From NCBI GenBank assembly GCA_009602735.1, contig WELA01002297.1, positions 842,773 through 891,078 of the forward strand: a stretch of DNA of 48,306 nucleotides, given 5' to 3'. The notes under the pieces were generated by a model, which worked only from the letters and a program-made list of their open reading frames with translations, searched no databases and was not told where the DNA came from. The position numbers and the translations under genes were made by a program. Shown here piece after piece: positions 1 to 48,306 of this stretch. The first letter of the stretch is position 1. The number at the start of each line of letters is the position of its first letter. Origin of the DNA: Mesotaenium endlicherianum. Its lineage: Eukaryota.

Positions 1-237
1 TCCTTTTGTGTGGTGGGAGCCATACTGAACATGTAACCAGGGCACAAGTTAGTAGGATATCGACCTTTGTCCTAGAAGTTGCAGGAAGGGAGTAAGTTCG
101 TATTAGTATGGTGTATTCGTTCCTGTTTACCTTACAGGGTGATTGCCAGGAGTTGACGTAGTTGCGGTGCGCTAGACATATACGTATGAATGTGTTTTCA
201 GGTGTGTTAAGTGATGTATGGCTGTGCGAGGGCCTTT
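1..237 (-). mobile_element. Fragment D: pol-to-accessory-ORF spacer and first codons (MAPTTQK) of the accessory ORF of the chromovirus family; continues off the left edge
   Basis: Reverse complement aligns with 12,657-12,896 of copy C (cacatcactt..., caccctgtaaggtaaaca, tactaacttgtgccctg, atggctcccacca). ATG is at 23-21. Confidence 0.85.
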
Positions 238-697
238 TGAAATGAATCGACTTACCAAATAGGCGATTAACAATTAATAAAGATCTTCATATCAGCAAGT
301 AATCTTTATGATATTTCCGTTAACTGTTTTAACGGCAAAGGACAATACACTAGCAGTGAATAATACTCGTCAGTCAAATGAGAGTAAACTAGCATCAATA
401 ATGCAAATCAGTAAACTCATACATAAGCAAGGTTAGAAGACAGTTGGTATCAATGGCTTCTTGCCTTGGATTCAGATCTCTCTCAGCAAGCTGTCCAAGA
501 GAGTTGGCCTCATTTCCAAATCCGAACTCGAGAGCAATGTCTAGCGTATGTACATGGAATGAGTTTACTGTTCAACGGTCAGTGCGATGGCACCGCCTAC
601 CCGGGAGTTAACCACGTTGGTAGGACCTCGGTTAACCAAATCCACCGCCATCTCCCATCATCCCGAATCGCCATCCATCATAGGGATGTCATCTGGC
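238..697 (-). mobile_element. LTR E (partial, 3' half) of the A/B/C family inserted into fragment D
   Basis: Starts TGAAATGAATCGACTTACC, the reverse complement of the family LTR end ...GATTCATTTCA. No PBS is adjacent. Truncated by the N gap. Confidence 0.9.
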
Positions 698-807
698 NNN
701 NNNNNNNNNNNNNNNNNNNNNNNNNNNNNNNNNNNNNNNNNNNNNNNNNNNNNNNNNNNNNNNNNNNNNNNNNNNNNNNNNNNNNNNNNNNNNNNNNNNN
801 NNNNNNN

Positions 808-1008
808 TTCTAACCTTGCTTATGTATGAGTTTACTGATTTGCATCATTGATGCTAGTTTACTCGCATTTGACTTACGAGTATTATTCCCTGCTAGTGTA
901 TTGTCCTTTGCCGTTAAAACAGTTAACGGAAATATCATAAAGATTACTTGCTGATATAAAGATCTTTATTAATTGTTAATCGCCTATTTGGTAAGTCGAT
1001 TCATTTCA
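808..1008 (+). repeat. 5' LTR of copy A (3' end only)
   Basis: Matches 10,157-10,357 with about 9 differences in 201 nt, ends ...GATTCATTTCA and is followed by the PBS. Confidence 0.92.
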
Positions 1009-1009
1009 G

Positions 1010-1021
1010 TGGTATCGGAGC
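1010..1021 (+). promoter_or_regulatory. Primer binding site, tRNA-iMet type
   Basis: TGGTATCGGAGC 1 nt after the LTR. The canonical plant iMet PBS is TGGTATCAGAGC. Confidence 0.9.
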
Positions 1022-1042
1022 AGTTATCACAGTCTTCTTTGT

Positions 1043-2521
1043 ATGGTAAGGACAAGGTCTCAAACTAGCAACTCCCGAGACATGGAGAACCTGGATAACG
1101 AGAATGTCGAAAACCAGGCGGAAAGCCATGTAGCGGGAAACCGTACCTATTCGGAAGCAGTAGCAGATGTTGCAGCTAGGGAGGCTGCAGAGGAGGCAGC
1201 TGCTATTGCCGCAGTCGCAGCTCAGCAAGCTGAGGAGGAGAGAACCAGGCTAGAAGCTGAACAAGTAGCAAAGGCCGCTGAAGATACAGAAAGGAGGGAA
1301 AGACAGCCAGCTGACGAGCGCACTGTCGAGGAACTCATGGCATCAAGGGCCAATGTTCTGAACCCACCTCCTGCTGTACAACTCAATGTACCCCTAGGTC
1401 AAATACGTGACCGGCTGAATGCGGCAGGAATTGCTGCTGCAGGAGCGAGAGGGATTGTTGAGGACACTACTCAGCGAGTAGATGCCAATGCTGCTGCTGC
1501 ATTTGCTAATCTACCACCCCAAAGTGTAGACTTGGGAGCATTGTTCGTTCAGATGCAGTCGCAAATGGCGACCATGTATCAGTCCCAGCAGGAGGACAAA
1601 AGAATCATAATGTCCCTACTGCGGGACAGAGACCAACTGGGGTCTCACACCACTAGTGGTGGTGGCCGAGGGCCTAGTAAGCCCAAGCCGAAACCTCCCC
1701 AGGACTATGATCCTGAGGGAAACAGAAAATATTACCTGATCAAGTTTCTCGCGGATGTTGAGCAGTGGCTGGAGAACTACCCAGAACTGCAAGATTACGA
1801 GAAGGTCAGGCACACCGGTGCGCTACTGAAAGGCAGTGCCGCAGACTGGTGGCTTTACTGGAAGGAAGAGCGTAAGGCTCGGCAACTCGGTGACCCTACG
1901 TGGGTAGAGTTTGTCGAGAAGTTGCATGAGAAGTTTGATGTCATCAACCAGCAGGAGAAAGCTATCTATGCGATGATCTCCCTGACACTGAAGCAGACCA
2001 CTTCAGTTGCTGAGTTTGCTCAAAAGTTCCAAGAGAACATGATGAAGCAGCCAGATTTGCCAGAACGGTATAGGATAGCATACTTCAGGTATGGCTTGAA
2101 ATCCGAGGTCTCTGGTCATTTTGCTGAGAAAAAGTATGAGAAACTGGCTGACTTGATCCAGGATGCTGACGCCTGGGATCAGCAGCAGTTCAATCACAAG
2201 CGCCAGAGTAACGCTTTGGTGTCTAAGATTGTCAAAAAGCCCCACGGTTCCTACAATGCAGTTGAAGGAGACCAGGCTGAGGATAATCAGGGTGATGAAT
2301 ATGAGTATGAGTACAATGCTATTCAGTCTAGAGGTAGAGGTGGTCCCTCTCGAGGTGGCTATGGAAGGGGTGGTGGTAGGACTAAGCCGAGACCAGCCTC
2401 AGCAAAATCCACTTGCTACCATTGTCAGCAGAAAGGCCACTACAGAGAACAGTGTCCGGTCAAGCACCTTCCGAAAGTTCAGAGAAATGACCAGCCTTTA
2501 AAAGACAGCAACAGTCAGTAA
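1043..2521 (+). CDS. gag: Gag polyprotein of copy A (492 aa)
   Basis: Retrotransposon gag core (LKGSAADWW...TWVEFVEKL...[10 protein letters not shown]), RGG tract and CCHC zinc knuckle [14 protein letters not shown]. Confidence 0.93.
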
Positions 2522-2535
2522 TTCAGTCTGACTGT
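2497..2535 (+). promoter_or_regulatory. Predicted -1 ribosomal frameshift signal (gag-pol) of copy A
   Basis: Slippery T_TTA_AAA (2497-2503) in the gag frame, 7-nt spacer, perfect 8-bp stem ACAGTCAG/CTGACTGT (2511-2535). The pol frame is -1 and opens only after the TGA at 2488. Confidence 0.8.
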
Positions 2536-4350
2536 GAGGATGCTATAGATAGTGAGTCGTCACTAGCTGCCCTCGTAGCAGGTATTATGGGTCCTGCTGA
2601 ACTGGATTCACTATGCATGCCTGACAACCAGATAAAGGAGACCATCAGCAATATGGACGTCCAGAGAGTGCACACTCTGGATGCTCTTGTTCCACCTGAT
2701 GTCCAACATTTCTTTGCTACGTCAGGAGAACAATGCGAAAGTCAGGAAAAGACAGTCCCCCCTATCCTACTGCATTGCATGATTGCAGGTAGGAAGGTGA
2801 GGGCATTTGTTGACGGAGGGGCGTCACATACTTTTATCCACAAGGACTTAGTTAAGCGGCTAAGGCTGCCTACTGTCACCCAAGGGAATAGAAAAATATT
2901 CCTTGGAGATGCCTCAAGTATCCCGGGAGGAGTTATAACCAAGCCTATTGAGGTCCAGTTAGGTTCTGGCATTGCAGTTCTAACTGAAACGCTTACATTT
3001 GAGGTACTCAACACTGGCTTTTATGATCTCGTGCTAGGCAGGTCCTGGCTTAATAGACATCAAGCTGAAGTGTGTTGGAGCAGAGGTACAGTTAAAGTGA
3101 GAGGAGCCAGTGATGGGCAGACTGACTTGGCACCCACCAGTGCTCTTCCTCTTGTCCTGTGTGGATGGCAAATGAAGGAAAAGAAGAGGCTTCCAGAAGG
3201 ATGCAAGTTGCTGAATGCAATGGAGTTCGTCAAAAGCTGGAACCAGAAGGAGGACAGAATGTTCTGTCTGCTGCTAAGAGAGGTACCTCTTCAACCTGAA
3301 GAAGTGGTTGAGAAAAAGGTAAGCCCTCCGAAGCACCCTACTGCTGCAAAACTTGTTGCTCAGTACACTGATATATTTAATATGCCTCCAAGACTACTCC
3401 CTAAGAGGGAAGTAGATCATAGGACTGATTTATTACCTGGGAGTCAACCACCTTGGCAACGCACTTATGGCTTGTCTTATGTGGAGAGCGAGGAGTTGAA
3501 AACACAGATTGCAGAGCTTGAGGAAAATGGTTATATTTCTCCCAGTAAATCACCTTACGGCGCACCCATCCTATTTGTTAAGAAAAAGGATGGCAGTATG
3601 CGGATGTGTGTGGATTACAGAGCCCTGAACAGAATTACAGTAAAGAACAAGTATGCTTTACCCAGGATCAAAGACTTGCTTGATACCCTGTCTGGTGCTA
3701 AGGTGTTCAGTAAGATAGATCTCAAGAGTGGTTATCATCAAATCAGAATTGCTGAGGGGGATGAACACAAGACTGCATTCCGTACACGTTATGGACACTA
3801 TGAGTTCAACGTGAAACCATTTGGACTGACTAATGCTCCTGCGACCTTCATGGGTGCTATGAATGACATTTCCAGACCTTATTTGTATAAGTTTGTGCAG
3901 GTTTTCCTGGATGATATTTTAATTTTCTCTAAAGATGAAGCTCAGCACGCTGAACACTTAAAGACAGTCCTGGACACTCTAAGAACGAATCACTTATATG
4001 CTAAAATGAGCAAGTGTGATTTCTTTAAGGAAAGTATTGAATTCTTAGGCCACGTTGTCAGTAAAGAGGGCATCAGTGTGGATCCTAAGAAAGTCCAGAC
4101 CATAAGGGACTGGCCAGTACCACAGTCTGTCTCTGAAGTTAGATCCTTCCTCGGGTTGGCTAACTACTATAGGAGATTTATTGAGAATTATTCCACAAAG
4201 GCCAGTAAACTGACTGACCTTACTAAGAAAGACATCGGGTGTGTGTGGGGGGAAGAGCAGCAGGCTGCCTTCCAGACCCTTAAGGATGCCCTTTGTTCTG
4301 CCCCAGTGCTAGCCGTGTATGACCCCAGCAAACCGGTGCAGGTGGTTACT

Positions 4351-5610
4351 TGAAATGAATCTTGCTTAATCAATATTAATATATTTCATTTAAATATAAA
4401 AGATCAGAGATAGGTGGAAGCGTGTGAAATCAGGGAGCGATCTTTGCCCTTATAATGAATTCCGTTTACTCATCTATAGTCCTTGACTCACTTATCGTAG
4501 TGTGCCATAGTTGCACACGAATACAAGGCACAAGAAAGAGGCGAGCTTGAGGACTAGAGCTTCTCCTTTAGAAAAACCTGACCTCTTGCCTACCAGGCAT
4601 ACAAGCATGTGTAAGCACATACACAACATCAGGGACTGAATAGCAAAGGCGCTCTCATTCAGATGACCATAAAGTAGCTAAAACACATCCCACTGACTTA
4701 GGTGCAAAAACCATGGAATCTGTCTGCTGTGTGACCCCGAAATGTCAGAGGGCATAACTCTGTCAATACTACTCCAAATTGAGCAAACTCAACGGCAACG
4801 GATGCATCTTGACGAGACCTTTCTGAAATGTTCTAGTTTCCTCCAAATGAAGCGCAAACGAAGCAGCCATGGCAATTTCCGTGAAGGCTGGTCATTAGAA
4901 CAAACCCAAAAAGTGCACACATCACTTGCAAGTAGAAATCCGACTGTAAAGCCTACTGTCCAGAATGAGGGACCACGAGATCCCAGCCTGCTATGAACCT
5001 AGTGACCACCTGGTTGACCACGGCGCAAGGTGCGCCGTTTCGTGGGAAACACGTTAAGTTGGGACCCACGGATCTAGGTCTAACGACCATATTAATTGGT
5101 CGGTTGACTGAAGTCCTAATAGTTCAGTTGACTAACGACGGCTCCGCCTACCCAGGAGTTAACCATACTGGTAGGACATCGGTTTACCGAATCTCAGTCG
5201 ACCTTCCGACTTCCAGTATTCTGCGGTCACATGTGCCAATCTATAATAATAATCTAATTGAACGTATCTATCCTCAGCGTACTGAAGCTAAGTATACTGA
5301 CTAATATCAAGCGAGCTTACTATATGTCAACCTACTGATATTACATCCTATATATAACTGATATATGAATCTCAGCAAACTATACTATGATACAAAAGTC
5401 ATCCTGTTGACCTTCTCAACAAAGTCAGCAAACTACACTGTGATACACAAGTCATCCTGCTGACCTTTTTGACAAAGTAAGTAAACTCGCATTACATTGA
5501 CATACATTCATTTAGATGAACTCGCACATGTGAGCATATTGACATAATACTTATTTAAAATTATATATATGTATGCAATTAATTAAATAATGATGAACTG
5601 ACTCATTACA
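4351..5610 (-). mobile_element. Solo LTR (1260 bp) of a related family, inserted in the RNase H of copy A
   Basis: TG...CA ends (TGAAATGAAT...ACTCATTACA) match the A-family termini in reverse. 5-bp TSD TTACT at 4346-4350 and 5611-5615. Confidence 0.92.
5373..5478. repeat. Two ~53-bp tandem repeats inside the solo LTR
   Basis: cagcaaactaYactRtgatacaMaagtcatcctgYtgacctt...acaaagt occurs twice. Confidence 0.8.
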
Positions 5611-7618
5611 TTACTGATGCCTCTGACTTTGCCATGGGTGCTATTTTGTTGCAGCCTGCTGACAAAACCACGAAGGATGGTAAGGTACGGCAGGAGTGGC
5701 ATCCTGTGCTGTATGAGTCTATGAAATTTAATCCAGCGGAGATTAATTACTCAGTGCATGATAAAGAGCTGCTAGCTATCATTCATGTACTCAAACAGTG
5801 GAGAGCATACTTACATGGTAAAGCTTTTAAGGTGATTACAGATCATCTAGCTCTGACTCACTTTCAGAAGAAGTCCAAGCTGTCGAGGAGGGAGAACCGC
5901 TGGAGCCAGATGCTGGAGCAGTTCCAAGTCCAGATCGACTACAAACCAGGGAAGTTGAACCCTGCTGATGCACTCTCTAGAAGACCTGACTTGCAAGAAA
6001 GGAACTTTAGTCAGCATACTGTAGATAAAGTCCTGTGTGCACTCACTTCACTAAAGGTGAAAAAGTCCTTCCTTGAACAACTTAGGAAAGCCTACCTTTC
6101 TGACCCAACATTTGAGCCCAGCCCCACTACTGGTATGTGTCGTGCTACCGCACTCGGGTATAAGCTCAAGGGAGGGGTCTGGGTGACTGAAACCACTTCA
6201 GGCAGGCTGAAGCTGGTCATTCCTAATAATTTGGAAATAAGGTCTCTCTTACTGAGTCAAGCTCATGACAGTCTCCTGGGTGGACATTTGGGGCAGGCCA
6301 AAACTGTTGGCAAACTGGCAAAACATTATCATTGGGAGGGGTTACCCCGGGAGGTCTTGAAATATGTCAAGTCCTGTGACCAGTGTCAGAGAAATAAGTC
6401 TCGGCACACACCACCCGGAGGTCTCTTGCAACCGCTACCCATCCCAGCGGGACGCTGGGAAACTATATCCATGGACTGGGTGGTCTCACTACCAAGAACT
6501 GCCAACGGGCATGATTCAATACTGGTAGTCGTGGATAAACTGACAAAAATGGTCATTTTTATCCCCACAACTGTCAAAGTGACTGCACTCGAAACAGCGA
6601 GACAGTTTTACAACCATGTAGTATGCCAACATGGGCTCCCTTCTAATATCATCTCAGACAGAGACTCAAAATTCACCTCTAAGTTCTGGAGAGCTTTAAT
6701 GGGGTTAATGGGAGTCAAACAGCTGCTCAGCACAGCAAACCACCCTCAGACTGATGGGCAGACTGAAAGAACTAACCGAGTTCTGCAGGAGGTGCTGAGA
6801 GCATATATTAACCAAAAACAAGATAATTGGGATGACCTGTTGCCTCAAATTCAGTTTGCGGTCAACAGTGCGGTGCACGCGTCAACGGGCAAAACTCCTT
6901 TTGAACTCAGCCTGGGTAGAGTCCCTAAGTCTCCTCTAGATGTGCTAGGGGAATCTTTAACTCACCCTGAAGGGATTGACAACCCGGTCTCCCTCCAGTT
7001 AACTCAGGAGTTTGCTGACACCCTGTCAGAAGTCCAACGAAACTTGCACACGGCCCAAGAAAACCAACAAAAATACGCTAATCAACACCGTCGGGAACTG
7101 ACATTTTCCAAGGGGGATTTAGTCAAACTGCATTCTCAGCACCTGTACCTCCCTGGTGTGGCCAAGAAAAAGCTTGGCCCTGTCTGGGTCGGTCCATATT
7201 CGGTGGTCCGACGTGTCGGTCAGAATGCTTACAAACTGAATATGTCCGCTGACTACAAGGGTCACCCGGTCTTTAATGTCTCCTTCCTGGAACCATACAT
7301 CAAAGGTGATACACTGTTCACAGGTCGGTTACCGGTCCAACCGGGACCGGTCCCCGCTGTCCGGGACGACGACACTAAGGAATATGAGGTCGATGAGATT
7401 TTAGACGCTCGCTCGGTCCGTCGATCGTCTAAATATGTCATGAAGTACCTCATCCGATGGAAGGGTTACGATGCCTCTGGGGACACTTGGGAATTTAAAG
7501 ATCAGCTGACCCATGCCAAAGGGGCGTTGAAACGGTTCCACCTTCGGGCGGCTGGGGCACCTCCCTAACAGTCATTTCAGTTGACACGGGAAGGTGACAG
7601 GAGGTCCTGTCTCCATAT

Positions 7619-7690
7619 AAGTTGGAGGGAGATGTGACAGTTAGTGACAGTAGTGACAAGCAGCCCACCTTTAAATTTAAGTTGGAGGGA
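7619..7690 (+). other. Two internal PPT-like copies just downstream of the pol stop
   Basis: AAGTTGGAGGGA at 7619-7630 (followed by GA-TGT) and at 7679-7690, identical to the true PPT at 9594. Confidence 0.75.
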
Positions 7691-7892
7691 GTGGTAGTCT
7701 CTGATCACCATATTACCCACTCAACCTGCGCTCACACTCAATTGCTCTCCAACTCAAATTTTCCTTATATTCGCTCACACCAGGTATTCCACTCTAGGAA
7801 CTCTCCCGATCGCGTCCCTCTTCATCAAGGGCACTCAGTAGCGGCAAAATAGCATGACTTCACTAGCTGCATAGTGTTTTTGATTGAGCAGG

Positions 7893-9490
7893 ATGACTCA
7901 AAAGTCGGAACTCAAGAGGAAGCGAAGGGCGGAAGAGGCACATGCAGAATACTTGCAGTTCCGTGGAGACATCGAATCATCTTCCATCTCCGCTCGGGAA
8001 TCACAACGACTCCAACAACAGCGGGAGGCACAGAAGAAGAAGGAGGAGGAGGAACAGGCCAGACTGAGGCAGGAAGAACTGGACAGAAAAGCTGCAGAGG
8101 AGGCTAAGAAAGCAGAGGAGGAGAGGCAAGCTGAGGAGAAGCGGAAGCAGCAGGCTGAAGAAGAAGAACAGAGGAGAATCAGCAGCTACCGCTACACGGT
8201 GCTGGGCAAGGGCTTTGATCTAATGGAGGAGGCCTTCAAGTATGCTCAGAGAAGTCGCAGTGAGTCGCAGAAGAAAATCCTCCAGTAAGAAGGGGAGACA
8301 TCCGAAAACTTCGACAAGTATATAGAGGTCGGCACAGGGCTCCTCCTCTACCACGATTACGCCAGGATGGTAGGATATACCATCGGAGAGGCCAAGGCAA
8401 TGGCCCAGGTGAACGAAGCAGGAGCTGTCTCGATTCCTGGTATCTGGGGGGCAGATAGGGTCATCAGGATGATCCCCATGGACGCGGACAGCTTCAAGGA
8501 CTCAACACCCCACAACAGGTTCAAGGCCATGTACAATGAGGTGGAGAGGAGGAGCTGGGAATTCTTGGCCAGAGAAACCAGTCAGCTGGACTTTGCAGGG
8601 CACTGGTACCCTTGTACTCTCAGAAAGACAGACGCTGCCTTCTTCCAAAAGCCCACTGATTGGCGGTGGATGACCATCAACATGAGGGACCAGCAGAATG
8701 ACAGGGCGACGGATGAGGATTTCCTGACAGACCTAAACGGGAACATAGTATTGCCCCCTCACATTGCGGCTTGGGATCCAAGATTGGATGGAGTCAGAGA
8801 CTGCATGAGCCAAGAGATGCAGGGGGACAGAAGCAGGGCCCGAGAGTCATTCTCCAAAGGGAAGCACGCTTATGCCAAATGGGCAAGTAAGCAGGGGGAA
8901 AAGGACCTCTATGCGGTCCGGACTCAGCAGCCCCCACCAGCACCCAAAAGGGGAAGGTCAGTAGGATATTCTTTTTCTCGGGAGGAGCTGGAGCAGCGGA
9001 CAGAGGAGACCCCAGAAGTCTCAGAGGAACCCGGGGACGGCGAGGAGGCGGAGTCGGAGGAAGACGAGGAGGAAGGCGAGGAGGAGGACACTAGCCCCGC
9101 CGTGATCCTGACACCTGCCACATCCCCTGTAAGGGAGAAGACGGGGTGGGCCCCGCCGCAACTCGCTCAAGAGGAGGATATCACTTGGCTGGGGACTGCC
9201 AGCGGACAGAGCCCATCTCCAGGCAAGGAGACCCAGTCGGACAGGGCAGACAGGAGGGCTGCTCGGGAGATAGCCAGAGGTCTGCCAGCATCTCCCTCGC
9301 AGAGAGGGCATGTACCCTTGGCTCATGTCATGCAACATCCTTCCGCGAGAAGGCTGCCTCCCTTCAGTTTCAGACTGTGCAGGAGGAAACAGCCCAGTTA
9401 CTGCGTTCTCCGCCGGGTCCTTACACGGAACCCCCTTCTCTAACAGGCTTCAAAAGACACCAAGACAGGAGGAGGTCTGGCTCCCCCTGA
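7893..9490 (+). pseudogene. Accessory third ORF of copy A (unknown nuclear-type protein, ~530 aa; one in-frame stop at 8286 and a frameshift near 9350)
   Basis: ORFs 7884-8288 and 8367-9443 share one frame (ILQ*EG vs LLQKEG in C). Colinear protein homology with the ORF of copy C. Confidence 0.8.
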
Positions 9491-9593
9491 GCATAGGGCC
9501 TCAGGGACATCTCCCTCCTAAGGGCAGCAGGCTGGGGATAAGAGGGACAGCACGCTGTTATTAGTAAGAGTGTTGTTGAGACGACAACATGAT

Positions 9594-9606
9594 AAGTTGG
9601 AGGGAT
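9594..9606 (+). other. Polypurine tract of copy A
   Basis: AAGTTGGAGGGAT immediately precedes the TGTAATGAATC LTR start. Confidence 0.88.
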
Positions 9607-10357
9607 TGTAATGAATCAGTATACTGGTCGATATAATATTCATTTAAATAATATAGTTAAATAAGTTCAGCCTGCTGAACTCTAGTTAACAATCAGTCTG
9701 CTGGACTTTATACTTAACATCAGTTTAATGACTTGGCCGGAAGTAGCAGGCTGAGGTCACCTTAAGTCAGCTTGCTGACACATTCTTTGACAGCCAGCTG
9801 ACTTCCGTACTCGGTAGCAGCGAACTGCCTCGATATGCATCTAAGTGTGGTATGCTAGATGAATGGCCAGATGACATCCCTATGATGGATGGCGATTCGG
9901 GATGATGGGAGATGGCGGTGGATTTGGTTAACCGAGGTCCTACCAACGTGGTTAACTCCCGGGTAGGCGGTGCCATCGCACTGACCGTTGAACAGTAAAC
10001 TCATTCCATGTACATATGCTAGGCATTGCTCTCGAGTTCGGCATTCGNCGCTAGACATTGCTCTCGAGTTCGGATTCGGAAATGAGGCCAACTCTCTTGG
10101 ACAGCTTGCTGAGAGAGATCTGAATCCAAGGCAAGAAGCCATTGATACGCACTGTCTTCTAACCTTGCTTATGTATGAGTTTACTGATTTGCATTATTGA
10201 TGCTAGCTTACTCTCATTTGACTGACGAGTATTATTCACTGCTAGTGTATTGTCCTTTGCCGTTAAAACAGTTAACGAAAATATCATAAAGATTACTTGC
10301 TGATTTGAAGATCTTTATTAATTGTTAATCGCCTATTTGGTAAGTCGATTCATATCA
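9607..10357 (+). repeat. 3' LTR of copy A (possibly a chimeric join at n10,048)
   Basis: TGTAATGAATC...GATTCATATCA with terminal inverted repeats; matches the other family LTRs. Confidence 0.88.
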
Positions 10358-11622
10358 CATACTCACATCCATCACCCTGATCATCCTCAGCCTGGTCTCC
10401 TTCAATAGCATTGTAGGAAGCGTGGGGCTTTTTGACAATCTTAGACAACAAAGCATTACTTTGGCGCTTGTGATTGAACTGCTGCTGATCCCAGGCATCA
10501 GCATACTGGATCAAGTCAGCCAGTTTCTCATACTTCTTTTCAGCAAAATGACCAGACTTCGGATTTCAAGCCATACCTGAAGTATGCTATCCTATACCTT
10601 TCTGGCAAGTCTAGCTGTTTCATCATATTCTCCTGGAACTTTTGAGCAAACTCAGCAACTGAAGTGGTCTACTACAGTGTCAACGAGATCATTGCATAGA
10701 TAGTTTTCTCCTGCTGGTTGATGACATCAAACTTCTCATGCAACTTCTCGACAAACTCTACCCACGTAGGGTCACCGAGTTGCTGAGCCTTACGCTCTCC
10801 TTTCCAGTAAAGCCACCAGTCTGCGGCAATGCCTTTCAGTAGCGCACGGGTGTGCCTGACCTTCTCGTAATCTTGCAGTTCTGGATAGTTCTCCAGCCAC
10901 TGCTCAACATCCGCAAGAAACTTGATCAGGTAATATTTTCAGTTTCCCTCAGGATCATAATCCTGGGGAGGTTTCGGCTTGGGCTTACTAGGCCCTCAAC
11001 CACCACCACTAGTGGTTTGAGACCCCAGTTGGTCTCTGTCCCGCAGTAGAGACATTATGATTCTTTTGTCCTCCTGTTGGGACTGATACATGGTCGCCAT
11101 TTGCGACTGCATTTGAACGAACAATGCTCCCAAGTCTACACTCTGGGGTGGTAGTCTAGCAAATGCAGCAGCAGCATTGGCATCTACTCGCTGAGTAGTG
11201 TCCTCAACAGTCCCTCTCGCTCCTGCAGCAACAATTCCTGCCGCATTCAGCCGGTCACGTATTTGACCTAGGGGTACATTGAGTTGTACAGCAGGAGGTG
11301 GGTTCGGATAACTGGCCCTAGATGCCATAAATTCTTCAACCGTGCGCTCGTCAGCGGGCTGTCCTTCCCTCCTTTCTGTATCTTCAGCATCTTTTGCTAA
11401 TTGTTCAGCTTCTAATCTGGCTCTCTCCTCCTCAGCTTGCTGTGCTGCGACTGCGGCCATAGCAGCTTGTTCATCTGCAGCCTCTCTAGCTGCAGTATCT
11501 ACCACTGCTTCAGAATAGGTACGGGTTCCCGCTACATGGCTTTCCGCCTGGTTTTCGACGATCTCGTTATCCTGGTTCTCCATGTCTCGGGAGTTGCTAG
11601 TTTGAGACCTTGTGCTTACCAT
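10358..11622 (-). pseudogene. gag: Truncated gag of copy B
   Basis: [16 protein letters not shown]... matches A gag. It has a CGA>TGA stop at 10,996, small deletions, and ends at the LTR junction. Confidence 0.9.
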
Positions 11623-12376
11623 ACAAAGAAGACTGTGATAACAGCTCCGATACCACTGAAATGAATCAACTTACCAAATAGGCAATTACCAATTAATAAA
11701 GATCTTTATATCAGCAAGTAATCTTTATGGTATTTTTCGTCAACTGGTTAAGCGGCAAAGGACAACACACGAGCAGGGAACAATACTCGTAAGTCAAATG
11801 CGAGTAAACGAGCATCAATGATGCAATCAGTAAACTTATACATAAGCAAGGTTAGAAGACAGTGCGTATCAATGGCTTCTCGCCTTGGATTCAGATCTCT
11901 CTCAGTAAGTCGTACAAGAGAGTTGGCCTCGTTTCCGAATGCCGAACTCGAGAGCAATGCCTAGCATATGTACATGGAATGAGTTTACTGGTTAACGGTC
12001 AGTGCGATGGCATCGCCTACCCGGGAGTTAACCACGTTGGTAGGACCTCGGTTAACCAAATCCACCGCCATCTCCCATCATCCCGAATCGTCATCCATCA
12101 TAGGGATGTCATCTGGCCATTCATCTAGCATACCACACTTAGATGCATATCGAGGCAGTTCGCTGCTACCAAGTACGGAAGTCAGCTGGCTGTCAAAGAA
12201 TGTGTCAGCAAGCTGACTTAAGTGGACTTCAGCCTGCTGCTTCCTGCTGAGTCATTAAACTGATATTGAATGCAAAGTCCAGCAGATTGATTATCAACTA
12301 GAGTTTAGTAGGCTGAACTTAATTAACTATTATATTTAAATGAATATTATATCTACTAATATACTGATTCATCACA
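10358..12376 (-). mobile_element. Copy B: 5' LTR (11,657-12,376), PBS (11,644-11,655) and gag, cut by the copy A LTR
   Basis: Reverse-complement LTR TGTGATGAATC...TTCATTTCA, PBS TGGTATCGGAGC, and gag highly similar to that of A. Confidence 0.92.
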
Positions 12377-15300
12377 CGATGCCTCTGGGAACACTTGGGA
12401 ATTTAAAGACCAGCTGATCAATGCCAAAGGGGCGTTGAAACGATTCCACCTTCGGGCGGCTAGGGCACCTCCCTAACTGTCATTTCAGTTGACATGGAAA
12501 AGTGACAGAAGGTCCTGTCTCCATTTAAGTTGGAGGGGAAATGTGCCAGTGTATGGCAATTAGTTTGCGAGAATAGGACAGTTATTGACAGTAAAAGGTC
12601 AGTATAGAGACAAATATAACAACCAGACCCACATGAAGCAAAGATGGCGGAATGAAAAAGGGACTCGCACATCAACACATCACTTACCTCACCCTGCACA
12701 CACATTCATCCGTTTGGTTTTCAGCGCATTACAGCTCCGTTAACTCCTAGTAACCACCCTGTAAGGTAAACAAGAGCAAACCTACCATAATAATACAAGC
12801 TTAATTCTCTGTCTGCAACTCCTTTGATAAAGATCGAGATTTTACTAACTTGTGCCCTGCTTACATGTGCAAGATGGCTCCCACCATACAAAAGGAAGAC
12901 AGAAAGCGCAAGGCAAAAGAAGCCAGGAGGACAATGGAGCAATACCAGAAAGAGTTGGCGGCAACGTTCCTCACCAGGAGAGAACAAGAAAGGGTCCGCA
13001 GACAACAAGAGGCGGCGGAGGAAGCACAGAGGAAGAAGGAGCAGGAGGCGGAAAACCTCACGAAAGCGGAAGAGGAGAGATAGAAGAAATAACAAGAAGA
13101 AGAGGCGCCAGCAGAGGAGGAGAGAAGCAAGAAGGCTGAAGCTAAGAAGCAGAAGAGCTTGGCCACTTACAGATATACTGTGGTGGGTGGCCAAACCTTT
13201 GATAACCTGAAGGAAGCAGTACTGGCAGCCCAGGAGATCAACAAGTTGGAACAGACAACACTTCTACAGAAAGAAGGAGCTGAAGCACTGGATAGGTACA
13301 TCGAGACACACACTGGTGTGGTCCTCTGCGAAGGTTAAGCCAAGATGGTGAGCTATACAGCAGAGCAAGCTCGGTACCTTGCAGCTGATTCGGAGAACAA
13401 GCCAGTTCCAGTTTTTGGAATAGTGGGAGATTAAAGACTCATCAGAATGGTGAGCATGCAGCCCGATAGCTTTAAGAATACGCTATTTTACCTGACACTG
13501 CTGCCAGCTTACAATGAGGTTGGGCGAAGGAGTTGGGAGTACCTGGCTAGGGAAACAGGGCAACAGATGTTCTCTCCCCACTGGTTTCCTTATAAGCTGA
13601 AAAAGGCTAAGCATGGGCCACAGTACTACCAGCAGCCTACAGACGGGAGGTGGATGACCGTCACTAACAAGAAGCAGGAGTGTGACTGGGCCCAACCAAA
13701 TGACGTCCACTATGGGCTAAACGGCAACCTCATGCAACCACCTCACATTGCCCCTTGGGACCCCACACTGAATGGATGCTTGAGTAATATATATGTGGAG
13801 ACCAGAGAGCACAGGAGGAGGGGGAGAGACTATTTCTCTAAAGGGAAGCATGCCTTTGTCAAATGGGCGAAAAATGCAGGCCGGATAGATATCAGCAGGC
13901 TGAAGGCCAAGCAACCCCCAGCCCGTCTTAAGAAAGTGCGATCAGTAGATTTTTCCATGTCTACCAAGGAGCAGGATGACTTAGTGGACGAGACCCCAAC
14001 CCTCTCAAAGGAGGAAGATGAGGAGGATGAGAAAGAAGAAAAAGGCAGATGAGAAGCATCAGGAGTTGGTACTCAAGAGACCCAGGGGCAGGCAAAAGGA
14101 GGGACTCCAAGGGCGCAAAGATCACGTGTATGAAATGTGATCCCCGTCATGGAGGCAACATGGCCCCACACTCGTTCTCCCAGCCCACCTGCCCAAGCAG
14201 GGGACGAAGCTGATCTGACTGTTCTGGGCAGCAGAGAAAGGCAGAAATCCCCAGAGGACAGGGGTACCAAAAGAACAACACGCGGAGTAGCCAGTGGTAT
14301 GCTGGCCACCCCCTTCAATCAGGGACATGTGCCTCTTGCCAATGTATTTCAGCATCCTACCAAAATGCCTGTTCATGTGGGTATCAACATCCAGGTGGTT
14401 GAAGAGCAGGCTACAATCCTTCGTTCACCTCGGAGCTCAACTTTAGAGCAAACCGGGTTCTTTAGAAGGCCAGCTGACAGACCTAGAGGGCTGTCGAGAT
14501 CTAGGTCCAAATGTCAATTCCCTAATCCTGAAGCCCCAGGAACAACCCCTTAAACATCAAGACCATCCTCCAGTCAAGCCTTGCTGGAGGTCTCTCTGTT
14601 TGCATCCCACAACGGAAGTGGATTGAGGGTGGAGGTGATAGTTCACAGTCACGAGTGATCCCCACAGCTAGGCAACAGTGTTGAAGCAAAAGGCAGGCTT
14701 TGAAGGGGGTAATTTTATTAGTTCCCTGATTAAGTATTTCTATAGTTTAATTTTGTCGAAGCGACAACAATCTAAGTTGGAGGGATTGTAATGAATCGCT
14801 ATATTGGTAGATATAATATTTCAAATACAGTAGTGAATTAAGTTCAACCTGCTGAAATTTAGTCAACATTCAATCTGCTAGACTCTATATAATTATCAGT
14901 TTAATGACTCAGCCGAGAGCAGCAGATTACAGTTAACTTAAGTCAGCTTGCTGACACATTCTTTGACAGCCAGCTGACTTCCTTACTCAGTAGCAGCGAA
15001 CTGCCTAGACATGCATCTAAGTGTGATATGTTAGATGAATGGCCAGATGACATTCTTATGATGGATGACAATTCGGGATGATGGGAGATGGTGGTGGATT
15101 TGGTTAACCGTGGTCCTGCCAATTCCCGGGTAGGCGGTGCCATCGCACTTGCCATTGAACAGTAAACTCATTCCATGTACATATGCTAGGTATTGCTCTC
15201 AAGGTCGGCATTTGGAAACGAGGCCAACTCTTTTGTACAGCTTACTAAAAGACATCTGAATCCAAGGCGAGAAGCCATTGATATGCACTGTCTTCTAGCC

Positions 15301-15492
15301 TTGCTTATGTATGAGTTTACTGATTGCATTATTGATGCTAGTTTTTTTGCATTTGAGTTGCGAGTATTGTCCACTACTAGTCTATTGTCTTCTGCTGTTT
15401 AATCAATTAACAGAAAATACCAAGAAGATTACTGCTGATATGAAGATCTTCATTAATTGTTAATAGCCTATTTGGTAAGTCGATTCATTTCA
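12377..15492 (+). mobile_element. Copy C, 3' part: end of chromodomain, internal PPT, degenerate accessory ORF, PPT (14,774-14,786) and 3' LTR (14,787-15,492)
   Basis: 12,377-12,537 matches 7470-7630 of A. LTR TGTAATGAATC...GATTCATTTCA. Confidence 0.9.
12874..14553 (+). pseudogene. Accessory third ORF of copy C (several stops and frameshifts)
   Basis: MAPTIQKEDRKRKAK coiled-coil, then YRYTV, YNEVGRRSWEYLARET, PTDGRWMT, LNGN..PPHIAPWDP, FSKGKHA and GHVPLANVFQHP, all shared with A. Confidence 0.8.
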
Positions 15493-16342
15493 TTTTCTTA
15501 CCAATCAAGCTGTTTGATCGCCCACAGACCGACTTGTCTTTGAGATGACAAAGAGAACCCAATCACTATGGCCTATCTCTTGCCTCGTCACGTACTCTGG
15601 CTGGTCACGTTTGCATAATATAAGATCTTGGCGGCACTGCTCCACTCTGAAGTCGCCTAGCTGATCGATTCTTACTAAATGACAGCTATATGTCTCGTCT
15701 TGACAGGCACCTTTTATTGGCCCGCTCTGCCACTTCGGTGCCGCTAATCAGCCGAAATGGTAACTTTGGCCTGAATTCTTAAGCGGCTCAATCAAACTGC
15801 CACCTATCAGGTTCCTACAAATACTTCCCTATCTCGCTCTCATAAGGACCACGTCTCATATGACGCTCAAGAAATCGACTAAGGATTTATTATCCACAAC
15901 TGTTGAGGGTGCATTAGTTTCCTCTCACCAAGTACCTACTATAAGACAAGGTCCAAAATCTACCTCAACTAACGAATTTTAAAGGTCATATTCGTATCAT
16001 TTCCCGCTGTACTCACATTTGACCATACCTACTTGTGCATCACACTTTCACATACCAACTTGAGGCTCTTTTTAAACTAGTATCCTTCTTAACATATAAC
16101 AATCTTGTTCATGTTTTGACTGCCGTAATTAGTATCAACAACGATCATCAAACGCGTTGATATCTCCACGCTACCACATGTTCTTGCTTTTGCCCTGACC
16201 ATGATCTTGGGTTGATTGGCCTCATTCAAGTTGCTTCCTTTCATCTTTGCCAAAGAGAAAGCTTGTCTTCGTATTTTGCACCTTCCTCAAGCAGATTCTC
16301 TTATAGAAGGCTCCATATGAATAGCCACAAGTATATATAAAG

Positions 16343-16346
<4 letters not shown>

Positions 16347-16401
<55 letters not shown>

Positions 16402-16705
16402 GAANNNNNNNNNNNNNNNNNNNNNNNNNNNNNNNNNNNNNNNNNNNNNNNNNNNNNNNNNNNNNNNNNNNNNNNNNNNNNNNNNNNNNNNNNNNNNNNN
16501 NNNNNNNNNNNNNNNNNNNNNNNNNNNNNNNNNNNNNNNNNNNNNNNNNNNNNNNNNNNNNNNNNNNNNNNNNNNNNNNNNNNNNNNNNNNNNNNNNNNN
16601 NNNNNNNNNNNNNNNNNNNNNNNNNNNNNNNNNNNNNNNNNNNNNNNNNNNNNNNNNNNNNNNNNNNNNNNNNNNNNNNNNNNNNNNNNNNNNNNNNNNN
16701 NNNNN

Positions 16706-16736
<31 letters not shown>
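16347..16736. repeat. (GA)n microsatellite spanning an N gap
   Basis: Pure AG runs on both sides of the gap. Confidence 0.9.
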
Positions 16737-16739
<3 letters not shown>

Positions 16740-19700
16740 AGAGGGAAGGAGGGAGAGCTTGTAAAGGGAATTTTAGTAAAACAGTGGACTAGATTGGCCC
16801 ACATAGATATCATGACATCCTTGACCAGTTTGCTTAGGTTGGCTGGGAGGGTAATTAGGGTGGCCGGGAGGGTTCCTGGAGTTCAACGGTATCGTGGACG
16901 GTGGCTGGGAAGCAGTCATGATCATGTTCAAATTCATGGCCAAGTTTGAGACGTGAAACAGTTCGACGACTAGACTAGGATGAGTAGGAATTGGTGGATA
17001 GTGAGGAATAGAGCAACCACTAGACCTGGCTCAGTCGTGGGCAGATAGGGACCAATGGAGAGCTGGCGAGGAATACTTGGTTGATGGCAAGAGTTCAGAT
17101 TTTTAGGAACATGTGGACATTTCAAGTGGGGTTTGTATGTACGGTCCTGTCTCACAATTTTGTTTAAAATTTTTGGTAATTATTTATTTTTAATTTATTT
17201 TCTGTACATATATTGAGATCAAATGTCAGATGGTTTAAAAACAATGATCGTTGTTCCATGCCCATACATAGACGCAAACGCACGCACAGGCTAAAGATTT
17301 GTGCAAAATGGAAGTGGAAATCATTTTTGTATTTAGTTGAATTTCACAATCTTACTGCAAGTGCTATTTGCCAATTTCATAATATGCGCTTGAACAAGCT
17401 TGTCCATTCAAAATGCACGTGCAGGCGTTGCAAAATTTGATCACCACTTGGATAATTATAATAATATGTACAGCATGTGCTGCTCTTGTGGACATTAATG
17501 ATGAGATTGAATGACCAGGACGATTTCCAGACAAAGGGAATAAACATTGACCTCAGATTTTAAAATAAAAAGATATATACAGACATATATATTTTTTGTT
17601 TCAAAATATGTAACGTGTAAGTGCAATTAACATGATGGATTGTGGATGACTTTGAGGATGGTACACCATGAGTTATGGAAAGCTTTTCTTGACAAGAAAT
17701 ATAGTTTGTGACTCCAGTGAGTTTTTTTTTGTGCATAATATGATTTGCATGGTGAGCTTGACGTGCACTTAACCATGATTGCTTGGCACACACTCGTTTA
17801 AAAATATAAGCACTTTGACGTAACATCATTCAACACAAGCGTGCTAGCAAAAGTGCACGTCGGGCATTTGCACTTGTAGGAGGTTCATTCGCACACACGT
17901 ACACCTGCTCAAATGCCAGCTTGCATTGATTGCGAGCTCGTTCATACGAGCGTACATATACACATACGCACACGTGCATGCTTTCCCGCACGCATGTGCT
18001 CAAATTTATTTATGTGAGCCATTGTGGGCAAGCACCCCAGCGCTCCTTTCACGCGTGCATGGTGGGCGCTCGCTCGCACACACGCGTTTTTCGCTTGTGT
18101 GAAAGCCTATAAGATCAAGAATACACACGCATAAAGTTGGTCCAAAGCATTAATGTTATTTTTCCGAAGTCGTGTAGTCCATATCCACACGCTTTTTTGA
18201 ACGGCTGACACCAGTGCTGACAGGCCGCCTAATCCGGTCTGACAGCTTGACAACGATTTTGTAACCCAGGGTAGCACGGTGGCGCTGGCTGGGGAATTGA
18301 ACGGGGACTGACCCAGTCGCAAGTCTCTTGAGACGCACGCCTGAACGGCGCCTGAAGAGATTAGACCAAGAAGTGTTCGGGAGAAAAAGGGCGAAGACAC
18401 ATAGTTGGATATAACTTTTTGGGCGATAAACGTCCAAGAGTGAAAACGGAATCTTTGCTTCTTTTGCCCAAGAATTCCAATCCAAACTAGCAGCATGGGT
18501 TGGATATGTATGGAAGCGGTGTGTGCTAGTGAGTGCGACCAGGCAGCGACCTGGTTGTCGACAATACACGCACGTCAAAAAGATACGGCCAACCTTGGTT
18601 TCCCAAGATCTACGACAACGCTGCTTGTAAAAAAAGGGGGGTAGTATCTATAAGTTTGGAGCTTGTAGCACCTGGTAGCACCTCACGAGAATCGACAGTG
18701 ACAGTTGCAATGCTTCACAGCGCGTTACCCATGCCCTGTGCAGCTCAGCGTTGCCAGAAGGTCACTCACTCCCCCCGTCCTCTCCTATCCCCACCCATCT
18801 CCACCCATCTCCACCAGTCTCTCTGCTCGATGAAGGAAGCTCATCGACTTCGTCGGCTGCACCGCAAGAACCCAACACGTGTAGCATAGAGAACGGCCCG
18901 GAGCTGCGCCCAGCAGCGCTCGGACAATTATTGAAAGGACGGTCGTAGATTACGCAATCATCGACAACATTTTATCCTTTTATGCTCTGCTCCAGTCTGC
19001 TTGCTCCTCAACTGCTGGAACTGGCTCGAACTTCAAGTTCTCGAGTAACCTGAGCCAACTGGAGCCCACATTAGCATAAGCCAGTATGAGCAACCTAGAG
19101 TAATACGACGTTCAAAAGCGCCTACTGGAAGGATCCATAATTACAATCGACTACTTTAACTGCATGCCGCTTCCTTTCTTTGCTAGTACAACCCTATTTC
19201 TTCTCTGCGCTGACGTCCTCTTTTGGTGTTCCGTGTGACGTCAAGCCTGCATTTGAAGGTAAGATATGCTGAATGTCGATCACACGGCGTCCATGCATTC
19301 AGAGTCCAGATCAGAGAGGAATGCTCGAAGTATCTCTGAGAATATACACGATTGGCACTGCATTATCCCGTGGAATGTCGTGAGATTAGAGCGCCAATGA
19401 AAGGTGCTGCATTGCTGCTACACGGATTTGGGAGCTTCTATGCATATGAAAGAGGACTTGGCTGAAACCTCGTTTGTTTGTATCGGAAGTAAAACGGCGA
19501 GAGAAAAGAACGATGCCTTCACGATTGAGGATAGCAACTAATGTTTTATGCCCTTTCGGCATTAATACAGAAAGGTTTTGGACAGGAAAACAGCTGATAT
19601 GTTGTTTCTGCATATGTCACGAGGGTCCTCTTCTTTGCACTGATGCAGATTTGAGGATTACAAAGAGCTCATCACGTTCTCCAAATAACTTTGATATACA

Positions 19701-19799
19701 ATAAATTTGGCCATGGAGCCTAGCGATCATGACGGAGTTGGCAGCATATTTGTTCAGTATCAGGAAGTTTTGTTGGCCTAGGGCCAAGAACTTAGAGTT

Positions 19800-20720
19800 T
19801 GTAACGATCTGAGCTTTTTAGGCGTATTTGGGACGTTTTCCCGATTACCTAAAATACGTTATACTATTTATCATACATTATTTGATAAATGATTGCATCA
19901 CATTGAATTATTTGCCACACGCGCGTGCCGATTAATTCTCGGTCGATTGGCGAAACGACCGAGATACTATTGCAAAAAGCGTCGTAACGTAATTCGACTA
20001 CTTCGCAAAAGTACGACATAATTATTCATAAAGTTACTTTGATTAATTATGAGATGATAACTTAATTAAGCATTGTTTGATTAAGCTATTTTGATTGTCA
20101 TTATTTTGGATAATGCACAGTCACAGGTTTTGGATTTACGACCAGTCGTTCATACGAACAAACAGTTGCAACAGTCAAACGACACATAATATGCAAAGCA
20201 ACTTTGCATCCGATCGGATTCGAACCCGCGACCTGTCGTTTGAAACGTTCACACCTAACCGTTTGGCGAAGTAATTTTTATAACTACCGGTTTATGACGA
20301 AAAGCATCTGTACGCGACTCCGCGAACAGTCGCGACTTTTCAAGAAGTTGCGAAAACGCGAAAACGCTCGTTTGGCGCAGAACGGTTTTTCGGAAACCGT
20401 CGAAAAGTCTCCAAACGGCCAAACGGCGCGTTTCGAGCATTCAATCGAAATGGGTCGTACCCCTTCGCTTGTTTTTGTTGACATGAACCAGTGCCCTAGG
20501 TGGTGACTCGAAGCACTCCAGTGCCTCACGTCGTGCAGGTATAAATACCTGCAGAGTCATTGTGAGTGCAACTCTCACAAGCACATATTCTACGTTAGTC
20601 TTCATTTTCGCTTTCTCGAGGATTTGTCAATTTGCACAAGTATATAGATTTTCTTTAAACTTCACTTAAATATGTCTTGAATACCGAGGAAAGATCCTCA
20701 TAAAAAGCAAAAATGCTACA
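19800..20720 (+). mobile_element. Solo LTR (921 bp) of another family
   Basis: TGTAAC...GCTACA ends, TSD GAGTT at 19,795-19,799 and 20,721-20,725, TATAAATA at ~20,540. It interrupts sequence colinear with ~34,550-34,660. Confidence 0.85.
20205..20270 (-). other. tRNA-like Pol III promoter remnant (A box and B box) inside the solo LTR
   Basis: Minus strand has TCGCCAAACGG (A-box-like, 20,269-20,259) and a perfect GGTTCGAATCC (20,226-20,216) at tRNA-like spacing. There is no acceptor stem. Confidence 0.55.
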
Positions 20721-20816
20721 GAGTTTCTAAAAATATGTAGCAATACTGATTAATCATTATTTAGCATCACTTGTGTGACGATCCCTGCAGAGCTTGAAAG
20801 AGGGTCGCTGATCTAG

Positions 20817-23800
20817 ATGGCCCCCATGAGATATGAACCCTCTCGCGGGGCAATAGTCTTCATGAATGCTGAGGGCACAGCATACCAGGGACATGATCAC
20901 AAGCATGGTCCTCTTGGCCTCCAGCTTGAACCGACTCCCTTAGTGTTGGAAAACTTCAAAGAGCTAGCTACATCTGGCCCGATCTGGGTAAGTGCTTCAA
21001 TAAGCTCTGATTTCCTTCTCCTTCTTCTTGTGCCAGCTGTGTAGTGATTTGAGTTATTATATATTAGTTCGCATATATTTTAATGTTTTCAAATATATTT
21101 GGAGTAGTATTGTGTGGAGTCAAGTGTGAATAGGTACTCTAGTAACTTGGTTCATGTCCTTTGAACCTTCCAAGGCATTTTCGAAGTTAGAGGAAAGACC
21201 TAGAAGAACTCCATGTGGCAAAAGTCAGATGTGCCATTTTTAGGTCAAAAGGACATGTGTACATTATTCTAGAAAGAGGTGGCAAGTTTTGGGATGTGTT
21301 GGGTGCCAACACATCAACATACACCTTCCTAGAAATTACTTATGTAGCAAGTATATAAACAAGAGCTAGAACATAGAAAGACATTCCAGAATCACTCTTG
21401 TACTTGCCAAAATCCAGAAATATATTAACTTTCAAGAAGCCATCTCTCTTTCAAGAAGCTACCACTTGTGTTCAAAGATCCTTGTCTTGAATAGATAAAG
21501 TATTCTGTTTTACTAAGTACTTTATCTATCTGTTTCACTACAGTGGTATCGGAGCTAGGCACTTTGGTAGCACAAGAAGATGGCCGATCCTCAAGACCAA
21601 CAGCAAGCTTTCGAAGGAAGCCCTTCCTCTCCAAGACACCCTCCTCCAGCGCCGATGGGAGAGCCCACTCAAGAAAATCTGCAACAACAAGAAGCACCAC
21701 AAGGAGGAGCACACCCTCCTCCAGCGTCGATGGGAGAGCCTACTCAAGGAAATCTGCAACAACAAGAAGCACCACAAGGAGGAGCACCGTCAAATCCCGT
21801 GGCAGCCGCTATAGCAAAGTTGACCCCACCACAAGGAGTTCCCGCAAATGAGTGGGCAGCCTTCCTAATGACCGTCCACAACCAAGTGGGCTTGGCCACC
21901 TATGAAGCAACCGTGCAAGCGTCAAGAGAAGCTATGGCTGCCATGGTTGCCCCTATTGCGAGCAATGCTCAAAATCCAGCCCCGGCTCAAGCGCCTCCAC
22001 AAGAGCCAACGAGAGCAAGGAAACTCATCAAGCCCGGCAAACCCGACACTTTCAACCCCGGGAAAGGTGCCAACCTGAATTTATGGCTCTACCAAGTGGA
22101 GACGTACCTCGCGTTCCTTGAAGTACCCGAGGAGGACTACGTTCCCTTTGCCGTTACCTTACTTAGAGGAGCAGCAACATCATGGTGGCGTAACTATCAA
22201 GCGGCTATATATCAAGCTATGGCGCACCCCATGCTCGGCCAAGAGCCCCCACCATCATATGCAAGATGGGCAGATTTTCGTGAGGCCCTCAAGAAGCAAT
22301 TCATGCCCATCAATGCGGAGAAGATTGCCCGAGGAAAGCTCCACCATCTCAAGCAAACGACGTCCGTTCAAGAGTATACATCCAGATTTCACGCCCTCAC
22401 TCTTGAGATCCCCAACATGTCTCTCGAGGAGAAGATTGACCGTTACATCTTTGGCCTCAAACCCAAGGTGGCAAAGGAAGTGGAGTTACGCGACTTGACG
22501 GACTTCTCAAAGATCATTGAAGTGGCCCAAAAGGTGGATACCTTGGATTTCAAGCACTCCGTGCCTTCATCTTCACGGGTACCGACGACGCGGGTGTACG
22601 CAGCCCCTTCCACATCCGAATCTGGACCCACACCCATGGAAATCGGAGTTATTAAAAGGGACCCCGCGGCTGCCCGGAAGAGTGGAAGACCCTCCAATGA
22701 CACTTATGATGCAAGAAACCAGCAAGGAGTGAAAGCAAGACTCTCCCCGGCTGAAAAAGAAGCTCTCATGACGGCTGGACTATGCTTCTATTGCAAGGAA
22801 AAGGGCCATCGTGCACTTTCATGCCCCAAAAAGTTGTCAAAAAACGGACAGCGCCGGTAGGCCAGGAGCCTACCACCCCAAGACCCACTTCACGAGAAGG
22901 CAACACGCCAAGTGAGGTGGAGACCCCCGTTGAAGACGACGTTCCAGCCCCAATGAGTTTGAGAGGTTACCTTGGAGGAGAGAAGGTCCACATCTTGGTG
23001 GATAGCGGAGCTCAAGGCAACTTCATTGCTGCAGATTTTGCCACCAAGCACGGTATTACTATGCGAACTCTTGACCACGACGAGGAGATTATGATGCCCG
23101 ATGGATTCTCCTATACTACCCCTTCCAAGAAGACGTACCCCTTGGCACTCTCTATCAAGTCCTTCAAGGATAGAGTAGTGTTCTCCCCCATGCAATTGGG
23201 CAAGTACGACGTCATCCTAGGGACGCCTTGGTTGACCAAGCACAACCCCCAAGTTGATTGGAGGACCGGTACTATCAAGATCAAGAATGACATCACTTCA
23301 AGAATCTGTATTTTGCGCGCAATCCAGAATATCCAGACCCAAGACATCCAGAAGCCGGCACACGAGATACTATTGTCCGCCCTCCAACTCAAGAGACTTG
23401 TGAGGAAGGGACACGAGCTTCTTTTGGCCTTGATCACGCCAAAAGACATCAAGAAAGACATCGAGAGTCAAGAAGGCAGCCCCGTTCCCAAGGAGATACA
23501 AGAAGTCTTTGAGGACTACAAAGAAGTGTTCTCCCCGGAATTGCCCAAGGGCCTACCCCCCAAAAGATTCGTAGACCACAAGATAGAGTTGGAGCCCGGA
23601 AGCAAGCCCATCTCTCGGCCTACGTTCAAAATGTCATACACGGAGCTAGACGAAGTCAAGAAGCAAATCAAGGAGCTACTGGAGCATGGCTTCATTCGAC
23701 CTAGCAAGTCGCCATTTGGAGCCCCGGTGCTATTTGTCAAGAAGAAAGATGGTACCTTGAGGATGTGTGTGGACTATCGCGCCCTCAACAAGATCACCAT

Positions 23801-26800
23801 CAAGAATCGATACCCGCTGCCGCGCATGGATGAGCTCATGGACCGGCTGGTTGGAGCCAAGTACTTCACGAAGATTGACTTACGGAGCGGCTACCACCAG
23901 ATTCGCATCGCAGAACCGGACATAGAGAAGACGGCATTCAGGACAAGATATGGACATTTTGAGTTCATGGTCCTGCCATTTGGACTCACCAACGCGCCAG
24001 CAACTTTCATGACTATGATGAACACCATATTTCAGCCCATGTTGGACAGATTTGTGGTGGTATTCATCGATGACATCCTTATCTACAGCAAGACCCTTGA
24101 AGAGCATGCGAGACACTTGAAAGAAGTCCTTGAAGTATTGAAGCAAAACAAGCTGTTTGCGAAGGAGTCAAAATGCGAGTTTGCCAAACAAGAAGTGGAG
24201 TTCCTAGGTCTCCACGTGACTGCTGATGGCATCAAGATAGACCCCAAGAAGACCACGGTGGTGGAGGAATGGCCAACCCCCACGACCAAGAAAGAACTCC
24301 AGTCATTCTTGGGATTTGCCAATTGGTACAGAAAATTCATCCAAGGCTTCTCGCACATAGCAGCCCCCCTGACAGATCTACTCAAGAAGGACAGGCTATA
24401 TACATGGACCGAGAAAGAGGAAGAGGCATTTCAAGAGTTAAAGCGAAGATTGACCACATCCCCGGTGCTCACACTCCCAAGTCCAAACCCAGATTGGCCC
24501 TTCCACGTCATCACCGATGCATCTTCCTATGCAATAGGAGCAATCCTGCTTCAAGACCAAGGCAAGGGACTGCAGCCCATCGCCTACGAGTCAAGGAAGC
24601 TAAATCCAGCCGAGCAAAATTATACAACCACGGAGCGAGAGGCATTGGCGATTGTACATGCCTTGAAGGTTTGGCGCTGCTACGTTGAAGGACGCAAAGT
24701 ACTGGTCACCACGGACCACGAGGCGTTAAAGCACCTCCAGACGCAGCCGTATCTCTCAAGGAGACAAGCAAGATGGAGCGGATACTTGCAACAATACAAC
24801 ATCACGATTCAGTACCAGCCCGGCAAGACAAACCCGGCTGACCCCCTCTCAAGACTGCAATTAAATGCAGTGATGGTATCCCTGAAGACAGATCTGGAAG
24901 CTCGATTTTCAGCCGCCTATGAAAGAGACCCTTACTACAAGAACGGAGAAGCAGCCTTGGACCCATGCAAGAAGCAAGAAGGCAATTATTGGGTGAGGCA
25001 AGATACGGGCCAGAGATGTGTTCCTAATGACTTAGACCTCCGGCTCTTGCTTCTACGAGAAGCACACGACAACCCTCTTGGAGGACACTTTGGAATCCTA
25101 AGGACCACGGGCGTTCTAGCTAGGACTTATTGTTGGCCAGGCATGTCTAAGCAAGTCAAGGAGTACTGCAGGAGCTGTGACACATGCCAAAGAATCAAGC
25201 CATCATCGCAAAAGGCGGGAGGACTCCTCCAACCACTACCAATCCCCGAAAGACAATGGACGGACATCTCAATGGACCTTATCGTGGACTTGCCCGTGAC
25301 ACCTCGAGGCCATAATGCAATACTCACGGTGGTGGACAGACTTACCAAGATGGCTCATTTTATTCCCACGACGACTAAGGCTACAGCACCACAACTTGCA
25401 AGACTCATCTTTGACAACATCTTCCGACTCCATGGACTACCATCAAGAATTGTGTCAGATAGAGATCCAAGATTCACAAGCCATTTCTGGAAAAATCTCT
25501 TCAAGAACTTGGGTACATCGCTGGATATGTCTACTGCCTACCACCCACAATCAGATGGGCAAACCGAGCGTATGAATCGTACCCTAAAGACCTCTCTAAA
25601 GGCCTACGTGTCTACCCTCGAGCAAGACTGGGACATGTACTTGACCCCCCTCGAGTTTGCCTACAACAACACTACGCAGGCCTCTACCCAAGAGTCCCCA
25701 TTCTTCCTCAACTATGGCTTCCATCCGACCACGCCACTGAGCTTCACGGCTGGCCATGATGAAGTACCTGCAGCCACAGATTTTATGGAGACATTAGAAG
25801 CAGCCCTTACAGCAGCGAAGAAAGCTCTACAACACGCGCAAGATGCTCAAGCAAGAGTGGCGAACAGATCCAGAAGAGAAATTACGTACAGAGTGGGTGA
25901 CAACGTGTTACTATCATCCAAGAACATTTCCCTGAACAACAGGCCTGCCGGCAGCAAGTTCTCTCCCAAGTATTTGGGACCCTTCAAGATTATCCAGCAA
26001 GTCAACCCCGTTGCTTTCAAGCTAGAACTTCCCCAGACTATGCACATCGACCCCGTATTCCACGCTTCCCTCTTCAAGCCATATGTGCAACCCGACAACA
26101 AGTTCCCAGGACGTGTGACAACCCCACCAGCCCCAACAATAGTGGATGATCATTTGGAGTACGAAGTGGAAGACATAGTGGCTATGAGAAATTTCAGGAG
26201 ACAGCAGCAATACTTGATCAAGTGGAAAGGATATCCAGATTCGGAGAATAGTTGGGTGGCGGCGCACTACCTTGACAAAGTTCAGAGAAAGTTGAAGCGC
26301 TTCCATGCCGCCAACCCCCATCTTGGACCAGCCCCAAGTCTCTCTACTAGAAGCCCGAAGACTTCAGGGAGGCAGCCTGCCACCATCAAGAAGCAGCAGA
26401 AGACCCCTTGGAGGCAGCCTGCAAGAACAAGAAAGAGGAAAAATTGACATTAGACACTCTTCTCTTCTCGCAGTTTCTGGACAGAAAACTAAAACTGCTA
26501 CTGGTAATAGGTCTCTGCATAATAAATTCTGAAAATTTACCTGGCTGTAGTCCATGAGTAGCCGGTCATTTAGAGTCCAAGTTTGCTCAATTTGGAGCAC
26601 TGGTGAGAGAGATATGATGCTCTAAGTAGAAGGGGGTCAGGCTGCTGGCATTGTTAGGACAGAATATGCCTTCTGACATTGTGCCTTCCCCTGAACTTGG
26701 AATGCTCTGAAACTCAAGACTCTGGTAGAACATCTTACAGCGCCCAGTTTGAGACTTAGTTTGCAGAATTTGGAGAAGTATAGAAGGACTTATGATTTTC

Positions 26801-29135
26801 AGAAGTTTCTGCACAGATTTGGAGGAGTGCCTACTCTCTCAGCTCTCAACGACACTCCAGAAATGAGAATGCTCTCAAATTTGGTGACCCGGTAGAGTTC
26901 TCCGACGCGGTCCGTCTGGCACTCGAATTTTCAGATTTGGAGCAGTTCTGTGGCCGCTATGAATTTTTGAGTTCGTGGCAGATTCTGGGCCAACTTGTAC
27001 AATTTTCTTTATCATTAAGGAGTAGGCTAGCCAATAAGGTCACACCACCTACGACCTTGCCTAGTCTACCTTACATGTGTAGCACCTGACTTGGCGCCTT
27101 TGACTAGTCCTCTTCACATGTGTGGCATCTGACTTGAAACTGTTGACTAGTTTGCTCCACATGTGTAAGACCTGACTTGACGCGCCGAGACGTCGCTTTT
27201 TCTATCGGGGGGGTGATGTAGTGATTTGAGTTATTATATATTAGTTTGCATATATTTTAATGTTTTCAAATATATTTGGAGTAGTATTGTGTGGAGTCAA
27301 GTGTGAATAGGTACTCTAGTAACTTGGTTCATGTCCTTTGAACCTTCCAAGGCATTTTCGAAGTTAGAGGAAAGACCTAGAAGAACTCCATGTGGCAAAA
27401 GTCAGATGTGCCATTTTTAGGTCAAAAGGACATGTGTACATTATTCTAGAAAGAGGTGGCAAGTTTTGGGATGTGTTGGGTGCCAACACATCAACATACA
27501 CCTTCCTAGAAATTACTTATGTAGCAAGTATATAAACAAGAGCTAGAACATAGAAAGACATGGGAGAATCACTCTTGTACTTGCCAAAATCCAGAAATAT
27601 ATTAACTTTCAAGAAGCCATCTCTCTTTCAAGAAGCTACCACTTGTGTTCAAAGATCCTTGTCTTGAATAGATAAACTATTCTGTTTTACTAAATACTTT
27701 ATCTATCTGTTTCACTACAAGCTGTGTAGGTTGCTTTTGGCTATCAAAATTGAGAAATCCAGCGACTGCAATGAGGCTACATTGGCACTGTAGTTTCCCT
27801 CTGGCAACTGGCAGCTGCACATCACGTATCTGGCTACCTCAAAAGCCTGCCCTCTCATTGCTCCCGTGTTGCTCAGAAGCCTGTCCCATCCCCTTCCCTC
27901 TGCTTTGGAGGTTTTTGTGTGTATGTTCTATTTGTTGTGAAGCTTGACAACTGGCTCGTTCCGTTTGCAATGTCTTTGCTCCCTGTTTGTGGCACGTTGT
28001 TGCTGGAAGAGACAAATTTGAGCCTGGGTGGGATATTTCTTTCAATGCTGAAGTCTTGAGCACTTTCTTTCGTAACAAGTTCTGCTTCTTTTATAACACA
28101 AGCAAACCCACAGTGACATCTTGCAGAACTCTGGAGAGCTCCTGCGCGTCCCTTATCTTTGGGACATCGATAGTTGTCCTTTAAGCCGATTTTGTCGTTG
28201 GAGCCTTGCCCCATGCATGTGATGCAGCAGCAGTGGCCGAGTGCTACGTGGGGGAGCTTGGTGACGGGCCTGGCCAGCCGGAGCGTGCAGGCCGCGCCAG
28301 CCAAAATTCAAGGTGAGCTCGTGCAAAGATCACTCATTTCTCTTGCAATATGCATGTTCAAAATGCAAGCATGACATCTGCGAGGGCGCATGTGCAGGAG
28401 CGCATTTGTGAGTGTGCGCGTGCGCGCATGTACATATGGGCGCGAGGGTGTTGTTTCCGAGGTTCTGCTGTACTCTCGAGTCTCAACATCAGTGACATCA
28501 TGACATTGCTTGACATTGTGACATGTGTGGGGTCAAATGTTCTGACTGCAAGGTGGAATCAAGAGCAAGAGACGCTGTTCATAAGTCACATGCTTGCTTA
28601 CCTGCTGTATGTGTATCTTGATTGTGTGCATGCGCGCTCGGCAGGTGTCAACGCCGTGAGCTCAAGCAGCGAGGGCAACGTGGCGGCGGCCGTGCACCCT
28701 CTGCCGGCATCGATCCAGCCTACAAGGCGCAGGGGCTGGCCCAAGAAGGGCTCTGCTGCAGCAGCGCCAGGTGGCAGCAGCATGGCCGTCCTGGACAAGG
28801 ATGTCTCCAAGGGGCCGACGAAGAGGGCCGCTGCTACTCTACTGCCACGTCCTGCCAGAAGACCCCGATATAACGGGTGTAGTGCGGCCCAAGCGCGCCT
28901 TGTCATGCATGAGAAGGATGGGGAAACTCGGCACGCGGCGCTTGCAAAGGAGACGGCGGCCGCCGACGTGCAACGGGCGCGAAAGAAAGCAGACGAGGCG
29001 GCAGCCCTGACGGCCGCTATTGCAGCTTCCCTGGCCATGGCCAAGGCTGTGGGGGGGCTGCGGAGCGTTGCTGAGAGCGCTTGGGCCCGGGTTAGGGTAA
29101 ACGGGGCCGGCACGCTGCTAGTGAGCACCTTCTAG
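20817..29135 (+). CDS. Derived tandem paralog of the PH-like gene lacking the PH-like core; predicted exons 20,817-20,987, 28,228-28,312 and 28,645-29,135 (248 aa); may be a pseudogene
   Basis: Conserved start context, HGPLGLQL ~ HPPLGLTL, homologous intron sequence, [12 protein letters not shown] exon and last-exon homology. GT/AG sites and phases are compatible. The reading frame continues past TAG 29,133 to 29,567. Confidence 0.6.
21580..22860 (+). CDS. gag: Gag of element F (426 aa)
   Basis: [27 protein letters not shown] and zinc knuckle [14 protein letters not shown]. Confidence 0.95.
21637..21786 (+). repeat. 75-bp in-frame tandem duplication in F gag
   Basis: HPPPA[P/S]MGEPTQ[E/G][12 protein letters not shown] occurs twice. 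Confidence 0.9.
22782..26447 (+). CDS. pol: Pol of element F (PR-RT-RH-IN-chromodomain), uninterrupted
   Basis: [53 protein letters not shown] and [15 protein letters not shown], followed by a basic tail. Confidence 0.96.
22839..22874 (+). promoter_or_regulatory. Predicted -1 frameshift signal of F
   Basis: A_AAA_AAC in the gag frame at 22,839-22,845 and stem GGTAGGC/GCCTACC at 22,856-22,874. pol is in the -1 frame. Confidence 0.8.
27073..27185 (+). repeat. ~43-bp tandem repeats (2.5 copies) upstream of the F PPT
   Basis: acatgtgt....ctgacttg....tgactagt is repeated. Confidence 0.75.
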
Positions 29136-31194
29136 GAGGAAGAGAAAGCCCCCATCACTAGAGCCCCCATCATTAGAGCCAACGGCAGTGCCACAAAGCT
29201 GCTGGGCTTGCTAGAATTTCCGTTGGAGGTCAACATAGAAGCGGAGGACATGATCCATGCGTGCGGGGGCAATAGGTATGAGGTTGTGCCCGCGGAAGAT
29301 GACTGGCTCTCCCATCTGTCTCCCCCGCCGTCGCCTTACATTGCCCATCTTGCTGCTGCGCTGCTTTTTGCGCCAAACGAAGACGTCGCCCCACGCGGGT
29401 GCACCTCCACTGATTGCAGCGCACTTGCCGGCCCTTCCTCTCAACCTGCCGCCCTTGCGGACGTGGCATCTGACTCGTCTCCCGATGAAGTGCGGGCTCT
29501 GGTCCCACGGGCTCGGCAACCACCCGAGGAAATCGAGTACATCTCGATCTCCAACTCCGACGACTAGGGGTCCTCCTCAGATTGCTGCAGGGTTCCAGTT
29601 GGACCCTCCATCTGCTTCCATGTGGCGATCGGTCGTGCGCTTGCCCTGTACTGGGGTGGGCAGATGTCGGCATGTCTGGCGGATGACGTCGGCACGTCAG
29701 GCGGATGATGTAACCAAGGTTGGTTTTAAGGGGGCTCACATAGGTGTTAGCTGTTTCTCATCAAACAAAAAATGCGGGTACAATGAAAGTTTGGGAGGTG
29801 TCGTGTTGTGAATATTTATGGTGAGAAGAAGCTGGTTTAGACGGTATAGAGGAATCACCCGAGGGTGTACATACAGAAGGAACTTTCAGGTCAAACTTCT
29901 TGGCGTCCCCCTTGCTACATATAGAGCGAGGGTGTTGCTTAGGTCATTCCTGTACAAAAATCGAATCAGGTGTATCTCCTGACGGAGCAGCACACATCGT
30001 GCGGCGGTTGTAGTGCATGTGCACCATGTGTGCTGACCCTCGAGCTGTTTGTGCTACTTGGTGGCAATGGCACTTGAGGTAATCGCGTATATTGGGTTGT
30101 GCCCCTTGGTAGTAGGCTGTGACGAAGCCCATCACATACACTGGGGGCCTGCCAGGTGGCCCTCCAGGTATAACAAGTTCTGTTGTAATTATATGACTCA
30201 AAGCAAAGGTAGAGTACACTTTTGCTGGAGTACGAAGAGTGGTCCATTATAATGTACTTGTAGGCAGTTTGAGATGGTATGAATGGCGAGGAGAACAAAG
30301 CATCTCCGGCATAAGTTAGTGATATAGGGTACGGACATTCTATTCCTGAGATGACCTCGTAGGCTTGAGACGACGTGCACATGTACCAAGCACAATCCCT
30401 TATCAGGAGGCCATGGTCGTAATCTACGAATTATGGTACCTCCTTACAGTTTATTATGCAGCTCCACAATTGCGTCACTTTGTTTGCTAAATCTAATCCT
30501 ACAGGAATCCTATCCAGCGCAGGACATTCCGAACTGCACAAAAGACTGTTCGTGGCATGACACATTCCTGTTTAAACTGTGAGTGAAAACTCACCAACTA
30601 TAAGCATATCCTCGAGTACGCTTATACGAAGCACGTTATAGAGCACCAGCTCTGCCTACCCTGTCAAATTTAAAGTGCAAAGTATTGCAACCCAGCAGGT
30701 CGACTGACTTGGGACTTTGGAGGCACAAAACAAGCTTTGCAAAGTTCAGGATTGAAGCAGAATGCCGCACTTAAAAGACGCCTTCCAAATGATTTGCCGC
30801 CGCCGCGGCATTGGCTGGGCATATAATCCATGACATCTCAGGAAGCGTGGGCACCACTGCCCATGGTGGTGTTTGGGACGAACTCGTTTTACAAGATAGA
30901 TCATCCGTTGGCTACCTGCTTTCATGCAGACGGTTTCTGGAAACTCATGAGCTGATTGGGTCAAAGACAGTCTCAAATCTCTCTGCCCGCACCGCGCCCG
31001 CTGTCTTAACATTCTAATGCATTTGTGGGCGACAGAAATGCTCGAGCAGAGAAGTGCTGCTCGCAAAGAGGGTGGAGCTTTCGGTCTCAGCGCACGACTC
31101 CTGCGTGGATGGCGCCATTCATATGGAGAAGCGCGTCTGCCAAAAAGCCATCTGTTGCTACACACTTCTTGAAGCAAACATCGAGGATGCCTGC

Positions 31195-31352
31195 CTGTGT
31201 GTGTGTATGTGCGCGTGCATGCGTGCATGTGTGTGTGTGCATCCTTGGTGCACGTGTGTGTGAGCGTGCCTGTGCGTGTGGGCGGGCGTGTGTGTGTGTG
31301 TGCGCGCGCGTGCGCGTGTGTGTGTCTCTACACGTGTGCGTGCGTGCGTGTC
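31195..31352. repeat. (GT/GC)n low-complexity microsatellite
   Basis: Alternating purine-pyrimidine tract. Confidence 0.8.
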
Positions 31353-34300
31353 ACTTGCTGTAATTGCTGCTCATCAAAATCGTTGTGTCATAGCCGATGT
31401 TGACCTTTCTAAGATTTTCTGATATATCCTTGAGATTCAAAAAAGGGAACAATGCTCGTCATCTAAATTGCTCAGCTCTCGGTGTATTCAATTTTTCGAA
31501 ACAAGGGTGCAAATTGTCTTGGCAGGAGAAGTTGCACTTGTGCCTGCGCCTGTCTGAGCTGGCTTCGCTTCCACCTGTGGATGCAGCCTGCAAGTTGTCC
31601 TGGTTCATGTGCCGCGCTGCCGTCGGATCACAGATGAGGAGGAGCACAAGCAGGCGGCAACAACTCCTGGCTGTTGACCTTTGCATCACCTCAGCTTAGC
31701 CGCCAAGTGTCGAGGATCGTCTTTTGCCTTGCTATATTTTGAGATGCGCGTGTGTGCATGTGTAGAGATTTGGGAGTCATAATGCCTCAGAAGTGATTGG
31801 CCCATGCATCGGCGCGCACAGCATGTTACATAATGAGAGAAGAGAACCTAACGTACGATTCTGAACTAGTCTAGGTCACCATTCAGCAGACAAGACAGGA
31901 CAACAAAGTGGAGAAAACAGTGTAGAGAGCAGCCTCACCCTCCCCCCTCCACCCCCTCCTCCTCTTTCCCCCTCCACCTAAACTGAATAGAACCTCGTCT
32001 TAACGGAGTGGGGGGCGAGACAGCTGGCAACAATTCACTTACGCAGTCAGCCTCTGTAAGGCGGGCGCTTCTGAATTCATGGCACAGAATACTGGACACG
32101 TGATTGCCGAGCATTGCCGCCCTTTCTCCTCAAGACGAAACGGCAGAGAGAAGTTGGCTCTAAATGTGGAGATTCGTTGCCCTGCTTTCTTGCCGGTGCA
32201 CATCGACAAGGACTAAGTTGCGGCATCTCTCCAGAGCAGACTGACTATCTGTTTGGATGGAAAGTGGATCAACTGTACAGTCGACAAGTGGCAGCTTCAC
32301 CCGCCCTTGATAATTGTAAGCTGCTTCTGTATCATTGCAAAGAGCGAGGCTCACGAATGGGGCATGAAGAATCTTGGCCGTCTGCTGCTGAATCTGACGG
32401 GTGCCTCTGCAGATGCTGATGTCACGATACAATCAAGTGGAAGTAGCAGCAGCCACAAGCACAGACTTGGACAGAGCATTCTCAAGCTGCCCCCTTTTCC
32501 TTCTCTACCGGGCCTAGAGTATCAGATGGTTCCAGGGCCTTGAGATACTACGACTGCAGACATCCATCCACAGGACTCATATCATCCAGAATCCTACTTA
32601 CAAGCAGAGTGGCCCAGTTCTGCTTCAAGGCATAGCGTATCTTCTCTAGCATGAGATGCGCAAGACCCCTTTCACTATTTTCTGCTGCTGAAGCTTTGGA
32701 AACGTCCCGGCCATTTTGCCCCCAATAGTGTGATGATGCAGCCGTAGCTTCTCCGCACTCTTGGCATTCCAAACCCGCCCCCTACCAGCAAAGATGCACG
32801 CTGATAGGTCCAGATAAAGGAGCCATGTCACTTGCTTTAGCATTCCTTGGGGCCTTAGATGCATGTCAATGTTTTACAGTAAAATAAATTGCTTATTGTT
32901 GTCGTGAATCATCCAGATAGCACAACTTCAAGAGCCCAAAAACTAGGCAGGAAAATGTAGTGAATTTAGCTCAACAGCGAAACAAGCTATGAGAACAACT
33001 GAGTTATCTACAAAAAATTTAGATCCTCTGATTTATCCTAGAACAGTTTAAATGATACGGTCGATGAAGGCTGCTCTCCCTTTCTCTCCAAGACTTTTTA
33101 GATTCAAGATGGCAACTGGCGGACATGGCTGGTCCTGCGACCAAGGGGAAGTGCCACCACAGCGTTCTCCCTCCCTCCCTCCCTCCCTCCCTCTTAAAGC
33201 TCTTTAGCTCCTGCAAGAAAGTGACACGCGAATCAGGTAACTAAGAATACAGATTGCAACCTGGGAACAAACCTCAACCTCCATGCATTCAACCAGAACC
33301 CTCTCAACGTACACCCGTGGCAGATAGGATAATATAGTTTAAAATGGTTCGAGTAGTGGAATGCCTTAATTTGACGCTCATTGACGCTGCTGCTCGCTGC
33401 ACTAGCTAGAACTAGTGAGGATCTAGAAGGTAGTCCCGCTTCATCCCGCTTAACGTCGCCCAGGCGGTCGACCCTAGTCAATGCTTGTCATTGCCAGTCA
33501 TCTCCCCACTTTCTGTGGTTCCAACTTCCCTGCCCATCCGGACCCTGGAGGAGGCACGTTGAGTAATTTTGAGAATTCCACGCTTCGAATATCCACATCG
33601 ACAGGTGTAGTTTGCCGCCCAGCCCGATGCTGCTGCCAGGAAACGGAAAAAGATTCAGTCCCAGGTTGGACTAGGGCTATACAAAAACTGGCCAAATAGC
33701 CAAAAAGCCAGGGTGGTTCTATATCGTTCGTTTTGGAAAGGCCAAAAGTTTCATATTATTTCCGACCGGAGACCGAAATTTATCAATTTTAAAAACGCTA
33801 TATGAAACGGAAATAGGTTGCGCAGGACTTGCATGATTAAATGTGCTGATCCCCCTTCCATCTAACTCTCCTTTTCCCTTCCTCCTCCGGAACGTACTGC
33901 TGCAGCCTGGGTCTCTCCAGTGACCTAGAAAAAAGCGCCCACTGTCACGAGATATTTGCAAAAAATCCACAGCGCTCATCTCCCTTTTTCCTTCTACTCC
34001 GGCCTTCTTGATGCTCTGTGAGGACTCTCTGTGCTGGCGCTCTGGCTTGCAGTGGGCCTGCATTTGAAGGTAAGAAGGCTGTCCATTCTTCAACTCAGTA
34101 TGGCCTTCATCGTACTCATTTGGCGCTCGATATGAGTGTTTTTGTTGCTGGAATGCAGCTGCTTGTTGCTGAGAAAGAGGAAGGGAGTGAGGAAAGAGAG
34201 CTTCTGCTGGAACATGCTGAAAATCGAGCGCCCGTGTAAGCTGCTGCCACTAGCGAAGACGGAGGGACGGGGGGTTAGGTGGGAGTGCTCGGCTGAAGAT

Positions 34301-34657
34301 AATAGGAAACGACTCACGATGAAGATAGCCAAGATACACAAATCATGGTCATTAACATGCTGGAAGACACTGCAGAAAGTTTACAAGATGCAAAAAATGA
34401 TGGTGTTTCTGCTGTATGTCATGGGGATCTTCCTCATCACACTTCCGCTTTGCAAAGCTGCTTACTGTTTTCTTTGCATGAAGTTGGCCAAACTCCTGGC
34501 GATCGTGAAGGCGCTGTCATCAGCAGCTCTGCTTGTCTAGTGTCAAGAACTTCAGCTGGCCTCTAGCCAGCAACTTGAGAATGGCTGCCTCTTTGAAACA
34601 ACATATTTATTGTTCTCATAGAGTGTGTGGCAGGGTCTTTGAAGCAGGCAGAGTTGG

Positions 34658-37600
34658 ATGGCCACCTGCAACTTTCACCCCTATTATGGGGCGTTGGCCT
34701 CCATTGCCAATGCTCCCTCCATCGATAGGGAGCGTCAAGGAAGAGGGTCGCAGGCAAATGCCGGTGACTGTGGTCTTGTGGACGAGATTTCCGCTTCCGA
34801 TCAGCACAACCTAAGCTTACTTTGTGGTGATTTTAACGAGGAGGACCTCCTCAAACACCCACCTCTAGGCCTTACGCTAAGAAAGTCTGGCTCGTTCCTG
34901 GAGCTTCTGAGCAAACAGCTGGCTAAACATGATCCCGTCAGCCCCCAGAGGAATGAGCCAGAAGGCTCGCCTGTTCATATGGAAAATGCTCTGCATATGC
35001 AGGCAGGCTGTTCAATGGGCAAGGTGAAGTATTCGACCTTGATTGCAGAGAGCATCACTATTGGCGCATGGAAGGTGAGGCTTCTGACCTAAGATGCTGA
35101 AGCCTATGCTTCATGTGGTCTGCTCTTCAGGTCCATACTACGCGGTTGAGAATAGTCTGAAAGTGCACCTGGTTGGTTCACGTGTCCTCTGTCAGCTCCT
35201 AAAGCTGTCCGGTGACTGAGCTTGTTGACTGCCTAATAACTGCCTAGATGAAGATATCAACTGTATGTGCCAGACCAGGGAGGTCATGTTTCTGACCATA
35301 GGTCCATGCATGTTTGCCTGTACTCGGGTAGGGTGAGTGACACGGCCCTTTCTCTCACAAGACTGGGCCTTTCTCTCACCATTTCTGCGATTGCCTGGAT
35401 ATTTCGTGTGGGACAGCAAGTCTCTCAACATGAGGAGCATATTGTTGCAAAGTTTCAGTATGCCCAGAGGAAACTTATTTGGGAGGTCCTTGAAGAAGGG
35501 CTCAAAAGCAAGATGGAGGTGGACTACGATGATATCTCGTTCTTAAGAGCAACGTACTTGGGAAGCGCGCCGAGCATTCTCGAAGTTTGGGTAATTGCTT
35601 CAAGTCCTTGGTCCCTTCTCTTACTTCCTGTGACAGCTGTAAGGCTGCTTGTTGGCTTGCAGGCTGTGCAATCAATCAGCTCTGATGAGATTACATTGCC
35701 ACTGTGCATGCCCTCCGCCACCTGGCAGCACTGCCATGTAGCTGGCTTCTTCAGAAGCTTGTGTCTCTTTGCTCCAGTCGTGTTGCGAAAGCATTGTTAT
35801 GTTCTTTGAAGTTGTCTTGCCCCTTGGCTGTTGTCTGGTGATTGGTTGGAAGTAGCAACTTTATGCACATTGTTACTAGAGTGTATGATGAATTACTACC
35901 TCTTGTCAACTCAAGCAGGTTTGAGCAGTGGCAGCAGCAGCAGCAGCAGCTGACAGTTGGTCATTTGTGTTTACTTGCAATATGCTCTGGTGGTGTGCAG
36001 GTAAGACATGCTCCTGCGCATCACTCAATGTCTACCTCCGAGCACAGGGAGCAGACCACCTCGGAGGACTTCACCCATGGCGTGCCCGCAGCTCCCACGT
36101 GAGTCCTCCAAGTCCTTGCACCCTCTTGCTACCTGTGGCTGTCTGTCAATTATTCCTGAAGGAGTCCACCTGGTGGCTCACGGGAGCTTCATGAAGCCCT
36201 CCTGCTTGTTGCTGCCCTCTGTTGCGCAGGCGCCATCTGTTGACGTTTCCGGAGGGCTCCCTGGGCAAGCACTTTGACCAGCTGCGGACGTCTGACCCCA
36301 GACTTGATGAAATGGCCATAGTGGACACAGCTGCTCCCGCTGCTGTCATGCACTTTGGAGGGCACTCTGCTGGCCACCATTGGCCCCTCTCTCGTGTGCG
36401 CGCCCCTGCTGTCAACTCTGGTGTATGTCCCCCCGCCACCCTTCCGAACTTTTACGTATAACGGCTTTGTGTGTGTTTTTTACTTTGTACCAAGTTTGAC
36501 AGTGTGCATTGGGCTCGACATTTGCAGCGAGGTTGTTTTCTCATGCTTCAGACTCTTGCAGTGTCAGAGAAGGCTGAGCCGCTCAGCTGTTGCTTTCATA
36601 CCAGCTCCTGGGTGTTTCACATTCCCGGTATAGGCCCACGACAAATTTGTGCTCCCAAGTACACGGGCAGACCCGGAAAGACATCCTCCCTTCAAAGCTT
36701 GTGCGCACCTGTTGTTAGTGCAGTTTTGGTGCCTCTGGCTGATGGCTTCTTTGCTGGCGTGCCACAGATGGTGCAGCAAGGGCCGAGTGCTGGAGGGAGC
36801 AGCCCCCTGATGGGCCTGGCCAGGCGGAGCGTCCAGGCTGCACCAGCCATGCACTACGCAGGCCATCCTTCTGTGACGCATGGTGAGATTGTGCACGGGT
36901 GACTTGTTCCTTCTATAGCTTGACCAAAGGTCATGGTGAATGTGTCCTGTCTGTGCCCGTAGGTGTGTGGGTGTCCTGTATAATACGGATGTTTGTGTGC
37001 TTTTGTGAGAAAGAGAGTGTGTGAGGAGAGAGTGTATGTGCGTTCGCACTTCCACGTGTGTGTCTTCCAGGTTCTATTGTACTCTGGTTGTGAACTAAGG
37101 TCTTCTGACAAACATAGGGTCAAGTGGACTGCGTGGTGAAGATGGGGTGGGGCTCGGCTGTCCGCAACTAGTGTGCTAACCTGCCACGTGTCGTGTGCTC
37201 GTCTGGCAGTCGTCAGGTACCCTTTGAATGGTTCCAGTACCTCCAGCTCAGGCGCGGAGGGCCACGTGGCGACAGCCTTGCATCCCCATCTGGCACCAGG
37301 CCCATATAGGGTTCAGCTTCCTCCCTCTCACTACGAAATGGACGGAAGGGCCCTGCCCCCCCCGGCAGGTGGTCATTACTACTATGCTGCTGGTCACCAG
37401 CTGTTTGGGTCTCATTATCATCAACCTGGCAATCCTAGCCTGACCCAGGTCGTAAGCCAGGTGGCCCCTTCCTGGAGCCTCCAGGCGGCTCTGCCAGCAG
37501 CTTCGTCATACCCCCTGGGCCTGCACCCCCCACATCCGCGCAATTCGGCTGCCAGCCCTCACCGGGTTCGAAGCGAGCCCTCAAGGCCCTGGGACAAGCC

Positions 37601-38258
37601 CAAGACGGGCTCTGCCGCAGCAGGGCCAGGTGGTGGTAGCAGCAAGGACAACCATGGCAGAGGCATCCCGAAGGCGTCCTTGAAGAGGGCCGCGACTGCC
37701 AAGAAGCGCTTTCAGCCACCTCCTGCCAAGAGGGCCAGAAACGAGAGATGCACCGCGGCGCGAGCACACCTCGTCATGTATGAAGCGGGGGGGGAGAAGA
37801 GGTTTGTGACGCTCGCGGAAGAGGCGGAGGCAGTCGCAGCCGCTGCTGCACGGGAGGCGGCACAACAAGCGGAGGCAGCGGCCATGGCGGCGGCCATGGC
37901 GGCTTCCATTGCAGAGGCCGAGGCTGCCGCTGGCCTGACAAGTGTCCCTGACGGTGCGAAGGGCCTGATCACTGAAGAGGCTGCTGGCATGCTGCCAGCA
38001 TATGCCTTCCAGGAGGGGGAGTTTGCCGCTAGCGAGGGAACCGGAGGTGCTGCCACGCGGATGCAGGGCTTGGCAGAAGATCTGTCGGAAGAGGAATGGG
38101 ATGGACTGCTGATGACCGATGGACAGGTCGTCGTGCCAGCTGGCATGGGGGCTGCAGAAGCCCAAGAGGACTATTTCCTGATGAATGACGTGTCTGATGT
38201 AACTAATTTCTCTTTTTTCTCTGACTTGTCTCCTCTCGTGGACCTGGCCTTCCTGTGA
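34658..38258 (+). CDS. TRF2/HOY1 PH-like domain protein (plant PLGLTLRKS family); exons 34,658-35,074, 35,417-35,590, 36,001-36,098, 36,230-36,422, 36,768-36,882, 37,210-38,258
   Basis: Family motifs PPLGLTLRKSGSFLELL, ITIGAW, IVAKFQYAQRKLIWEVLEEGLKSKMEV..DI, EDFT.G and RHLLTFPEGSLGKHFDQLRTSDPRL. All introns are GT..AG and phases are consistent. Confidence 0.8.
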
Positions 38259-41200
38259 ATGGGACGTTCTCGTGGGCCCCTCCTCTTCATTCGTCGTCAT
38301 TGCGGATCTGGAACCTTGATCATTTTTCTGCATGGCCTAATTAGGCCAGCTCATAATTTGGACCTTCTCATCAGCCAGAGAACGGAGGTGTTACGAGGGT
38401 CTTCGAGGTGTTCGATTGTACTAAATTATGCTGGAAGGCAGTGTAGACGGTATGAAATTCGTTCAGAGTGTACATTGTAGGAACTGCCAGGTATAATTCT
38501 TTTTTTGGGAACCCCTTTCTGGAGGAGGTGGGCTGTCGCTCCGATACTCCAGTAGACTGAATTCAGCGCTGCTTTTGATTGAGCCAGCACACATTGTGGT
38601 GATTTACTTGCCGCCATGTGTGCTGTTTCTCCAGCATTTTACGCTGATAGCTTTCTTAGCGGCAGCCCAATGAGGGGTCACTTTTCGTAGTCGATGGGTC
38701 TTACTGAAGTTCCCGCACCCGCACACAGATGATGCCCAAATAAGTATGCAGATGGCCTGCCAGGCGGCCAGGCTGCTGAGTCTGTTTGATATGCTGGTAC
38801 ACACTAGCATGTTTCCTTCTTTGCAGCAGCTGTTGCAGGGCCAGTTGTAGTTGTTGATGTGGTCAAACAAATTTTGGTAGAGTAGAAAGACATAGGGTCA
38901 TCAGTCGTCTACCTCTAAATTGTTGTATGGAAGTTTCAGAATGTAGTGTAGAAAAAATGCTAGGGATGGGGTTAGGCCCAGGATTGTAGTTGACATGTTC
39001 TACTCCAAGTTTCTGAGCTTTCTAGTTGTTGGTTTAAGAGTAACAAAAGTGGTTTATTCCGGTTGTAGGCCTTTATGTATGGAATTAATTACTGAGACTC
39101 GCAAGTCAGGTATTTATATCCCTTATCGTAAAAGCCTTAGTTGTACTCTTAGACCACTAAACACAAATTGTGGATATCAGTTTACAGCTCCAGAGCAACC
39201 TCGGTGTAGGAGATGTTTGACTTATAGCTTAGCATTGGCAAAAAAAACTATCTGTTGAAACGCAGCATTTGCTCCTTAGACGTCAGTCATTGCATGCTCA
39301 CTACTTGGAGGGCGATCAAAATACTATACCAAAACACAGTTTGCCTACAATTTTAAACTGAGGTTGCTCTTATTGATTTAGCCAACAATCAAATGTACAA
39401 TGATGCATCAATCAACCAAAATTGTATAGAGTTGTATAACATGACAAATGAGGCCTGATATGCTAAAGATTGTCTCATACCAACAAAGTTGACACCGTAT
39501 TCCACGGGAGATGCATTTGTAAGGCGAATTTACTATCAAAAATGAAAAACAGCCCCCTTTTGCCACCACTTACACTTCTCATCACAAATTGTTCAGTATT
39601 TGACGTGCAAACTCTATTTATAAGCTTTCCCTTCTCTCTTCACTCTTCCCATCCTATAGCTACACTGTAACGCGACAAATTACGAAAGTGTTGTACATAA
39701 GCAAGGGCGTCAAGTTTTTGGGAAAAGTTTGTTGAAGTATCGCTTATTGTCAAACACAACTACGTGGCACTTCCGCGCAATGAACTTTTGTTTCATAAAA
39801 TTTGTTTTGCGCTTCACATTCTTGATGATGCCCCGAAATGAGCTAACATACGACTTTGTTGCGTTGTGTGCAATTTTTTGTAGCCATTATATTAGCGAGA
39901 GAGAAAGATGCACCCACGGTTGACATCAATTTCTTAAGCACAAGATTCATTCTACTCTCAAGCATGTGAGGTGCAAGAGTCATCTCTAACATGATGAGTG
40001 TTGATCAATACAAGTCTTTAGTGACAACGTACATGCTCAAGGGTGCACATACATATTTATTGTAAGATATGATTTTTTTGCAATGTTTGTTCTTTACTAT
40101 TCTCCAAATTGTCAAACTTGTTACCTCTATTCGAACTCAAGGTCTTTCACTTAATACACTTATTCACAAATTTTTGGCCTTCTTGTCTCTAAGCTTATTC
40201 AAACATACACATCCTTAGGCGTCAAGACACTTGAGCTTGGCGTACTCGGTGAAAATTGCCTCGATTGTGCTCATGAAACGTATTGGAATTTGAGAAAGCT
40301 CAAATCTTGTTCCCTTTCTGTCCTCGAGCCGAGAGCCCTCCTTAGCATGTTAATGTGCAATACATTTGTTGCAATTTCACATTTGAGCCAATTGCGCAAG
40401 TAATGGACTATCTTTCCACGACTACGATGTCATCGATAGCCTCTCAAGAATGAGAATTCTTACTTCTTGTTCGATTGAAGGGTAGCAATTACAAGTCCCC
40501 CTCTTGCTTGGGCGCAGAGGATCACTTCTCATTGCTTTTTGCGTCAATTGACTCAAGTCGCTTCATGACTCATTCCACCTAGGGCAACTCTTCATAATGG
40601 TCAACACTACAAATTTGATCAACACCATCTAGGGGAACGAAGAACAATATCATTCGCGTACGACTATATCACCCAACTTCGTGTTTAGTAGAAAAAAATG
40701 AGTGACACATTTTGGTTGTCAATGGTATACGGCGGTTTACAACAAAATATTATCATGTGTGCAAATGCTGATGACAAGTAACTCGCCTTTGCCATCTTGT
40801 GACGTGATGACGCACGAGGTCGAGTTCATCGAGTGTTCAAAAGCACTCGATTAAGTTTGCTTGAAAACATAATTCAAAAGTAGCGCTTAATTGTCTGAGG
40901 CTTGATATTTGACCAAAACGTTTCAATCTCTCCCATTGAACATTGAGCGCCCAAATATCGATGTTAACCACAATCTTTTGAAATCACTTTGTCAGGGTAC
41001 TTGCTGATACAGCGTGTAAGGTTATGAAACTGTAGTTTGTATTTTTATAACATTTTATATGCATAGAGTGTGATTTTAGAAGAACTTTGGCCTTTAATTC
41101 AAGTCATTTGGACAAGTATTGAGAAAGTTATGAGTTTTGGGAGTTTTTAGTGAGTTTTTAATGTCACAGATTCAATTCAGTGACAAGGACAGGTCCAGTG

Positions 41201-41606
41201 ACGAAAATTTCGGTTGGAGTCCAGGAAGTAGGACATTGAAACATGAGGGTTCCAGAAACTACGTACAATTACGTAGAGTGCCAAAGTGTCCGTGAGGAGT
41301 TAGTGGACTGTGTACTAGAATATTCTAGAATGTGATTGTGTGCGTGTGAGTGTGCTAGCTTGTCCAACTAGGCAAGGTCAAGTACATGGAAGGAGCCATA
41401 GGAGAAGGTTCTGGAGATACCTTGCTAGAGAGGACACTTAGAGTTAAAAGGATAAATGGGAAGCACAAGGAAGTAGAGGGGGCTTAGTCTAGTCTAACCC
41501 CAATATATATCGATGTGCAGTATGCGCGGATTGAAAATGAGTAGTCGCTGGGCATGGTTGGGACACGTGTGAAAGGAACACAAAGAGCATTAATTGTGAT
41601 GTCTTA

Positions 41607-42167
41607 GGGCTGGTTTAGAGTGGGCACTCGCGAAATATTCTATTCCGCACATTGCGCTATCGAGTTTTGTGCTATTCAATTTTCCAGAAATTTATTCAAT
41701 TGTACAAGTGACCGAATTAAAAAGATTTCAAAAATTTGGTTTACAGTGGCCACACGTCCTCGCTATGCAATCGTCGCTAAAATGCCCCGATCACGAGGGT
41801 CATGATTTGCAGCTCACAAAATTGGCGTGGAAGTACGTCAGTGATTACAGTAGGCGGGGATAGCAAGGTCGTTTTTGGCATGTACTCCGGTGTACCTTGC
41901 ACGATTTCCGACTCCACAAGATAAGAACGCGAACCTGTCTCAATTGACTCTTGAGGTCAATTGCGTTTTCTACTATCCAGTTCACTTTTAGCCGTTTTCC
42001 AATTGTAGGCGCGACTGAAATGGATAGCAAGGAGCGCGCAAAAGTGCACTCTAAACATCGAAAATGGTCGAGATTTCAAATTATATCGACGCGTTGTACC
42101 GCCGGGTACAGACGGGTACAGTCAAATTGAATAGAATCGCTCGTTTTTGCCCACTCTAAACCAGCCC
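41607..42167. mobile_element. Tourist/PIF-Harbinger-type MITE (561 bp)
   Basis: 20-bp TIR GGGCTGGTTTAGAGTGGGCA / TGCCCACTCTAAACCAGCCC; TTA TSD at 41,604-41,606 and 42,168-42,170; no coding capacity. Confidence 0.9.
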
Positions 42168-44086
42168 TTAACCAGTCGTCCTGAACACTTCAAAATTCTC
42201 TACGGAAGTGGCATGCATGTGGCATGTATGATGGAGGTGCTTGTCGGCTAGATCTGCTCACTCCACGCACGTCCTCACAGGTTTAACGTGTCGAATTGGC
42301 ACTTTTCGGTACTTTTCGCTTTTCACTCAAATCTTTCTCATTTTTATCTGAAAACCCTTCTTGTGTCAGAAAAATGCCGGTCATCTACGATGCTTCGGGA
42401 ACCCAATATATACTGTTCAAAACTGTACATGCACCAAGTTTTACAGAGTGAAATTAAGTGGTTTATAGTGGCTTTTAGGGGTGTCCTCCACTTTTGTGGG
42501 GTGTACTTTTAGTGACTTTTAGCAATTGAATTGAAAGAATATCAATTGACCTCAAGAGGTCCTTTGGAATTTTGAATAATTTCGAACACAACGTCTCCAA
42601 ATCTTGCTCAAAACAACTCGTGTTGAGTCAAAGACGACTGACATACGCGTGACCGGTCAGATCAACCCCATCTCACGTACCTTCACTTCGCTATTTGAAA
42701 CTAAAGCGCCACAAATATCTTTTGAAAAATGGTACATCTCGAAATGTCCACAAGACGGCAGTGTCTATAAATAATGGGTCAATTATGGAATTAGCCCTAT
42801 CGTGACCGCTGTGCCGACAAATATGGTATGTCAAGAGCGGCTTGAAGACGAAAGGCAACAAGGGTGGGGAATTCTGGGAGCATTGTGCGCTGTAAACCGA
42901 TATGACTCCGCCTGCGATTGCATTTGAAACAGATCAAGTAATTTGAAAGTGACGCAACTGCGCGAGTGGCGGAAATGATTTTTTTGAGTGGCCTTAGTAA
43001 ATAGGCCCTAAGAATACAATGAATAACAAGCTCGAAACGCCAGTTTATATACGAAATACCACCAGCCTCCAGGATCTAGTGTGCAACAGAGCATGTCTGG
43101 CGCTACCCGGCGCTTGAGGAGAACGTTGTCTCGTGACTCTCGTCCTCAAAAGGTTATGATACCCTTGGGGCAAAAGTCGTCGTGATCGATCATCTATGCA
43201 ACGAGAACTGTTGGCGATGTGATAATTGGCCTGGAAAGTCGAGACCCGAGACGGTGAACCGTGACCATGGGGGGGGAAATGGCGCTAGTTTTCTGGATTT
43301 TAAAACCGGGTCGCTAAGATCATTCACTAAGTCTCCGAGCTTTGAATTAAGGTCATTACTGATACGAATCTGCTTAACTCTAGGTTGCAGAATTTATGAT
43401 TGATTTAAGTCGCCATTTGAAATCGACGAACTTTGGGCGCTGTTTCACGGATTCCTGAACGCAATCACCCCCCCATGGTCGAGACTCGAGAGTCGAGACT
43501 CGTCACTCAACCAGGAGAGTGGCCTGGAGCTGGCCTGGAGCTGGCCTGGAGTGGCACCCCGAGCAGCCTGAACTCTGGGGACGTTCGCACGTCCGTTTCT
43601 CGACTGACGTCACCTGAGTCCTGGCTCCCGAGTCCCGAATCCGGGGGCCCGAGGTGCTCGAGACCACTCGAGAGCAGCTCGAGAGTCGAGAATCGAGCAG
43701 AGTCGAGAGTCGAATGCAGTCGAGTGTCAAATCAGTGCACGTCAGCTGCAGGACACATCAGCCATGAGTGACCATTGACGAGTCACGACCTGAAATAATG
43801 AGCAACGGCCCTATAACGTGATTGGAGCTGTCGTGCAAGTTGCAATCATGACAAGTCCAACTTTGACTTCGGACCGCTTTGAATGGAAGGACCGTCGCAC
43901 GCACATCACTCTGAATCTGCTCATTTTTTGCTTAGCTTGCGTTCCGTGGCTCAGCATATACAACAGGAGATTAATTCTCTGATCTGCTACTTTCTTTTTG
44001 CAACTTTGCTGCCTCCTTCATACGAAACATACTTTCGTAGACCGATTCTCGCCCTTTCCTTCTTCAGGGGCACCTTTGCAATTGCA

Positions 44087-45124
44087 ATGGTGGCAGAGCG
44101 CAGACAATTGCAGATCACGGTAGATGAGTATTGCGATCACAAGTCGCAGAGTGACACCAAGAGTCCTTGCAAGCCGATCGTGCAAGTACAGGGACAGGCG
44201 CATGCCTTGGCAGAGGCTGCCAGACAATGGAGAGGTGAAGAAGAGTCTCTCACCGATGAGGACTCCTTCAACCATGTATGGCAGCTGCCTGGAGTCGCCT
44301 CTATAAGTTGCCTGGAAGACTCTGCATGGCTAGAGCCTGAAGCCGACGAGCAGATTTCTAGAAACATCGGGTGGTTTGGACTAAAAAAGAGTTCCGAATC
44401 GGGCAGCATTTCTGGTGGCCTGGTGAGGCAACAGTCGGTAGAGATTCCTCCTTCCAAAGCTCTCCACTCGGTGAAGCATGTGCGCGTAAGAAGCTGGGGA
44501 GGATTTCATACAACAGGCAGTCAGAAGGCGTCTGTGGACAGGAAGGGATCAGAGAAGGGGGGACTCCACGCCCTCTCCGAGGTGTCACCCATAGACAGTG
44601 AAATCCCATCGACACCTCCAGGGATGATGTCGCCAACCACGCCCTCTCACTTTTCCAAATTGCTTGCAGCAGACAAGGTGGCATCTTCAGCGTGGAAAGA
44701 TGAGGACTTGGACTCCCATACGCAGGCAGGCTGCTGGCAGCCCAGGGCTCTCCATCTGAAGGGCCTACTAGACATAGACTTCAAGAGGGGATATAGTAAG
44801 AAGAGCAAAAAAGACAGTTGGGTTGTGGTGACAATAAATGTAGAGCCCCCTGATGCGGCAACTCCCCGCAGGAAAAAGAAATGCCACGCAAGTAGCCCTG
44901 CAGCCAAGACTCTGTCACCGTCTCAAACCAGCAGCCACGAAGTGAACAGAAAGTGTACACGTGCTGACTGCCGCGACCGGAGCGCCCACGGCGTGCTCAG
45001 TTTGATGGAGAAGGACTGCAATGCAGCCATGGGCAAAAATGGGCTGAAAAAGTTGTGGCTCATAATCAAGCCGCGTGCAGGCCCTCTCCATGCTTTGAGG
45101 TCGAGAATACCAGCCTCCATCTGA
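44087..45124 (+). CDS. Uncharacterised Ser/Lys-rich protein (345 aa; open frame from 43,883)
   Basis: Long stop-free frame with a pyrimidine-rich ...TTCAG acceptor at 44,067 just upstream of the ATG. No recognised domain. Confidence 0.5.
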   Translation: MVAERRQLQITVDEYCDHKSQSDTKSPCKPIVQVQGQAHALAEAARQWRGEEESLTDEDSFNHVWQLPGVASISCLEDSAWLEPEADEQISRNIGWFGLKKSSESGSISGGLVRQQSVEIPPSKALHSVKHVRVRSWGGFHTTGSQKASVDRKGSEKGGLHALSEVSPIDSEIPSTPPGMMSPTTPSHFSKLLAADKVASSAWKDEDLDSHTQAGCWQPRALHLKGLLDIDFKRGYSKKSKKDSWVVVTINVEPPDAATPRRKKKCHASSPAAKTLSPSQTSSHEVNRKCTRADCRDRSAHGVLSLMEKDCNAAMGKNGLKKLWLIIKPRAGPLHALRSRIPASI

Positions 45125-46959
45125 GTGCACACTCTCTTCAGCGCTCAGCTTTTCCTGTATATTGAGCTCAATCGCAAGGACGTCATCTGCTTGTATCGTG
45201 CGCGTGGACAATTTGGCATTGCTTTGAGTAACGCATAGGGGGGAATTATTACTGTAGCACAGACATATGTACAAATATTTACTTGTTCTCAGAATAGTAG
45301 CATCATACAAGGGAAGCTAGACTTCATAAGCCGGGGAAGTATACTTCCTATCTGGCAAAGGGGACAGGTATAATTGTCAAAGTTAAGTATACCTCTAAGC
45401 TCAATCCAATGACTTGACAGTACTTGTTGAGTGTGGAAGCGAGGTATGCACTAGCGAAGCATACATTTAAGTGCAGGCTCTCAATCACGTATAGACGATA
45501 AGAGAGGCGAGTCATTAGCTGGCTATACATGACCCCAAGGGGGATAGCCCCCTGGGTCCACGAGCACAAATCTAGTGTAGGTACAGCTATTTGTATCCTG
45601 TAGGACCCAATGTACTACGTGGAGATGCATATGAATGTGTGAACACCTTGTCCACACTTCTCACAATTATGGCAGGGAGCCTCTTACTGTGCGTTGTAAA
45701 ACATGGACAGTCTAGTGAGCATGTCACCCACACTTTTTGTGCGCAATCGTCCCAGGATGTCAAGCCAGGGCTGTCTTGTTGGAAGTATACTAATGAGCTC
45801 TCTGCAAATCCAGATCCTGATCCAAGCAAAGCAGAAGTCACGCTACTGTACCAGGATACTCTCAAGGCAAGCTTTAAAATGGATAACGTAGCAACATAAG
45901 AAGTCTGACACATGCTATTTCAGCTCTGCTAAATTGTTCAAAGGTATAGTAAGGAGGCACAGGAGTGTAACCACAAGGTAAGCCACTGCTTTCTTCTGCC
46001 AGGTTAGGTCGTACACGCTCATACATATATGCATATATATATGTATGTATACTTATATGTATATATTTACATCTTGCAGCAACTATGTACAGCTCATTCC
46101 TCTACAACATAATCAAGAATCACCGTACTATACCGTACTGTTACCCCCCACGATGCATTCACCCTACCCATTACCTCCCAAATGCCCTTGGTGGGATGGA
46201 AGGTTGGCCTCATACCTGCCCTCACCCATGGTATGTGAAGGAATCCAAAATTCTACCTACCACGAGACGACTTCTGAAGCTAGTCCTCCTCCAAGACCGA
46301 ACAGAGGGAGGCAGGAAGGCCTTGAATGTGGTAACTGAGTTCACAGAGACTCCAACCTGAGCGAAACTGCTGAGCTGAGCGGAGCTATTAGTAGGTAACA
46401 AGATGATGAGCGAGTCAAAGACAGCCATACGCCCTATATCTACTCACACACCCACGCGCACGTGTGTGCGCGCACACACACACCCACACACACACAAATA
46501 CTCTGTACAGTGAAATATAAATCAGGAGGATACTACATGAGATCTGCCGCCATGTGCTGGGTCTGCTGAGTGTACGTGTGCCTGTTGGGAAGGGATAGCT
46601 CCCGCTGCAAAGCGTTGCTCTGAGCTTACAACCACAAAACACGCACAGCGCGAGGAGGGCTAAGAACCCCTCAAATGAGTCTGGTCCCTCCACCCCCATC
46701 TCACAAACTCGGGACTCCCTTCTGACACCAGACCCCTCTCCCCTTCCGAGTCGAAACCCCCTCCACCCACACCTTGCCCCGTCCACCGCTACGTTTCTCT
46801 TCTTTCACCCACCCTGCCCTATCGCCAAAAAACGCGCGTCATATGACCTGCCCGCCAATCGCCGGGGCAAGAAATCTCGCTTGCCCGCTTGCCCCCGCTT
46901 TTGCCTGTCAGTGGGCAGGAAGGCCGGCGGGCCGCAGTGCCGAGTGAGTAGTGGCACAA

Positions 46960-47951
46960 CTAGCCCATGAGAATGTTGCGCACTTGCGCGGCAATGTCGG
47001 CCTGCACATGCTCGTCCGCGACGGGCTGCCCCTCCCGGTCCAGCAGCAGAAAGCGGTACACCTCGTACTGCCGCCCGTCCAGCTGGTGCCGCGTGATGTC
47101 CCCCTGCGCCCGACCGCAAGCCACCACAGCGTACGTGTCAGCTCATCTTACAGCCGGTGAACACACACACAGACACACACACACACACACCACATGCATG
47201 CGTATGTACGTGCAGCGGACGACCCTGGGCCTGACTTCAAGCCTGTGGCCCTTCGCATGTGGCGCCTTCAACAGCCCGCAGAAGTCCTGCACCGCGCCAG
47301 TGCCTGCTTGCACACAGGCCCACACACGCCTGGGCCCTCTCCCTCGACGGAAGCGCCTCTAGCAATGACGCTCGTCCGTCGGCTGCGAGCTGCGTTCCCA
47401 GAGCAGAGTGCGGCACTCACAGCCTAGTACAGAGCAGGGGCCCTCCGGCCACACACATGCTCGTGCAATCTGGCCCAAGGGGGGACTGGAGGGGCAAGAA
47501 GCTCTTGCTGCCTACTGCACTCCGGAGCTCCTGGACGCAGTACAACAACCTTCTCAGCATGCCTCCCCATCATTCACCTACAGGCAAACAAGCCCCGACC
47601 CTCTGAGCGTCACCAGGCAGGGAGTGTTTGAAGTCAGCAGAGGAAGGGGGGNGGGGGGTAAGCAGCCACCTTGAAAATCTGGAGGCCGAGCTGCGCGAGG
47701 ACGTACGTCACGTCGTACAGCACGCGCGGCCGGCCGCGGCCGCAGCGCTCGACAGGTGTCGAGACGAGGAGCTCCGAGTCGGGGCCGGTAGTGGCCACGC
47801 CCACGCCGATGGGTTCCTCCAGCTCCGTGCGCAGGCGTCGCACCAGCTCGCGCTGCTTCCTCTCGTCGTACAGCTTGCGGCCCTTGGCGTCCTGGATGAA
47901 GATGTTCAGGAAGCACACGCCGCCCTCCGTTGTGATCCTCCCGTAGCCCAC
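46960..47951 (-). CDS. Last two exons (47,951-47,670 and 47,103-46,960) of an ACT-domain repeat protein, ACR9/ACR10-like; gene continues off the right edge
   Basis: YGR..., GPDSELLVSTPVERCGRGRPRVLYDVT..L..LGLQIF and RQYEVYRFLL...VRNILMG* match the ACR9/10 C-terminus. Both exons are phase 0 with GT..AG introns. Confidence 0.88.
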
Positions 47952-48306
47952 CTGGGCAAAGGGAGCCCGGCAAGTGGCACGCGAGTCAGTAACACACTCA
48001 GTGCAGATGTGCATACAGCGCGTGCGTACGCAGACCGGATGTGTGTGTACGTGCGCAGATGACACGTGTCAAGCACACGTGCCCCGTCAGCACGAGGCGA
48101 GCCTGGGCTGACTTATTTTCTATGATACACGTGCGTGCACATGTGTCTTTAACAAAACACGCACTCCTTTTTGCATGAGGCGAGCCAGGGCGGCAGCGCT
48201 CCCTGTCCATATGGCTGCTAGGTTAAGTAAAGGAGGAAGGATGGCCTGCATTTGCACAGGCAAAACCCACCAGAAATGAGCGCCCCATCTCCCTCCTCCC
48301 CCCCCC

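What the first reader, a model, noticed from the sequence alone, without database searches (positions are those of the whole stretch)
7470..15492. Accessory cassette is far more diverged than its flanks (hypervariable or swapped module)
Seen: A and C are roughly 90% identical in DNA over the pol end and first PPT (7470-7630 vs 12,377-12,537) and clearly alignable across the LTR. Similarity collapses right after the internal PPT. The best protein blocks are only 21/32 and 26/51 identical, and the spacer DNA is unalignable by eye. D carries the C-type version. Inference: at least two cassette alleles circulate in one family, by template-switch exchange or an arms race.
Basis: partly seen in the sequence, partly recalled or inferred. 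Interest (0 to 1): 0.75.

Follow-up and report, generated by a model that had tools for sequence, protein, structure and literature searches.

The report
Retrotransposon with two swappable accessory genes
A jumping gene in a freshwater alga carries one of two very old, very different versions of an extra gene of unknown function on an almost identical backbone, most likely because related copies exchanged this segment by recombination.

Summary
Copies A and C of a chromodomain Ty3/gypsy retrotransposon (host: a zygnematophyte alga) are 92% identical at the pol end and 87% in the LTR. The ~2-kb cassette between an internal and the terminal polypurine tract (PPT) encodes proteins only 38% identical.

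The divergence is not fast protein evolution. Synonymous sites are saturated (pS 0.74 against 0.085 at the pol end), dN/dS is 0.13-0.28, and transversions exceed transitions. These are two ancient, purifying-selected versions on a young shared backbone.

Public contigs show the split family-wide. Depth drops 3-4-fold at the internal PPT. In run X9, A-type (22-26) plus C-like (61-68) contig depths roughly add up to a pol contig (92.6) identical to A. Contigs bridge both junctions, so a chimera is unlikely.

Both types have a branch point and splice acceptor just before the ATG, suggesting an env-style spliced mRNA; RNA reads did not show one. The protein has no membrane segment and no homologue; it is likely nuclear.

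Best reading: exchange by template switching. Extra ORFs with an extra PPT are known (Athila4, Calypso), so this is a new variant.

The parts
808..1008 (+). 3' end of the 5' LTR of element A (the rest lies in an assembly gap, 698-807); donor-like GGTAAGT at 990
   Evidence: 192 of 201 identical to A's 3' LTR
1010..1021 (+). primer-binding site TGGTATCGGAGC (tRNA-Met type; label recalled)
   Evidence: the same 12-mer in elements B and F
1043..2521 (+). gag of element A
   Evidence: Pfam Ty3_capsid, Retrotrans_gag, zf-CCHC
2491..7568 (+). pol of element A (PR, RT, RH, IN, chromodomain), split by a solo-LTR insert at 4351-5610
   Evidence: Pfam; target-site duplication TTACT
7569..7629 (+). conserved 61-nt non-coding stretch ending in internal PPT1 (7619-7629); left boundary of the cassette
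   Evidence: depth step and loose ends at 7629
7630..7892 (+). A-type 5' spacer, with a further PPT copy (7679) and a predicted branch point (7863) and splice acceptor (7889-7891)
   Evidence: family reads carry the canonical branch-point letter (table 3)
7893..9443 (+). A-type extra ORF (517 codons as read): charged N-terminus with a basic KRKRR motif, ~270-aa aromatic-rich core, acidic and S/P-rich tail. Broken in this copy by one stop (8286-8288) and a ~40-nt deletion near 9345
   Evidence: both breaks are private to this copy (tables 3 and 8)
9573..9606 (+). right boundary of the cassette and terminal PPT2 (9594-9604)
9607..10357 (+). 3' LTR of element A
10358..12376 (-). element B: 5' LTR (12376-11657), PBS and truncated gag, lying between A and C
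   Evidence: gag 1216 of 1299 (94%) to A; LTR 92%
12377..12537 (+). element C: pol end (chromodomain tail) and internal PPT1 (12527)
   Evidence: 92% to A; pS 0.085 over 32 codons
12538..12873 (+). C-type 5' spacer, with predicted branch point CTAAC (12845) and acceptor AG before the ATG
   Evidence: junction to pol bridged by X1 record 1
12874..14553 (+). C-type extra ORF (560 codons in one frame, 6 internal stops)
   Evidence: the stop at 14050 is private to this copy (table 3)
14753..15492 (+). terminal PPT2 (14774) and 3' LTR of element C (14787-15492)
1..237 (-). element D: C-like spacer, predicted branch point (52), acceptor CAG and start of the extra ORF; cut by LTR E (238-697, minus) and by the window edge
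   Evidence: 79% to C

Best explanation
This chromovirus family carries, between an internal and the terminal polypurine tract, one of two anciently diverged versions of a third gene on a nearly identical pol/LTR backbone, and the two were most likely brought together by recombination between related elements. SHOWN: the mosaic (saturated synonymous sites inside, 8-13% divergence outside); purifying selection on the protein; both types are multi-copy and follow near-identical pol; boundaries at PPT1 and about 20 nt before PPT2. INFERRED: (1) Reverse transcriptase switched templates between co-packaged RNAs of two lineages. Crossovers need homology, so they fall in pol and the LTR and keep homogenising them, while the cassette is too diverged to recombine inside; its edges therefore sit where homology ends. 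(2) The gene is likely expressed like a retroviral env, from an RNA spliced from a donor at the LTR end or leader to the acceptor just before its ATG. (3) PPT1 likely acts as a second plus-strand primer. (4) The protein is likely a nuclear helper of the element (chromatin or anti-silencing cofactor, about 30%), not an envelope protein.
For: Core pS 0.743 (bootstrap 0.66-0.82) against 0.085 (0-0.22) at the pol end; dN 0.47, dS about 3.5. Identity by codon position is 0.60/0.66/0.43 in the core and 0.91/0.97/0.94 at the pol end. Fourfold sites over the ORF: 26 of 74 the same (random 25%), 29 transversions and 19 transitions. Depth falls at 7620: mean 889k to 274k in X1 and 141 to 32 in X9; 20 X1 contigs have loose ends at 7629. 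X9 single contigs: pol 92.6 (0 of 212 differences to A), A cassette 22-26, C-like cassette 61-68, LTR 187.5. Junctions are bridged by X9 record 12 (7588-7761) and X1 record 1 (12430-12746). A branch-point/acceptor/ATG motif sits at all 3 extra-ORF starts; about 0.0017 per ATG by chance. Maximum 19-residue hydropathy is 0.88 and 0.99. Pairwise recombination within an LTR family was shown for an Arabidopsis element (PMC5668417, abstract).
Against: Only 32 codons of pol are shared between A and C in the window, and no trees across copies were possible. The tool states that contig depth is no copy number, and the two lays used different thresholds (85 and 80). The neat sum is approximate: summed LTR depth in X9 averages 472, not 184. 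A pol-end contig in X9 (depth 44.6) differs from C at 17 of 133 sites while A differs at 10 of 132, so pol ends next to the cassette are not fully homogenised. X1 may be the source of the window's assembly. No spliced joint or loose end at the acceptor appears among the rows shown for X23 and X24 or X24; the donors lay outside the stretch and 759 loose-end rows were not shown. The splice motif was defined after seeing the three sites, and C and D are not independent. The protein's function rests on composition only.
Confidence: 0.7

Rival explanations
1. Same mosaic, but made by DNA-level recombination or gene conversion between integrated copies rather than by template switching in the particle.
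For: Copies are densely nested here (A, B, C, D and E within 15.5 kb). LTR E is 98.5% identical to A's 3' LTR, while A's own two LTRs are 95.5% identical over 201 nt.
Against: Both types were later amplified to many copies, so any DNA-level event still had to pass through retrotransposition. Template switching is the documented route (PMC5668417, abstract). Sequence alone cannot separate the two.
Confidence: 0.1
2. Arms race: the cassette evolved very fast under positive selection after A and C split.
For: Inside the C-like group the cassette is a little more diverged than the LTR: C vs D spacer 79%, C vs the abundant X9 contig 85% (155 of 1037), LTRs 87-93%. A third spacer form follows PPT1 in X9 and X6.
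Against: Positive selection raises dN, not dS. Here dS is saturated, dN/dS is 0.13-0.28 and the spacers are equally diverged. About 8% of C's difference is post-insertion decay (6 stops, CI 3-18%). Transversions exceed transitions, which also argues against deamination-type hypermutation.
Confidence: 0.07
3. Two old sister families with no exchange, whose pol end and LTR are simply under very strong constraint.
For: The pol end borders cis-elements, and the window offers only 32 shared codons.
Against: 705 non-coding LTR columns are 87% identical, while a related family's solo LTR shares only a 58-nt core. An integrase contig identical to A over 212 nt has about the combined depth of both cassette types in X9.
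Confidence: 0.07
4. C is an assembly chimera of an A-like pol end and an unrelated family's cassette.
For: The window has assembly gaps (698-807, 16405-16705). C's own spacer (12556-12668) has no depth in X9 or X6 and little in X1 (3,373), and no listed piece spans all of C.
Against: X1 record 1, a different copy (58 differences), bridges 12430-12746. In X9 and X6 the pol end and PPT1 run into another non-A spacer, and C-like ORF contigs of 875-1037 nt are abundant. The depth step at PPT1 does not depend on C.
Confidence: 0.04

Closest known systems
Athila4 and Calypso (non-chromovirus Ty3/gypsy of seed plants with an env-like third ORF)
   Same: Sense third ORF between pol and the 3' LTR; one extra PPT in the linker; predicted splice acceptor (second-hand, passages of PMC2829016; the original paper is not held).
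   Different: This element is a chromovirus in an alga. Its protein has no predicted membrane segment and no Pfam match. Two homologous but saturated versions share one backbone.
SIRE/Sirevirus (Ty1/copia) 3' extra ORFs
   Same: Very heterogeneous 3' extra ORFs (19 groups, PMC6317226 passages) and multiple PPTs (PMC2829016).
   Different: Copia, not gypsy. 56 of 63 extra PPTs lie after the ENV gene, whereas here the extra copies lie before the ORF. That heterogeneity is described across a lineage, not on a 92%-identical backbone.
ORF3 modules of bdelloid rotifer LTR retrotransposons
   Same: Modular third ORFs shared between elements, said to be typically expressed from spliced messages (PMC5408684 passages).
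   Different: Those ORF3s are described as family-specific and several have known folds (GDSL, DEDDy, env). Here two versions of one unknown gene sit within one family.
Intra-family recombination during LTR retrotransposon bursts in Arabidopsis
   Same: Pairwise recombination between family members, as in retroviruses (PMC5668417, abstract).
   Different: That work concerns close family members. Here the exchanged block is saturated at synonymous sites.
Chromoviruses of non-seed plants (Chlamyvir, Tcn1)
   Same: Ty3/gypsy domain order with a C-terminal chromodomain bearing the aromatic cage, as in algae, mosses and club-mosses (PMC6317226 section 9).
   Different: The closest database pol is only about 43% identical. 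It has a tRNA-type PBS, unlike most Tcn1. That section names extra ORFs as typical of the non-chromovirus OTA group and does not mention them for chromoviruses.

Membership tests
Ty3/gypsy chromovirus | gag, then PR-RT-RH-IN order between LTRs, with PBS and PPT | tested here: met
   Pfam; LTRs, PBS and PPT
Ty3/gypsy chromovirus | chromodomain at the integrase C-terminus | tested here: met
   PF00385, E 4.7e-09; Y...W..Y cage residues visible (cage positions recalled)
Chlamyvir or Tcn1 clade | groups with reference elements in an RT/RH/IN tree | tested here: inconclusive
   No named reference elements were available. In a FastTree of 120 sequences (2 of 122 dropped for short cover), A falls in a 17-member group (support 0.97) with element F and a Closterium protein, on long branches
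Tcn1 clade | mostly self-priming, no tRNA PBS | tested here: not met
   tRNA-type PBS at 1010-1021, against PMC6317226 section 9
env-like third ORF (Athila/Calypso/SIRE type) | sense ORF between pol and the 3' LTR | tested here: met
env-like third ORF (Athila/Calypso/SIRE type) | transmembrane segment(s) | tested here: not met
   maximum Kyte-Doolittle 19-mer 0.88 (A) and 0.99 (C)
env-like third ORF (Athila/Calypso/SIRE type) | expression from a spliced subgenomic RNA | tested here: inconclusive
   acceptor motif at 3 of 3 starts; no spliced read among the rows shown
env-like third ORF (Athila/Calypso/SIRE type) | sequence homology to known extra-ORF domains | tested here: not met
   no Pfam family reached its cut-off; no true hit
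one retrotransposon family (A with C) | more than 80% nucleotide identity in pol and LTR | tested here: met
   92% at the pol end and 87% in the LTR; criterion as quoted in PMC3350952; only 162 nt of the pol end are available for C
central (internal) PPT as in Ty1, HIV-1, EVADE | primes plus-strand DNA and makes a flap | not testable with these tools
   only sequence identity to the terminal PPT is shown; function described in PMC7197481 passages

The most novel reading that the evidence does not exclude
The PPT-bounded cassette is a built-in exchangeable module. Plus-strand synthesis primed at PPT1 yields a cassette-sized strand that can be displaced onto another element's template, so the family keeps trading long-lived versions of a nuclear counter-silencing protein of new fold, and selection holds several versions in balance, much as phages swap anti-defence modules.
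Probability: 0.12. Interest if true: 0.8.

Novelty: new variant of a known kind. Interest (0 to 1): 0.5.

Why it matters
Extra ORFs of plant LTR retrotransposons are known to be very heterogeneous, and the field's reference survey leaves open whether they evolve fast or are acquired from different sources (PMC6317226 passages). This family separates the two: the variation is old, under purifying selection, and moved onto one backbone. It offers a natural swap experiment (same pol and LTR, different third gene) in an alga from the sister group of land plants. It also adds a protein family with no detectable homologue. The pol / extra PPT / splice acceptor / third ORF layout of Athila4 and Calypso appears here in a chromovirus without a membrane protein, which suggests the layout is a general way to carry accessory genes and not a sign of an envelope.

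Tried and rejected
No whole genome is held, so no trees over all copies and no site-model selection tests.

Homologue searches for the cassette protein were blank:
- 0 of 624 candidates.
- 2 hits in 1.84 billion representatives, both unrelated repeat proteins with 7-8 matched stretches, rejected.
- 0 of 586 metagenome and 0 of 91 viral pattern matches confirmed.
- 0 metagenome matches to the PPT1 motif.
- 0 PDB sequences; no usable Atlas hit.
- Pfam gave only sub-threshold matches.

AlphaFold2 on the 2-sequence alignment gave pLDDT 35, so no fold search was run.

The idea that the spacer is a relic LTR found no support: no similarity to LTR A, the solo LTR or LTR F (z -0.4 to 2.5). No TATA box was found in the spacers.

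Expression: no RNA holder was listed. In 2 polyA runs (6% and 12% read) the A cassette had a few reads from 1-2 starts in X24, and the C cassette had none over 12556-14476 in X24. This is too little to judge, and reads may come from any copy.

X9 and X6 carry other organism labels but give nearly the same contigs, so I did not count them as evidence of trans-species polymorphism. Searches used wrong start positions (out of frame) and were replaced.

Literature searches listed no paper on this family or on saturated third-ORF versions within one family. The library lacks most subscription journals, I opened no supplements, and the REXdb extra-ORF tables (supplements of PMC6317226) may bear on novelty.
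Full report
SETTING. The first 15.5 kb of the window is a nest of one LTR retrotransposon family. Element A has gag, PR, RT, RH, IN and a chromodomain, a PBS at 1010-1021 and a 3' LTR at 9607-10357. A solo LTR of a related family splits its pol at 4351-5610, with target-site duplication TTACT. B is an inverted LTR plus gag fragment. C is a pol end, cassette and LTR. D is a minus-strand fragment at the window edge. A host exon at 47664-47960 matches an ACT-domain protein labelled jgi/Mesen1 at 99%. I recall that label as the zygnematophyte alga Mesotaenium endlicherianum.

OBSERVATION. A and C are 149 of 162 identical over the pol end and PPT1, and 616 of 705 in the LTR. Similarity ends by 7641/12550 and resumes at 9573/14753. 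Between them each carries one long ORF: 7893-9443 in A (1 stop) and 12874-14553 in C (6 stops, one frame). The proteins align end to end at 192 of 502 residues, E 4e-93, so the cassettes are homologous and collinear, not unrelated cargo. The 5' spacers are weakly alignable (70 of 101, z 8.2) and the 3' spacers are not. D is C-like at 79%. The PPT 11-mer occurs at 7619, 7679, 9594, 12527 and 14774, against 0.024 expected.

OLD VERSIONS, NOT FAST PROTEIN EVOLUTION. Over 264 core codons, pS is 0.743 (bootstrap 0.66-0.82) and pN 0.349. Over 32 pol-end codons, pS is 0.085 (0-0.22); gag of A vs B gives 0.136. dN/dS is 0.13, 0.28 and 0.18 for the core, N-terminal and C-terminal parts, from saturated and therefore rough dS values. 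Fourfold sites differ at 30 of 45 in the core and 1 of 16 at the pol end (p 2.6e-5). Over the ORF to 9344, 26 of 74 fourfold sites are the same (random 25%), with 29 transversions and 19 transitions. Positive selection or deamination-type hypermutation would not give this. C's six stops imply about 8% decay since insertion (CI 3-18%). That could account for much of the 8-13% flank difference, so the backbones were even closer at insertion (inference).

THE SPLIT IS FAMILY-WIDE. I laid 5 of the 24 listed runs. On A, mean depth falls at 7620 from 889k to 274k in X1 and from 141 to 32 in X9, and 20 X1 contigs leave the sequence at 7629. In X9, pol contigs have depth 92.6 (0 of 212 differences to A), 76.3 (1 of 224) and 64.2 (10 of 277). 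A-cassette contigs have depth 22-26 (52 differences in 1,486 nt, summed from table 8). C-like contigs have depth 61-68 (155 of 1,037 different from C), and one LTR contig has 187.5. So A-type plus C-like is about pol, and LTR is about twice pol. X6 has C-like contigs at about 78. X9 record 12 bridges A's PPT1 junction and X1 record 1 bridges C's. A's stop at 8286, A's ~40-nt deletion near 9345 and C's stop at 14050 are private to these copies; the other stops of C were not among the rows shown.

LIMITS OF THE READ EVIDENCE. The tool warns that depth is no copy number, and the thresholds differed (85 and 80). Summed LTR depth in X9 averages 472. X1 may be the assembly's source. C's own spacer is rare: none in X9 or X6, where PPT1 runs into a third spacer. 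The X9 loose end before 12723 matches D at 22 of 25 and C at 17 of 25 (compared by eye), so the abundant C-like form is probably D's subtype. A pol-end contig of X9 (depth 44.6) differs from C at 17 of 133 sites, against 10 of 132 for A. Pol next to the cassette therefore has at least two haplotypes, which fits crossovers a little upstream with linkage near the cassette but is not proven.

HOW THE GENE IS LIKELY EXPRESSED. All three extra-ORF starts have a branch-point-like pentamer 29-30 nt upstream and an AG 0-1 nt before the ATG. A loose pattern finds 4 sites in the window, these 3 and 1 other; shuffles give 2.9 per window, about 0.0017 per ATG. The pattern was written after seeing the sites, and C and D are related. 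A's copy departs from the canonical pentamer at 7866, where nearly all X1 and X9 depth and all 5 plus-mate RNA reads carry the canonical letter. A perfect donor-like GGTAAGT lies near the end of all 5 LTR ends in the window, and a second donor-like site overlaps the gag start. Splicing is thus predicted, not shown: no such joint appears in the RNA rows shown, and cassette reads are very few.

THE PROTEIN. It has a charged N-terminus (about 50% K/R/D/E) with a basic motif, a 270-residue aromatic-rich core that is 45% identical between types, and an acidic, S/P/T-rich tail. It has no membrane segment. No homologue was found, and the fold prediction failed (pLDDT 35). A nuclear helper role is my inference from composition, at about 30% for a chromatin or anti-silencing function. 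Element F (21040-27719), an intact chromovirus of another family, has no ORF of 120 codons or more between pol and its LTR, and tblastn finds no other cassette copy in the window. The gene is therefore not needed by all chromoviruses of this host.

MECHANISM. Best reading (0.7): template switching between co-packaged RNAs placed a cassette from a long-separated lineage on this backbone. Continued crossovers in pol and LTR keep the backbone uniform, while the cassette cannot recombine inside. The boundaries coincide with the PPTs because these are the last conserved cis-elements. Which type is the newcomer is open. A-type has higher GC3 (0.65, against 0.53 for C and 0.45-0.51 for pol) and looks more uniform, a weak hint that it came in. 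Rivals are DNA-level recombination (0.10), arms race (0.07), constrained flanks without exchange (0.07) and chimera (0.04).

COMPARISON. Third ORFs between pol and the 3' LTR are common in plant LTR elements (PMC7264820, part 1 of 3 read; PMC6317226, passages and section 9; PMC11963269, abstract). An extra PPT and a predicted splice acceptor are reported for Athila4 and Calypso (PMC2829016, passages; original not held). Modular ORF3s are known in rotifers (PMC5408684, passages). Intra-family recombination is shown in Arabidopsis (PMC5668417, abstract), and internal PPTs in EVADE, Ty1 and HIV-1 (PMC7197481, passages). Fungal-like gypsy families occur in Spirogyra (PMC13519894, passages). PMC2864245 and PMC3350952 were seen as passages. 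The element works like an Athila-type third-ORF element but fails the env-like test (no membrane segment, no homology). It is a chromovirus of undetermined clade. Ten library searches listed nothing on this family or on saturated third-ORF versions within one family; supplements were not opened. Earlier notes of this scan describe several other gypsy extra ORFs, which lowers the surprise of the gene itself.

VERDICT. Real, multi-copy and best explained by module exchange. New variant of a known kind; interest 0.5.

Noticed in passing
window 21040-27719 (+): Element F: an intact chromovirus of another family (gag 21571-22860, pol 22755-26447, LTR copies 98.8% identical over 503 nt, TSD AGCTG, same PBS). 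It has no extra ORF, but a ~750-nt non-coding 3' region, and is probably a young insertion.
   Followed up: partly
window 4351-5610 (-): 1,260-nt solo LTR of a related family inside A's RNase H region, TSD TTACT. It shares only a 58-nt core (49 of 58) with A's LTR, a candidate conserved cis-element.
   Followed up: partly
window 7679-7689: A third perfect PPT copy, 60 nt behind PPT1, inside the A-type spacer and absent from C. Only the PPT and 2 further letters are repeated, which suggests selection for the motif.
   Followed up: partly
window 238-697 (-) and 808-1008 (+): LTR E is 98.5% identical to A's 3' LTR, more than A's own 5' LTR end (95.5%). The two lie either side of a 110-N gap, so the local scaffold order may be wrong or collapsed.
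   Followed up: no
window 10357/10358 and 12376/12377: B's gag is cut exactly at A's LTR end, and C's pol is cut exactly at B's LTR start, as if A inserted into B and B into C. The other ends are not in view.
   Followed up: partly
window 6400-7860 and 9572-10040: In polyA runs X23 and X24, first mates lie mostly on + over pol and mostly on - over the LTR start. If the libraries are stranded in the usual way, that means antisense RNA over pol and sense RNA from the LTR.
   Followed up: no
window 28221-29135 and 36767-38258: Two related GC-rich stretches with alanine-rich open frames (272 and 372 codons, no Pfam match) sharing a motif; possibly another repeat family.
   Followed up: no
window 47664-47960 (-) and about 35410-35595 (+): Host exons: ACR9-like ACT-domain gene (PF24926, PF24931) and a TRF2/HOY1 PH-like domain (PF24818).
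   Followed up: partly
window 21636-21785: 75-nt tandem duplication (96%) in the N-terminus of element F gag.
   Followed up: no

Follow-up and report, generated by a model that had tools for sequence, protein, structure and literature searches.

How does an LTR retrotransposon come to carry, and to keep, a short intron immediately upstream of an accessory gene? An element whose copies are made through RNA is expected to shed introns that are short and efficiently spliced. The window analyzed here is a 48,306-nt stretch of Mesotaenium endlicherianum DNA, and its first 15.5 kb form a nest of one Ty3/gypsy family in which an extra sense open reading frame (ORF) follows pol. We conclude that the intron before this ORF is in all probability real. 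Copies outside the window were compared in sequencing runs X1, X5, X7, X12, X23 and X24, six of the 24 runs listed, of which X23 and X24 are recorded as poly(A) RNA. X5 looks like DNA because its depth is even along gag-pol and it is unspliced across the acceptor.

The host element and its extra ORF

The host element is a Ty3/gypsy chromovirus, a plant-type LTR retrotransposon. [quoted passage not shown] The gag frame overlaps the pol frame, and the PBS is putatively of the tRNA-Met type. The chromodomain has cage-type aromatic residues, as judged by eye, and the best named matches of the integrase region are algal (Closterium and Haematococcus proteins, ~37-49% identical). Together with the PBS, these traits point to a non-seed green plant or an alga as the likely host. 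A 324-nt spacer separates the pol stop (7568) from the extra ORF. Two further members of the family are represented by copy C (12377-15492), the 3' end of another element, and by copy D (minus strand, 237-1), a fragment of a third.

Table 1 Coordinates of the family features in the window
Feature	Position	Strand	Evidence or remarks
Element A 5' LTR, 3' end only	808..1008	+	96% match to 10157-10357; upstream is the N gap 698-807
Element A primer-binding site, TGGTATCGGAGC	1010..1021	+	sequence
Element A gag (Ty3 capsid, CCHC knuckle)	1082..2521	+	Pfam PF19259, PF03732, PF00098; ORF list
Element A pol (PR-RT-RH-INT-SH3-chromodomain), interrupted by insertion ~4351-5610	2491..7568	+	Pfam; joint 4345>5611 in X1, X5
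Element A internal PPT copy, just past pol stop	7619..7629	+	sequence; second copy 7679-7689
Motif common to A and C	A 7704..7740, C 12671-12708	+	28/38 identical, p=0.002 vs shuffles
A-type intron	7784..7891	+	donor CAG/GTA; branch motif 7863-7867; acceptor CAG 7889-7891
Extra sense ORF of A, 516 codons, one stop at codon 132	7893..9443	+	ORF list, translation
Element A PPT before 3' LTR	9594..9606	+	sequence
Element A 3' LTR	9607..10357	+	repeat match
Copy C internal PPT copy, equivalent of A 7619-7629	12527-12537	+	sequence
Copy C intron	12766..12872	+	donor AAG/GTAAAC; TACTAAC 12843-12849; acceptor position 12870-12872 broken (CAA)
Extra ORF of copy C, six internal stops	12874..14553	+	39% identical to A ORF
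Copy C 3' LTR	14787..15492	+	PPT at 14774 precedes
Copy D intron, C/D subfamily	25..130	-	donor 130; TACTAAC 54-48; acceptor CAG 27-25; ATG 23-21

Several other insertions were recorded in the window. The pol of A is interrupted by a 1260-nt minus-strand insertion (4351-5610) whose ends resemble the LTR ends of A's family and which has a 5-bp target duplication; it probably represents a solo LTR from a related family, and its empty site is present in X1 and X5. Between A and C, on the minus strand, positions 10358-12376 hold the 5' half of another family member (LTR, PBS and a broken gag), which is 93% identical to A. An N at 10048, accompanied by a local duplication in the 3' LTR of A, is likely an assembly join and, given this N and the gap at 698-807, the nesting order of A, 10358-12376 and C may contain assembly joins. 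A second chromovirus at 21040-27719 is apparently intact, with LTRs differing at 6 of 503 bases, a 5-bp target duplication, open gag and pol with a chromodomain, and a 770-nt 3' region in which no ORF of at least 100 codons was found. Long open frames at 28317-29135, 37140-38258 and 43883-45124 (272, 372 and 413 codons) have no Pfam match.

The product of the A ORF has a basic N-terminus, an E/K/R-rich helical stretch, a conserved core of ~270 aa and an acidic low-complexity tail. Over 263 codons of the core, A and C differ by a pS of 0.74, at which silent sites are saturated, and by a pN of 0.35. The extra ORF is under purifying selection inside the element. With silent sites saturated and replacement sites not, it follows that the position, length and signals of the intron have outlasted neutral similarity.

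No transmembrane helix was found in either product (maximum 19-residue Kyte-Doolittle mean 0.88 in A and 0.99 in C), and an env-like role is ruled out for a product that has none. Searches for relatives gave no homologues among 665 and 2880 candidates and 0 matches to PDB sequences. A HMMER scan of 1.84 billion proteins returned 2 matches, both to repeat proteins with scores summed from short weak matches, and these were rejected. Pfam gave no Athila ORF-1, Transposase_28, plant mobile domain or DUF390 at E<=0.01 (E<=1 for the core); its matches to CCSAP (E=0.0065, on the E/K-rich part) and DUF6462 (E=0.043) were both rejected. In the ESM Atlas the A core had no usable match and the best score of the C core, 0.83, was at chance level, while AlphaFold2 run on a two-row alignment gave a pLDDT of 35.5, which is unusable. 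From the basic KRKRR/RKRK N-terminus and the lack of a membrane helix, our guess is that the product is likely a soluble nuclear accessory factor, and most plausibly it would aid the element's expression or counter silencing.

Intron signals in two lineages

The first-pass annotation had described an intron of conserved size before the ATG in three copies. The letters that it quoted stand where it placed them in A (GT at 7784 to AG at 7891, 108 nt) and in D (minus strand, GT at 130 to AG at 25, 106 nt). For copy C its donor at 12766 holds. The acceptor that it read there, AAG/ATG at 12873 with a length of 108 nt, does not hold, the family acceptor being the CAG position at 12870-12872, which gives 107 nt. 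When the copies are aligned from the ATG backwards, A reads CAG-G-ATG, D reads CAG-T-ATG and C reads CAA-G-ATG. The true acceptor is CAG, one base upstream of the ATG, and the loss of this acceptor in C explains why the AG chosen earlier sits one base downstream. Intron lengths are 108, 107 and 106 nt in A, C and D, respectively.

The three copies had been treated as independent. In fact, the C and D introns are identical at 82 of 107 columns (z=13), so that these two copies make up one subfamily and the comparison is between two lineages (A; C/D) and not three. The description of A and C as otherwise unalignable is correct for the intron body (global p=0.29) and incorrect for the upstream motif, the branch motif and the ORFs (39% protein identity). 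Likewise, intron position has been held as claimed, whereas length ranges over ~103-108 nt and is not fixed, since indels in one X7 contig bring the net intron length to ~103 nt. TACTAAC does occur in the C and D introns, and these are its only 2 occurrences in 96.6 kb (both strands). The motif that A and C share upstream of the donor, from 7704 in A, may be a promoter or start region.

Each of the three donors (CAG/GTA in A, AAG/GTA in C and D) agrees with 6 of 9 letters of the donor consensus, and the branch motif lies 26, 25 and 25 nt from the intron 3' end in A, C and D. Judged against a U2-type arrangement, with a branch 18-40 nt before YAG and no AG between the two, D agrees fully; the window copies of A (at 7866 and 7873) and C (at 12872) deviate, and other copies in X1, X5 and X7 agree. 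The introns are not U-rich (26-30% U).

Copies outside the window retain these signals. Among the 40 of 827 A-type differences listed, position 7866 is A in all of the X1 depth (37702/37702, 20 contigs), in the X5 contig and in 5 of 6 RNA reads, so that the branch motif of these copies reads CTAAC. Position 7873 is T in all of the X1 depth (33 contigs), in the X5 contig and in 6 of 6 RNA reads, which leaves no AG between branch and acceptor. For the C/D type, position 12872 is G in both X7 contigs that cross the acceptor (151.1/151.1 depth), and among the 40 of 105 X7 differences listed none falls in the donor or in TACTAAC and many fall between the two. The splice signals, whose conservation across copies the first-pass annotation had proposed to check, are kept in both lineages.

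Every DNA copy examined has the intron: the three window copies (A, C and D), an X5 contig that spans the A acceptor (7817-8330), and two contigs of X7. Its retention in these copies implies that the templates of reverse transcription must for the most part be unspliced. One X7 contig also has gaps of 2 bases (12901) and 1 base (13039) that net one codon, and the joined X12 contig described below shares the first of these; the gaps either reflect the way in which A/G-rich sequence aligns or mark a frame change that was compensated within a sub-lineage.

The joined form and expression of the ORF

One of the seven X12 records (record 2; 168 nt, depth 6.6) aligns to 12873-13008 from its letter 35. 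Of the 34 letters in its loose 5' end, 30 are displayed, and by eye these match D 160-131 at 27/30 and C 12736-12765 at 24/30. The loose end stops exactly at the donor, its last eight letters being those of window positions 12758-12765. Read by eye in this one contig, from a run whose type is not on record, the join is an exact removal of GT..CAG from C/D-type sequence, and it uses the local donor and not a distant one. The program listed no joint for this record, and the junction was taken from the loose end. X12 has zero depth over 12765-12852, a span over which X7 has a depth of 70-151. The join also bears on the acceptor of copy C, because use of AAG would extend the alignment over 12871-12873 and leave a loose end 3 letters shorter. 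The AAG/ATG acceptor is ruled out by this join at 12873, by the G at 12872 in X7 and by the ATG-anchored alignment. The 2-base gap at 12901 means that the joined contig need not encode the whole protein.

Direct RNA evidence is sparse. The poly(A) runs X23 and X24 have 1 and 0 reads on the C stretch, and no 7783>7892 joint is present among the 15 of 372 joints listed for them, with depth just past the A acceptor reaching only 1.05 or less on either strand. Poly(A) reads over 6352-7891 in both runs are mostly first-mate-plus, which in a usual stranded library would be antisense to the element. On the A-type ORF, X24 shows a minor cluster of reads at 8200-8507 that are likely sense (depth 5.3; 5 molecules end at 8213) and may be copies of one fragment.

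Chance motifs combined with an artefact could imitate this picture, with the joined contig being a chimera or a microhomology deletion between the AG at the exon end and the AG at the intron end, which the two ends do have in common. The join is seen in one contig at low depth (6.6), and the composite pattern MAG/GTA, 100-110 nt, YAG-N-ATG, which matches A and D only, was devised after the data were seen. However, the join takes out exactly the predicted GT..AG and settles the one-base ambiguity as CAG-G-ATG, a form found independently in X7, A and D, and other A-type copies have a better branch motif and a better AG-free zone than the window copy does. We regard an artefact as very improbable. 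The claim that the intron is both spliced and retained by the element is supported by the X12 contig, by signals across two saturated lineages and by all DNA copies examined.

We favor, with moderate confidence, a model in which the GT-AG intron lies in the leader of the ORF, the ORF is expressed on its own short-leader mRNA from an internal promoter, and the full-length RNA that is copied stays unspliced. Transcription would start in the spacer past the internal PPT copy and give a first exon of at least 34 nt. In the short mRNA the intron would lie near the cap and be spliced efficiently, which would place the ATG one base past the junction and would also remove an ATG inside the intron. In full-length LTR-driven RNA, the donor would be ~6-7 kb from the cap and would mostly be skipped; reverse transcription of this unspliced RNA would pass the intron on to new insertions, and copies losing it would be selected against. 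An mRNA of the ORF's own, made from the predicted internal promoter, is plausible. The A leader has no ATG from 7633 to the donor, whereas the D type has one ~50 nt upstream of the donor, so that only a short leader would serve for D. Upstream of the ORF, neither a start site nor a convincing TATA box was found; contigs cannot reveal transcript starts, and RNA reads are sparse here. Internal promoters ahead of a 3' ORF are described, in the passages compared, for Tor3b/4b env (PMC4402516) and for Grande gene23 (PMC7264820).

The main rival to an internal promoter is a retrovirus-like subgenomic mRNA that starts in the 5' LTR, in which gag-pol is first spliced out as far as a spacer acceptor and the short intron is then removed in a further splice that follows a small internal exon. 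Precedents are available in the parts of the literature compared, where the Athila env-like RNA (PMC7197481) and that of Bagy2 (PMC7264820) are spliced from full-length RNA and the Tor3a env is spliced from the 5' LTR (PMC4402516). The joined X12 contig reaches only 34 nt upstream of the donor, and what lies farther upstream in that molecule is unseen. Against this, the junction uses a local donor, where the precedents have one long intron; no strong donor-like site is present from 808 to gag (the window lacks most of the 5' LTR), the three strong ones that were found, at 2797, 3319 and 6057, all being in pol; and no such long joint is among the 15 of 372 joints listed. We consider this two-splice route unlikely.

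Next in order is splicing from ordinary full-length RNA, with the ORF translated by reinitiation or internal entry and with intron-less copies rare or selected against. X12 is possibly a DNA run; the joined contig would then be an intron-less genomic copy, and spliced RNA would sometimes be reverse-transcribed. A low-depth X12 contig (12545-12743, depth 2.4) covers the upstream spacer, and in passages of its description the internal intron of Ogre is spliced from part of the transcripts only (PMC6317226). On the other side, the intron is kept in all the DNA copies examined, and a full-length RNA would contain many ATGs upstream of the ORF. Plant mRNAs are normally scanned from the cap. The X12 depth of 13-33 over most of exon 2, compared with that in the spacer, also points away from this route, although the contrast is weak because contigs do not measure level. 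Splicing of this kind is, in our view, improbable as the source of the ORF's expression, and we return to the short-leader mRNA from an internal promoter as the preferred reading.

A possibly exchangeable cassette and comparison with known elements

The alignment of A with C ends just past the internal PPT copy and resumes just before the true PPT, with flanks that are 82-93% identical. The cassette between these points spans 7619-9604 in A and 12527-14784 in C, and its silent sites are saturated between the two. In X1 and X5 the A-type cassette has about 1/4 to 1/3 of the depth of pol, and an X5 contig departs at 7629 into a different spacer. These patterns suggest that several old cassette types may have been exchanged on one young backbone. 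Exact 11-letter PPT copies stand just past the pol stop at 7619, 7679 and 12527, and those at 7619 and 12527 have a TGT within a few bases, resembling a PPT-LTR junction. These internal copies may serve as second primers for the plus strand or as points of swapping, or they may be what is left of an older LTR start.

A broader and tentative reading is that the PPT copies bound an exchangeable gene cassette of host style, comprising its own promoter, a short first exon, the leader intron and an orphan nuclear protein. Several deeply diverged versions of it would reside on nearly identical gag-pol-LTR backbones, and the intron would survive reverse transcription by being spliced only near the cap. 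The same divergence pattern could also mark a relic, in which a captured piece of a host gene brought its leader intron along and splicing is incidental to the element. Divergence between the A and C cassettes is indeed far above that of the flanks (93% identity in the pol tail and spacer, 377/458 in the LTR part), as if the cassette had been imported as a block. However, purifying selection acts on the ORF, whose depth in X1 and X5 is high, and the searches turned up no homologue from the host, whose own proteins may nevertheless be missing from the libraries searched. Capture through RNA would, moreover, drop an intron. We give the relic very little credence.

The separate traits of this element have counterparts elsewhere, here drawn from passages of the cited papers. 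Bagy2 of barley and Athila of Arabidopsis resemble it in placing an extra sense ORF after pol and ahead of the 3' LTR, in having an acceptor immediately before that ORF and in copying unspliced RNA; they differ in a long intron removed from LTR-driven RNA and in proteins that are often env-like with membrane helices (PMC7264820, PMC7197481). The present element, in contrast, has its donor only ~105 nt upstream, is a chromovirus and encodes a protein without a membrane helix. Grande gene23 of maize and Tor3b/4b env of Oikopleura have a 3' ORF expressed separately from gag-pol, as is predicted here (PMC7264820, PMC4402516), and the Grande protein is nuclear (PMC7264820), a location that is only predicted for our ORF. 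The Grande ORF is antisense and no splicing was seen in the Tor3b/4b env RNAs (PMC7264820, PMC4402516), whereas here a sense ORF is combined with a leader intron and a putative promoter. Ogre keeps a short intron in the DNA of an LTR element and splices it from some transcripts only (PMC6317226), as we propose here; that intron regulates the polyprotein, whereas the present one lies downstream of pol in the leader of a separate gene.

Among chromoviruses, the closest parallels in the passages compared are Tekay and Bongo3. Tekay has a tRNA-Met-type PBS and an extra ORF, as here, with eORF-3'F in 18% of elements (PMC6317226), and sunflower Tekay has aORFs (PMC11728184). The survey table gives extra ORFs for Tekay only among chromoviruses; in the same source, Tekay is reported from seed plants only and the chromodomain aromatic cage from non-seed plants only (PMC6317226). 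Our element differs from Tekay in its cage-type aromatic residues (by eye), its overlapping gag and pol frames and the algal best named matches of its integrase region, and an intron is unmentioned in the Tekay passages compared (PMC6317226, PMC11728184). The beet chromovirus Bongo3 has a second PPT right past the chromodomain, at the pol stop, as here; an additional ORF was not found in the part of its text compared (PMC3605345), whereas here the PPT copy is the left edge of a divergent gene cassette. The literature searched, which was largely without subscription papers, gave no plant LTR element described as having a short intron in the leader of a sense 3' ORF. As far as the passages compared extend, long-spliced sense 3' ORFs (Bagy2, Athila), accessory ORFs with their own promoter (Grande, Tor3b/4b) and a retained short intron (Ogre) are each known singly, and the combination seen here was not found.

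The accessory gene of this retrotransposon very likely has a conserved, spliced leader intron. The persistence of a ~105-nt intron until silent sites saturate makes it a small, testable case of intron keeping in an LTR element, for example by position-dependent splicing. An orphan-family protein, together with apparent cassette swapping between backbones, is what one would expect of a gene engaged in conflict with host silencing. To the two routes by which plant LTR elements express accessory genes, long LTR-driven splicing and internal promoters without an intron, the arrangement suggests a third.

What the first reader, a model, noticed from the sequence alone, without database searches (positions are those of the whole stretch)
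7893..14553. Chromovirus family carrying a conserved, non-env third ORF between pol and the 3' LTR
Seen: copies A (7893-9490) and C (12,874-14,553), plus the start of D, encode a sense-strand protein of ~530-560 aa after pol. It has an N-terminal basic NLS-like patch (LKRKRR / RKRKAK) and a charged coiled-coil. A ~250-aa globular core follows (YNEV.RRSWE.LARET, HW.P, PTD.RWMT, LNGN..PPHIA.WDP, FSKGKHA..KWA), then an acidic tract, an SP-rich tail and a conserved GHVPLA.V.QHP motif. I see no signal peptide or TM helix and recognise no known domain. Known: chromoviruses normally encode only gag-pol. Inference: an element-encoded accessory nuclear factor, for example anti-silencing (by analogy to VANC) or a targeting factor.
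Basis: partly seen in the sequence, partly recalled or inferred. Interest (0 to 1): 0.88.

Follow-up and report, generated by a model that had tools for sequence, protein, structure and literature searches.

The report
Retrotransposon with swappable unknown third gene
A jumping gene, probably from a green alga or non-seed plant, carries after its usual genes a real third gene with no detected relatives, in two very different versions on nearly identical elements; it is likely a swappable helper gene whose protein is predicted to work in the nucleus, but its job is untested.

Summary
The third ORF is real. A chromodomain Ty3/gypsy element carries a sense ORF of about 540-560 codons between pol and the 3' LTR. 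Copies A and C are 41% identical in protein with pN/pS 0.52 at saturated synonymous sites, and conservation among other copies is confined to ATG-stop. Both window copies are broken. No homologue or domain was found in any library searched; both AlphaFold models failed (pLDDT about 35). Two RNA runs gave too few reads to test this. The premise that chromoviruses encode only gag-pol is too strong: 18% of Tekay elements have a 3' sense extra ORF (REXdb). The scan has noted extra post-pol ORFs in other genomes, but not this protein. Anti-silencing remains an untested guess.

The parts
808..1008 (+). 3' part of the 5' LTR of element A (the rest lies in an N gap); donor-like GTAAGT 11 nt before its end
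1010..1021 (+). primer binding site (initiator tRNA-Met-like; label recalled)
1043..2521 (+). gag of A (Ty3_capsid, Retrotrans_gag, CCHC knuckle)
2491..7568 (+). pol of A (protease, RT, RNase H, integrase, chromodomain), overlapping gag in another frame; interrupted at 4351-5610
4351..5610 (-). insertion in pol with a 5-bp target duplication and LTR-like ends; absent from other copies
   Evidence: joint 4345-5611 in X1 and X5 contigs
7619..7629 (+). internal copy of the polypurine tract; left border of the ORF3 cassette (a second copy at 7679-7689 in A only)
   Evidence: A/C similarity ends here; X5 loose end at 7629
7635..7652 (+). tandem TGACAG-type motif, the only A/C spacer match (16 of 17 nt); candidate promoter element
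   Evidence: 2 of 500 shuffles score as well
7784..7891 (+). predicted 5'-UTR intron: donor-like AG|GTA at -109, branch-like ACTAGC at -32, CAG at -4 to -2
   Evidence: not shown by RNA
7893..9521 (+). ORF3 type A, broken (stop at 8286, frame shift near 9345)
9594..9606 (+). terminal polypurine tract of A; the cassette's right border lies about 20 nt upstream
   Evidence: X5 loose end at 9571
9607..10357 (+). 3' LTR of A
10358..12376 (-). element B: 5' LTR (11657-12376), PBS and truncated gag, inverted
12376..12537 (+). element C: end of the chromodomain, spacer and internal polypurine tract (12527-12537); 91-93% identical to A
12766..12873 (+). predicted 5'-UTR intron of type C: donor-like at -108, TACTAAC at -31 (the acceptor position is a clean CAG in D, not in this copy)
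12874..14553 (+). ORF3 type C, six internal stops
14774..15492 (+). terminal polypurine tract and 3' LTR (14787-15492) of C
1..237 (-). D: type-C spacer with the same donor, branch and acceptor-like motifs, and the first 7 codons of ORF3 (ATG at 23)
238..697 (-). family LTR abutting D's spacer directly, with no PBS

Best explanation
This is a chromodomain Ty3/gypsy retrotransposon family with a selected third gene in two deeply diverged versions, likely swapped as a cassette between lineages, likely read from its own spliced mRNA, and predicted to make a nuclear helper protein that most likely counters host silencing of the element. Shown: the ORF, its position, its coding-type conservation, the two types on near-identical backbones, and the cassette borders beside two copies of the polypurine tract. 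Inferred (about 0.85): exchange by template switching between co-packaged RNAs, using the shared pol end and the PPT-LTR as flanks. Inferred (about 0.6): a promoter in the spacer with a 5'-UTR intron of about 107 nt, or splicing from the donor-like site at the LTR end to the same acceptor. Guess (about 0.4): the basic N-terminal patch imports the protein, the charged helix acts as a spacer or dimer arm, and the W/H/Y-rich core of about 240 residues binds a host chromatin or RNA-silencing factor. A host-facing role is preferred because two proteins only 41% identical appear interchangeable on one backbone, so they need not be matched to the backbone's sequence.
For: Selection: A vs C over 511 codons gives pN 0.38 and pS 0.73 (pN/pS 0.52, bootstrap 0.46-0.59; synonymous sites saturated, so this overstates dN/dS); codon-position identity in the core is 0.58/0.66/0.43. 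Contigs alike to C at 80% or more pile up only inside the ORF: X1 summed depth 1,000-13,500 upstream, 23,000-424,000 in the 23 bins inside, 16,000 falling to 250 downstream; an X5 contig departs exactly at the stop, 14553. At the two of C's six stops covered by the 40 rows shown (of 287), most contigs read another letter, so those breaks are not family-wide. Swap: backbone pS 0.14 (gag A/B, 208 codons) and 0.085 (chromodomain end A/C, 32 codons), LTRs 87-98% identical; X5 has single gag-pol pieces about 99% alike to A at depth 32-49, with type A at 9-17 and type C at about 29; loose ends at 7629 and 9571. Splice-like signals: donor at -109/-108/-107 and branch at -32/-31 in A/C/D; 1.2%, 0.4% and 5% of 20,000 shuffled A spacers place a donor, branch or YAG so. 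No membrane segment. Precedents: nuclear Grande GENE23 with its own promoter, spliced Athila ORF2 mRNA, NLS-bearing Tekay aORF.
Against: No direct evidence on function. No homologue, domain or usable fold. Both window copies are broken, and no uninterrupted copy was seen whole. Two polyA RNA runs (about 6% and 12% of each read) laid 1 read each on type C and gave mean depth 0-5 on type A; no RNA splice joint into ORF3 was among the 15 joints listed (of 372). The splice motifs were chosen after looking, so the shuffle figures overstate their strength; the CAG may be only start-codon context; copy C lacks a clean CAG. The direct A/C backbone comparison rests on 162 nt plus the LTR. Contig depth is not copy number, X1 may be the window's source, and in X1 the two types together reach only about 60% of pol depth. 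Among the 21 listed in-ORF differences between C and other copies, only 11 fall on third positions. The NLS is a pattern match only.
Confidence: 0.45

Rival explanations
1. ORF3 is a Rev/CERV-like regulator: made from a spliced mRNA, it helps export or package the element's unspliced genomic RNA.
For: A donor-like GTAAGT in all 5 LTR copies and acceptor-like signals before ORF3 would make the genomic RNA intron-containing; basic patches; CERV precedent (PMC10309623 abstract).
Against: No sequence link to CERV or Rev was tested or found; the core has only 2-3 Cys; splicing is not shown.
Confidence: 0.2
2. ORF3 is an integration cofactor that aids nuclear import of the cDNA complex or steers insertion into heterochromatin or into its own family.
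For: Four family pieces are nested within 15.5 kb; basic patches; an internal PPT, a feature linked to nuclear import in other elements (PMC7197481 passages).
Against: The integrase already has a chromodomain with its aromatic residues intact; a separate gene would need a route into the particle; nesting is common without extra genes.
Confidence: 0.15
3. ORF3 is a captured host gene or the remnant of another transposon, carried as a passenger.
For: The internal PPT sits where an ordinary chromovirus would start its 3' LTR, so the cassette was probably acquired there; both window copies are broken.
Against: Saturated synonymous but constrained non-synonymous divergence; conservation limited to ATG-stop; both types are multi-copy in two organism labels; no host or transposase homologue.
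Confidence: 0.08
4. ORF3 is an env-like or movement protein.
For: Same position and orientation as env, and env-like splice signals.
Against: No hydrophobic segment or signal-peptide-like start; no env or Athila ORF match.
Confidence: 0.04

Closest known systems
Sense additional ORFs between pol and the 3' LTR (aORF-3S / eORF-3'F): Tekay chromoviruses, Athila, SIRE (PMC7264820, parts 1-2 of 3 read; PMC6317226, passages and supplements 4 and 5 read)
   Same: Same position and orientation, family-wide, unknown function; 18% of 782 Tekay elements have one.
   Different: None is listed for the Chlamyvir, Tcn1, Galadriel, Reina or CRM clades. No match here to the domains found in such ORFs (Athila ORF-1, PMD, Transposase_28 and others) and no transmembrane segment. 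Two interchangeable types with an internal PPT at the border were not described in what I read. REXdb's own eORF sequences (supplements 1 and 3) were too large to read, so no direct comparison was made.
Sunflower Tekay 5' aORF (PMC11728184, passages)
   Same: Chromovirus accessory ORF with predicted NLS, helices and disordered regions and no Pfam domain; the authors suggest a role in silencing.
   Different: Lies before gag and is highly conserved within its group; no sequence comparison was possible.
Maize Grande gene23 (as reviewed in PMC7264820)
   Same: [quoted passage not shown]
   Different: Antisense, and in a non-chromovirus lineage.
CERV of C. elegans Cer1 (PMC10309623, abstract and one background section)
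   Same: Nuclear accessory protein from a spliced retrotransposon mRNA.
   Different: Function shown there, not here; no known sequence relation.
VANC anti-silencing proteins (PMC13547354, passages)
   Different: Encoded by MuDR DNA transposons, dicot-specific and structurally related to MAIN; no such Pfam match here.

Membership tests
Chromovirus (Ty3/gypsy) | gag then PR-RT-RH-INT between LTRs, with PBS and PPT | tested here: met
Chromovirus (Ty3/gypsy) | chromodomain at the integrase C-terminus | tested here: met
   PF00385 E 4.7e-09; Y-W-Y aromatic residues present (cage positions recalled)
Chromovirus clade (Chlamyvir, Tcn1, Galadriel, Tekay) | RT/INT phylogenetic placement with reference elements | not testable with these tools
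   No reference set held; the closest proteins are only 35-43% identical and mostly unnamed
aORF-3S / eORF-3'F | sense ORF of 250 codons or more between pol and the 3' LTR, separate from the polyprotein | tested here: met
aORF-3S / eORF-3'F | present across the family's copies and conserved as coding | tested here: met
   (from contig depth and variants, not whole copies)
env-like aORF | transmembrane segment or signal peptide | tested here: not met
   hydropathy maximum 0.88-0.99; no dedicated predictor available
env-like aORF | spliced subgenomic mRNA | tested here: inconclusive
   motifs present; RNA coverage too low
VANC / PMD / Transposase_28 accessory proteins | the family's Pfam domain | tested here: not met
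   no such match at E up to 0.1 or up to 10
VANC / PMD / Transposase_28 accessory proteins | structural similarity to MAIN or PMD | tested here: inconclusive
   models unusable, pLDDT 33.7 and 34.8
VANC | sequence-specific demethylation of its own element | not testable with these tools
   needs experiment

The most novel reading that the evidence does not exclude
A retrotransposon keeps two ancient, interchangeable alleles of a new-fold nuclear antagonist of host silencing in a PPT-bounded cassette with its own spliced transcript, and swaps them onto one backbone the way retroviruses swap env, to stay ahead of host defence. It would be a retrotransposon-encoded anti-silencing protein under balancing selection.
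Probability: 0.15. Interest if true: 0.8.

Novelty: new variant of a known kind. Interest (0 to 1): 0.45.

Why it matters
Extra ORFs of plant LTR retrotransposons are common and almost all lack a function. This one is a protein family absent from every library searched, and it comes as a natural experiment: two versions 41% identical on the same backbone. Comparing copy number, age, methylation and insertion sites of the two types in one genome can test what an accessory ORF does without any engineering. If the function stays unknown it is one more orphan accessory ORF.

Tried and rejected
No assembled genome was held, so copies could not be counted or compared whole. Homologue searches: the A core against 5.8 billion proteins, 0 of 424 candidates; the A+C alignment against longer proteins, 0 of 5842 (weak evidence by the tool's own note); an HMMER profile against 1.84 billion representatives gave 1 hit, P0001, a bacterial protein with seven near-identical repeats whose small scores add up, rejected as an artefact. 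Metagenome contigs, 0 of 148 and 0 of 586 pattern hits; viral contigs, 0 of 91. PDB sequences, 0; PHROGs, one hit at E 0.26; NCBIfam, 0. Pfam hits to the charged helix (CCSAP, zf-CCCH_Mcm10) and DUF6462 (E 0.04, 21 residues) are below cut-off and were rejected. Both AlphaFold jobs failed, so no fold search was run. The ESM Atlas gave no result. No RNA holder was listed for the ORF3 region. The idea that the cassette begins with a relic of the family's own LTR was not supported: no spacer-LTR similarity. No TATA-like box was found in the C spacer and no AATAAA near either ORF3. A recalled likeness of the YRYTV..G..F...EA stretch to endonuclease DNA-binding repeats had no Pfam support. Seven literature searches listed no description of this family; subscription journals are not covered, and Steinbauerova 2011 was not read.
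Full report
Setting. The first 15.5 kb of the window hold four pieces of one LTR retrotransposon family. A is nearly complete: LTR part 808-1008, PBS at 1010, gag 1043-2521, pol 2491-7568 with protease, RT, RNase H, integrase and chromodomain, ORF3, PPT at 9594 and 3' LTR 9607-10357. Its pol is split by a 1.26-kb insertion that other copies lack. B is an inverted LTR with the start of gag. C runs from the end of the chromodomain through ORF3 to its LTR. D shows a spacer and 7 codons of ORF3 at the window's edge. The nearest pol relatives among 7994 scored candidates are only 35-43% identical; the best named one is from Closterium. A green-lineage, non-seed host is my inference from that hit, from the intact chromodomain aromatic residues, which REXdb reports as limited to non-seed plants, and from an ACT-domain-like exon near 47.7 kb (label recalled).

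Observation. ORF3 starts 324 nt after the pol stop, at its own ATG, in the sense orientation. A carries a stop at 8286 and a frame shift near 9345: the shifted frame matches C's tail (7 of 2000 shuffles; a two-sequence BLASTP of the same short pieces missed it). C has six stops. The protein plan is a basic patch, a charged helix (63-70% E/K/R/Q), a core of about 240 residues with 30% hydrophobic residues and 6-7 tryptophans, an acidic tract and an S/P-rich tail, with no membrane segment.

It is a selected gene. A and C share 41% of 511 aligned codons' residues, with pN 0.38 and pS 0.73; the core gives pN/pS 0.48 (0.40-0.57). Contigs of run X1 that are 80% or more alike to C cover the ORF about tenfold more deeply than its flanks in most bins, though four inside bins dip to 23,000-40,000, and an X5 contig leaves the window's sequence exactly at the stop codon. 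Two of C's stops fall in the part of the table shown, and most contigs read otherwise there. Against: only 11 of the 21 listed in-ORF differences fall on third positions, and no whole uninterrupted copy was seen.

Two cassettes on one backbone. ORF3's synonymous sites are saturated, yet gag (A/B) has pS 0.14, the chromodomain end (A/C) 0.085, and the LTRs are 87-98% identical. Identity between A and C falls from about 0.9 to a gapped-alignment background of about 0.6 just after 7640 and recovers near 9570. In X5, a different organism label and study, gag-pol pieces are about 99% alike to A at depth 32-49, type A lies at 9-17 and type C at about 29, and loose ends fall at 7629 and 9571. Fast protein evolution cannot saturate synonymous sites locally, so the two cassettes are far older than the backbone they now share, and recombination is the simple reading. 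Depth is not copy number, X5's nature is a guess, and X1 may be the window's source.

Borders. The 11-nt PPT word occurs 5 times on the plus strand: before both 3' LTRs, after pol in both A (7619) and C (12527), and once more in A (7679). The cassette thus sits between an internal and a terminal PPT. The internal copy may mark where the ancestral LTR began, or may act as a second plus-strand primer like the central PPTs of EVADE and Ty1 (PMC7197481 passages). This was not tested. The spacer does not resemble the LTR.

Expression. The A and C spacers share only one 17-nt match, a tandem TGACAG-type motif. Yet each has a single AG|GT(A/G) site, 109, 108 and 107 nt before the ATG in A, C and D, a branch-like ACTA(A/G)C at -32 or -31, and CAG at -4 in A and D. 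Shuffled A spacers place these so in 1.2%, 0.4% and 5% of 20,000 trials; the motifs were chosen after inspection. All five LTR copies also end with a donor-like GTAAGT. Either an internal promoter with a 5'-UTR intron or env-like splicing from the LTR would explain how a gene this far downstream is translated. Two polyA runs could not test it: 351 and 455 reads over 9.2 kb of A, mean depth 0-5 on ORF3, 1 read each on type C, and no RNA joint into ORF3 among those listed. The family looks largely silent in those samples.

Function. Nothing matched: Pfam, 5.8 billion proteins, 1.84 billion representatives (the one hit is a repeat artefact), PDB sequences, PHROGs and NCBIfam, and contig collections. 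AlphaFold gave pLDDT 33.7 and 34.8. I commit to a nuclear, host-facing helper, most likely against silencing, at about 0.4, because two very different versions serve one backbone. A CERV-like RNA exporter and an integration cofactor remain open.

What is known. REXdb found 3372 Ty3/gypsy elements with extra ORFs, in 314 groups. 3' sense ORFs occur in 18% of Tekay elements but are not listed for its other chromovirus clades. Reviews and family studies describe nuclear, NLS-bearing or own-promoter accessory ORFs. Fungal Gypsy elements with an additional ORF are drawn in PMC2864245 (passages and section 5). PMC5890265 (passages) shows a Klebsormidium Gypsy element that carries a DNA methylase, a different kind of cargo. 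Unread REXdb supplements 1 and 3 hold the eORF sequences and could contain relatives. The scan's notes list several other post-pol ORFs in other genomes and none like this protein.

Verdict. A real accessory gene of a known kind, with a new protein family and an unusual two-type, PPT-bounded cassette; function untested. Interest 0.45.

Noticed in passing
window 4351-5610: A 1.26-kb insertion in pol with a 5-bp target duplication whose ends resemble this family's LTR ends in inverted orientation; probably a solo LTR of a related family.
   Followed up: partly
window 238-1008: Two LTR parts face each other across a 110-base N gap and together equal about one LTR length; either a real nested inversion or a scaffolding artefact.
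   Followed up: partly
window 1-12376: B (LTR plus gag) and D (spacer plus ORF3 start) lie on the same strand and may be one element whose middle was lost between later insertions; the family appears to insert into itself.
   Followed up: partly
window 6352-7891: Low-level RNA reads, probably antisense, cover the integrase end and the spacer and stop near the ORF3 start (mean depth up to 10 in X23).
   Followed up: no
window 808-1008: 39 and 63 RNA reads leave the LTR end into sequence unlike this element, suggesting an LTR copy inside a transcribed locus elsewhere.
   Followed up: no
window 21040-27719: A second, young chromovirus (LTRs 98.8% identical, gag and pol open) with about 770 nt between pol and the 3' LTR and no ORF3 homologue.
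   Followed up: partly
window 28317-29567 and 37140-38258: Two related open frames without Pfam match, sharing an alanine-rich stretch after a short conserved motif; probably host paralogues.
   Followed up: no
window 46970-47950, minus strand: GC-rich exons resembling an ACT-domain-repeat gene (label recalled).
   Followed up: no
window 9660-9805: Several CAGC/GCTGA-type repeats cluster in the first 200 nt of the LTR; possible factor-binding array.
   Followed up: no
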